Positions 1 to 64,000 of a stretch of 64,000 bases of DNA are shown here, piece after piece. Below the pieces are notes generated by a model. The model searched no databases. It saw only the letters and a program-made list of their open reading frames with translations, and was not told the origin of the DNA. Within the stretch, counting starts at the first letter, position 1. Every line of letters begins with the position of its first letter. A program made the translations under genes and the position numbers. Source of the stretch: Obrimoposthia wandeli (taxonomy: Eukaryota); NCBI GenBank assembly GCA_977020255.1, contig CDROCS010001514.1:434001-498000 (forward strand), written 5' to 3'.

Positions 1-2411
1 TCTACTACGGCGGCAAATCCCCCTCTCGCACTAGTGCCTACATCGATGTTCGCATGTCTTAGAGGTAATATTTAAAATAAATAAAATATATTTAATATTT
101 TTAATATTTTTCATTCAGCAGATGCATCATCAGTCTTCACAACATTCGCAACCCGATCTTCTGCGATTGCAATGCCACATTCATCGATGGTGGCACCAGG
201 GTCGACTTTGACCGACTTAAAAGGTTAATTATAAATTATATAATATATTTATTGATAATTTTCTAAAAAGCTACATCTTCAACGACATTGTCGTCAGCAT
301 CATCAGCTACTGAATTCGGGGTGGATTCAGCCACTTCTCGTTCCATGGCTTATCCATTACACATCAGCTGCTGTAGCCTGAATTTCAAAATCACCATTAA
401 CATCAGCCAATGAAGCTTCAGCTTCAGCAGCACCGCAGAAAACATTAGCTAGACTCTTGTATACAAATAGTCGACTTGTTGTTTAATTTGGGGGAGGTTT
501 GTCGGAGATGATAAATAGAAAGAGGCGAGGCCAATTTCTTAATAAGGCCCCACCAAGTAAAACGTAGGGAAAACGGTCCATTAAAGTTTTTTAAACGTAG
601 ATATAAATTCAAATATCGAAAATATTTTAAAATCAGAAGTGACTAAATTAGGACAGGCTAAGGTTCAGTTTTGTGCAACAGTGCAGTTAAGGAATGCCAA
701 TGAGGAAACTAAAACTTGGGTAATTTCACATAAAGCTACTGTTTTCTACGATAATTTTGAAATTTAAATTTGAAAGAAATTGAGATGAAAAAATTACTAA
801 TTATAGCGAATTAAGTAGTGGATGGACTTTAATTAGAGTTCACTGATACGATTTGTCTTTCAGAGAGTTCATACATTCCTTCGCATAGATCTCCTCAACT
901 CTCACGTTCCATTGTTAACGTACAAAACAGTAATAACCTTTGCTTCCTCTAAAGCGTGTTGCCATCCTCATAAGAGATGTAATTATTGAGCACAGAGAGC
1001 GTGTCAGTAAGTATACCAATTTTTTAAATGAATTGCAGTATCATAGAATAGATATTCTTGTTAAATTAACTGCCATATCAATATTTAAACACATTAATAA
1101 CTTGAGTATTAATGTATTCAAATATAATAACGATATCCTAGTTAATGTAATAGTGGAATACATTTTTTAAAATCCTTTTGTTGATGTAATTTATAGAATC
1201 AAAAATGAGGGGACTCCGGTCAACTTAATTTTGCTCGAACACAATAAAAAATTCCACCATGAAGCAATTCCTAATTTAGATTCTTCTAAATTTAAATAAT
1301 GGAGCCTTACCGGTTAGGATAAGTTGTAAATGGTGTCATATATGTTTGTATGGATTCCTATCCGAGCTGTCTTACAGCAAACACTTGACATTATGTACAC
1401 TGAATCCTGATGACAATACGCTATATAGCATGCTTAAGAAAAAGGAAATGAATGGCAAAATGAAAGGCAAAATGCATAACCGTTGAATTCAGGATGTATG
1501 CTGATTTTAAATTAATTCTAACATTACACGACCAGTATGAGAGTATTCATCTACCAGCTTCCGCAGGACTACTATTTTTAGACCCCACAGCAATTAAAGC
1601 TTTTTAATATTAATGTCGATTTACTGAAAGGTCTCACGATATTTCAAATGTATGATTTTGGTATTGCAAAAAATCAATCCACCGATATTATGTACATCGG
1701 CATTAATAATTAGTATTGGTGGCGCTTACTCAACTTCTACAACCTTTCAACTTTAAGTGTGTGTATGATATGGAAGAGTTGAATAAGTTGATAACAGATT
1801 TGACTAATGTTGATACAATTTCATCAAATGTCAGCTATTTGGTTGAGGTCGATTTAACAATCCAATGTGCATGATAAGTTGAATAATATTCCAGTGGTTT
1901 CTGTTCATCAATGTCCACCTAATTCAAAGGTTAAGAAATTATTGTTAACTCATGAAGACAAGTTGAATTATGTGGTACATTGGCGGCTTCTTCAATTATA
2001 CTTAAAGTTGGAAGCAAAAGTCACTTGAATTCATCGCGCTATAAGCTTTAGTGAAAATATTTTGTTTAAAGACTATAATGAGAAGAATTCTAGAAAACGT
2101 AATTTGGCCACTAGCAAATTCAATCGTGATTTTTACAAGTTAAAAAGTAACAGTATCTTTGGAAAAACTCTAGAGAACTTGTGGATGCGTATTTGTCTAC
2201 GGATTTGCAATGATGGGTGTAAACTAATAACATATACTAGCAAGTACAACTTCAAGCGTAGTTTTACAATTGCAGATGACTTGGTAGCAGTGTTATTAGG
2301 AAAACAGAGTATTTGACTTGATCGACCGATTTATGTAGGTCAAACGGTTTTAGACATTTCCAAACTGAGATCTTACGAGATTCAATATATAGAATTAGAG
2401 AAATATCGACA
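1..2411 (+). pseudogene. POLB: PolB pseudogene of outer Maverick (5' spliced region, N-terminal domains, polymerase motifs A-B; central and C-terminal parts deleted)
   Basis: Homologous to inner 13800-10615 (e.g. KLKSNSIFGK; about 90% nt identity in a ~120-nt sample); many stops and frameshifts; explains track ORFs 940-1170 and 2062-2316. Confidence 0.9.
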
Positions 2412-2539
2412 AAATTTGTCTTGAATCTTTTATTATTGTTCATAGTTTGCCCTTGTATTTTAATCTTGTAGGGTTTTTAAAAATAATTCAAAATAAAACA
2501 TTTTTTTAAATATTTATTATTATAACACATTAACTGTTT

Positions 2540-2860
2540 TACAACGATAACCATAAAATACACAATCATCTACAGTTTCCCGTTGTTGGATCCTGGTTTT
2601 GTATCTTGTAGTAAAATACTCTTATTCGTCCTTTTTGAACAGTCAAAACAAGCTTGTGTGGATAATACGTTGAAAGTGGATCGAATACATGTATTGTCCA
2701 CTCTCTAACATAAATAACTATCCAATGTTCTCCTGGTAAATTTGAAGTATGAGTATTGATAATGTAACCTCCAGGTTGGAAAAACAGAATCATATCAATA
2801 GACAAACTCCATTGAATTTATCACCCAATACCTTATCTCATGATTCCTGTACTTGTACTA
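2540..2860 (-). pseudogene. PRO: Adenain protease pseudogene of outer Maverick
   Basis: NTHTSNLPGEHW...VFDPL...QDPTTGNCR*; inverted copy of 9490-9820. Confidence 0.88.
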
Positions 2861-2913
2861 AACTAAATTAAAATTATTAAATATTTATTAATTAAAAAGA
2901 AACTTACTTCATT

Positions 2914-3008
2914 AGTAGGTAGATGTGTCCGGTCTAATCCACACCCCCCCTCCCCCTTGTCCTTTAAAACCGTGTAGGTGTGTGGAGTGAAATTTCGTGT
3001 ATGTGTGT
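2914..3008. repeat. Left terminal inverted repeat of inner Maverick
   Basis: AGTAGGTAGATGTGTCCGGTCTAATCCACACCCCCCCTCCCC... is the reverse complement of 14029-14124 with a handful of mismatches. Confidence 0.95.
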
Positions 3009-3276
3009 CTCCATTCCACCCAAAGGGGGGAAGGAAGGGGTACCCCCCCAACATATTTGTTAAACTTTTACCATGAATCTCAAAATTGGTTAGAGAAGAC
3101 CACGAGAATCCATATTGACCCCGGCGGCTTTTCGCAGACGAGATTTCAAATATTACTACTATTTTTAAGAAAGATTTTAGATTAATAAATTACTACATGT
3201 TAAATATCTATGTCAGTTTTAGAATTTAGAGGAGCAAAAACAAAATACATGACAAAATTATTTTTCAAAATATTTA

Positions 3277-3672
3277 TTAAACATAAAACAACATATTGGC
3301 TTCACTCAAAGTCCAGAGAGGCTGCATTTTCCCGTCATCAGCAAAATATCCATTCAGACGTATTGAGATATTCCATAGTTCTTCATCTAGAATTGGAGCA
3401 ATCAAATATCCTAGATCATCCAGACAGGGATCAGTTTCAAGCTGGAAACAATTTCCTTCATATACATAATCAGGAATGTAAAATCCCAAAATATTTTTCA
3501 GTTGATCAAAATCAGTTGTTGTTAAAATTTCGATGAGATATTTTTTCTCCACTTTTGATATTTTCACAGGATTCATAACTCGTATAATTTGATGCCTCTT
3601 TAATATATTACATAGTTTTCCTTTTGAAATTCTTTCAGGATAATAAAAATTTCCTACACATCTCTTATCCAT
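3277..3672 (-). CDS. Unknown Maverick protein A (131 aa from MDKR), possible OB-fold/SSB-like
   Basis: Open frame; TATAAACAT 37 nt upstream of the ATG; AATAAA at the stop; paralogous to 3806-4213. Confidence 0.7.
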   Translation of the reverse strand: MDKRCVGNFYYPERISKGKLCNILKRHQIIRVMNPVKISKVEKKYLIEILTTTDFDQLKNILGFYIPDYVYEGNCFQLETDPCLDDLGYLIAPILDEELWNISIRLNGYFADDGKMQPLWTLSEANMLFYV

Positions 3673-3805
3673 TCTAAAATAAGGAAACTGATTAAAAACA
3701 ATGTTTATAAAAAATACACATAAGATACAAATAAGATACAAATAAAACTGATTATTAAATGAAAGAAACATAGTAAAACCGATTACAATTTATTACACAC
3801 AAAAG

Positions 3806-4213
3806 TTAAAACATAGAAATATGAGCACGTTCAATTTTCCACATAGGCAACTTTGTTCCCATTTCATCTTTCTTGTAACCATAAAGTCGAATTGTTACAG
3901 TCCATTGCTTCTTTTTCGGAAACGCATCAATATCAACATATCTTCCATAGTCATCTAGAAATGCTTCATCGGCTCCTCGGATATAAAATTCGTTCTTATT
4001 GAAAGTAAAATTCGGAACTGCCTTTTCTATTTTCTGTTTAAGATATTGAAAATCAGGTTTTTGAATACCTGATAGATAGTAGCTGAACTTTCTTCTTTAA
4101 ATTGTCACAGGATTTACTAAAGCAATCAGTTGAACCTTCTTCAAGAATCTGACTTTGTATTTGAAATATTGTTTCACTTCTTCATACATATCCTTATCCG
4201 ATTCTTCAAACAT
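3806..4213 (-). pseudogene. Unknown Maverick protein B, paralog of A; one in-frame TAA at 4097-4099 (absent from the ORF track)
   Basis: Manual translation MFEESDKDMYEEVKQYFKYKVRFLKKVQLIALVNPVTI*RRKF...LDDYG...WTVTIRLYGY...PMWKIERAHISMF*. Confidence 0.7.
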
Positions 4214-4256
4214 TTCTATATCTTCGTCAATGCTTGGGTTCAATTTACCATTTTGA

Positions 4257-4568
4257 ATTCAAATCACTGCAATACAATCAATCACGATTTCGGCTAATCT
4301 CGGGAAACAGATAAATCTTTTTAAAACTGCAGAGAAAATGAAAGAAGAATGCATATTTGAACCAGAAATTTTTCCTGCTCTCAGTTATTTGAAGTTTAAA
4401 CCGCTATGTGTAAATATATTTTCCAGTGGTAAAGTTATGATATTGGGATTGAAAAATTTTGATTATCCAGACATAGTTGATTTGATTTTAGAAAATATAT
4501 CTTATTACATCTTGTTATCTTTTTTCTATAAACAAACCCCGTTTAAACTTATTGTTTCAAATGAATAA
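4257..4568 (+). CDS. Single-repeat TATA-binding-protein-like protein (start uncertain; first in-frame ATG at 4338)
   Basis: IQSITISANLGKQINL...IFEPEIFPALSY...VNIFSSGKVMILGLK...ILENI matches the TBP repeat (QNIVSTVNLG / YEPELFPGLIY / IFxSGKVVxTGAK / FENI); only one repeat present. Confidence 0.8.
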   Translation: MQITAIQSITISANLGKQINLFKTAEKMKEECIFEPEIFPALSYLKFKPLCVNIFSSGKVMILGLKNFDYPDIVDLILENISYYILLSFFYKQTPFKLIVSNE

Positions 4569-4833
4569 TACTATAAATAGAGACAATGAAGTGGATCGGC
4601 TTGCCGATGAAATATTTTCTGGAAAAATTAGGGGTAAAGAAATTTTATCAGAATTAAAAAATAATGATATAACAAGAGATAACATTGAAATATTGGTTAG
4701 ATCACACGTTATTCGAGAATTTAGAAATCGTACACAAATAAATAAAATTATAGCCAAATATTCATTAATTAATTTTTGTATTTCATCTACAATAGCTCTA
4801 ACATTGTACATTTCAATAAGGAAATTTCTATGA
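4561..4833 (+). CDS. Small unknown protein with C-terminal hydrophobic (putative TM) segment
   Basis: 90-aa ORF ending YSLINFCISSTIALTLYISIRKFL; TATAAACAAA 34 nt upstream of the ATG. Confidence 0.55.
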   Translation: MNNTINRDNEVDRLADEIFSGKIRGKEILSELKNNDITRDNIEILVRSHVIREFRNRTQINKIIAKYSLINFCISSTIALTLYISIRKFL

Positions 4834-4870
4834 TAATAATAACAATATTAAAAATGAAAGAGTATATGCA

Positions 4871-5179
4871 ATGGAGCTAAATAATAATGCTGTATTTCAA
4901 ATAGTTGGTCCCAGTGGAAGTGGAAAGACACATTTCGTATGTAAATTGTTGCAAAATGAATATTTTTTCAAATCTAGTTTCAAAAATATTTATTGGCATC
5001 ATGGTGGAGGAGGGGAAAGCGGGTTAACCAAAACAGAAGTTTGCAAATTGAAGGGTATAAAATTTATTGAAGGATTTGATGCAAATTGGTGTGAAAGATT
5101 GAAAAAAGAAGATGTAATAATAATTGATGATTTGTATGAGGAGGCTAACAAGGAATCGGAGAACAATTATAAAAAATAA
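4871..5179 (+). pseudogene. ATP: FtsK/A32-like packaging ATPase, 3' truncated
   Basis: Walker A IVGPSGSGKT and Walker B IIIDDL present; the sequence runs straight into the next gene, so the C-terminal half is missing. Confidence 0.88.
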
Positions 5180-5186
5180 ATTCGCA

Positions 5187-5327
5187 ATGCCTTTTACAAA
5201 GTTGATAGTAAAACGTAAAGTAAAATCTAAGAAATCAAAAAAAAGAATCATTAAGAAAAAAGAAGTGAAAAAATTAATCAAATCTGTAGTTAAAAATAAA
5301 AAAAAACTTAAATGGCTTCGAATATAA
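5187..5327 (+). CDS. Very basic 46-aa peptide, putative DNA-condensing core protein
   Basis: MPFTKLIVKRKVKSKKSKKRIIKKKEVKKLIKSVVKNKKKLKWLRI; lies among the virion genes. Confidence 0.5.
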   Translation: MPFTKLIVKRKVKSKKSKKRIIKKKEVKKLIKSVVKNKKKLKWLRI

Positions 5328-5358
5328 ACAATATTTAAATTGAACCTTTTTTATTAAA

Positions 5359-5688
5359 ATGAAGAAAATACAAAGAAGCATACCATATTTTAAAGCTTTA
5401 GTCAAAGCCTCTTCTAATAAGAGAATGATTATTTTTAAAGCATTTCCATCCTTTGTTGTAGATGATTTATTGGAAGTTTTATATAATATAGTTTTGGGTC
5501 GAGTAAAAGTTGGAAATCGGAAAAATATATTAAAGAAATATAGAAAAACTCTTCTAGATATTGCTAATGTAAAAAGTAAAAAAAGGAAACGAAATATTAT
5601 TCTTAAACAGAATGGTGGTTTCATAGGGGCTGTTATTCCAGTTGTTGCTTCAATTATCAGTAGTATTATAGCTGCGACACGTTCATAA
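5359..5688 (+). CDS. Small basic virion-type protein with QNGG motif and C-terminal amphipathic helix (pX-like class of Polintons/adintoviruses)
   Basis: ...KQNGGFIGAVIPVVASIISSII; homolog also in the outer copy (15340-15503). Confidence 0.75.
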   Translation: MKKIQRSIPYFKALVKASSNKRMIIFKAFPSFVVDDLLEVLYNIVLGRVKVGNRKNILKKYRKTLLDIANVKSKKRKRNIILKQNGGFIGAVIPVVASIISSIIAATRS

Positions 5689-5774
5689 ACAATTATTTCT
5701 AAAATCAGCTAAAGATATGGGTGCTAGACCTTCTTTACCTAAACTTAAATTTTCTTTCTATTCAAATTGTTGTA

Positions 5775-6803
5775 ATGGAGAAGATATGGTTCAATCCAAA
5801 AGATCCAATTGGCTACACAGGAGTTTCAAAATTAGCAAAAAAGAACAAAACAAAATTACAAGAAAACGCAGAAATGGCTGAGCGACCAGTTAGCCTACAG
5901 TCTGAACAAGCCGATGAGAAGAAGGTTTCCAACTAGAGCTTACAAAACCAGCGGTCCTAATAATTTATGGCAAATGGATTTGATGGAGATGATTCCATAT
6001 TCTTCCATTAATAAGGGATATCGATATATTTTAACATGTATTGATGTCTTTAGCAGGTTTGCTCGTGCAATTCCAGTTAAAACAAAGTCTTCAATAGCTA
6101 TGCTTGAAGCCATTAAAGAAATATTAAAAGAGGACATTCCACAAAATGTGCAAACTGATTTAGGAAAAGAATTTTATAATAAGCAAGTTCAATCATTATT
6201 TAAACAAAATAATATAAATCATTACTCTGTGTTTTCACAATACAAAGCAGCAGTAGTAGAAAGATTTAATCGTACTCTAAGAGATCGAATAAAAAAGTAT
6301 TTCACAAAAGAAGGAAATAAAAAATGGATCCAAGTTTTACCTAAAATAATACATGCATATAATCACTCTGAACATAGAGGTCTCAAGGGAATGAGACCTG
6401 TTGATGTTACTAATAAAAACTCTATGGACATTTGGATGAACAGGAATAAAAAAGATAAAATTAAAAAAGCTAAATATAAGAAAAACGAATATGTTCGAAT
6501 TTCGAAATTAGCTCTACTCCATTTATTAAAAACTTTGATCAGAATTGGAGCGATGAAATATTTTGTATAAGTAAAATTGATCAAAAGAGTAATCCAATAA
6601 TGTATACTATTAAAGATGCTGACAATAATATCGTTCACGGTAAATTTTACGAGCAAGAACTACAAGTAATATCAAATAAACCTAGCCTTTTCCGTATTCA
6701 AAAAATATTAAAATCTAAGGGTACAGGTAAACATAAACAATACTTTGTTAAATGGCATGGTTATTCAGACCCAACTTGGATATCAGCATCTAATATAATA
6801 TGA
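5775..6803 (+). pseudogene. INT: Retroviral-like (rve) integrase with C-terminal chromodomain; two single-base frameshifts
   Basis: DDE intact (WQMDL, QTDLGKEF, VERFNRT); chromodomain FRIQKIL...YFVKWHGY...TW; frames join across A-runs at 5837-5842 and 6505-6507. Confidence 0.93.
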
Positions 6804-7857
6804 AGTCTATGTATATGGTTTTACCTAGTAACGGATGCCCGAAGACTCAATCAGATAATGTAGCTAGGAGCTTTATTATCGATTGGGAAAATCCTATAAA
6901 TCTCCAAGGAGAATGGGAAGCGGCTTTAACAGAATTTTATTTTTATTATTCTCCAATTACTATTAGAAAAATCATACATATTTCGTTTACAAAAGAATTT
7001 AATCATGAAAAACAACTGAAGCTGTGATAGGGTTTGATAGTAAAGGACAATTCTATTACAATTGTATAGATAAAGAAGTGAAAGTAATATTTGAAAATAA
7101 CAAAGTCAGATTTAAAAATCGATTAAAATTTCTTCAAGTTATTAAAATTAATTTTGAATCTAAAAAAGAAGCTCTTCAATTCAGTTTTGATAGTGAACAA
7201 ACAGTAGCTCGTAATAAACGGGATATTATCTCATCTAATTCGGTTAGAAATGTTCCTGGTAGAGTAGCAAAAGTGTTGTTACTTGAAACGAGAACAAAGA
7301 CTGTAGTGGAACTGAAAACGTTTTCAAAAGATTATAAAATAGATAGTGAAGTGAATTTCTGTAAATTAATACAGAAGGAATGTAGTGAATATTTGGATAA
7401 ATGTGAAACATTAAATGGTAAATTAACGTTTACAGTAAAGAGCAATATAAAACGAGTTTCATTTGATGATAAACTCGCTAAAAACCTTGGTTTAAACAGA
7501 AATATCTTTGAAACCCATACAATAAAAACCATAAAAGCTAAAAATAAGGCAAAACTTTTAAATGCTGTTAATCATTTATATATTTATACTAATTTAATAG
7601 AACCAATGCTTGTAGGAGGACAGCGAGTTCCACTTTTGAGAACAATATGGATATCTAAAAATGAAACTAGAGATGGGGACACTGTCGGTATGTGTATAGA
7701 TCAACCAATGTATCTTCCAATTTCTCTCTTTTCTATAAACAATATTGAAGTAAATATTAGAGATGATTCCGGACAACTAATAGATTTCAAGTTAGGGGCC
7801 AAGACAAGTTTAACAATACATTTAAGAAAACAAAATGGCGAATCCAGCAATAATTGA
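6800..7857 (+). pseudogene. mCP: Minor capsid (penton-like) protein; one frameshift at A-run 7008-7012
   Basis: N-terminal YMVLPSN...LQGEWEAAL and C-terminal YIYTNLIEPMLVGGQRVPLLR...IEVNIRDDSG motifs typical of Polinton mCP. Confidence 0.85.
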
Positions 7858-8212
7858 AGCTTATAGTCAAAGCCAACAAGGTGGAGAATTACCATATTTT
7901 GTTGGTAAACAATACGGATCTGACTGGCTTAGAACATTAGGTAGATTTGCCTTTCCTCTTTTAAAGAGACTCGGGCGATTTATATCAAAATTAGGAAAGG
8001 ATTACCTTTCATCTAATGACAATAAACTAATACCAACTTTTAAGAAGCATGCGCTTGATGAACTTAATAATGTTTTACCTGAAGTTGCTAATTTGATTAG
8101 AAAACGTAAATCAAATAAAAGCCAAGGAGGTAGTGGATTTAAAAGTAAAAAGAAGCTAAAAATTAATATAAACAAACGTAAGAAAGTTGAAGGAACAATA
8201 TTTTCAAAATGA
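7835..8212 (+). CDS. Putative virion core protein with QxGG/QxGxG motifs and basic C-terminus
   Basis: SQQGGELPYFVGKQYGS...SQGGSGF...KKRK; position between mCP and MCP. Confidence 0.75.
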   Translation: MANPAIIEAYSQSQQGGELPYFVGKQYGSDWLRTLGRFAFPLLKRLGRFISKLGKDYLSSNDNKLIPTFKKHALDELNNVLPEVANLIRKRKSNKSQGGSGFKSKKKLKININKRKKVEGTIFSK

Positions 8213-9438
8213 GTTGCGCCAAAACTGAATTATGTATTTTTGATAAACCGCTTCCACAAGTAGTTGTAGATAATGCTTCCTTTGAAGAAATATTCCTTGT
8301 TAACTCAGTTTCAGGAACCACTTTAACCGATTTAGAATTTAATATTAATGGTTCCAATAGCGAGTATTTAGGTTTGAATGATACTTTGCTTTATGTTCAA
8401 ATAAAAGTATTAAATCGGGATGGTACTAATTTAGATGAAAATTCCGATGTAACACCTGTAAATTATCTATTTAATTCTTTATTTAATGATGCCATTGTTA
8501 CTCTTAATAATGTCAAAATTGAAGGTGGAAATTCTTCCTATGCTCATAAAGCTTTGGTTGAAAGTCTTTTGAATTAAAGTACTGATACTCAAAATACTAA
8601 TTTGGCAACCATTGGTTATGATAAAACTGTTGCAACTCGCAAAGAATGGATTGCAGGTTCTAAAGCTTACGAAATGTGTGGGTCTTTGAGATTGAATTTC
8701 TTTAAACAACCGAAATATTTAATTCCCGGTGTTAATGTACATCTTCGTTTGAAACATAATAAATGGAATTTTTCTTTGATAAGCACAGACATTCTAAAAC
8801 CTAGACTTGATATTTTGGATGCAAAATTATATGTCCAAAGAGTTAAAACTGAGCAATCAGTTTTAATGGCTCATAATATAGGAATGGAAAAAAACAATGC
8901 TTGTTATCCTATTAGAGAAACTAAACTTATATCTTATTCTTTAGGTACGGGTACACAAGCTTTTAATAAAGATCAAATTTTTGGTGATGTAAGATTACCG
9001 AAATTCATTTTAATTTCCTTTCAAAAAACTGCAAAGTTTCTAGGAAATTATACGACAGATGCAATTCAATTTGACAATCTTAATGTTGGTTCAGTGACAC
9101 TTTCAAGAAATACTGATTATCGTGAAACATATTAAACATATTTCGAAGGTAACGCTTATGCTTTGGCTTATACCCAATCTATTATTCGAAATTTGGGTCA
9201 ACTAGATAAAAATATAAACAATGGTATTTATTTCACTGACTTTAAAAACAGCTGCCCGTTCTTCACATTTGTTTTGGCACCAGACTTTGATATAAACCAA
9301 TGCCAACTACCAAAGGATGGAAATTTACGACTAGAAATTAAGTTCAATGCAGCTTTAACAAATCCTACTACGGTGCTTATTTACGGAGTATTTGATTCGG
9401 AAATACAAATCAATAAAAACAGAACTGTCATATTATAG
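8209..9438 (+). pseudogene. MCP: Major capsid protein (double jelly-roll, hexon-like); two in-frame TAA stops (8575-8577, 9133-9135)
   Basis: Track ORFs 8209, 8602 and 9163 share one frame (~409 codons); motifs KTELCIFD...LEFNI...YLGLNDTLLYVQIKV and GNLRLEIKFNAAL...LIYGVFD. Confidence 0.9.
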
Positions 9439-9491
9439 AATAGAGTAAGACATATTTTAAATTTATATTTATTAATTTTTATTTAGTTCAA

Positions 9492-9820
9492 AATAAGTAA
9501 AAGAATCAGCAGAGAAGGTCCTGGGGAATAAATTCAATGGAGTTTATCCTATTGATATGATTCCATTTTTTCAATCTGGAGGTTACATTATCAATACTCA
9601 TACTTCGAATTTACCAGGAGAACATTGGATAGCTATTTATGTTAGAGAGTGGACAATACATGTATTTAATCCACTTGCAATGTATTATCCACACAAACTT
9701 GTTTCAACTATTCAAAAAGGACGAAGAAGAGTATTTTACAACAAGATACAATATCAGGATCCTGCGACGAGAAACTGTGGACATTTATGTATTTTATGGT
9801 TATCGTTGCAAAACGATTAG
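9492..9820 (+). CDS. PRO: Adenain-like cysteine protease (5' end uncertain; catalytic Asp appears mutated to Asn)
   Basis: FNGVYPID, INTHTSNLPGEHW, FNPL (FDPL in outer copy), QYQ...NCGHLC. Confidence 0.85.
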
Positions 9821-10096
9821 TGTGTTATAAAAATAAAAATTTTAAATGTTTTATTTTGAATTATTTTTTAAATCTCTAAAAATTTAAGGGTAAAATAATA
9901 AAAGACATAAGACAATTTTTTTTTAATACATTTATTAATCACAACATCACAATGAGATATATCAGCAAAGATAAGGCATAATAAATAAGGTCCATCCTAA
10001 AAAAGTATTGAAATAACAAATAAGTTAGAGTCTAGGTGCCATAGGGATCTAAAATTTTAAAAAACTAAACTAAAAAAATCAAAAAATGAAAACCGT

Positions 10097-13000
10097 TTAA
10101 ATTCTGAAGTGTCCATAAGCCATTCTAGCGTTCTTTTCTACCCAAAAGCGCTTGTCGTCATTACTACTCAACGCGATTTTGGTTGATTTATGGGAATACA
10201 GTTGATGGGCTCTTGAAATAAATCTAGTTTGCTCAACGCTTTCAATACACCCAGTATCATAAACTTTCCGGTAGGCCTCATGTGTAAGATTGTTTCTTCC
10301 CACACCCTTTGCTCTCATTGAACATGTATTATTAGATGTATGTAAACTATAGCATTTAGGGCCTAGGAAAATACAATCATCATACGAAACCTGACCCTCG
10401 CTTTCATCCTTAAATTTCCCGATAATGTCCTTTAAACTCATAGAGTGTAGAGGATGGTTAGCGGGATATTTATGGGTATCTAGTAAGTTGTCCCTAAACA
10501 TTGCTGGTAATAATTGATTATTTAAACTAACATTCCTACATTCTAAAAAGAAAGAGTCAGTGTCCCCTGCCGCGATTTTGATCTCACAATTAAATTCTTG
10601 TCGGTATTTCTCCAATTCTATGTATTGAAGCTCATACATTCTGAGTTTAGAAATGTCTAAAACCGTTTGACCTTTATAACTCGGTCGATCGAGACAAATA
10701 CTCTGTTTTCCTAATAACACTGCTACCAAGTCATCTGCAATTGTAAAACTACGCTTGAAGTTGTACTTGCTAGTATATGTTATTAGTTTACGCTCATCAT
10801 TGCAAAACCGTAGACAAATACGTTTCCGCAAGTCCTCTACAGTTTTTCCAAAGAGACTATTACTTTTTAACTTGTAAAAATCTCGATCGAATTTGCTAGT
10901 GGCCAAATTACGTTTTCTTGAATTCTTCTCAATATAGTCTTTAAACACAAAGTTTTGACTGAAGCTTATAGCACGATGAATTCGAGTAACTTTCGCTCCC
11001 AACTTTAAGTAGAATTGAAGAAGCCGCCAATGCACAACATAATTCAACTTGTCTTCATGGGTTAACAATAATTTCTTAACCTTTGAATTAGGTGGGCATT
11101 GATGAACAGGCGCTACTGGAAGATTATCTAATTTATCATGCACATTGGGAGGAATTTTTATGTCCACCTCAACCAAATAGCCGACGTCGGATGAAACTGT
11201 ATCAACAGTAGCCAAATCTGTCTTCAACTTATTCAACTGATCCACATCATAAATCCACTTAAAGTTGGCATGAGGTAGAGGTTGAGTAAGCGCCCACCCA
11301 TACAAATTATTAATATCGATGTACATAATCTCCGTGGATTGATTTTTGACAACATGATATTTGTTGACAAAAGTCATTCCACCGCGTATACCATAATCAT
11401 ACATTTGATACATCGCGGGATCTTGCAGTAACTCGATATTAATTTTAAGAGTTTTTATTGCTGTTGCCCATGAAAGACCAGGTAAACTAAAGAAATGCAT
11501 GGGATCTAGCCCATCTTCTGCTAAAGACTTTACACGAAAGGACTCAAAAACATCAGCTAAAAGATAAATGTCTAACTTCATATAATAAAGCATATATTCG
11601 AGAAGATTTTGACAATTATTCACCCAAAATTTACGGGCCTCATTATAGTCTTGAAGACTTACACCCTCAAATTCAGTTATGGGTGGGATTTCAGTTGTAT
11701 TTTCTAAATCTTCGAAAGTTTTCGCAAATTTATACGGAAAAATCCCCTTATCGTTAACCGAAGCTGGGAACACTGACTGTGTAATTGGCCATGCACTTAA
11801 AGATGCCGTTAAATTTTTTAAAGACCCGCTCAAAAACTGCAGAGAATCTATGAATTTTAAACTGCAGAATTCAGTATATGCAGTTAAAGATAAATATTTC
11901 TCTGAAGTTTGAGGTATACATGAAATTTCCCAAGAGCTTAATGTACCCAACGCGTATTTAAGTATATGATGCAAATCATATCCTTTGAGGTTATGAAACA
12001 CGATGGGAATGCGTGGTTTTTTAGGGAGACGACGGCCAAGGTTACAAAGGTTGCACGCCGCTCCCAAGTATCGCCCCGTAACATGATCGTGATCTCTGAC
12101 TAACTTAGACTGGGTTCTACACAAATAACATAATCTACAAGAATTAAAATTAACCCAGTCTATGCCTGTCATGATCATTGCTTGATGAGCATTGAGATCA
12201 TACCACGGTTTGACAATTGTTGTTCCTAATTCCTCTAATTTTAACATAAAATATAAAATACAATTTGGACCGGAAAATTTATGATATTGGGGCCTAAGAA
12301 TAGTAGTCCTGCCGAAGCCGGTAGGTGAATACTCTCATACTGGTCGTGCAATGCTAAAATTGACTCAAAATCTGCATACACCCTGAATTCCACGGGTATG
12401 CATTTTGCCCAATCCCTGAATTTTAAATCCTTATCCTTAGGCATGCTATATAGCGTATTGTTATCAGGATTCAGTGAACATAATGTCAGATGTTTGCTGT
12501 AAGAGAGCTCGGATCGGAACCCATGCAAACATCTATGATACCACTTACACCTTATCCTAACCGGTAAGGCTCCATTATCTAAATTTAGAAGACGATCTAA
12601 ACTGGGAATTGCAGCATAATGGAATTTATTATTATGTTCAAGCAAAATTAAGTTGACCTGAGTCCCCTCATTTTTGCTCCTATAAATTACATCTACAACA
12701 TGATTTTTAAAAATTTCTTCATCTGTTACATTAACTGGGATATCAGTATTATATTTGAATACATTAATACTCAAGTTATTAAGATGTTCAAATCTTGATA
12801 TCGCAGTTAATTTAACAGGAAAATCTATTCCATGATACTGCAATTCATTTAAAAAAAGGGTATATTTACTGACACGCTCTCTATGCTCAGTAATTACATC
12901 CCTTTTGAGGATGGCCAACACGCTATACAGAAAGCAAAGGTTATCACTGTTTTGTACGTTAACAATGGAACGTGAAAGTTGAAGAGATCTAGGTGAAGGA

Positions 13001-13942
13001 ATGTATGAACTCCCCGAAAGATATATCATGTCAGTGAACTTTGTTAGAACAAAGCTAACATCGTGAATTCTAACTAGAGTCCATCCACTACTTAACTCGC
13101 TATAATTAGCAATTTTTTCATCCAGGTTTCATCCAATTTCAGTTACAAAATTATCATAAAAAACAGTTGCTTTATGTGAAATTACCCAAGTTTTGGTTTC
13201 CTCATTGACATTTTTAAACTGCACTGTTGCGCAAAATTGAACCTTAGCCTGTCCTAATTTAGTTACTTCTGATTTTAAAAGATTTTCAATATTTGAATCT
13301 ACACCTACGTTTAATAAAATTTTATTTCCTAATGGCACCTTAACTATAACATATTTATTATTTAGGTGATACTCTATAGTAGCACCGTTTTCTCTACGTT
13401 TTTTGGGTGGGACCTTATTAAGAAATTGGCCTCGCCTCTTTCTTCTGTTTGTCGCTGACAAACCTCCCCCTAATTGAACAGGAAGACAACTATTTATATT
13501 AATAGTTGAGACAATCGCAGCTGAGGTTGAAGGTGATGCTATTGGTGATGCTGCCGATGTTGAGACAATTACAGCTGATGTGAAAGCTGCTGCTATTGTT
13601 GATGCTGCCGATGTTGAGGCAACTGTAGATGATGTTGAAGGGACCGCTGACCTTTCCGATGAAGAAGCGGCTGTTGTAGAAGTTAGTGCTGCTGAAATAA
13701 ATATATTAAAAAATAAATATATTTTTAAAAATTATTACCTCTAAGGCGTGCTAACATCGATGTAGGCACTCGCGATGGTGGAGGCATATCTGTTGTAGCA
13801 GATGACAATTGTAGAACGGTATTTCCTGAATAAAGTTTTCGCGAGCCTGTATTTATTACTCGTTGATCCACCGCGTGCCCGTAGGGCACGCTTTGGCTAA
13901 TTTTTTGGCCTCTCAGGACCTTAATCAAAATTTTGGGAGCAT
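10097..13942 (-). pseudogene. POLB: Protein-primed family B DNA polymerase with spliced N-terminal extension; one nonsense codon (13129-13131) and one frameshift (~12290)
   Basis: Track ORFs 13725-13928, 13129-13461, 12241-13029 and 10097-12247 join into one gene. Motifs: SSGW, GSSYIP, VNVQNSDNLCFLY plus HY (OTU-like dyad), ExoI ADFES, EndoVII-like RDHDH Zn motif, ExoII HNLKGYD, ExoIII YMKLD, pol A DINNLYG, B KSNSLFGK, C DTDS. Confidence 0.93.
13692..13738 (-). other. Predicted 47-nt phase-1 GT-AG intron in the PolB 5' region
   Basis: AG|GTAATA...TTATTTCAG|; almost pure A/T; splicing removes an in-frame TAA and joins the frames; same intron at 65-118 in the outer copy. Confidence 0.75.
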
Positions 13943-14028
13943 TATGAGATTTTTAAATTTACAGGGTGTTAAATGGAGTTAATTTTTTTTTTGAGTGTTT
14001 GGGATGGGGGGGGGTAGAAAATTTTTCT

Positions 14029-14124
14029 ACACACCTACACGAAATTTCACTCCACACACATGCACGGTTTTAAAGGACAGTAGGGGGAGGGGGGTGTGGA
14101 TTAGACCGGACACATCCACCTACT
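14029..14124. repeat. Right terminal inverted repeat of inner Maverick
   Basis: Ends ...GGATTAGACCGGACACATCCACCTACT, followed by TSD TTCATT. Confidence 0.95.
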
Positions 14125-14130
14125 TTCATT

Positions 14131-15503
14131 CTATAATATGACAGTTCTATTTTTGTTGATTTGTATATCCGAATCAAATACTCCGTAAAAAAGCAATGTT
14201 GTAGGATTTGTTAAAGCTGCATTAAATTTAATTGCTAGTTCCAAATTTCCATCTTTTGGTAGTTGGCATTTGCTGGCCAAAACAAAAGTGTAGAATGGAT
14301 AGTGGCTTTTAAACTCATTGAAAGAAATATCATTGTTTATATTTTATCTAGTTCAAAGAAAGCATTATCTACAACAACTTGCGGAAGAGGTTTATCAAAA
14401 ATACACAATTCAGTTTTGGCGTAACTCAGTTTTCAAATATTGTTTCTTCAACTTTCTTGCTTTTTTTATATAAATCTTTGTTTCTTTTTATTTTTAAATC
14501 CTCTATCTATTTGGCTTTTACTTGATTTACTTTTTCTTCTTAAATTAGCAACGTCAGGTAAAACATTTTCAAATTCATTAAGTGCATGCTACTTAAAAGT
14601 TGGTATTAGTTTATTATCCTTAGATGAAAGGTAGTTCTTTTCTAATGTTGATAAAAATCGCCCGAGTCTCTTCAAAAGAGGAAAGGCAATTCTACCTAAT
14701 GTTCTAAGCCAGAAGGATCCATATTGTTTACCAACAAAATGTGGTAATTCTCCACCTTGTTGGCTTTGACTATAAGCTTCAATTATTTCTGTTTATCCAA
14801 ATATCCATAGAGTTTTTATCAGTAACATATACTGGTTTCAGTCCCTTGAGACTTCTATGTTCAGAGTGATTATATGCATGTAGTATTTCGGGCAAAACAT
14901 GAATCCCCTTTCCCCATTATTTTGAGAAATACCTTTTTATTCGATCTCTAAAAGTACGATTAAATCTTCCTACTAATGTTGCTTTGTACTGTGAAAATAC
15001 AAAGTAGTGATTTATAATATTTTGTTTAAATAATGATTGAACTTGCTTATTATAAAATTCTTTTCCTAAATCGGTTTGCGCATTTTGCAGAATGTCTTCG
15101 TTTAATATTAATTCGCTCTAGTTGAAAACATTCTTCTCATCGACTTGTTCAGACTGTAGGCTAACTGATCGCTCAGCCATTTCTGCGTTTTCTTGTAATT
15201 CTGTTTTGTTCTTTTGTCAATTTTTTAACTCCTGTTTAGCCAATTGGATCTTTTGAATTGAACCATAACTTTTCCATTACAATAATTTGAATATATAGAA
15301 AATATAAATTTATATAAAGAAGGGTTAGAACCCATATCTTTAAGTGAAGTTTGAAATAATTGTTGAAATAACTGGTATAACAGCCCATAAGGAACCACCA
15401 TTATGTTTAAGAATAATATTTAATTTCCTTTTTTTTTCTTTTTACATTAGCAATTTCTAGAAGAATTTTTCTGTATTTTTTAAATAAATTTTTCCATTTT
15501 CCA
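14131..15503 (-). pseudogene. Outer-copy remnants: MCP 3' and 5' ends, core protein, integrase fragments, pX-like gene 3' part
   Basis: Reverse complement aligns piecewise to inner 9438-9200, 8270-7840, 6450-6150, 5950-5700 and 5640-5510. Confidence 0.85.
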
Positions 15504-16898
15504 AACATTATTGTTAACATCAAAATAGAATCATTATCAGAGTTAGTAATGTTGGTTGACAAATGTTATTCACCCCGTGAAACCTTCTTTAAACCGTCAA
15601 TGCATCTCGGGATCAATTAAACAGTAGATCCAGTTGAAAGCCTTTGTCTTTTAGCTGTAAGGACTTGAAAGCACTTGCAAACCTATGTAAAATAATAATA
15701 ATATTTAACCTGGTATTGAGAAGAAATTGAGAGGTTCCGTCATCGGTGATAGTCGTAAATGTTGTAAATACATCTGCGTCCATTTTGAGATAAAGCAACA
15801 TATAAAGAGATTCACTCTTGTACTTTATCCAACATATTAATCACTTTTGATCTTCTCATCCCATTTTTGTGGATTATATTGATCAGAGAACAGTCTCTGA
15901 TACCGCCATAACATATATAAATATCCCATTCGAAATTTAAATAATTGAGATTGATTCTTTTTATTATGTAATAATAGTGTTGATGATGTCACAAACTTAT
16001 ATAGTTTTATGTTATCAAATGAGAATCAATAACCAATCAGATTCAAGTATTCAACTATAACTGACAAAACATTTCAGTCTACTCTCATTAAATCATGTTC
16101 AATTTACAAATACCAACCTTTAAGAGCGATAGAAAGAAGAATGGAATATCGAATACGCAAGCGATAAAAACCCAATATCTTAATAGCACAATCAATATAG
16201 ATCCAAAATAAATTACATAATTTCAAGAATTCACAATACGAATGTAAATCATCTTAATACTAATTTGAGAGGTAAGAAATTGTAAATCAAAATTGAAAAT
16301 TTCAGTGATTTTTTTAAAGCTGATGAACATTTATCCTCTGAAATCTAGAAATACTCTGAAGAAAAGTTTCCGAAAGGCAAATATTGGAATTTATTTTTTC
16401 AAATACAAGGTTTCAAACTTGATAGCTCCAGAAACAGAAGCCTATATGAAAAATAACAGAAGGAACCGTGATAGTTTAATATATATTGATGGTCTTTATT
16501 GTTTTTACTATAAACAAAGCCATATTTAAAATATGTATTGCCAAAGGTGCTGCCTGAGCATGCAGGAATTTAATCCTAAGAAGTCTCCATAAGGGAGACT
16601 TTGGCCACTTTAAAAGTTTAAAGCAAAAGTCTTGAAAACATACAAAACGCAAAATTTAAAAATTCATAACATTAAAATAAAACGTTTTTGTAAAAAATGC
16701 AAAATTTAAAAATTCATAAAGTCTCGATATCGTTAATACTACTGTAGTGAAAGTTTCCAGTACAGGGACCCTCGTCCAAGTGAGTCAACACTGTAGTAGT
16801 ATGCACGATTTCAAGAATTGATGATTTTGAGTAATTTTTCAGTGATTAATGTGGGTTTTCGAGTAAATTTGACTAAATATAGACGTTATGACTAATGC

Positions 16899-16995
16899 AT
16901 ATAGTGTTGTTCCTACTGCAATGTCACAATATATGCAGAGTTACACCGGTGGGGGGGAGCGGATTTGTGACATTGTAGCAGGAACGACACTATAT
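16899..16995. repeat. Inverted repeat (31-bp arms, 3 mismatches), MITE/foldback-like
   Basis: ATATAGTGTTGTTCCTACTGCAATGTCACAA vs TTGTGACATTGTAGCAGGAACGACACTATAT. Confidence 0.6.
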
Positions 16996-19900
16996 ACTAC
17001 TGACATAATATTTAGACAAGAAGTCAGTAAATCCAAAATAGAAGTTCTAATACGAAACGTTTGTTAGTGATATGAGTGGAGCTGCTTAAAATCCTCAGCT
17101 AAGTTATCAACATAAATTTTGATAATGACTTCTAAATTCGCTTTTGTTTATGTCCATAAATGAAAAGGCTTAATCATAGACGTATGTAGAAGCTGAACTA
17201 ACAAATATTTTACTGACATGATCTCGAATATTTTTTATACCCTCTTTGACTGAACTATTAATAGTACAAATTTACTTCCGATCATTTCGATCCCACTGAA
17301 GGTCAACTTTATCCATTTGAGCATTATCTGATACACTATCGATATCGAACGATATTGCAAACAATCTACAAACCATTTTCAATTTTGTTGAAGTATCCGA
17401 ATCTACGATTAGTCATCGCTTAAAATATTCATAGTTGCAATAATTTAACTTTAGCACAATTTTAATCTGAAGGCATTTAAACTCATTACCATATCATGGG
17501 CATGTATATTTTCGCTTGTGTTTATACTGACAAGTGTGAATTAAATACATTTAAGTGTTCAAATATAGAATGTCAATGTAAAATTGCAAATCCCTATTAG
17601 TGTCGAATAATTCACATATTTGTTTTATATTTTATTTCCAGATAAAAGAATAATAGTACGAATAATATGATATATAACGTTTTTTATTCGTAGATTTAAT
17701 AGGAATTTATGTCTAAATATTGATTTGTACCTTCGTTTTACATTAATGACGCTTTAAACAGTGTTCTTAAATAGCACGATAATACCTAAATTTCTTTAAA
17801 GTTTTATCTAAATGTTAGCAATTTTATAATTATTGAAGAAAAATAAATTTATGACCCTTCTGCTGTACATTTTTTTAAAAAAATTACTGAGTTTATGTAT
17901 GTTTTGTTGTAGTTAATATTTGCTGTTTCTTTTACAATATTATCAAAGTTATGTTTTAAAATTACATTAACAGAATAGGTGTACTTCTTCCGGTCTTACA
18001 GTGATATTATTCTAATTCACATTATCTTTTTAGTCCAGATCTCACTAACTCTTCATTCGCAAACTTTACAATTTATGGGTTCAAAGAAAAATGCATTAAC
18101 TTTGTTGCAAGACCTAAAAATCCGCCATCAATGTCTCAACTAAGACTCATTGTTGATTTTTAGGGCATTCTGAAGTAGAAAATTCAAAGCAAAAATTGGC
18201 AGGCTAATCGAAAGATTAAGAAATGTTTGTGCGAAGAAGATTTGGAAATGGTAACCAAGATTATGTCAAGAATCAAAGGGAAACTGCAAAATGTCATCCG
18301 AAATGTTTGTAGTAGTCTATATCATATATTTTTGTGCTTGATAAACTGCTTCATAATTCAAAGTATAGGTGTCTAGTATTTTACCAAAACGCCTTTTGAG
18401 AAAAATGAAAATGTTGCTAGTACAATGCAATAAATCTTTTATCTTTTGATTGAATAAAAACTAAACAATGACAACTTTGATATCACCTTTAACTACGAAT
18501 GTTCAATCTCGAATTCACTATTTCAGCTCAACTGATTCATTTTTTGTTGATAACAAAGGAATTTATTTAAACAGCATAGTAAGTTTTATGGCCTTCATTC
18601 TCTTTTCAACTGATATAAAAACGCAGCAACTTTGATCATTTTCGGGACTTCGAAAGCAGAACGAATAATTTCCAAATTTAACAAAAGTACTTGAACTAGT
18701 AAAGATTTAGTGAAACTTTATTGGCTGTCATTAAAAGTCAAAACTACATCATCAAAAACAAAAGTATTTGTATGATCTTTCGCTGCCTGGTGCTTCTTAG
18801 AAACAGTGATGATGAATTCGGATTGGCCAAAAGTTTTACATAGTGATGGAAAATATCAAATATATATCACTGAAATGAGTTGTACAAGTGGTTTGAAAAA
18901 AAGCACGACGAAAAAAGTTACAAATGTTGCTTTGGTTAAAGAATGGTTTCTTGGAATTTAAATTATCTTTTTTGAGTTTCTGATGTTATTTTCTTAACAA
19001 ATACTTTATCAAAAACATTGTAGTTTAATATTTTAACACTCAAGTAAATCGAAGGAACGTTTCATTTTGTTAGAATCATGAATAAAAAAGTTATTGAAAT
19101 CTAACATCTTAACTATTTTGCTGTTAATTCTCTGTATTAAATATAATTTAAATTTGTTACTGTAAATTTAAAAAAAAATTAGTACAGTAACAATCTACTC
19201 TAGACAACTCGATATCCTAGGGGCCAAGCAAAAATATCAAGTTACCAGTATTTAGAATTTTTTAACACGGTTTCGAAATTGTTTATCAGTAAGGGAAACT
19301 TTTAATGAGAAAACCGCTTAACATTCTCATTGGAACATTGAAGACTCTAGATGCAAATTTATTCAATACACATATATTAATTTAAATATCGAGTTATCAG
19401 TGCTGGTTTTAACTTTGTAACAGTGGTCTTATCGAAAAATGAATGGGTGGTTATTTTTATATAGTCTTTGGTTACATCATAATATCGTAGGACGCATTTT
19501 TTTAAGAATTCGGAATGCCATCAATGCTTCTAATACAGTAACAAATCTCCTCATCACTGCTTCTACTTTCTTCTTGGACTCCTCTACATTCAGACTACTC
19601 AAAAAAGTGTTACAAAATTGGGTTTCTGTGGATTTTCCAGCTTATTTTACATTACCATAAATCAAAACCATTTGTGCAGGATGAAAATTAATTGTTATCT
19701 TTCAGGGTTTCCAAAGTTTGTCAAAGATCTTGTTAGACTCATAATTAGTTTCATCATTTTTTCGTTTGAAAGTTTCCTCTCTAAGTCAACATCCCGTTTC
19801 GTGAAATCAGTTTGTGAGGGTGTTGCCTTTCACAGAATTCCACAAATACTACAAAAGAAATATACGGTCTAATGTTAAATTTGAATAGATACACAACGTA

Positions 19901-20910
19901 TTCTTTCCAGTTTAATTCTCTCAAAACTTTATTCATTAATTTTTGAAACGTAGCAGAAACAGTACTGTGTCGTTTTGGAAAAAAATGCTGTTTTTAGTTT
20001 TGAATTTTCGAAAAATTCGACTTGATAATATGCACTACTTAAGTCTAGTGATGTAAAATTCTTCACAACTCCGAGCACATCCATCATATCTTAAGTATTT
20101 GGTATTGGGAAAATCGGTCTTTCAACAACTTCATTTAATGCTCTGTAATTCAAACAAATTATTATATCATCAGTATTCTATTTTCTAACTTATAGAAGAG
20201 GTAAATTCCACGGAGTTTCACATTTTTCAATTATACACTTTGTTTCCATGTTTTTAATATTATCGTTTATTTTATCTATTAAATGTTTTGTTTATCTTCT
20301 TGAATTAAATACAATCGGAGGTTCTTTCATCACTATATTATGTTTACTATATCTATTTTACCTATATCACATTCGTTTTGTATAAAAACATTCTTATTTT
20401 CTGATATAATTTATTAATAGTTGAATCTATAATTTTAGTTTCGTCAGAAAAATATTTCGTTAACAATTTCTTCTTTAACATTAAGATTCAATTTTAAAAA
20501 TATGTTAAATTCTGGTAGAAAAATCATATTTTGAAATTTTCTGCAACGTAGAATTTAATACATTTACAATTTGAATTACATGAAATTTCTAGAAAGAAAA
20601 ATTCTAAAATTTTAATATACCTTTCATTTGAGCATCTAACTATTTCGTCACTTTTCATTAAATTTATATTGTCTAACCTATGAAAAATACTACTGTTAAT
20701 TACACTGATTATAGCATCTGTGTCTAAGAGAGGGATATTCTAAGTTTTGAATCATTATATTTATAGAAGGTCAATCATTCATAACATCATATCTAATTTG
20801 TTTAAACAATTTACAAATAAATTTATATGCTACAAACATCAACATACTTGTTTAATTGACAAATATCTAAAATATCACTAAAAAATCACACATACTCACA
20901 CATTCACAAT

Positions 20911-22927
20911 TGTTGGGGTTTCTATATGAAACTTATAGATCCTCTTGAATGCGGAGGGCCCCAACGTGAGTTCTTATAGAAGCAGGACTTAACGATGGTT
21001 GTGGCCTACTTAATGTTATAGTTGCCTATCTCAATGCTTATCTGAAGGTGTTTGTTTTTCGATGTCTCTTAATCTGAAGGGTCTAGAACAATGCTTTCTA
21101 ATGTAGGAAATCGTTTATTGTTAAAACACTAGACTAAAACAAAACAATACGTTTACGTACGTATTTTCTACAAAGTTGTAGTAAAATTCCTAAGACTTCT
21201 GTAAGTCTCTACACAAGTGGGGATGAACCACATATCGATTTTAAGGTTATGTTTGTTTTCGTCACTAGAGTCTTTACTCTAAATATGCGACAAGGTTTAA
21301 GTAGTAGATTTTTGGAGAGCTTGTTGCTCTAACAATAGGGGTTGAGTTTAATGAGATTTCTTAATCAAACTCTTTTATCTCAAACTGATTCTCTAAATCA
21401 AATTCCTTACTTAGTGGACGACGATTTTTTGATTATATCCTTCTCTAATTTATAGAGTTTTTCAAAATTATAACTTTAATTAATGGACAATGCAAAACAA
21501 TTATTTGGGTAATTTCTGCTCTAAGTTATAGAGTCTTTCAATTTTATAAAATAGACAAATGTAAACAATTATTGGGTTAATTTCTGCTCTAATTTATAGA
21601 GTCTTTCAATTTTATAAAATAGACAAATGTAAACAATTATTTGGTAATTTCTGCTCTAATTTATAGAGTCTTTCAATTTTATAAAATAGACAAATGTAAA
21701 CAATAATTGGGTTAATTTCTGCTCTAATTTATAGAGTCTTTCAATTTTATAAAATAGACAAATGTAAACAATTATTGGGTTAATTTCTGCTCTAATTTAT
21801 AGAGTCTTTCAATTTTATAAAATAGACAAATGTAAACAATAATTGGGTTAATTTCTGCTCTAATTTATAGAGTCTTTCAATTTTATAAAATAGACAAATG
21901 TAAACAATTATTGGGTTAATTTCTGCTCTAATTTATAGAGTCTTTCAATTTTATAAAATAGACAAATGTAAACAATTATTGGGTTAATTTCTGCTCTAAT
22001 TTATAGAGTCTTTCAATTTTATAAAATAGACAAATGTAAACCCCTTTTTGTGTACGGCTCACCTTCCTCAATGTAGACTGGTTTCGGCTCGTTCGGTTCC
22101 TGGGCTCGAGCTGACAAGATCTATCTTTGTTTCCTCTGAGCACTCGTCTAGATTTTGGGACAGTGACCTTTTGTCCGCTAATTCGTTGTTCACGTCCCTT
22201 GGAAATTGGCGTGCCTCGTTTTCTTTGGATTTCTGCACGTGTAGGTTTAGGCGAGTTCTTATCCAGCTGCGCTCTTACCTCTGACGATCGGCTCGACGTC
22301 CGGTCTCGATCGGTAATGGAATTGCTTTCTGGAGCTACTTAATTCCACCAGAAGTAGGCTGCGGCGTTATATTCTTGTTCTAAATTCCGAGCGGCTTGTG
22401 CGAGCTGATAATGCTAATTCTTGATTCACTCTGGGATTCCGTCTTCTGTCTTGGTTCCTGGCACAGTATTGATTTTTGGTCTATATTTTCCTAACCCGTA
22501 GACTTATATAGTCTACTCTTCTGTGACGTGGCTTGTCACTCAATTTCTCGTTTTCTGCGAGGATTTACTAATTGAGCTGAGTTAAATTAATTGCTTACCT
22601 CAGGAAAACAGCTGTCGTGACGTGGCTGCTGACGTGGGCTTGATTTTTCTGCTTTCCAATTTCTGCTAAGTACTTTGTTTTCTCTGCAATTCTTTTTCCT
22701 TTTTTGGTAACTCTGTTTTTTGGGGCCCTTTTGTTAAGTCTAACTTCAATATATACTAACACATCACACACGACCTTGGTGGTCCTTAATATTCAATTTT
22801 CCTTTTATTTTTAACAATTTAATTCTAAATTTTAATTTTATTTAATTTATAACCTTGCTTTCAAGGATTCTTATTGCACTATAAATTCGATTAATTATTT
22901 TATTTTTAACAATTCCTAAACCTAACA
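20911..22927 (-). mobile_element. Solo LTR (2.0 kb) with internal 68-bp tandem array
   Basis: TG...CA ends; 4-bp TSD CAAT on both sides; TATA (CTATATAAG, 22503-22511, minus strand). Confidence 0.85.
21445..22042. repeat. 68-bp tandem repeat, about 8-9 copies
   Basis: ATAGACAAATGTAAAC recurs at 21551, 21619, 21686, 21754, 21822, 21890, 21958 and 22026. Confidence 0.95.
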
Positions 22928-23824
22928 CAATCAATCAAACATTAATTGCTCAATTTGACACTTAAATTGTTGTTATCACTGTGACTATCTCCTCGCACAG
23001 TGGATTGTTGAAATTTTGGTCGCTTCTTCTAGCATCTTCTTCACTGTCATCTCCAGAGTCGTAGTCTTCAACTGCAGCAACTGGAATACGGCTTCTTCAG
23101 TTTCCTCCAGCTTCGGAGCATTGATGCTTGAAATGGTCTTTCTTTCTACAATGTGAACAGCTTACATTATGACATTCTACTTTCCTATGTTCCAACTTTC
23201 CATAATTTGTAATCTGCGGTTTGTAATTTCAATTTCTGTGGTACGTTCTTCTATTTCAATATTCAATTTTCAAACCGATATTGACCGTGGGTTTTTTTCC
23301 TTGCATGATTCTGGTGTCGGTAATAATGGTATTTATGCAAATGACGCTGTTGGTAAAGTGCTCTCGCAAATCATTGTTGGTTTGGTCTTCTTTCTGCTGC
23401 CTCTTATTTTGATAGTAGCTAGTTTTTCAGTTGACGTAACATCCTTTCTGATCGTGTCCATCCGAGAAATAGTTTATTTTATTTCCTTCAAATCCTGCAC
23501 ATTGCGGAACTTAAATTATTTCAATGCATCTGAACTCATGGAGTTACTCAAGATGCATTTAATGATACTTACTTTAGTAACATCATGCTCCATAATCTTC
23601 TTTGCCAAATTCTATATTTTTTTAAAGTAGGTATCAAGATTTTCTGTAGTTTTTTGTTGTAATTCAGAGCATCCATTAAACACTGAAATAATGTTTTCTT
23701 CTGTATAAATTATTTCTGCATCGTTCTTTAAAACGTCATTCGTCTTCTCGTATTCATTGTTGGCTTCATTTGACTGGAGCGCCTTAATGAATGTTGTTTG
23801 CAAATTTTCTGGAGTTTGGGAAAT

Positions 23825-25413
23825 TTTTAAGATTAGGTTTTAAATTCAAATAAAATAATGAAACTATTTATATTGAAATAAAAATCCTTGAAAGCAAAGT
23901 TATAAATTAGGATAAATTAATTATAAGAATTAAATTCATAAAAATAAAAGTAGTGGGAAAATATTAAGACCACGAAGGACATGTGTAAGCATGGGTTATA
24001 TATAGGAGAGTTCAAATTATTAAAAAGCCCAAAAAATTACAATTACGAAGAAGCCCAAGAAACAAAATTATTAAGTGAAGAAGAATTCGCCAAGTGACTC
24101 AATTGAAAATCAAGCCAGTGTCAACAAAATCTAGCAGTACGGAGCCAAGTCATCGATTGAACGGAACCCGCCGGATCTCAGACCAGAGTATATTCTGACT
24201 AGTAACTCAGACTTATATTAAGTGTAAGTAAATAACATTGTTGACAGAGCCAACAATCTGAGCGACACTTGTGGACAGAGCCGAAAACTCCGACCAACAC
24301 AGTATTGACAAAGCCTGGGATTATCGAAGAAGGTGAGCTATATAAACCCAAGTGATTACTTGATTTGTTGCAGTCATTGTCGTGCCAGAAATAAGACTCG
24401 TGAGAAACTCCGAGCTACATTGTTGTCGAAAACCGCTACATTGTTGTTGAAAACCAAGAAGAAATCAGTACTTCTCAGAGAAATCATTTTCACACCAGGA
24501 ATTTCAATTAAGTCTCGTCGATAAATTCCGAGCACCGGAGTCAAGTGAAAATCAAGAAAAACGAAGAAGAAGGTGAGTGAAAATAATTAATAAAGGTTAA
24601 AGAAATACAACATCCCATCCGCAATTAGATCAGAGCAGCTAGGGGATATCGAATCGATCAGGAGACATCACAAGGCCGGATCTGAACTGAGTTTCGAGAG
24701 ACTGCGAGAAGGGGCCAACTGGTAGACCAAACGGAAAGCAAGGGGACCGCGGCAGCCGATTCCGTTGACTGGTCTATCACCGACCAACAAATAAAGGTAT
24801 AAAGTAGAAAGTAATTTTGAAAACCGATTGATTTTAAAAGTAATTTTGAAGAGCCGATTGATTTAGAAAGTAATTGTGGAAACCGATTGATTTTAAATAG
24901 TAATTTTGAAGCCGATTGATTTTAAAAGTAATTTTGAAAGCCGATTGATTTAAATAGTAATTTTGAAAGCCGATTGATTAAATAGGGATTTTGATTGATT
25001 GAAGCCTCTATAAATTAGAGCAAGTTTTGATTTTGTGCAACCACCAATATACTAGAAAGACTCTATAACCCTCCAACCCTAAAATTAAAATCGATACGTG
25101 GTTCATCCCCACTTGTGTAGAGACTTACAGAAGTCTTAGGAATTTATTGTAATTTTTAGAACGTACTTAGACGTGTCAATTTGTGTTAATTTAGTGTGCT
25201 TAGTAATAAACGATTTCCTACAACTAGAAAGCGTTGTTATAAACCCTTCGGATTAAGACAAAACAACAAACCTTCAGATAAGAATTGAGACAGGCAAGCA
25301 TAACATTAAGTAGGCCACAACCATTTACAAGTCCTGCTTCTATAGAACTCACGTTGGGCCCTACACTAAAGAGGATCTATATTAGAACACAAGTTCATAT
25401 AGAAACCCCAACA
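23825..25413 (+). mobile_element. Second solo LTR (1.6 kb), same family, opposite orientation
   Basis: Both ends homologous to 20911-22927; ends CCCCAACA; flanked by AAAT/AAAT; TATATAAA at 24339-24346. Confidence 0.75.
24807..24985. repeat. ~29-bp tandem repeat, 6 copies
   Basis: AAGTAATTTTGAAAGCCGATTGATTT units. Confidence 0.9.
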
Positions 25414-25507
25414 AAATTTCAAACAAGCGTGTTATTCCAATTATAAACTCTTATATATGTTAACCCCATTTCAGAAATCTTGAGACTTGGAATAAAGGCA
25501 CCTAAGT

Positions 25508-25525
25508 GTCCTGACGTGGTCGCCA
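25508..25525 (-). promoter_or_regulatory. Primer-binding site of the gypsy element (tRNA-Arg-type by inference)
   Basis: ...CTAACA|TGGCGACCACGTCAGGAC directly after a CA LTR end. Confidence 0.7.
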
Positions 25526-26049
25526 TGTTAGAAGACCAACTATATTGATAAATAATCAGAATTTTTGTTGTGCCATTATTGAGCAATGCAAATATACCAC
25601 ACAATCACACATTCAACACCAAAAATATGCCTAAAGACCACAGTTTACACAATCTAATAGATGAATATTTAAAATTTTTAAATTATCATGACCTAAAATA
25701 GGAAAATATTATAATTTTAAAGATTTCAGAAGTATTTAATCCAAAAATATAATATTTCATCATTGTGAAATTTTTAATCAGTTCTAATTTCAGCAATGTT
25801 TAAGAATAATTAGTGAATTATCCGGATTTGACTGAACGTATAATTATTTTTTATCTGTTAAGCGTGTCAAATAATGTATTTTATCCCAATAATAAGCCAC
25901 TATTACACTATCAATAATCCATAATGTAATTTGAGAAATTGGTTGTTGCGTTTTATAGGATTCAACTTCAGAGAAACAACTGAGATATAATAAAAGGAGT
26001 ATGTCGAGTATGCCATGTTCTTTGATATAATTAGCAAAAACAAGAGAAC

Positions 26050-26217
26050 CGTGTCGAGTGAGACAGCATCAATCTTGTAATCTATACGGCATTTGAAATT
26101 TCCATTAGAATCAAAATCAACATAAAGTTGAGTGTTATCAGCGTAAAGGTAGAAATGAATATTGTATTTTCGAATAGTTGCTACAATTGACGAAGTAAAG
26201 TTTGCGGAACACTGCAT
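26050..26217 (-). mobile_element. Non-LTR (L2/CR1-like) reverse transcriptase fragment
   Basis: IRKYNIHFYLYADNTQLYVDF resembles the YADDTQLY motif. Confidence 0.6.
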
Positions 26218-29200
26218 TTTAAATATTCAGGGTCTGACACAGATTAATGTAAGCACATTATTTGTTCAATTGTTTAAAAAAAATTCAGCTCCTTTCCATT
26301 GATTCCAATATTTTCAAAATACAGTATTTATTTTGATTTTCTTTTCTTGATTCCTAATGTAAGTATGATATCGATTACTCGTAATTGAATGTTTGATTTA
26401 ATAGTGTGTTTAAACTGAGGTTATACTTTCTCTATATTTTATGATTTTGTAAACCGGATAACCATATTTTACAAACACTTTTGTCAGATGTAAACCTTAA
26501 ATAATTACATGAAATAATTAAATTAGCTGCTTTGTAATGTACCATATTGATCGCCATTTGTTTTCGAGACTAAAACAGGGGGATAGTATTGGCGAAGAAA
26601 ACAAAAATGCTATATTTATTGTGTGGAAGATATCAAAAATCTAGAGGCAGTGAAGCATGAAAAGTTGCTCGAAGAAAACACATGAAAAGAAACAGTTAAC
26701 AAAGATGGCAGGTATAACTTACCGAGTCGTGCGATAGAAGTGGCAAATGGAATAAGATCGTGGTGTTAGAGCCAATCTATCGATATTGAGGGGTATAAAA
26801 TAGTGCAAGATCAATGATTGTGATTGAGCGGGATTTGGGGGAGGCGAGAATTAGTTCCTGGGAACTAGCACAAGCCGACCGTCCTTCAAAGCGTCCAGCC
26901 TCACGAAACTGATTGCAATGGTATTGGCCGATAACCTAAATGATATGCAGATCAGGTCGAATCAAATTTATTCATCACAAACTTTGACAATCAAAATTTA
27001 TACACTGAAATTTCAATTATGTTTCATCAAAAATGATGATTCCAAAATATAATATAATATAGATAACTTCTTTAAAATAACTTTAAATACCTGTTTTAAG
27101 TGTTAAAATACAGATATTAAAGTTAACAATTCAACAAAAAAAAATTTAATTTAAAATCTTTAATTATAAAATTTTCAATTTTAATGACATTTTTTTTAAA
27201 TACATTTCATAATTCATTATCAACATGAATATCAATGTAGTGTGAAAAACTTAGAAATACATAGATTTGTCATGTAAATCGTGAGATGAAATCCGTAGTA
27301 TCAATCCTGTACGAAGAGTTAATATTTTTAGAAGACTGTCATAAATTGGTAATTTAAATTTTCAATACAAATCATATCAGAATTACAAAATACTGAATTC
27401 ACAAACGGGATTTTGTTTAAATACCGATTTAATACAAATAAAAATAATATTCTACAATTTTTAAACAATCAATTGCGAGAATAAAAACTAAATTTAGGTC
27501 ATACTATTTTAACCTTTAAAAAATTTATTGTCATACTATTTGAACCTTTCAAATAAATAAATTTTAACTTTTTTTAATTTACAAAATATTTTATTGTTAA
27601 ACAATAAATTGAGATTACTATTTGAGATTACGGCTGATTATTTTCATTGAATTAGACTGAGCTTTGATACCTTCACGATTATTAAACCATTGATGAAACA
27701 TTGATTTTTCTTGTATATAGTATCATATATTTTACTACAATGGTTTGCTGCATTTTATGAGCTTTTTACTTTTTCCATTTATTCAATTACTACTTTTTTA
27801 AATAATATTGAAAATGTTTGTTTTTTCATTTAAACTTGATTATTATATTTTATGCCAATTATATAAACCAATTGATTATATATATAAATTTTATGGTCAT
27901 ACTATTTGGATATTTATACTATTAGGGGAGGTCATTCTATTTGGCAATATCCGTTATTTCAACTATTTCACGAAATTGTCAATTTTATATACCACTTCAC
28001 TTTTTATATTTATTAAATGGAGCGTAAAATTTCATTTTATTCCAAAAGAATTAAATTAAATGTGATTGAATTGACATTATTTAATAAATACAATTAGGAC
28101 TTTGAAAATTAAAAAAAAATAGTTCAAGTAATTAATTTCAGATAAAAATAAGATAAGTTAGTTGAACAAGTTCAATCAGGTATTAAAATTTTATTTGATA
28201 CTGATACCAAAAATTTCCGAGGAGATGAATTGAACAATTTTGTCAAGCAAAGACTTAGCAGAAGACAAGTTGATTTCCAGTTAAATATCCACATTTGTGC
28301 AATAAATTATGATGTCAACAAACACAAACTTAAAATTTGGTGACATTTCAAAAAAATTAAATTCACGAAGAGAAATTATAAAAACCAAAAAGAAGTTAAA
28401 TCAATTATTAATGTATCAAATAGTACAATATGTAAAATATTAATTAAGTGGTAATAATTAACTGACAAACCAATTTAAAACAGATAATATTTTATCGACA
28501 TCTATATTTCATGAAATTTATTTCTGATAGCTGCAATGTTTTCAAAACTCTAAAATTGTTCCGATGCAAATTTAACGCGAAAAACAAAAATATTAAATGG
28601 GCTTCAGGCAGCAAAACAATTTGCCATAACAAGAGTACAAATTTTGAGAAGATGGTAGACCAAATATGTTTTGATTTCTTGAAACAAGTAATTTCACAGA
28701 TAACATTAAATTGAAGTTAACAGAAAACGATATGTTTCGATAGAATATCATTCAATGAACAAAATATTGCTTGCCACCAAAATACTGAAATTTTGTTTGT
28801 TTTGTGGGAAGATAAATTTTATGCTCTAACGAAATTATTATCACTATCCTTATATACTAAATTACTTTGCTAATAAAATATTACTAGACAAATTTTAATA
28901 AAGTTATGATCCCGAATAATAGATAATATTATACAGCTAACTGTCGATATTGCGAACAAAAAAATGTCAAATTTGTTCGAATTAAGTTCACATTCACCAT
29001 GTTCGTAATATTGCTAGTCAACTGTATATGTAAAATGACACTGTAGCTTTCGATGGATTTAAAAGAGACAAAACTTTGAATACTTAAACAAACTTTTATA
29101 ATAATTTTAATGAATAGTTATTATAAAATTAATAATTTTAATGAATAGTTATTATGAAATGAAGTCTATATTTAATTTACAGAATTTACTTTTTTCAACA

Positions 29201-29599
29201 GGTGCAAAAGGGTAGTACTTCTAAGTTTATTTCTACTCATCGAAGTGCATTTTAAAAGGACATTCATACATTGATTTTCCCCATTCTCTATACTAAATCG
29301 ATTTTACAACATATAATCTATCTAAAAGCAAAAGGTCTATACAGCTGTAATTTTGTTAATTTTAATTTTTGTTAATTTAAACAGTTAAAAAATTAATAAT
29401 TAATTTTTTTTTGTATTATATTAAATAAAATATATTTATGTTAAGAATAAAGACCCGACAAAATTTAAAAAAATATATAATTCAGTATACTTGAATTAAA
29501 AAATTCATAAAAAACGTTCCAAAATTATAATTAATTTTTAATAATTAAATATAAAATACTTAGAAACAATTATCTGCTGATATGTATTTTCGATAATCT

Positions 29600-30520
29600 T
29601 CAATCCAAGTAAGAGTATATGAAACTGAAATAAAACAGATAAAACTCAAAGGGTAGACCGAATTATCTCTAAACGACAAATTTGATCACACGAATAAAAA
29701 ACATGGCTCTGAAACTTAAAATAATCGAAAATAAAATATTAATAAAATATAATCGATTTTTAGATTACATATAATTTTCCAAATCATTCTTAAGTGAACT
29801 ATATGGGTCTACATCTTGTATATTATATCGAACTACAATTAACTTATAGAAATTATAACATACATTTATAATCGGATAACTCTATATTTATTTGATTAAT
29901 ATGAAGATAACAAATTAAAAATGAAGCATAATTATTTCTAATTTTTATCTGAAAGACAAAATAATTATTAAAAAGTAGAAAATTGATTTCTAAGGGATTC
30001 AAATCATTAAAAAAAATAAAAGTATCATTATCCCTATCTAACAATCTATAAAATAATTACTGTCATTCTGGATTTAGTTATTTGCTAAAAATATTTTTTT
30101 GGAAAATAAAAGGACTCGAGTTTTAACAATTTAAAATTAATTTATTAGACTATCGATAATCATCGGAACATTTATAAAATCCATCAAAAATATGCAATCA
30201 TAACAAATGCAAAGAATGTTTACTGATATTAAAATTAATTAATTATTAGTCAACTATAAAGAAGATCGATATGCAATAGAGTATCAAATTGTGGTTGATC
30301 AAATTTTGACTGGAATAAAAAGGCATGCTGCAATATGTAGTATAGGTCAGGATAAATTTTCCAAGAAAGCCTCAGTCAATGTAATATAGTACAATGACCT
30401 CAAGTGAATATTATCTTAAGAATTGGACATACTCAGATCAACAGCAGACCGAATATCAGATAAACATCAACAAGAGAGGTATTCAGATAGAATTATAAAA
30501 CCAACAATAAATTAAGCTTG
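29600..30520 (+). mobile_element. Possible highly decayed Penelope-like element
   Basis: Weak by-eye matches only (MGL..., LFL...RK, IIKPTIN C-terminus); many stops. Confidence 0.3.
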
Positions 30521-31008
30521 TAGATGTAAGTACCTATTGTATAATTTACTATAATACCTGTTATAAAATTTAGTAAATATAACATTTTTGTTCATTTGAA
30601 TGATAAAACATCAGAAATGTAGACAATATGCTGAGAAATGGCGAGTGAATGGGAATGAATGTAAATTATGCCTGTAATACAATAATTATTTTTACCAAAT
30701 ATTTGAATTTTTCGCATTGAGACAGTTGGCTTGAATGTATTAAAAATTGTGGTTTAAAAAATGTTTGCTTTGAATTTTTATAATTTAAAATAAATTTATT
30801 TCAGAGCTTGAATTTCTGAATTTTATTTGCCTCAGCGTGGTTGGATTGACGAAGGGGAAACTTTGCAACTAGCGAAATAGAATTGATTTAGACAATATAA
30901 GCCAAGATTCAGTTGCTTATCGAGATAAAAGTAAATATTTACGCGAAGAACTTAATATCACTTATCAACAGTTTCAAAATGGACTCAGCCTCGATATCTG
31001 ACAATAGT

Positions 31009-34000
31009 TGTAACGGCTCAACTACTCAAGACTGTTTGACTTGACCGCCTGGAGTTTGGTCAGCTCACGACTAGGGTTGTGGACAGAAAGACGAAGAGCT
31101 TCGGCCAATTCTTAACGGTGGATGGAGTCTCATTCGCTCGCTGACGGATGACTCAAATGACGGCTCTTCGAAGAGCCTATCAATGACTTCTGGACTAAGG
31201 ATACCAGTGGAGACGCGGTCTGCGTTTTGATTCTCGGAGCGGGTGGACGGGAGATGAGCGCTTGGGCTATTGGAGGTAGCGGAGCTGAGTCACCCGTTGC
31301 TGTAGGCAGTGACAAAACAATCCCACTTATGCCAGATTCGATTTTTTTAAATATCATGTTAGGCTAAAAATGTTTGGTAACTCAACTGTTTTTCTTTCAC
31401 GACTACTCCGGAGGTTATCGAAGTGGAGTTACCACAAACATTTTGGTGGCTCCAATAATCCAGACAGAATAGCTCTGAGGGAAGGCAGTGTTGGGTTGCA
31501 AGAGAATGTGAGGTTGGTGTAAAACCTTTTTTAATCTTATAAACAAAGACGTGATTTAATCAAGTTAAAACGTTTTAAATGCCAGCCAACAGACATTTTG
31601 TTCCAAGCAAAATAGTTGTGGGTGAATAGAGCGAAGCTGAAAAAAGCAATGTACATACTATGGGAGAGGTGTTAAGCAAAGGATGAAGACGAGTTCAGTG
31701 ACGATGAAGGTAATAGATTAGAAGGGTTGGAAAAGAGATTGAGGTGATAGACAGTTGCACATTTGGTGAACTGGAGGATGCAATCTTGCTGTTGTGGGAG
31801 ACGAAGCATGATACATTCTTCATGATATTGAAAGGAAGTACTATAGAGACGATGATAAAGATGTTATTGGAGGACTGGATGATAGTACACTGCTGTTGAA
31901 AGTACATGGAGGAATAATTGATGAGGAAATCAAGTTCTGGATAGGATAGTAGAACCTTGTACGAAAGACATGTGGGTGGAGTATGAGGAAAGGTATTCAG
32001 TGACAGTGGAGAAATACATTGACATGTTGGAATTAGCGGATATATGGGGTGATGCGGTAGCGGCATAAAGATTTATAGATGGGTTGGAAGATATAGAGGG
32101 TAGGTATCGCGAGTTAGAAAAACGCGAGCAGGAAGTATCCAAAATAGCATTTCGGATTTGGCAGAAATAAAAGAATATCAGCCTAAAGAGAGTGAATGTA
32201 CAATAGCAAACACACTGGTTAGCGTTTCTGATTTGAGTGCGTGTGGAGAAAATATGCTGAGGGAGAAACAGTTTCGTTTGCAGAAAAACTGAAATTTAAT
32301 ACGGTTGAAAAAGCAGACGATTCCTATTTTGTAGACAATACGAAGGAGTTTGAAAAGTAGTTCTCAATTTTTGTATCAATGTCTGTATAGGTGAGGCAAG
32401 GGGAGATAAAGTAGAGAAGCTACTTCATTTACGACTGTATTTGGGAAGAGAAGTCCTAAAATTAGTTGAAAATCTCAATTAAAGTGTAGAGGAATAAATG
32501 CGATCATGGCGAGACAGGTAGGTTCATACGGAGGAAACGTTATAAATTAATTGTTGTAGATGCCAAAAAGCTAAAAAGCATCAAATATGCGAATGTAGGG
32601 TCATGGATCAGTTACTTGACGGCGATAATAAGATTAAAAAGATTGAACAAAATGGAGGTTATTAACATATGAGCTTAGGTTTAGGAAGTGTTTACAAAAG
32701 TGATAAGAAAATGGAATCGTTAGTTGAGAAAGGCAAAATGTGCGTATGGAAGTCCAGGGTTTGGTCAAGTTGTTGGTGTGGGTTCCTTTCGTTTTGCTAG
32801 TGTGAAAAACGTCACTATCCTGTGCGATGTATGTTGAAGAGAGATGGATATTCATTAATGAAATAAAGTTATGTATAATTATTTTAGCAAATGTCATTTA
32901 AAACTAATTGTAGACGTGATAAGTTGCGTAAGAAAAGTGATTGCATAGGTAAATATCATTGGATGTTACATAGTGATCAACCTGTGAAGGATAATGGTAG
33001 CCATGTGAATTTGAAGGATGATCGATATGCGATGTTTTTAAGTCACAGTCTGATAAGAAATCATAACAAGTGGTGGTGTTACGAATATTTATAGCTTTGT
33101 TTTCAAATGACAATAAGTCATAAAGCACGACTCTAGTAAAACGAGTATGTTATGAACGAGTAGCTCAAGAATTTGGCATGGGAGGAAATGGATACGAGAT
33201 GACGAGTAAATGGAGTGTATAATAATGAAATGATTATGCAGATACTTAAAGGGATATAGCGACGATTAGATAAAGATCCGGATTTGCAGAAAGAATATAC
33301 CGATACAATTAATGACCATATCAAGAAAGGATATGTAGAATAAATAAAAGAAGAGTCGGCGACACATCGGCTAATTCCAAATTTCTCAGTCATAAGAAGA
33401 TACAAAGAAACTACCAAAGTTAGAATTGTCTTTCACGCACCCCAGAGTAGATGATTGTGTTTTAATGAAGTAATTTAGCCAGGGCCAAAACATAAAGGTG
33501 AGTTATTTGATATTCTAATTAGACGCCGGAGATTTAAGATAGCCTTGTTTGATACTTCAGAATTAGATATTAAAGTTTTGTTAGCACCAGTAGGCAAATT
33601 GCAGCTGAGATTCTTATGACGGGGAATCGATGGAATTGAGCACACTCACGATTATCACATGTTAGAGTTGACATACACTCACTGCCATTTCTGTCTCAGT
33701 GAGTATATTGTATGAATACCGAAATTAATCAAGAAGAATTTTAGAGGGCTGTGGATACAGTTAAAATCTACATATATAAATGATATCCTCGATTCCATCC
33801 GTACAAACAAAAAAGCATTGTACCTAATGGAAGAATCAAAAGAATTTCTTGCTGAAGCAAAAATAGTAGCGCATACATGGATGACAAATTGCAAATCAAT
33901 AGTAGAGAAGATACCAGAAGACGACCATAAGCAGACGATCAGCTTCATAGATCATAAAAAATTATTAACGAAGATTTTAGAAAGCAGCTGGAAGTGTAAA

Positions 34001-35456
34001 GAGACTGTTTTTAAGTTTTATAATGAATTGCCAAAAGTGGACAAGATCACAAAGTGAAGTTTTTTAGGCTTGTTGTCGCAAGTGTTCAACCCAATACGTT
34101 TATTAGACCCGTAATCATGAGAGAGAAAATGTATTATGTAAGAATTGAGTAAGAATTATGTAAGATTTGGTTGGGATTAGGAAGTTCAGACAGACATTGA
34201 GCGACAAGCGAGACTGGATCACAGATTGTAAATGTTAGAGAATGAGTTTTTCACAATGTTTAATGCTAAAATAGACACATACGTTCAAGTGCACATTTTT
34301 ACAGATAACTTAAAATATGATTCGGATCAGTTGCGTGGATTCGTTCCGAAATTGTTGTCAAGTTCATGATTATTCCTAAACTGGAATTGATGGCGGTAAG
34401 GGAGAGAGTGAAATGGCAAAACGAATAGCAGCAGCCTTAGAAATAAATGTAATTGAAATTTGATCTTACCGTTTTTGGCAAACATAGTTTAACTTATCTA
34501 GACGGAGAATTAAGTAGATATATGTTCGACCAAAAAATCCTGATGTTATTTTATCAAGAATCATTTGCAAAAAGCATGTTATGGTGGAGTGGATACAGTT
34601 TTTGATTGATAATAAAAAATGTGGCAAGTTTCCTAGCTTCAAAAAAAGGAGAAAGATGATAAATCCATTGAACGACGTAGTGTTGATTTGACATTAAACC
34701 CGGTGCTGGATAAAGACATGTTGAGATATAATTCCAGGATAATAAATGCAGAATGTTTGAGCTACGCTGTTTGCTATCTTATAATTTTGTCAGAAAGTTG
34801 CAGTTTAACATATTTTTAGTGAATTATGTTCACAAAAATATAAGTATTGTGGTGGCCCACAACATGTTCTAAACGAGATCCAGTCGTGTTATTGAATTTC
34901 AAAGGTCCAAAGATTAATTGTAGAGGTAGGAAATAAGTGAGAGATACTAAAGAGTTACAGCGAAGGGAATGCCGAGATTCCACTTTCAAGAGCCTCTTCA
35001 ACCGTTTGCTAGAGTAGATAACTAAAATGAACGAGGAAAGTGACCTCTCGGAAGAATCAAGTGACTTAGTAAACGAAGCGATGGCGGTAAACGTGTAGCA
35101 ACTGTCTTGTTGGGTGGAAAGTCCGTCACGATGTCCTTACATCATTTATGTCGAGTTGTTTAGTGTCCAACTGGAGATCAAGGGTCAGGTCACACATGTG
35201 GAAGTTTTCTAGGGCATCGCATCGGATGAGTCGTGAAGCTGGGCGTCCGTGCAGAGCTTGGGTCATCATTTCCTCCAAACATATGACTCGTGTTAAGCGA
35301 ATTTTTGGCTTTGGTTGGGTTTGTCGTTTATGGCCGAGATTAGGATTCATGTCAGCGTTGCTGACCCAGGTGAACCAAGAAAGGTGTATGGAGAAACGAG
35401 GAGTATGTGTTTTGTTTGTAAAAATTTGAATTGTATGTAGTTTTGTATTTATTACA
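31009..35456 (+). mobile_element. Decayed BEL/Pao LTR retrotransposon
   Basis: TG...CA LTR-like 31009-31440 then PBS TGGTGGCTCC (31444-31453); RT INDHIKKGYVE...TTKVRIVF...GP; WMTN...KIL..SW...TK...FNP (Pao RNase H region); IPKLELMA; purine-rich tract then TG at 35094. Confidence 0.8.
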
Positions 35457-38189
35457 ATAATAATTATTAAAAATGCTATTTATTTATTCGTTTTTTGCAC
35501 GATGAAACAGTCGGATTGATCATTGCAAAGTAAGAATTGTAATTAAAAAAAGTTATTGATTTTAAATTAAAAAATAAATAAAATTATTTCAGATCTTTAA
35601 TATTTTTTTTATATCTGCAATACCCACACCAAAGCATTTTAAGAAAATAATATAATAACCTTGCTAGTATACTAAAAAAACAAATTTTTATTGGGCATCG
35701 GAATCCCTTAAACGATTTGATAAATAAACAAAGGTATATGTTAAGTTTCAGAGCCTAATCAGCAATTTGATTACAACAGTAATACATACTTTTCTTTCGA
35801 GATATCGTTCAGATTAGGATCTACATGTAACTTCATTTTTATTGTAAATATTGAAGACTAAATATTTATGGTTACAAACACAGAAAATTACTAGGTATAT
35901 TAAAAACTCATCGATATTACTAATTCAATTTATGTTAAAATACAAAGACACCTATCCTATTCTCGTGATGACGTGATTTTATCAAAATTAGTTTTACATG
36001 TAGTGAACATTTAATTAACAAGCAAACAATGTTTTAAAGTTTCTTTTAAATTTAACGTTTTTGAAATGCAATTAGAATTTTATTGAAATATTATTTCGAA
36101 ATTACTAGTTATTTTATTTATAAAATTATCTTTATTTTGAGCTTCAAATAGCAGTATAACTTACAAAAATAAAGTGTTTTGATATTATTTAGAATAATAT
36201 ACTTTACAATTTACATTACATAAATATTTTTACAGAATATTGTTTTTATATAGATAAAATATATTGATCAATTTATTAAAATTCTTCATTTCATTTTAAA
36301 GTAATTTTTAATTAATTTAATTACTTTTTAAAACCAAAAATTTTGATGACTAAATTCCTAGATTTGTATATCATTTGTATATCATTTAAGATTTAATATT
36401 ATTGATAGTAACTCTAATTTATTTATATTTTGGATAATATATAAATAGTCAAAACCTAATAATACAAAACATCTGTTTAACCTTTCTTCAAAAAAGCAGC
36501 AAAGCAAATAAAGTTTTCTGAGAAACTTATGTACTAGTATTTTTATAAGGAAAACGAATAATATCTCTAATCATGTCAAATTTCTTAGCAAATCTGTCGG
36601 TAATTGATGAATTAAATGGCTGAAAAGTAAGACTTTTAAATGTAATTATTTGATCGTAATCTATAGTAATATTTATCCTCAACTATTTGTTTAATTGTCA
36701 GATAGGTAATAAATGAGTTTCCAGTATTTTCTGAGATTATTTATGACACTTCTAATTGTGATTGAATTAACTTGAATATTTAAACTAATAGTAAAATTTA
36801 GAATTAATATGTATGATTATTGAAGTAATGCATATCAAAGTTGAAACCAAATAGAAATATATCGAATAACGTGTGACTGGTCGACAAATATCGAAAATTA
36901 CAAAAGCAATAAATATTATTCATAACAAATATACTAATTTTATTTAATTAATATAGGTATAACTTAATATTTAGAAAAAATTAACTTTTTTCATCGCTTT
37001 TATAAAAGCTTTCATTTTATATATAATTAGCAATCTAATTTTATAAAATTACAATTTGTAATAAATTTTATAGATTTGATGTATTAAATAAGGACCTTGA
37101 TATTATAATCAATTATTTTTATTGTAGTGGCTAATATTTAACATTGGAATAAATTTAGACAAATTAAGACAGCAAATTAAAAAGTGATAATCGTAACTTT
37201 TAAAAATGTAGCTTCATAAATGTTTCATGGCGCATTACATAAATCGAAAAGTAGCCGCTGTTTCAGAGATAACTGTAATCAAGACTGAAACTATTTATAA
37301 ATGGCAAATAAAGGCTGAATTTGTGACAAATGTATGCTGAACATGTATCGATCAAATTCACGTATATCTAACCTTCGCTGGACTTGTCAACTTTGGGTGA
37401 TTCTGTACATATCAAATTTTTGTATAATTACTATGCTTACTAAATTCAATAAAAGTGAGAAATTGAAGTTTCAGAAATAATTAAGCAGCGAAGATTTTAA
37501 AAGTTTCCCTTTTACCTAATTATGATTTTTCTTAAAAATGTAATTAATTTTTTATATAATACTTTAATTGTGTATTTTTCTTTCTGATACAGGTAAAATA
37601 ATCTTTTAGATACTTTTATAAATAATTAAAAACTAATAAAAATCAAATAAAAGTTTTGTAAAAAAAAGCTACATTAAATTAAAAGCAGAATAATATTGAT
37701 AAGAAAGCAGCTGCCTAATAAAATTAAGCGAATTTAGAATAAATGTTTGACATCGAATTTTGTTTGATAATGTGTTAAATCCGTTGTATCTTGTTTTCAA
37801 GCTTTTATCTACAAGTGAAATCTAAATTAGTATAAAAACCTTTCCAACAGTAATCATTAATTTCAAAATTAAAAATTGCTATAGTTAATTGAATATTAAT
37901 TCAAATAATTTCCTAGAAAAATTGTAGTTTACAAAGTCATTAAATCGCTAATTTATATCACACATGAAATAGAAAAACTTGTATGATTTCTTTATTCAAA
38001 AGAAATCACTGACAAAAATTGAATTAAACGTAGAAAAACTATTTATTTAACGAAAAAACAAAGTAGAAAAATAAAATCCAGATAAAACACACAAATAGAT
38101 CCACAAAATATACACTAAACATATTTTACATGTAAAAATATACAAATATATTTGGATAAATTTATACATATATACGGCGGTCGAGTGGT

Positions 38190-38280
38190 CTACATATTAT
38201 AATATCCTCCCCGAGCTCTGTTATTCGATAAGTAATTTAAAGCATTACCTCTATGAACCGGAGCTTTGTTGATACTGTTT
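38190..38280 (-). CDS. prom: Prominin exon 19 (last, stop TAG)
   Basis: TTTTCTTTTTCCAG acceptor; ...GGYYNM*. Confidence 0.72.
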
Positions 38281-41200
38281 CTGGAAAAAGAAAATAAGCT
38301 AGTTATGAAAAATATATATGGTTTAACTACTTTTAACTGTGAGTAAAAGTTATTTGAATAAAATACTGTTTGTTTTTTATTTTAAAATTCATAATTATTT
38401 TTCTAATTTTTGTTGTTGACAATTTTGTTGTTGAAATTTTTATTGAGACTACATTTAAATTTACAGAGATACTTAAAAAATAAATGTCGAAAATAATTCA
38501 ACGAAAATTGGATAAAAAACTCACGTTCCATCAGCCCGTGCATAGAATCCAATGTAGTTGTCATAATCTCTAGAAATAAAAACATACAAATGTTTGATGC
38601 GCCGAGTTTATATATGTAACTTTATATAAAACAATTTAATATTTCGTTACAAATATCCAAATATTTTTTTATAATTTTGCATCAATTTTGACTTCAAGAA
38701 CATGTGGAAATTCAACGCTTCACTTCCTAAATTATTATGTCAAAATTGACATTCTAACATGTATATCACAAACTATGTCTTTGGTAAATCACAATAGCAG
38801 TTTTATTAACTTTCAAATATACTCATTCAATTGACACCGTTTAGTTGGATTCAATTTCTAATTACATTGAACCGATATAATAGAATTAATTGTATGTCAA
38901 ATCCAATTGAGTGTGAGTCTGTCTACAAAACGGTTCTTCATTAAACAGACAATATATAGCCTAAAATTGCAGAAAATATTTAAACATTATTGCACAAGAT
39001 CACTATTTTAGGATGTTGCGAATTGCTACTATCAACATATTTAATGTCATTCTCATTTACGCCAGAACTGATGAGGAGTTGTTATACCCAAAACAAATTT
39101 ACAATATTTTTTTAATGACGTATTTCTTAAATTTGGCAAACTGGAATAAATTTCATTAAAATCAATTTACATTTTTTGGAAATGACTTTAAATATTTAGA
39201 TTACAATTTAAATAACGAAATATAAAAAACGGACTTTTATGACAGTTTACTTCAGAACATACACATTAATTAATAAATAAATGGGCAAAGTTATGGTATC
39301 ACTGTAGTCAAGCGAATGCTTAGCATAATGGCAGCTCGCCAAATTAACCCAAAATATGTAGTTATCACTATTAACTTTCTTTAGATGCAATTATCGATGT
39401 ATTAATTCATTTCTTACATTGATTTTCAAAAATGATAATTTTTTGATATCGTGATCCACATCCACGAAGAAATAAGAGCATTAATCTTTTCCAGAAATTG
39501 ATATATGAGCATGCTTTATAATTCAGAATAATTTTAGGAAGACTTGGTCTCCGAAGCCATCATTTCAGTTGTTTAAGTCTTTAATTAACTTGAGTATTTG
39601 CTTGACTATCACTCACAAGCGGAACTGTCACCAATGCCATTTTCCTTTAATACAGAGTTTACAATAGGTTGAAGTCCATACTTTCTTCCCAATGCTATTT
39701 GAGACAAACCCTTGTTAATTACATCACTACCATATCATTTTACATAGCTTGTTGCTTTCGTTGGGGTACGACATGGACATTTGGCATGATCCCATCTCTT
39801 GAACCCTTTAACATCATATATCGTTGATTTGACATACCTGGTTCATTGAAGTCGCTATAGACATTGGCAGTTGTTTTTGATTATCAAAATATTGCGTCAC
39901 ACAATATCCGTCATTTTTTAGAAAAATTCTTTTTGACCAAAAAGTTAATATAAAAATCAATTACCATGTGACTATAAAACCATATCACGAAATCAATTTA
40001 AAAAATAGTATTTTAAGCAGAATCATTATATAATCATTCGTTTAAATTATTTTTAAAGTTCAAAACCTTTGAAAAAATATTCAAAAACTAACGGTTCCGG
40101 CTTGTCAGGATAGTAGGCCTGCACTCTGCGATAGAGGCTGATGAGCAGCCCAGCAAAAATGATAGCGGGAACAAGCAGCAACACAAAGATGCCCAGACCG
40201 AACCACACACCATTCTGGACGACGAGATGAGTTTTATCAATTCAACTAGAATTAAGAAAATTCAAGCCATATTGGAGTAAATTATGCTACTATTGAAAAA
40301 TATGGTGGATGGCAGAAACAGTTCGGACATGCAAATCGATCATCAGTCGTACATTAGGTATCGAATCATCTAAAAGCTGATTATCTCAAGTTTGAGAATA
40401 ATTTCAGGACAAATAAAACTCATTATACTTTAACTAAGGTTTATAGAAATTTTAAATTACTTTTATTTTTCCTTTACTTGGAAATTTATTCATTCATGAA
40501 CATTTAGAATGAACTTGCTACAATGAACAAAAAATAATACTTACATTTTTAAGATAATACAAAAGTAAAGTAGATGAATTAAACATTTTACATATTTGGT
40601 CATGAGTAAAATTATTAATGATTTATTAAATTAAGACATGTAATAACTAAGTTAATTATTTAAGTAACAATTTGCATTAATATATTTTAATTATTGATCC
40701 AGATTAATGATATAAAATTCATGAAGGAAACATGTTACATAATTGATTTTATCTTATTTCTAACAATGTATATAGTAGTTCTGGATAAATCTATTTTAGA
40801 CGGAATGTTTCACAGGAAAATTAGTTTCTGATTAAATAAAGCACCTTATTTGTCCTGAAATAGATTAAGTAAAACAGTAACGGAAATTTCCAATTTAGTA
40901 AACCCACAATTGAAAAAATTAAATCAAAAGTAATTCCAGGTAAAAAAAATATCAAAAATCTTCTTGGTAAAATTAAAAAAAGTTTCAGAAAGATAAAAAA
41001 TACAAGCAAAAAGAAACAGCATCAAAAATTAAAAAAATAATATTTCAGAAAAATGTATCACTTAGAGAGAGTGCTTAATGAAAGTAAGTCTTTTGTATTT
41101 CGCAATATACAAAAGAAAATTAAATCGACAGAAAATCTTAAGCTATGATGAATTTAGATATTTAACATGTTTATGATGGACCTGAATTTGTCACAAAATA

Positions 41201-44200
41201 AAAACTGACGAATAAAATAGAAGAACAAGTCAAAATCTTGAACAATCAAAAATCTGATGTTATATGAAATATTTTTCAAAATTTAGATAAAAAAGTACTT
41301 ACATGTCATTAAAAAGAGTGTTTCTAAATATTATTAATTTAGGTTTCAGTAAAAAAAAATCTGAATTGTAAAAAAGTAAATGTTTAATTCGCATGTTTAT
41401 TACGTATTAAAAACATTAAATTTATTGTTATTTATAACTACGAAAATAAGTAAAATTAATAAAACAATGAAACTTAAAAAAACTTGCTAAAGATTTCGTT
41501 ACATCGTTTCAAAAAAACCCTATTATTTTACGAATGTAAATTGTTTTACTCGTGGATCATATTTTAATAATTAAAATTCCCATGAAAACTAAAATAAGTC
41601 CTTGTAAAAAGTGTTAAATCATAGATTGGTTGAATATTTATTCCAGATTAATTTTTGGCATATATATTCAATAAAAACAGTTAATTAATAAATTTAACCC
41701 TAATTTCAAGTTTGCAAATCAAAAATTTCACACTGAACTATTTTTGATGAAAAATAAAGATCACATTATTGTACAGAACATTAAGAATCTGTAGTTATTC
41801 AACTAATTTCAATGCTGAAATACGAAAATATTATGGTATAGAAATAAATCAAACAAATTTTTGTTTGGGGAATTACTGAAATATACAAAATGATTCACAT
41901 ACATACTTCCAAAAAGTTGTTTATCGCTAATCTTTGTCACTGAGATCAAACAAGACAAAGTTCATCGATACAATTCCAGACAGAGAGTCGATTAGTCACA
42001 AAGGATATATCTAAGAATGTTTTCTAGGAGATAATTTGACTTCCAACTAATCAATGAATTGACAATTAAAAATAGTTTTTTTTAATAATTATTTATGATT
42101 GACTGTTCTTGGTACTTTACAATCTTACAAATCTACTAAATATATAGAAGCCCAGATTTAAAAAATTGTAACCTTTATCTAAAAATTATATTTAGAGATT
42201 TTATTATTTAATGAAGATTTTTTTAAACTTATATGACCGTAACAAAGGAAAACTTAAATTTAAGTCTATAACTCAGTTTTATAAAAATTATTTTTCATAA
42301 GAAATTAGAGGATCTTTTGAGATGTTAATATGAGTCTTATAATTATACGTTATCATTAAATTCCGGCAATATGCATGTATTTATAAATATATTGTATTTT
42401 GTATAAACAACCGTAATGATTTAAAAGTATTAAGTACATTCAAATTAGAAGAAAAACATAATTTTTCATATTTAGTGACTTTTTCAATTTTTACAAGTTT
42501 TTATTAAAATTAAGTAGACATTTTACCTTCAATTTTTAAAATGCATTTTACATGAATCATTCACAGATAATTTTCAACCCTTAAAACACAACAAGGAAAG
42601 CATCTTTGTTTCAACACCGTAGTTTTCATGAAATACATATGTTTATTTATTCTTTTATCAAGCCATGGAGAAGCATGGAAAGTTTTACTTGTACCATGTA
42701 GACTACTTTTCAGGACATGAAGATAAATGAAAACTAACAGTTATAACGACACTTCATTAAATATACAAATCAAACAGTGGATAAAACTTATAATGCTCAA
42801 AACACTCAAAATTGAAAATCTCGAAAACGTTGTTTTAATCTTTTGACCATTTTGTATTTTAATGAACATTGTAATCGATTTTTTCACATTACTGTGACAA
42901 CTTTATCTTTAATTTAATCTGAAAGACGTATGTTTGTATCGTTTTCAGTAGGATTTCGGAAATGTAGATAGAAATCAATTATCCAATTTTTGATCGTTCA
43001 GTTTGGTAGAACTTCCTTCTTCATTATAACGTAGTCTAGCTTCATTAGCTACATTACAATTGAACTTGATACACTTTTTTGTGATTTCTTTATTATAGTA
43101 TACTTTGTAATTCATGATAAAATTTGAAATCTCACTTGGTGTCACACACTTACTAATATATTGAAACAAAACAAATTGTCAAATAACTGAACACCTTGGA
43201 CTCATTTAAATTGCCTATGTTTGTGAGTCTGTCCGATTTCTAAATATAAGACAAAATACAACTTACCAAGAAGTTAACACCATTTTTGCATACGACATCA
43301 AATACGACCAGAACTGACAGACGCAATTTAGATGAACGGACATTGTAGAACATGCGGTTCAGGACAGCAGTAACTACTTCGAAAAGACTTTGTTCCACTT
43401 GATCGAGAAGATTAACCGATTCCTGTAACAAATTCGCATATTGAAGTCATATTATTTATCTGAATAAACTTTGTTTAAAGTGTTTAGATAACTAAATTGT
43501 TTAACAATTTAGACATATTTACAATTAGATTTAAAATTGAGATATTTTTTCTCTCGAATTTGTATAGCTCACTCTGTTCACGAATTTGATCATTGTATGA
43601 TTGAAAATCTCGCCCGATTTGTGCCACTTTTTGAAGTGATCCTTGGCAGAGATGAGATCATTATATACGCGCTGAAGTTGAGTTTGTAGATCGCTTATTG
43701 CATTTTTGATATCGGACATCTCCTTACTCTCCGTGTTAAGGCTAGACTGCAATTGCAAATTCTTGTAAGATACATTACTTACAAGTATCAGTAGTCAATC
43801 AATATTTATTACTAAATAGAATTTACGATAGCGATTCATTCAGTTCATTTATAACCTGGATTTTATTATTTCTTTGTTATTATGATGAACCATATTATTC
43901 AAAAATGTATAAAAAGTTGACAGCATTAGAATATAATAATCGATTTTTTTTTAAAACTATCAGTTAAACAATTTTAAAAAACTCTATAAAGCTTTGAACT
44001 GACTATAATCTTATTCAAATACTTTTGTTACACATTTAAAAAGGTTATTAGTACCGATAACTTTTTTAAATCGGTATATAGACACTGACATCAATGCCGA
44101 ATCCATGACATCGGTATTCACAGAAAACATAAAAATGGCTTAAACATTTTTTATCGTTTTCTATTGTTAAAACCGGTATGTCGATAATGAATTATCTCCG

Positions 44201-47200
44201 GTAATACTAGTATTAGAAACACAAATATGTAATACTGAATAAAAAACAGAATCTGTTAAAATATTTAAGTCAAATATAAAAAATAGTTCTTAAAAAGAAG
44301 TAAAAACTGAAAACTTACGCGAGATTTAAGAAGGATCTGGTAGCTGCTAAATTCAGATGTCGACATATGCATTGACAGCAATGAATACTGAAAAAAATAA
44401 TAAAAATCAAAATTATATATCGATTCTATTATACTTTATAAAATTAAACTAATAAATCGAAATGAAAATAGTTAATATGAAAACTATCATTCCAGTTAAA
44501 AGCTACAAAAATTAGGGCTCAATTACAAACCTAACTAAAAACATTTTCGTATTTTTTAACAGAAAATTAGCATTGGCGTAGATCATATTTGTCGGTTTGT
44601 GCTAAATGATTACCAGATTGCCACAACAGAATGGTGATCTTCTAGCTGTACCAAAGGAATTTCTGAGAGCCGAAAAACCCAAATACCCACTATGTTCTAC
44701 ACAAATTCTCAGTGATATCAATATCGTGTTTACACAACCAAATTCCATATGCAGATAAATATTCAGCAAGAAAATATCATTATTCAGACACAATTTACAG
44801 TTTCAAGTGCAATTAGACTGATTTTTAATTCGTGATATCTTTAAAAATGTTATAGTATGAAAATCATAATATTCAAACATAAGACTATATTTATGAATTA
44901 GATTGCAGTAGATAATATTGATAACCAATATAGTACATAATTAGTTTGTACTTTTAATTAACTGCTAATTAACCAATATTTGAATTTCTACATCATTAGC
45001 TGTTTTGTCTATTTGCAATTAATTTAAAATATTTTACAATTCTGATTTTACTCCATATCTATAAAAGTTAAAACCCCTTAAAATTGGATTAAATAAACCT
45101 AGAAAAAACATATCAGAATTCAAAAGCTCATATTTGAAAATCCCAAATGCTTGAATAAGCATTAAGCAGGGTATTAAAACTCATATTTATCGGTTGGTAT
45201 GTGTTGTAAAATCAAAATTTATGTAATACAGTAGAACCACTTTATTACGACTCCCTTCATATTAATTTTTCAACGGACCGAATTTGCGTTGAGTTAAATT
45301 GTTGTTTATTTTCTGTATTAAATGAAATAATTAATTTCTACCTAAACAGTCTTTTTCGTTTTTTCGTTAAAATAAAGGATATTAATAATAGATTAATAGA
45401 TTAATAATAGTCAATTGATATGTTAGAAGCAGTTAAAGGATAAATTCATCGTGGAATCGAGTACAGAAATCAACAATTTCAATTTTTGTCTCGAGAAATA
45501 TGGCTACAAATAAGCTTTAAAAAGTGGATTTGACCGAATTTGTTGATAGAGAACCACAGTTTAAAAAGGTCATAGGTGATATGACATGGAACGAATACAT
45601 ATAATGATTATGACAGATGGATATTTAGTTAAAGTAATTGATAATACTTAATATGATAATGATTGACCATAATACTACATTCATGATTAAAATGATTTAA
45701 ATTTCGGATTAAAAATGAATAATTTAAATTTTACTGAAACAAGTATGTAGATAAAAAAATGATGTTCAATCATATCAGATAAAAAGTTAAACTAAAGAAA
45801 CAAATATAAGTAATTACTTTATATAACTCCAATTCTGTATTTTGTTCTGATTCTCTACATTTTTAATGTTTGTGTAATGGCTCAGTAGCGATTAATTATC
45901 CAAAAAGAAGAGGTGAAATAAGTAATTTTGATAAAAATTTAATACAAAACAGTGGCAGTCATAAAAAATCAGCACCACTTACCACAGCAATTGGATCCAA
46001 TATCGGAGCATTCTTGAAGGGGTCTGTGTGGAGATACTCGGTAACATTCAAGCGTGACGTAACAAGGTCCACCAACTCTTTGTTGATCTCCTCGAAATTT
46101 GGTTTTAAAGCCTGTAAAAGAAGGAATGGATTAAACAAAATTGTAGCATTGGATTGCAAATTCGATAGTTCCCTGGTTTTTAATTGAGAAAAGACAATGA
46201 GATTAAATTTAGTGTGGGGCATCAAAAATCATCTCATAAAATCAAAATTATGTTTTTAACATATATAATAAAACATTTACATCTATAATGGAGCACAAAA
46301 AACTTAGTTATGTTTTATGACCACAAATAGTGATTTTATATAGTCTCTAGCCTGAATTCAAAAAATGTAACTCATTTTTTGTATCACATCATTTTTATAA
46401 ATCGTCAACACAAAATTAGACTAGTATTATTAAATATGCATAAATTGGTATAGTTAAAATGATTTATTTTCAGTCTATTGATTCCTTTTCTCGTCACAAA
46501 TGTATATTTCAAACCCGTTTCATTGAGAATTATAAGTTCTCCTTAATATTTTCATGACAAAATTAACTGCACAAAAGTCCATCTTAGGGCTGCAATCGGC
46601 ATCAATATAAGGTGACTAACTGCACCCTTCTCCTAAACATATCCAACTGTGTTTAAAAAATCTAAGTGTGCTAGCAAAAATAAAGGTAGTTTTGAAATTA
46701 GCCCTAAAAATGATTATAGAAAATTAAAAATAAATCAAATCAAATATGTACATTTTCACGTACGAAGTGCGTTCAATAAGTACCTAATTTAATTTAACTT
46801 AAAAATAAGAATGGAAACTGTTTTTTATTTCACATCATATAACATTAAAATAACAATAAAAATGCTATATTTAATGTAGCACTAATATATAATAAATCTA
46901 ATATTTATTATTCAAGATCGTTTATTTTTTTAAAATCAGTTAATCTCCTGTGTCAAACTGAATATTTCTTAAGTACTTTTTAGATGTTTTAACATATGAT
47001 AGATTCTCTGGTGCAAGAAGGATGATTGAGCCACGATAACAATTTTGTGTTGTGTGAGGCTTTTAATGTGTATTGTTACATTATCCTCGAATAGCCACTA
47101 GGGAATACTTCTTGCTTTGTGTAGAAGTTGTCAAGTGACCTTCAAAAATGTATCAGATTATTTTGCGTTTCTTTTGACAATTATGATTAACTTTTCGTCT

Positions 47201-50200
47201 ACGTAATAGAAATTTTCTTATGGTCTGACTGTATTTGACTTACCACTTTTAAAATCTCTTTTACATGTTTTTGTAATAGCATATGAGTACATATGATACA
47301 TCTTGTTGCTATTATTAGCAAACCCAAGAACTCGCTTAATTTCACTCTAATTTGAGAAAGTACCAAAAATTGTTAACATACATGTGACTAATTAAAAAAA
47401 CGGTTAACCTATTTAAATATATAAAAGTTTATAATTAAATCCATAGTATTTCTGTGTCCGACTACGTTCTTTTTGATAATCTCACGGAAACAAAAGAACG
47501 GCGTGAGACTTTTACAATGTGCTTATTTTCTATATAAATTACTTATTTACCTTTTTGAGCATAGGCTCTACCATGTGTGAGAACGCCTGGTACATGTTTT
47601 GGTCCTTAGAGTTGCGCAAGATCGCCGTCAGAAGTCCTGAAAACCTAGTGTTCTGATTGGTGAGTTCCATCGCCGCTTTAATATGGGCATCCAACACCAG
47701 GGGTCCATTCTGGAGGAATACATATTAAAGTTATCTTTGGAATACAACAAAATCAAACTAACTAAACAAGGAACATTCTCCTTACACTAAAACAGCTAGT
47801 ATAATAGTTTATTAAAATCGATATTTGATGAAAGTTATCTGGACCGAATTTCAAGTGTATCGGTCAATTTAAGACATAATTTTATATTAAGCAAACTGAA
47901 CTTATTTCAAGTAAAAATACTTATAATTTCGGGAAAAATGCAACTTAATATTAGACAATTTCCATATATTGAAAGTAGTGAGCAAACAATCATCAGCTAA
48001 ATATTCAGTCAGTATGCTGCAATATTTAGTTTTAATTAGTAGCGAAAAGTTTGGTAAACGTATGATTTTTAAATGCTATCCAAGTCTAAAGTTTTGCTGA
48101 AAGAAAAAACTTACTTGTGAGTCTGGAGAAGTGTGTCTACAAAATTCCAACTGGATCATACCGAATGACAGCATGGACATCAGAACCACGATCATCAGGA
48201 TCGAGGCAAAAAAGAATGACAGAGCTAATCCACTGCGTTAAAGGCGGAAAAGGATCAAGGTATGTAAAAAAACTTTAGTTATTCATTATAAGTATACAAT
48301 TTTAATTAGTCATAATCAATCAAAAACTGCCTCAATATAACACAACCTCTGACACAACCTCAACAATACACATCTTTAATATGACACATTTAATAATAAA
48401 CAACCTTGATATAACACAGCCACCACATGGCACAGCTTAGATATGACACATCGATTTGAAACACATTTAATAAGATACAACCTTGATATGACACACTCTT
48501 AATATGATACAACCTCAATATGACACAACCTCGATATAACGTAAACACGATATGACACAGTCGATAAGACACCACATTAGTCTAAGATAATGGTACTCAC
48601 GTCATGAGAAAATTGGCGCCAATTCCACGGTTGCAGCAATCAGCATCTTCATCATAGCGCTGACCACAGATTCCAAAACCGAGACCAACCAGATAAAAGA
48701 GCACAATCAGCAACAGTACCGCCAACAAGCCCAGATAGCCAAAGTAGCGGTAGGACTCCATAGACCTCACTGTGGCAAGATCTACATGATTGCTGCTGCC
48801 AGAGCTATTTTGGGCCGGTTTTGGCATGTAGGAGCGGGAGATCGAGACCACTTTCTTCATACCATCGACCAGTTTGGCGAATGTGGATCGAACTTGGGAA
48901 GAAAATGCCGGATCGTTGAGCTGTTTGGTGAGACCTATGTGAGGACATTTGGAGTTAGATAATGTTCAAGAATGTTTCAATTAAACATATATTTCATGGA
49001 ATGGGAAAAAATAAAATGAAAATTAGCAGATAATATAAAACATATATATCATCAAGAAAAAATTTATACAGTACAGCTAAACCAAAGTTAAAATATAAGA
49101 AAACGTTTTCTATTCTTTATTTCTGTTTAATTAATATTTTTTAAATAAATGTTTCAATAATAAACACTAGAGTTCAATTGCACTATTAGCTACTTTTATT
49201 TATAATTAAAAACTTTATTAAGCTTATGTTTTTAAAATATTTTACGAAAATTACAAAATTTTATTTAAAAAAAAATAAGATTGACTAAATAAATAATATT
49301 TATTCAGGTAAAAGATTGGTGAAAAGAGATTATTAAAAAATATTTCTTGCTCAAAAATTGAAATATTTTTCCAACTCTGACCGCTATTTACAACATAATA
49401 TAGTAAGTTTTGAGTGAACCAATAAGAGTTTAGTTAAAGTTTACTTTATTAAAATTTGTTATTTTTAAACAAACAAAAAATAAATTTAAATCAATAAGTA
49501 ATAATTTTCAAAAACTGTTAAATACAAAATCACTCTGATCTATTAATTATTCAGTTGTGCAGAACTGAAATTTTAATGAGATAATAATTGGACCCAAAAC
49601 CCCAATATATATGGAATCATAAAAAAGCCTCAATATCTGACATTTTGAACGTATATAGCATCCACAAGTTTTAAATCTTACGTTTAATTGGTGACTCCAT
49701 GATCATTTTAATGTCTACATCGACATTGGCACTCATCTGAGTGATGCGTTGCAAAAGATCCTTCACTTCCTGGCTACTGGTCTCATTGAGAAGCTTCAAC
49801 AGATGATCAATGAATCCCTGTACGAAGAAAATTCCATAGTTCACATGTATTAAGGAGTCGCCTAATCTTCAACCTAATTTTACAATTTAAAAATGTTAAA
49901 TCTACTCACTCAATGTTTCCATATTGATATGATACAGAAATTTTACCTGTAAAATCCCTCGCATATTAAATCCCGCTACCAATACCTTGATTTCACAATA
50001 TCTTATATTAGGCTCAGAACATGTCATGCTGACTTACAGTACAGATAGTCCCCACTCATTGAGTTTTTTGATAATTCAACACTGGTTTACAAAAAAAGGT
50101 GTGCGGACGTTTCGGATTTTTGAGAATTTTTTTCTTTTAAGTTTAAGACATTTGTTTAAATTTAGTTTATATTTTGTTTAAATTTAGTTTTGTTGAAGAT

Positions 50201-53200
50201 GGTGTTCGTTCTAATAAGTTATTTTGGTGAATTTATGAGATTTTGTGGATCAATACTATTATTTAAAATAAAAGATTTGAGTAAATTTATAAATAGTTAG
50301 TATTAAAAAAATTCACATATTTAGAGAAAAAAAGAATCATTTGAGTAAATTTATTAAAAATTAAGATTTTAGAAAATTCTCATAATATTTGTTGTTTTTA
50401 ACAACAAAATGATTGAAATCTAATTTCTTTCTAATAAATTTACTCAAATCTTTCTTTTTTTTCTAAATTGGCTCAAATTTTTCTTAAAACGAACTATTTC
50501 TTTTAAAAAATTCAAATCTATTTTTTATAATAAATTTACTCAAATCTTTATTTTAATTCTCGGATGACTCTGACCATGTTTGTATGGTTATCTATTTTCA
50601 TACTGAAAATAAATAGGCGCTGCCTTGATTATTCAACAACGTTTGATCCATTTGATAATAACTCCAAAATAGTCCGGTCACACAATGGATTTATAAAGCG
50701 GAGTCAATCAGTCATTTAAAAAAAACAAAAGAATGTTTAAAATATTTCGACGGGAAAAGCATACTAAAACATGATTAATAGTTACTCAAATAAATTACTT
50801 TCAGTTGCTAAACATGCCTGAGCTCCATTCGGAAAATCACTCATTGCTCTACTGAATATATTCACTGAAATAGATGCAAATTCAGCTTCAATTTAAGATG
50901 CATTTCCACTCTATTCGTTCTGTTACGCAATTATGATCACAGCCAATAGTCACCAACTGTAAGAACTTTTGGGAATACAACTTTCGTAAAGCGATTAATT
51001 CAAAATTGCATGGACATTGACAACAAAATGACTCGTGGCATCGTCTTGTTGTCATGACTGTGTAAACCTTTCTGGCCCAAACTGTCAATGTTTAAGTTTT
51101 GCCTAAATTTCTATGCGGATAATATAAAATTTCATTTACCGAATGATAAATATTGAGTTAATTCATATTGCTTTCTGAGCCCAAATACACTTTTGTTCGG
51201 AAAATATTTTTTTATAAATGTTACATTGAGCCAATCACCAAATGACCACAGAAATGTTTTTTCATATAAAAATTAATAATAAATGAAATTTTTAAAATAT
51301 ATTTATTTAATAACATTATCGCTGTAATTAGTATAATTTCTATATCGGAGGTTGATTCTGAAGAGATTATGTAAAATGATATTACGGATACAGTTTATGA
51401 ACTTTTTACTATTTGTTACGCTGTGTTGTGTAGAGCGAAAATATACAATAACCGTACGCTTGCATATGTAGCTTAGTTAAATGTTGCTATTTTTGTGTTC
51501 TTATTCTAAGCCTAACGATATGATTTTAGAATTTTTTATTAACTCATTTTAGAATATCGTCTCTAATCATTTAACTACAAACATTTTCAAAATATCAAAA
51601 GTAAACTACTTTAAAATAATTTAATAAAATCTTCAAACGAATTAAATTGCTTCATTTTACATTAATAATTCAAATTGACCCAAAACCTGACCTTGTCAAT
51701 CTCATTTATGGCTAGTCGATCAGTTTGGTTACGAATAGAGGCACATTGATTTTCAGTGCAGCTCACGATCTTTGACTTAATCTGTTTCTTGACATTCTCG
51801 AGACGCTGACTGAACTTACTCAGCTCATGGTTAACTTGACTCAGCAATTTATTATGATTCGCAGCAGGAAAACTCACAGCTAAAAATAAAAACATTTGTA
51901 TTTAATTAAATATTTACTACTTATATTTATCAGTAGCATATATTATGCAATATTAAGAATATTCACAAAATAAAATTTGGAAAATATTTTTCTAATTTTA
52001 AATGTACCATTTATTAAAGTTAACACTTAAAAACACTTACTTTCATTGAGATTTTGAGTTTGTTTTATAAACTCAGTCCATGCTTTTTCTGATAATAAGT
52101 TTTTGTAGAATTTCATGATTGCATCTGAATGAAGTAATAATTGATTAGTAATATTATTATATAAAGTATAATTTAAATGTTTTGAGACTGTTTTACATAA
52201 TAATTTGTTACGCTTAAAATTCAAAATCAAAAATATTTTAATACAATATTACAAAGAATTTCTTAAAGTTTAGTTATCATAGTATAACTAAACGAAGGGA
52301 AATTATGAAGTTTTATTTTGTCAATATTAACTTTTTTATTAGACTTCAATTGATCAAGAACATTTTCCCTATGGTTAAATGATCATAGATGCAGTAAGAA
52401 AAATAAACTATTGTGTATATATATAATTTGTTTCACGTTTCATTTATATTGTACATATACTTATTTTACAAATACGAATTTTATTTCGAATTCAATATGT
52501 TACAACAATCGTGTAATTACAAATAAAAATAGTTTATGTATCATTCTATTTAAGTTTTATTAAAAAGAATTGTTTATTAATTGATCAATTAACCAAATTA
52601 GATAGTGCAAAAATTAGAAGGTAAATATTTTAACAAAAAGTACAACAACTTCCTCTGTTATTCTTCTGAATGTCAACTGCAAAATTATGTCAACATAAGA
52701 TGGTCATTTGTATTAGCAATCACAGCAGAAACGTAGTGTGCACAAATCAGTTAAATCAATGAATCAGAAATGATTTATCGCGATTTTTACAAATTGCAAT
52801 GGTTAAAAGAGTACTAAATGTGGATCAATAATTTCTATACACACAGTAAAATTAGATAGTCACATAACAATCATTGAAAGAATGTGTGTATATTTGTGAC
52901 AGAACATTATTACTGATGATTCCTTTCATTGTCGTAGTATGCGTTGGTGGTTGATCAAAATTGTTTTATCTCATAATAATCGCTAGATTATCTTGGCTAT
53001 AATAGTAGGAAATAATAGTTTAAATCGATGGATTAGTTGAACTTTCTCTTGCCACAACCATGAATTGAAACCCTAATAAATATTTGTACAATTGAAGTAA
53101 CATTTATCTTATGTACGAAAGTTATACTTACAACTATTGTTAATTTTATGTATAGTTCATATTTTACACTATAATATAGGACTATAACTAAATCTTGGGG

Positions 53201-56200
53201 ACTCAGTTTACTACGAACAAAGAATTGCAATAATGTTTATTTTTATGTTTCGTACGGTTCAATAAAAAAAATACCGTGGACCATTTTTTAATAAATAAAA
53301 ATCAATGAATAAGTAAGTTTCTAAAATCCTGGGAAGGCGAATCCGAAAGATACTTAATTTTTTATTTAGCTACAACATATAATATAAACACGTAAGATTT
53401 TAATGAAATTTGACATGCCATATATTCCAGTTCAGAGATATTTATAATTAAAAGTTTGATGTGTGATCATTTGATATTAACTCATATGCCACCTATCAAT
53501 TCAGTCGGAAAAATTCACTCAATGTGGCATGTCGCTTATCTTCAGTGAAATAAATGATCAATTCGATGTTCGAAAATATTTTGAATAGTGCCCGCATTCT
53601 ACATACAAGAACGAAAAGAATCATCAGCAATAATTGTCTGACACATATTTTAGTCTATCAATGATTGTTGAATATCCAATTATAATTTGTACAGAAATTA
53701 TTGATCCACATTTGTACACCAAATCCGAATGGATTGTGCCGAAAGCAAACTTATTAGTGTCGGCAACTATAGTAAATAGGTATTAATATGTATAATTACA
53801 GAAATGATTCGGAATTTTATATTAAAAAGCCAATAAAAGGTGAGATATTTATTTAAGTTATAAATTAAAATAATTAAATCGTCAAAAATGTTCTGGTTGC
53901 TTGATATGATGATAAAAGTTGATGAACTTCTGGGTCCCGGATTGCAGTTTGGATTATATCCTCTATCTTGATCATAAATTATATTAAGTAGTTTAGAATA
54001 CCAAGAGGGGAACTACATTATCCTTGAATGGTAACGTCTCTACATTTACAACAGAGTTGCGGTTAATTCGAAAATGGTTTGTAAAATAACAGAATATATA
54101 AAATAACCTATCGAAATCTTCAAACATTTGATGGCTCGTAAAAAATATTCTTATTTCTTCGACCGAGAGTATAATCTCCATATATTTTTAGTAAACTTGC
54201 AGCAATATCGTCTTTTCACGAGACTACTTAATTTTATAACACACACTACAGTACACTCTTTTTCTATCTCGTGTTTGCGACGAGGAGTACTGTGAGCATG
54301 GGATCTATGTTGATCGGATGTCCACATTAAGTTGGGCTCCACTTATTTGTTACATAGTCGTAAGTTTTACTATGTATTATTATTAATTTGAATACTATAG
54401 ATTTTCTACGGAATTTTACGACACTATTCAGTTGGATAAGGTGTACTCTTTTAACTATTGCCATTTGTAAAATAGCGATAACTACTTGTTTTTTCAATTA
54501 TATCTAAACTACTATTATGCGGTCTAACAAGTATGATTAGCAAAATATGTAATTAATACTCTAAACAAAAAAGTTGTACCAATGAGTCATCAGATAAAAA
54601 AGATCAGATTAATCATTATTAACTGAAGAATCCAAATATTCGTTGAACAATCACAACACTATGAATTACTGAAAAAACAATTGAGTCGCACTCAACTTAT
54701 CCTGAATAAAGCTGCAGGTTGGAGCTCTGATAAAAATAATGACATAACTGAGGGAAATTGTCAAGCTTTGAACTAATTAGAAAACATATAAATTATTTAG
54801 ACACTTCTAGCTGGTGTTACTTTTAATTTCAAAGAGACTCATATCGATTACGATGCATCAAATTGTTTATATAGATGTTTTTACTTTTTCACAATTTGAT
54901 ATACTTTGCTTAATATTTTATCAATAAGACAAAATAATGCAAAAGATTTTATTTGAAAAAGTATCAAATATTTTTAGAGACAAAAGGGTGAATATGTAAT
55001 ATATGCAATATGTAATTGAGGCCACAAAAATATATCAGCCCTGAGCCAGGTAGGTCTAAATTCGATCTTGTAAGTTAGCATTTCAAATAAAGAGACCGTA
55101 TCTAGTAAAACAATAATTGAATTCAAAATTACTTTTATTAGTCAGAAAAACGAAGTATCAATGAAGTTATTTGAAAGATGTTTCAATATTGAAGAAAATT
55201 AAAAATACATAAATTAAAGTCACACCCTTTAGTGAATTCTTCGCCTAAAAACAAGAAGTGATAATATTTAAATTATGTAATAAATCGCATTATGCATATG
55301 AAACTACAAGAATATGCTCGATGCTTCAAATGCGGTACAAACATTAAGCATCATTATTTCATAAAAAATTAACTATCAACTTGGGCTTTCATCATTATGT
55401 AAATTCAAACTTTAGGTTTTCAACATGTGTCGTTGATTTTAATTTATTATTTACTGATTATGCATTCCAATATTTTTATGAACTTTAAAACATGAATATA
55501 AATACTGAAGTTGCCGTTCTAACATCATGCAAATATCACTTTAACTATTCAGAGTTATAATCGCTTCCACAAAATTAAGAATCCGGGATTTACGTATAAA
55601 AACGTTAAAAAATTGATTGCTCGATTTGAAGAAACTGGATCAAAATTAGATAAACTAATTTCTAGACGACCATTACTTTTTGAAAGTTAGTACATTTGTT
55701 TATGAATGTAAAGGTGAAACATCAACCGAAATAATTGTAGAGAAAACAATTTAATTAAGTGAGTGTGTGGCATATTTCAAAGCACCACTTAAAGTTACAT
55801 TCATACGAATTTGTTAAGAAAATACTGAACATGATCGGTTGTTCAGATTGGAATTTAAATGAAATGACAAGATTATGAATTATGATAAACCTGGGTAAAG
55901 TATTTTTAATGAAACTGTACGTATTTCCATGTGTTTCAAATCGAATTATTGATTTCAACAAAGAAAACTGAATTTCATCAAGATGGAGAATCTTAGACTT
56001 GTCTCATTTGAGGAACAATCAACATCGTCTATATCAAGTTGATTTAAAGATCCAAACTCTATAGAAGAATTTTAAAAAATCACAATGAAAATGAAGTCTA
56101 AAAATTATATTTGAATACAATGAAAAATTCAGAAAAAATCTGAATTGTTGTATGAGTTAACTGGGCATGTATTTGAATATACAATATAAACGTTGGCTTT

Positions 56201-56806
56201 ACATTTGGTTTGTTTTCATTCAAAATGGTTGTATTTTTAAAAAAATATTTTATGTAAAAATAAAATCAAAAACGTAAAATAGTAAATTTTCATTTGAAAG
56301 TTTTTTTTAAAACTTTTTACTAAATTTCTACCTAAGAACTTTTTTCAGTAATTTATATTAACGGATTACAATTAAAATTATTTTCCATTAAACAACTCTT
56401 TTTCTAGTCTCTGAAAATGTATCTCGAATATTTTGAAACAAAATATGCACAATTCAACTGGACACCAATCAACAATCGCTACATCAGAGACAGTTGACGA
56501 ATTTCATAACTCAGATTCCAAATTAGAAAGTCTTTTCACACATCCAACTGAATGCTAAAATTGTTTGATATGCCACAATGTTCCGAGAAATATTTGCAAC
56601 ACACAAATCGACATTTATTCGTCAACTAAAGATTTCTTGTGAAAATGCGTCATTTACATTTTGACTTAAAACTACGAAATAAACAATAAAATACTGATTT
56701 CCACTATTAATCGTCTAGCCTTTAATAATAGTAAATATTGCCCCATTTAATAACGATGCACTGCACGGTGTGTTTAAATGCATGTATAATCGCTACAATA
56801 GTTTTA

Positions 56807-56846
<40 letters not shown>

Positions 56847-59800
56847 ATAAAAACTCAAAATAAATAGTCAAATGAGCTCAAGATTTCAGGGTTGTGACGA
56901 AATGTTTAAAGGTGCAAATAACTTTCTTTTACTTACCTGTCAAATCTTTTCGCAGCATTTGTGATTCTCTGGTTTGAACTTTTGTAGTATTTGCATTTTC
57001 GATTTCCTGAAAAATATAATAAATAAATAAATGTAAAAACTTGAATAAATTTTAAAACATTGACTCATCGTTTTAGTTAGATTATCAACAAATTTCAGAA
57101 TTTCTAAATTAAAAATTCATAAAATCCAAGGTACCCCAGTATTTTATAATGTATATAAAATAACGAATGAAAATAAAACGTATCATTTACTTCGTGCTTT
57201 ATATGTTTTGTTTAAATTAATGTCAATATCATAACTCGATATAATTCTATAAGTTTACTAAGGGCTTCACAGTATATGAAATACTATTGTTACATTTTCA
57301 AGTTTCCAACTAAATCTTTCCAAATGCCAAAAGCTTTAAAGGGAGATAAGATCTAGCCCATTATTTGACCATTCAAGCACCCTATTGTCTTCCAGTTACT
57401 GTAAAACTCAAACTTTCGCAAATTAAGAAAATATGGCAAAATATATTTACTTTTAGATAAATTTGAATAATCAGATTTTATATCCCCGTAAATATTATAT
57501 AATTAAATTTATCTGTTTCCGTTTATATATGGTAAAAATAAAATTGTTATATTAAAATAAAAACTGCATTTGTATATCAATTTTGCCAATATTGAAATTT
57601 ATACTGTCATTTAAAAAAACGCTACAAGAAATTAAAGCTTTTTTTTCCTATTGTGTAACTGATCCAATAAAAGAAATACTTCTTTTTTTTTATTTAAAAA
57701 ATATCAAACTTATTTTAAAATGTCTTAAGTAGCATTAATCACTGTTCAAAATTTTGAATTGATATTGACAGAATAGGTAAAAAAAGCTTTCTTCAACAAA
57801 GCTTTACCTTCCCCTAAAATACGTATTCTTTTTCCGAGTCACTAACAAGTAATATTTTCGAATTTTCAATATTAAAAAACCTCAATCATATTTTATTTTA
57901 TACCTTCATGAAGCTGAGGAAATGTACAGGAAAATATTTTTTTAATATTATTAAAAAAATGTGGTAAACAAAATGATGTTCCAATATTCTATGAAAGCGA
58001 TCAACTGAAAATTAGCGGCTGTCATCAATGCTTATGAAATTTAAAAATAAAAAAGCGTTCAAATTTTAGGCTCTTTAAAAGTAAAATATTTTCATATCAG
58101 AAAAACTTACATTCAACACCAAATTTTATGGTAAACCAATATATAATTAGATCTTTATGTAATGTAATTTTTTTTAAATCTGATAAATTATTGACGAGAT
58201 AAACCTCGAAATAGAATGTCCAAATATGATTACCAAATATTCAAATTAAAAGTCACTATTTCTAATTAAATTTTTTCAATTTATCGAATGATTGTCAGAA
58301 GATTTTATTAAAAGAAAATTCATTCAGTTTTACTTTCATTTAAGTTCAGCATCTTTGGTAAAAGTTATACAATTTTTCACTTTTAAAAATGTTTGTGTTC
58401 AGATCTACATAAATATATCGTATTTGTTGAATATATTATAAAAATTATTATGAAACCCCGCATTTTACAGTCTTTACTATGAAGAAAGTTTAAACCTTGT
58501 CTTAATATATAATCACATCATTTGAAGTCTATTCAAGAATTTCCACTAAAAAAATGAAATTGTTAGATCTGTTAGCTAACAATTATTAGCAAAACTCAAT
58601 TTTCTGATTATGAATATTTAGTCAAACAAATAAGTTTAATGCAAGTTCAAAAGATTACTATAATAGTTCTAAGTAGCATAAAGTCACTAAATAATTTTTT
58701 TTAAATTTGGCCGCGTGGTGACTTAGAAAAAAAGTTATATCTATTTGAACGAATAGGAAAAACTGCCTAATATTGTTACCGATGATTTGTCATACTATGT
58801 AGAGTACTCACCATCTTCATTTGATCTAAGGTTATCTCGAGATCGCGGAGGCTGCCATTTAGACGGAGGAACAGATTAACTGACCGGTCATCGGTGGCAA
58901 TAGACTCGTGTACCACTTGATTGTTCATCAGCGACAAAATCACTCCGAACCTAGGAAAATCCAAGGTAAATATTGGGAATGTATTTTTGATTATTTTTAG
59001 GATCTGAAAATTATTTAGAAGAAAAATACGCATTTCTGACAAATGCAACAAAATGTTTTCAAATAATTTTACCAAGCTATTTAATAATTTTCAGTTTAGA
59101 TGAAACTTGTGCTTTGTAGGTAACTTGATGCAGGGAATGGATCTATCATGGCAGATTTCTCCCAGGACTCAGAAGTTTGGAAAACTGACATGTATACAAA
59201 GTATACAAAATATTTTATCAAACGGAAATAAATAGTAAATTAAATGTCACTAAACATTTTCAATTAACATTTTCATGATCTAAATATTTTTCACAAAATT
59301 TTGATTGTCCTAAAACTGTCACATGTTTTTTTGAATCCGTAGACTAAACTATCAGACTATCAAAAAAGGTTATGTCGGCCGCAGCTGATCGACAAAAAGT
59401 AGTCTCGTCAACTTGCTTTCTTGATCTGCTGTGGCCAATCCGAATGTCGCCTTAATTTCAGCCTCATCCGTGTGAAGATTATTCACGCAAGTATCTGATT
59501 TCATAACATCACCACCACACGCCTTTGCAACGCGGGTATATGTAAGTCGGTGGTGTATCATTGACTATGACACCTTGTACCTGACACCACAGCTCGGTTG
59601 CTGGTATGTGTCAATTCGCCGTCACAGCACTCTAGTCAGATGGCATCCAAACATAAATTTCACTACTTAGTGACAATTTGTTTATTATCATTTTGGTCTT
59701 ATCAAAACATTTCAGAGGTTGATGCTAGTGATAGAGCATTTAAAATTTCAAAACATAGATACTTCCTCGTTTTCTGATAGACTAAAATGGAAAATATAGT

Positions 59801-62014
59801 CAAAAAAGAGAATGACAGAAATCATTGAAAAACCAATGAATTTTACTACAATCAAACCTGAAAATATCTTCGGCTAGAATGAGAAAAGTGCTTTGAGTTT
59901 GTAAAAGGAAATAGAATACAAGATTGGATATAATTTTAAAAAGAAAAACCAATTTCATTACTTTGAATATATAAAATTATTTAAAGTTTGTAATGCAGTT
60001 ACAAAGCTACATTAAGATCAGTAACGATGAGACATGCAAAAAAAATCAATCAAAAATCAGGGATTTATTCAGATTTTTTTAGCAAAAGAAATTTCCACCA
60101 TGTTTACAAATACTATTATCAATTCTAGGCTAGACTTCCACAACTCATTATTGTATAATATTCCACAATTTTATCTAAACTTATTATAAATATTTATGCA
60201 TAAAGAAGTGAGGATTATTTACAAATAATCTATAAAAGAAATATAGCTAAAGAACTATAGCTTTGAACTACATGGGCTGCTAACAGATGCTTGAATTGAG
60301 TATAAAATACTTTAATTGATTCAAAAATATTTGGTTTAAAATAACCTCAAATTTCAATAAACTTCTAGAAATTTAAATTTTAAATATTTAGAGAAATAAC
60401 AATATCAGAAGACTGGCAACTTGAAGAAAGATCCATATAAACTTTACAATGGTTTGTCATTAGCAATAAGAAATTGTAATAATATTTAAGAATTCAGTAG
60501 ACAAAAAAGACGTTTCTGTTTAGAAAATACTCAACTAATTATTAAGAAATTGACACTATATTAAATGTATGTTATGTTAAAATTGAAATGTTGCATTTTA
60601 GTACGAGTCTGTAAGAATCTCACATTGACTTGTGATTAAAAAATTACACACTATTCTGATAACTGGAAATTAATTATCTATACGACGAATGAGTTAGAAA
60701 TAAAAATATATGAAAGGTACATTGATTAGTAAAGCACATTTGAATGTTAATTGTTACAATTATTAAGAAATTGACACTATATTAAATGTATGTTATGTTA
60801 AAATTGAAATATTGCATTTTAGTACGAGTCTGTAAGAATCTCACATTGACTTGTGATTAAAAAATTACACACTATTCTGATAACTGGAAATTAATTATCT
60901 ATACGACGAATGAGTTAGAAATAAAAATATATGAAAGGTACATTGATTAGTAAAGCACATTTGAATGTTAATTGTTACAATTATTAAGAAATTGGCACTA
61001 TATTAAATGTATGTTATGTTAAAATTGAAATATTGCATTTTAGTACGAGTCTGTAAGAATCTCACATTGACTTGTGATTAAAAAATTACACACTATTCTG
61101 ATAACTGGAAATTAATTATCTATACAATGAATGAGTTAGAAATAAAAATATATGAAAGGTACATTGATAGTTTAGTCATAATATTATTTATAATAATAGA
61201 CAATTATTTAATATAATTTTTTCTATAAAAAATATTAAAACTACTTTTATAAAGATAAATGTTACAAAATAAGGATTTTGTTTCATTTCACTTTGTTTTT
61301 GGGTTGTTTACATATCTTTTGGATTAATTGATAAATTATCGAAAAAAACACGTTCAAATGAATTTACACAACAAAATCCATTGACAAAATGTGTGACATA
61401 ATGATTACATAAGTACATTAAGGGATTGACTAAATTCCATCCCAAATTCAATTAATTTACGATAATAAAGTTTCAAAATAAATGTTTGGTCTTATAAAAA
61501 TCGTAAAAGTACTCACAACATAGTCAAGACCAGAATTAACAGGATTACTGCATACACTCCACGCTTACACCTTGCATTAGGTGGATCCATTGCCGGCAGT
61601 TTTCCACCACACTTGCCACAATAGCGACATAGACAAAACATAATTCCAACAATTGGCATAAGGACGATAAAAATAAAGGCAATTGTAATCAAAATGGAAA
61701 TTCCTAGATTACTCCGTACATGCTGAATAAGAGATTGTAAAAAATACTGTCAGACAAATTAAGCTTACTTTCAAAATAAATGAAAGGGATATTGTTGAAT
61801 CTGAAATCGTAAATCAGGATAATTTAAGATCTTACAATTTACTTGCAAAACTAGATACATCCATTTTATCCGGGTCCGCTGGACCTCTAACTGCACTTAA
61901 AAATCCATTACCTAAGTCATTTATTGGAATTAATCCTTCTTTCATTGAATCGAATGTTGTATTGGAATTTCCATAAATACCACATATACAGAGAAGCAAA
62001 ATTAACTTCCACAT
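38190..62014 (-). CDS. prom: Prominin-family pentaspan membrane glycoprotein, host gene; ~19 exons, ~815 aa as reconstructed
   Basis: Signal peptide; LMPIVGIMFCLCRYCGKCGG; YLVGLGFGICG...GANFLM; NGVWFGLG...VPAIIFAG..LYRR; GT-AG exons chain in phase from ATG 62014 to TAG 38190. Confidence 0.93.
38525..38569 (-). CDS. prom: Prominin exon 18
   Basis: DYDNYIGFYARADG; phase 2-2; GTGAGT donor. Confidence 0.72.
39440..39900 (-). mobile_element. Tc1/mariner-like transposase remnant (intronic)
   Basis: Decayed HTH/Tc1-like frame (KSTIYDVKGFKR...RTPTK...); many stops. Confidence 0.35.
40093..40214 (-). CDS. prom: Prominin exon 17 (TM5)
   Basis: NGVWFGLG...PAIIFAG..LYRR. Confidence 0.92.
43267..43422 (-). 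CDS. prom: Prominin exon 16
   Basis: ...FDVVCKNGVNFL; GTAAGT donor. Confidence 0.85.
43573..43761 (-). CDS. prom: Prominin exon 15 (start 43741 or 43761)
   Basis: Helical ectodomain frame; GTGAGC donor. Confidence 0.8.
43827..43855 (-). CDS. prom: Prominin exon 14 (29-nt micro-exon, tentative)
   Basis: CCAG|VINELNESLS|GTAAAT; requires the acceptor at 43742. Confidence 0.45.
44319..44387 (-). CDS. prom: Prominin exon 13
   Basis: TTTTTTTCAG acceptor and GTAAGT donor; open 23 codons. Confidence 0.72.
45983..46111 (-). CDS. prom: Prominin exon 12
   Basis: Pyrimidine-rich acceptor, GTAAGT donor; phase 0-0. Confidence 0.8.
46760..47330 (-). mobile_element. Tc1/mariner-like remnant (intronic)
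   Basis: Mariner-like TIR start TACGAAGTGCGTTCAATAAGTA at ~46760; HTH-like ...VRP...IIVKRN. Confidence 0.35.
47551..47709 (-). CDS. prom: Prominin exon 11
   Basis: NGPLVLDAH...; phase 0-0. Confidence 0.82.
48115..48232 (-). CDS. prom: Prominin exon 10 (TM4)
   Basis: GLALSFFFASILMIVV...EFC. Confidence 0.9.
48330..48575. repeat. Degenerate ~15-16-bp minisatellite (GATATGACACAACCTY)
   Basis: Recurrent ATATGACAC/ATAACACAACC units within a prominin intron. Confidence 0.7.
48601..48934 (-). CDS. prom: Prominin exon 9 (TM3)
   Basis: SYRYFGYLG...ICG...GANFLM. Confidence 0.92.
49682..49817 (-). CDS. prom: Prominin exon 8
   Basis: GFIDHLLKLLNETSS...; phase 0 to 1. Confidence 0.8.
50265..50548. repeat. 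MITE/foldback-like inverted repeat
   Basis: TTTGAGTAAATTTAT twice on the left and ATAAATTTACTCAAA twice on the right, with matching flanks. Confidence 0.55.
51692..51879 (-). CDS. prom: Prominin exon 7
   Basis: SCTENQCASIRNQT Cys pair. Confidence 0.85.
52041..52124 (-). CDS. prom: Prominin exon 6
   Basis: DAIMKFYKNLL...QNLNE; phase 1-1; GTAAGT donor. Confidence 0.75.
55595..55675 (+). mobile_element. Mariner/Tc1 transposase N-terminal remnant
   Basis: VKKLIARFEETGSKLDKLISRRP resembles F.ETGSV.D..RSGRP. Confidence 0.5.
56811..56844. repeat. (AT)17 microsatellite
   Basis: Direct reading. Confidence 0.97.
56937..57006 (-). CDS. prom: Prominin exon 5
   Basis: EIENANTTKV...KDLT; CAG acceptor and GTAAGT donor. 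Confidence 0.8.
58812..58950 (-). CDS. prom: Prominin exon 4
   Basis: FGVILSLMNNQVV; phase 2 to 0. Confidence 0.88.
60539..61168. repeat. 221-bp tandem repeat, ~2.85 near-identical copies
   Basis: Unit starts at 60539, 60760 and 60981. Confidence 0.95.
61517..61722 (-). CDS. prom: Prominin exon 3 (TM1, Cys-rich loop, TM2)
   Basis: LMPIVGIMFCLCRYCGKCGG; GTGAGT donor. Confidence 0.92.
61769..61800 (-). CDS. prom: Prominin exon 2 (32 nt)
   Basis: Only arrangement found that keeps the frame (NSTISLSFILK); flanked by 42- and 46-nt introns. Confidence 0.65.
61843..62014 (-). CDS. prom: Prominin exon 1 (signal peptide)
   Basis: MWKLILLLCICGIYG; phase-1 donor. Confidence 0.85.
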
Positions 62015-63338
62015 TTTGGTAGGAAACAGTTATTACAATTTATAAATTCCTAATTTTAATTACGTAGAATCTACAAATGTCCTCAGAAAAGTATTTAAGT
62101 TTTGTGCAAATGAAATATTAAAGAAATTAATACATTAAAACAATACGCTTTAAAGTCTAAATACACAATACATGAATGTACGAGTTATATTGTTATTAAA
62201 TTAAAATACTGAAATTTTAAAATGTATTTTAAATTTATATACTTAAACATTAGAATTTAAAAAACTTATTAAATTGTTGAAGAATTATAATTATACGGTA
62301 GCATCTGTTCAAAAAGTATTGCAGCAACATATAATCATTTCAAAGTTAACCATGTCAAATTTATAAGTCAAAAAACGGTTTTATTTATTGTCTTAATAAC
62401 TTTAGAACATATATTCCAACTAACCTTGTCAATTGCACGAAATATGTCAATTCTATTGCATAATTGTAATTCCTTCTAAACAGATGGAACAAATTATTTT
62501 AAATGGTTTATCTCGAACTTATCAGTAAGCATTTTGAAATATCGTAATTTAAGGGGTTCAGATCTGTATCAGTTGAGATCTTATGTTATCAGTTGCACAC
62601 TTAGATGTTTTTTCATAACATTATCGACCAATGCATGTTTTTTATTTATTTTAAGAGCGTTGAATTGTCCATCTAAAGATTAATCATAACAATTCACAAA
62701 TTTTTATTTGCTAAACAATTTTCATTGTGTGGTTTTTCCATCATTTCTCGTCAATGACTCCTGTAATATAGATAATTATCAATTTCTATTGTCACAAGTA
62801 AATTGGAGTCATTTTTCGATGTTAGCTTAACTATTGAGTCTTGAGTGACACTCGTATCGTCAAAAATACTTTTTTCCAATGCTTAATATTGCAGTTATTG
62901 ATTTTAACTTTCGAGCAAGCGCTCATCAGGAAGATTTTTATTAGCATAATTTTCAAAAACAATTGAATATTGCAATTTCTTTGTCTAGATATAACGTATT
63001 CTGGTTTATTATACAATTCGCAGCGATAAATTATGTGAAGTAAGTTAAAAAAAAATGAATTTACAATGATTTGCATTAAAATTTTTGACATGAACCTTTA
63101 ATAGTTTCTAAAGTGATCATATTTTAATCTTTATTTATCACATGAGCATTTGCGTCCTTTAGTTTTCATTGTATTCCTTTGTTTTGTTTGGGATTTTTTC
63201 AAATCCAAATTAAAGTCAATATTGTTTTTATAGCTGTTCAATTTTGTTGCTGTTTGCTTGTGAATATTTGTATTAATAAGTGTAGAGTTAAGTAACAGTT
63301 AATATTAATTTATTAATTTAAAAAAAATAATTAAGTAT

Positions 63339-64000
63339 TGTTGGGGTTTTTATCTAAACTAGATCCTCTTATGGAGGGCCCCAACGTGAGTTCTGTAGCA
63401 ATAGGGCTTACATATATATGTGGCCTATATTTTGATTTTCTTTCACTTAGTCTCAGTTCTGAATGGTTTTTGGTAATTTGTATTGTGATTGTGTAGAGAG
63501 TGATGTTCGTAGTACACCCAAAGTTTCCCGTTACCGTAAGGTCGCTTATAGGGAAATTCATGTCTCTCTAGTCTTATATGGGATTGATTGAACTAACGCT
63601 ACCTGATAGGTAGGATACACTATATTAGATTCACACTTAACTAAAAAGGTTCTACAGATGACAATAACTTACTACACTTGTTTCAACTCACAGTAAACAA
63701 GAATGACCTTAGCCTAACGTATTGAATTTAATTTGACTTAGTAATTTTAGAGGTTCACCCTTTTAACGTCTTTTAGATTCTATTTTCCGACTTGACCTTA
63801 CTCTACCTTCTGGCTTAACTGGTGGTATTGAGTTACGTTTGTTTAGCAAACAATCTCACTTTTCCAACGAAGTTTGTTCTAGTGAGTGTACCAAACTCAA
63901 CTATCCCTTAAACAATCAATTCAGCGATCCCTTAAACGATCGAACTAAATTCCAAAGTTATAATTCATCTGTGTGAAGAATAGCTTTAACGATCTTCAAT
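63339..64000 (-). mobile_element. 3' end of an LTR related to the solo LTRs at 20.9-25.4 kb; continues beyond the window
   Basis: TGTTGGGGTTT terminus and AGATCCTCTT...GGAGGGCCCCAACGTGAGTTCT block shared; no PBS next to it. Confidence 0.7.

Follow-up and report, generated by a model that had tools for sequence, protein, structure and literature searches.

The polymerase (PolB) gene of a Maverick/Polinton element in an animal genome contains, near its 5′ end, a 47-nt segment with the features of a phase-1 GT-AG intron, which on its sequence is very probably removed by splicing. Intron-like segments of the same kind are found at the 5′ end of the gene for the element's protease and in the PolB genes of half of its close relatives. 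These introns are probably a lineage trait of the core genes of the element and not a device for a glycosylated leader. The account we regard as likely is that the leader ahead of the terminal protein is a neutral, variable linker, that the number of its exons changes by duplication of symmetric units and that the leader is cleaved at a protease-type motif, cleavage being the least certain step.

The window (the whole 64,000-nt stretch of DNA analysed) is animal DNA with a G+C content of about 28%, and a host prominin gene occupies approximately 62 to 46 kb on its minus strand. Two nested Maverick/Polinton copies in opposite orientation lie within its first 15.5 kb and are ~80-89% identical over their shared parts. 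The inner element spans 2914-14124; its terminal inverted repeats (TIRs), 2914-3008 and 14124-14029, are 92.8% identical over 97 nt and are flanked by an identical hexamer, a 6-bp target-site duplication. Based on Pfam matches, it encodes a PolB (PF03175, E 1.6e-29) with an endonuclease-VII insert (PF02945, E 5e-5) and an integrase (rve, E 6.9e-14; Chromo, E 9.8e-6), and it also encodes pX-like and pVII-like proteins. The TIRs, target-site duplication, pPolB and integrase identify it as a Maverick/Polinton with an Alpha-type PolB. The matches of a P-loop ATPase ORF (4820-5179; Pox_A32, E 0.015) and of the region 9497-9820 (Peptidase_C5, E 0.091) are below the curated cut-offs. The latter we take to be an adenain-like protease, from this weak match, the position of the gene and motifs known from such proteases. 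The ORFs 8191-9438 and 7009-7857 have no informative Pfam match and are presumably, by position, the double jelly-roll major capsid protein and the penton.

Both copies in the window are decayed, dead relics of the spliced-leader design. The inner PolB gene is broken by a stop (13129-13131) and by a change of frame near 12.3 kb. The element family itself is very high-copy (47,892-69,823 records per run on 1.3 kb, counted in contigs from 4 runs of one sample). The coordinates of the features are given in Table 1.

Table 1 Features of the two nested elements, in window coordinates.
Feature	Position	Strand	Remarks
Left TIR, inner element	2914..3008		Preceded by target-site copy 2908-2913
Right TIR, inner element	14029..14124		Followed by target-site copy 14125-14130
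GT-AG intron, 42 nt, 5′ end of presumed adenain protease gene, inner copy	9445..9486	+	Start region decayed
Matching protease intron, outer copy	2863..2907	-	After a 5-nt ATG micro-exon
PolB endonuclease-VII insert, exonuclease and palm	10097..12334	-	Frame differs from that of the 12241-13128 ORF
vOTU protease-like domain, approximate limits	12600..13000	-	Cys motif 12925-12942, His motif 12613-12624
Terminal-protein domain, approximate limits	13020..13390	-	By homology to L008; interrupted by the stop 13129-13131
Two basic clusters, NLS-like by sequence	13393..13446	-	RRKRR (13446-13432), KKRR (13404-13393)
QLGGG, predicted adenain-type cleavage motif	13462..13476	-	QLGG at 13476-13465
Low-complexity S/T/A-rich linker, part of exon 2	13477..13691	-	54-nt direct repeat 13505-13612
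Phase-1 GT-AG intron, 47 nt, inner copy	13692..13738	-	GTAATA donor, TTTCAG acceptor; 94% A+T
Probable PolB exon 1, from first in-frame ATG (13787)	13739..13787	-	Second in-frame ATG 13757
3′ part of PolB leader exon 1, outer copy	1..64	+	Cut by the window edge
Matching phase-1 intron, 54 nt, outer copy	65..118	+	Score 7.1
Probable second intron, 47 nt, outer copy	224..270	+	91% A+T, degenerate acceptor; after a 105-nt exon

The initial annotation had proposed the intron at 13692-13738 and a 76-codon low-complexity exon continuing in frame into the N-terminal domains of PolB, and both proposals hold as regards sequence, phase and joining of frames. The exon leads into QLGG, RRKRR, KKRR and the N-terminal sequence of PolB. 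Excision joins the frame 13952-13725 to the frame 13731-13129 in phase 1, and read-through meets an in-frame stop. A frame-blind scan that took in both strands of the entire window yielded 40 intron candidates, of which 13692-13738 scored highest (7.8) and was the sole one at 7.5 or above. Shuffles of the 60-nt island gave any candidate scoring at least 7 in 2 of 5000 cases, a figure that is indicative only, as the score was made by hand and written after the introns had been seen. The segment has the GT-AG ends, T-rich acceptor, host-like length and frame restoration of a U2-type intron; introns 1 and 2 of the host prominin gene are 42 and 46 nt long and have TTCAG acceptors. The A+T content of the viral intron, however, far exceeds the 72-74% of these two host introns, which counts against the account. 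None of the 15 listed out of 141 joints, from one sample whose runs are not recorded as RNA, matches 13692-13738, and this does not imply that such a joint is absent.

The frame 13731-13129 (200 codons) contains no Met, so the NLS-like clusters and the terminal-protein domain need a spliced start. This bears on a reading without splicing, in which the AT-rich island would be non-coding promoter or spacer DNA, PolB would begin downstream of it and the codons ahead would be meaningless. AT islands are indeed common in a window of such low G+C content, as the number of scan candidates attests, but a PolB with NLS and terminal-protein domain would then have no start, the two copies retain both splice sites despite the divergence of their exons, and the pattern extends across the family; we consider this reading very improbable. 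Even less credible is that the leader is merely the reverse strand of an acidic, D/E/V/A-rich gene encoded on the plus strand (13478-13744), with the AT island as its spacer or terminator. There is an open frame of 88 codons on that strand with a protein-like composition, and NCA codons on one strand are GNT codons on the other. The plus-strand frame, however, has neither a Met nor a Pfam match, its counterpart in the outer copy is full of stops, and the splice candidates on the plus strand score 1.1-3.1 as against 7.8.

The start codon was previously placed at 13940-13942, one base out of frame. This ATG runs into a stop after 5 codons, and the 12 listed out of 15 indels in other copies include none between 13917 and 14021. 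A frameshifted start is also needless, because the spliced frame has ATGs of its own at 13787 and 13757, either of which could serve; only the equivalent of 13757 survives in the outer copy (45-47). The exon-1 frame stays open upstream to 13952 and the true 5′ end is not fixed by sequence. An intron candidate of 34 nt further upstream (13859-13826, score 5.65) is less likely, as it is shorter than any intron of the family and only ~65% A+T. It overlaps a stretch that by eye is TATA-like and initiator-like.

The outer copy has the matching intron that the initial annotation had described, and this is in phase 1 since it is preceded by 64 nt of frame ending in the exon-1 motif common to both copies. 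Both splice sites of intron 1 are kept between the copies, and the exon downstream has diverged past alignment. The second outer intron (224-270), also claimed to be in phase 1, is less certain: its size and A+T content fit, but it has an AAG acceptor and a score of 3.15, which is below threshold, and it was not picked by the blind scan. With both introns removed the outer leader is in phase 0 relative to the downstream frame and thus out of frame with the outer PolB, a consequence of further decay, which includes a frame change and two stops at ~350-490. The proposed difference in exon number between copies therefore rests on a decayed site in the window; among relatives it is firm, with 0 to at least 4 leader introns.

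In both copies a short intron also lies at the 5′ end of the protease gene, which indicates that such introns characterise the element and are not peculiar to the leader. In the outer copy this intron is in phase 2 if the acceptor at 2863 is used (frame assigned by eye); the scan chose the next AG, at 2858.

Relatives were collected with the 12241-13128 ORF as query, giving 74 proteins, seven of them at 45-51% identity. With an alignment of seven homologues as query, 80 of 506 metagenome matches were kept together with 9 viral loci. A direct scan of the metagenome and viral contigs with the window's own ORF gave no relatives, and 13129-13515 as query gave nothing at E ≤1 among the longer proteins. 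When applied to the 12 closest loci and the two window copies (14 PolB sequences), the blind scan found 20 sense and 3 antisense candidates, as against 16 and 18 in 77 distant PolB sequences, which is background. Introns lie within the PolB coding sequence in six of the 12 close loci (L001, L005, L006, L007, L012 and L016). The leader is uninterrupted in four others (L002, L003, L004 and L008), and the remaining two stop short of the 5′ end. All 18 introns modelled in the six loci are GT-AG, 42-53 nt long and in phase 1, and their removal yields long open frames; 16 came from the blind scan and two, of lower A+T content, from a looser list. An alternative acceptor for intron 1 of L001 breaks the frame.

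Two observations make the intron reading of these sequences hard to avoid. Six introns in L001, L012 and L016 occupy two common positions inside conserved terminal-protein/vOTU sequence that is continuous in other relatives. Secondly, a profile made from 8 N-termini that are continuous with PolB matches exon 1 in both L005 and L006 (E 1.3e-10 and 3.4e-18, respectively). This exon encodes a Cys/His zinc-finger-like domain and is separated from PolB by three introns. Introns of one kind inside conserved domains of relatives and in the protease gene of both window copies argue against the earlier proposal that the introns serve to build the leader; moreover, several relatives have equally variable linkers without any intron.

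The top-scoring of 253 intron pairs are orthologous positions or tandem duplicates, and no introner elements (many near-identical introns at unrelated positions) were seen among them. The window intron does not occur in the 14 most similar pairs. A midpoint-rooted tree of 35 rows, comprising 20 of 91 locus sequences (both window copies included) and 15 of 74 proteins, places all six intron-bearing loci in one clade (support 93) together with L008, which has an intronless leader. The window pair groups with P0003 (79), apart from this clade. The deeper nodes are weak and compatible with single as well as repeated gain of introns. Given the separate lineage and the absence of the window intron from the top 14 pairs, the intron positions of the two clades need not be homologous.

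The uniform phase could also be taken to mean that the introns are a regulatory or diversifying device, in which alternative splicing or retention tunes the amount of PolB or its leader isoforms. As all 18 introns of the relatives are in phase 1, 9 of 9 internal leader exons could be skipped in frame (the two counts being one observation), and read-through meets an in-frame stop in 14 of the 17 introns tested in relatives and in the window's own. In L007 each of two duplicated exons bears the protease motif, so isoforms could differ in the number of protease sites, with PolB limited, for example, to certain cells; in the window, too, a second acceptor in phase with the first lies 3 nt on, at 13689. 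On the other hand, the six introns inside conserved domains are in phase 1 as well, where skipping would ruin the protein, the intronless relatives L002, L003, L004 and L008 do without such a device, and the inner copy has one intron and no skippable exon. We consider a regulatory role unlikely, and compatible with the main account. An elaboration that we find equally doubtful treats the polymerase N-terminus in a lineage of animal Mavericks as a set of phase-1 cassettes: zinc-finger, linker and protease-site micro-exons would be added, copied and dropped as units, with alternative splicing or retention by the host spliceosome. If true, it would set the amount of PolB and determine which terminal-protein precursor enters particles, a splice-level switch between life as a transposon and life as a virus and a small-scale parallel of adenovirus E2B splicing.

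The likely domain order of the leader was modelled on a relative. An AlphaFold2 model of residues 1-400 of the intronless L008 has a small N-terminal domain (pLDDT ~60-70), then a linker in which pLDDT is <50 over most of residues 67-152, and finally a domain predicted with confidence at 155-272. The region 153-273 resembles the Y-family little-finger fold (Z 8.5, rmsd 2.3, 92 aligned residues), the fold assigned to the terminal protein in 10.1101/2024.03.18.585575, and residues 285-400 match OTU structures with Z 4.1-4.5, which alone is weak. The Cys and His motifs of the vOTU are found in the window, and PolB combines an OTU domain with a pfam03175-type polymerase, the combination given for Alpha adintoviruses (Starrett et al. 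2021, PMC8502044). The top viral match of the N-terminal L008 model is A0A7D4VFN9 (E 7.8e-14), and MELD-virus and densovirus-labelled PolBs are also among its top viral matches. For the zinc-finger-like domain an Atlas search gave only leads below 0.9, and fold searches barely probe this domain. The window's family is without the N-terminal zinc-finger-like domain of most relatives: no such exon is detectable by HMM in the first 16.5 kb of the window, translated with stops as X.

The S/T/A-rich exon of the window sits where L008 has its disordered linker, and with L008 as the model the low-complexity leader is best read as a disordered linker under weak constraint. The variable, disordered leader foreseen in the initial annotation is in keeping with this, as linker lengths vary across the family. 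Repeats occur in linkers with and without introns: the window exon has a direct repeat of 54 nt, and L008 and P0006 have peptide repeats. Exons 3 and 4 of L007 are both 66 nt long with the same start, and its introns 2 and 3 are alike (z 4.5); in L012 an exon end is repeated. Other host copies show linker skips of 53, 89, 94 and 100 nt, which are not multiples of three, and of 87, 93 and 99 nt, which are. Based on 40 of 77 variant rows, 4 of the 13 variant sites listed in the linker exon are at the third codon position, 5 at the first and 4 at the second, as against 5 of 8 at the third position in the conserved part downstream. Since third positions are not enriched in the linker, coding constraint there is weak or not demonstrable.

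A bias towards S, T and A had been said to be kept while the exons diverge, and the leader had been proposed to be glycosylatable by design. Splice sites are kept at intron 1, but the bias is not family-wide, and glycosylation is thus unsupported. It is quite improbable that the exon was selected as a glycosylatable, mucin-like leader. The S+T+A fraction is 0.62 in the inner exon and 0.50 in the outer, and loose ends of other copies at 13646 can be read by eye as more S/T/A/P codons; in 10 relatives, however, it is 0.11-0.48, their linkers being instead acidic, P/E-rich, N/D/V-rich or basic. The protein also has a putative NLS and, by eye, no signal peptide. Mucin-type glycosylation is not expected of an NLS-bearing protein that lacks a signal peptide; nuclear O-GlcNAc may occur on such a protein. 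A Sporozoite_P67 Pfam match on the linker (E 4.8e-6, below the cut-off) is taken as an artefact of composition.

At the end of the leader, just ahead of the terminal-protein domain, a protease-type motif is followed by basic clusters, as the initial annotation had stated. QLGGG fits the adenain consensus with Leu or Gln at P4. Adenovirus protease sites are described as (M/I/L)XGG|X and (M/I/L)XGX|G, with Gln accepted at P4, and pTP is among the proteins cut (PMC4246237). A motif [QMLI]xG[GAS] precedes the NLS-like clusters in the leaders of 11 of 15 relatives and is absent from four. In the element itself QxG[GAS] occurs once at the leader end and four times in the pX-like and pVII-like proteins, and not in the middle and C-terminal ORFs of PolB or in the penton, integrase or capsid ORFs. 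The capsid ORF has one match to the M-type motif. These matches tip the balance slightly towards trimming of the leader at QLGGG by the adenain during maturation. The published candidate for processing of pPolB is its own vOTU, cutting downstream of the terminal protein (10.1101/2024.03.18.585575), and the two cuts are mutually compatible.

In the account that we favour, the integrated element would be transcribed in the nucleus and the host spliceosome would excise the 47-nt intron. This would couple the short exon 1 to the low-complexity exon and bring the NLS, terminal protein, vOTU and polymerase into one frame. The low-complexity part would form a disordered linker, which in most relatives would tether the N-terminal zinc-finger-like domain. 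During virion maturation the adenain may trim the leader at QLGGG, comparable to the adenovirus protease acting on pTP, so that the genome-linked terminal protein would then begin with the NLS. The linker appears weakly constrained, its length probably shifting by tandem duplication and deletion. Because all the PolB leader introns are in phase 1, units of exon plus intron can be duplicated without loss of frame, which would account for the variation in exon number.

If the introns are real, some animal Mavericks need nuclear transcription and the host spliceosome to express their polymerase and maturation protease, which favours host-nuclear over helper-virus cytoplasmic expression in this lineage; horizontal spread may then be limited to hosts that splice introns of ~45 nt. 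Annotation of Maverick core genes relies on ORF finders and takes introns to be absent; calls made in this way would trim the N-terminus of PolB and might class live elements as defective. Intron positions common to several elements are new characters for Maverick phylogeny, and junction reads are a simple test of expression of the family.

The element resembles Mavericks/Polintons in its TIRs, 6-bp target-site duplication, pPolB, rve integrase with chromodomain and pX- and pVII-like proteins, and probably also in its putative ATPase and adenain-like protease; it resembles Alpha adintoviruses in its N-terminal OTU domain and pfam03175 PolB (PMC8502044). The core genes of vertebrate Mavericks are described as intronless (PMC8097293), and in a nematode Maverick introns are described in cargo genes only (10.1101/2022.07.12.499685); by contrast, both PolB and the protease have predicted short GT-AG introns here. 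Literature searches on introns in Polintons and adintoviruses listed no paper on spliceosomal introns in Maverick PolB; exon annotations could exist in the founding papers, Repbase entries or supplements. Mini-introns of host style in the core genes of a Maverick, together with a modular, weakly constrained polymerase leader, are probably an unreported variant of gene structure in a known element. The spliceosomal-type introns of dinoflagellate Maverick-Polinton-like proviruses are described as introners, transposon-derived repeats mostly acquired after integration (PMC11957031), whereas those found here are not copies of one element and are common to diverged copies. Cryptophyte PLVs are described with group I introns (PMC12220804), which does not fit here.

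The pPolB layout of Krupovic et al. 2024 (10.1101/2024.03.18.585575) is TP-vOTU-EXO-PALM, and the L008 model likewise has the terminal protein followed by the vOTU. Relative to the layout as described there, the family has in addition a zinc-finger-like domain or nothing, a disordered linker and a QxGG-type motif ahead of the terminal protein; the words 'zinc' and 'intron' do not occur in the main text of that paper. Zinc fingers preceding TP/vOTU are already known from A0A7D4VFN9, a C2H2-domain protein of Drosophila-associated adintovirus 2, in contrast to the window's family, in which no zinc-finger exon is detectable. The closest likeness in processing is to adenovirus E2B, where the pTP of HAdV-37 is annotated with a spliced first exon of 9 nt (PMC2397415) and the pTP precursor is described as cut by adenain at Gly-Gly-type sites (PMC4246237). 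The adenovirus intron is kilobases long and belongs to a complex transcription unit, and pTP has a gene of its own, whereas the introns here are host-style ones of ~45 nt and the terminal protein is fused to the polymerase; adenovirus pTP splicing is an analogy, drawn from a descendant lineage. The presence of an adenain-type site ahead of the terminal protein points to an adenovirus-like maturation of pTP in Polintons, beside the published vOTU model.

The duplicated hexamer that flanks the inner Maverick/Polinton copy is the ATG micro-exon of the probable adenain-type protease gene of the outer copy and lies directly before the donor of the predicted intron of that gene; the target of the inner insertion in the outer copy is thus exactly the protease start. 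The Maverick family to which the inner element belongs is present in very high copy, with 47,892-69,823 contig records per run (one sample) covering a 1.3 kb stretch (12900-14200).

Further features of the window
Feature	Position	Strand	Detail
Duplicated hexamer	2908-2913 / 14125-14130		
Tandem ORFs near left TIR	3277-3789; 3806-4096	-	
GT-AG intron candidate	3717-3674		44 nt; splice-site score 6.0
TBP-fold ORF	4257-4568	+	Pfam TBP, E 9e-12
PolB-like piece	10011-10110		100 nt
Hairpin upstream of PolB	13872-13890	-	8 bp, 3-nt loop
Nested inverted repeats (within 20975-25344)	20975/25344; 21184/25145; 22802/23950		
Purine-skewed region	33716-35479		
Host prominin gene	about 45900-62015	-	

The hairpin upstream of PolB, the protein-primed polymerase gene, is a perfect G+C stem, but may be accidental since two of its positions vary among other copies. 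Directly past the PolB stop, in inverted orientation, is a short piece with 74% similarity to the PolB N-terminal sequence (13363-13265).

In L008, a relative whose leader is otherwise without introns, a 41-nt GT-AG candidate (275-315) ends 4 nt before the PolB ATG and is a possible 5' UTR intron. The homologue P0082 has a K/F/I/N-rich stretch (residues about 45-60) within its long acidic PolB leader, which looks like an AT-rich intron translated through by the gene caller.

Within the inner element, the TBP-fold ORF has two unknown ORFs on one side and the ATPase on the other. The tandem ORFs gave no match in a Pfam search; by eye, they appear paralogous. The 44-nt intron candidate, scored with a hand-made splice-site measure devised after the introns had been seen, has its end a single base upstream of the start codon (ATG) of tandem ORF number two.

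Elsewhere in the window, the nested inverted repeats enclose two arrays, a 68-nt tandem one and a 29-nt one, and are probably another mobile element. Fragments in the purine-skewed region resemble, by eye, a LINE-type retroelement. The host prominin gene contains a 32-nt micro-exon flanked by introns of 42 and 46 nt, and introns this short are reminiscent of those of flatworms.
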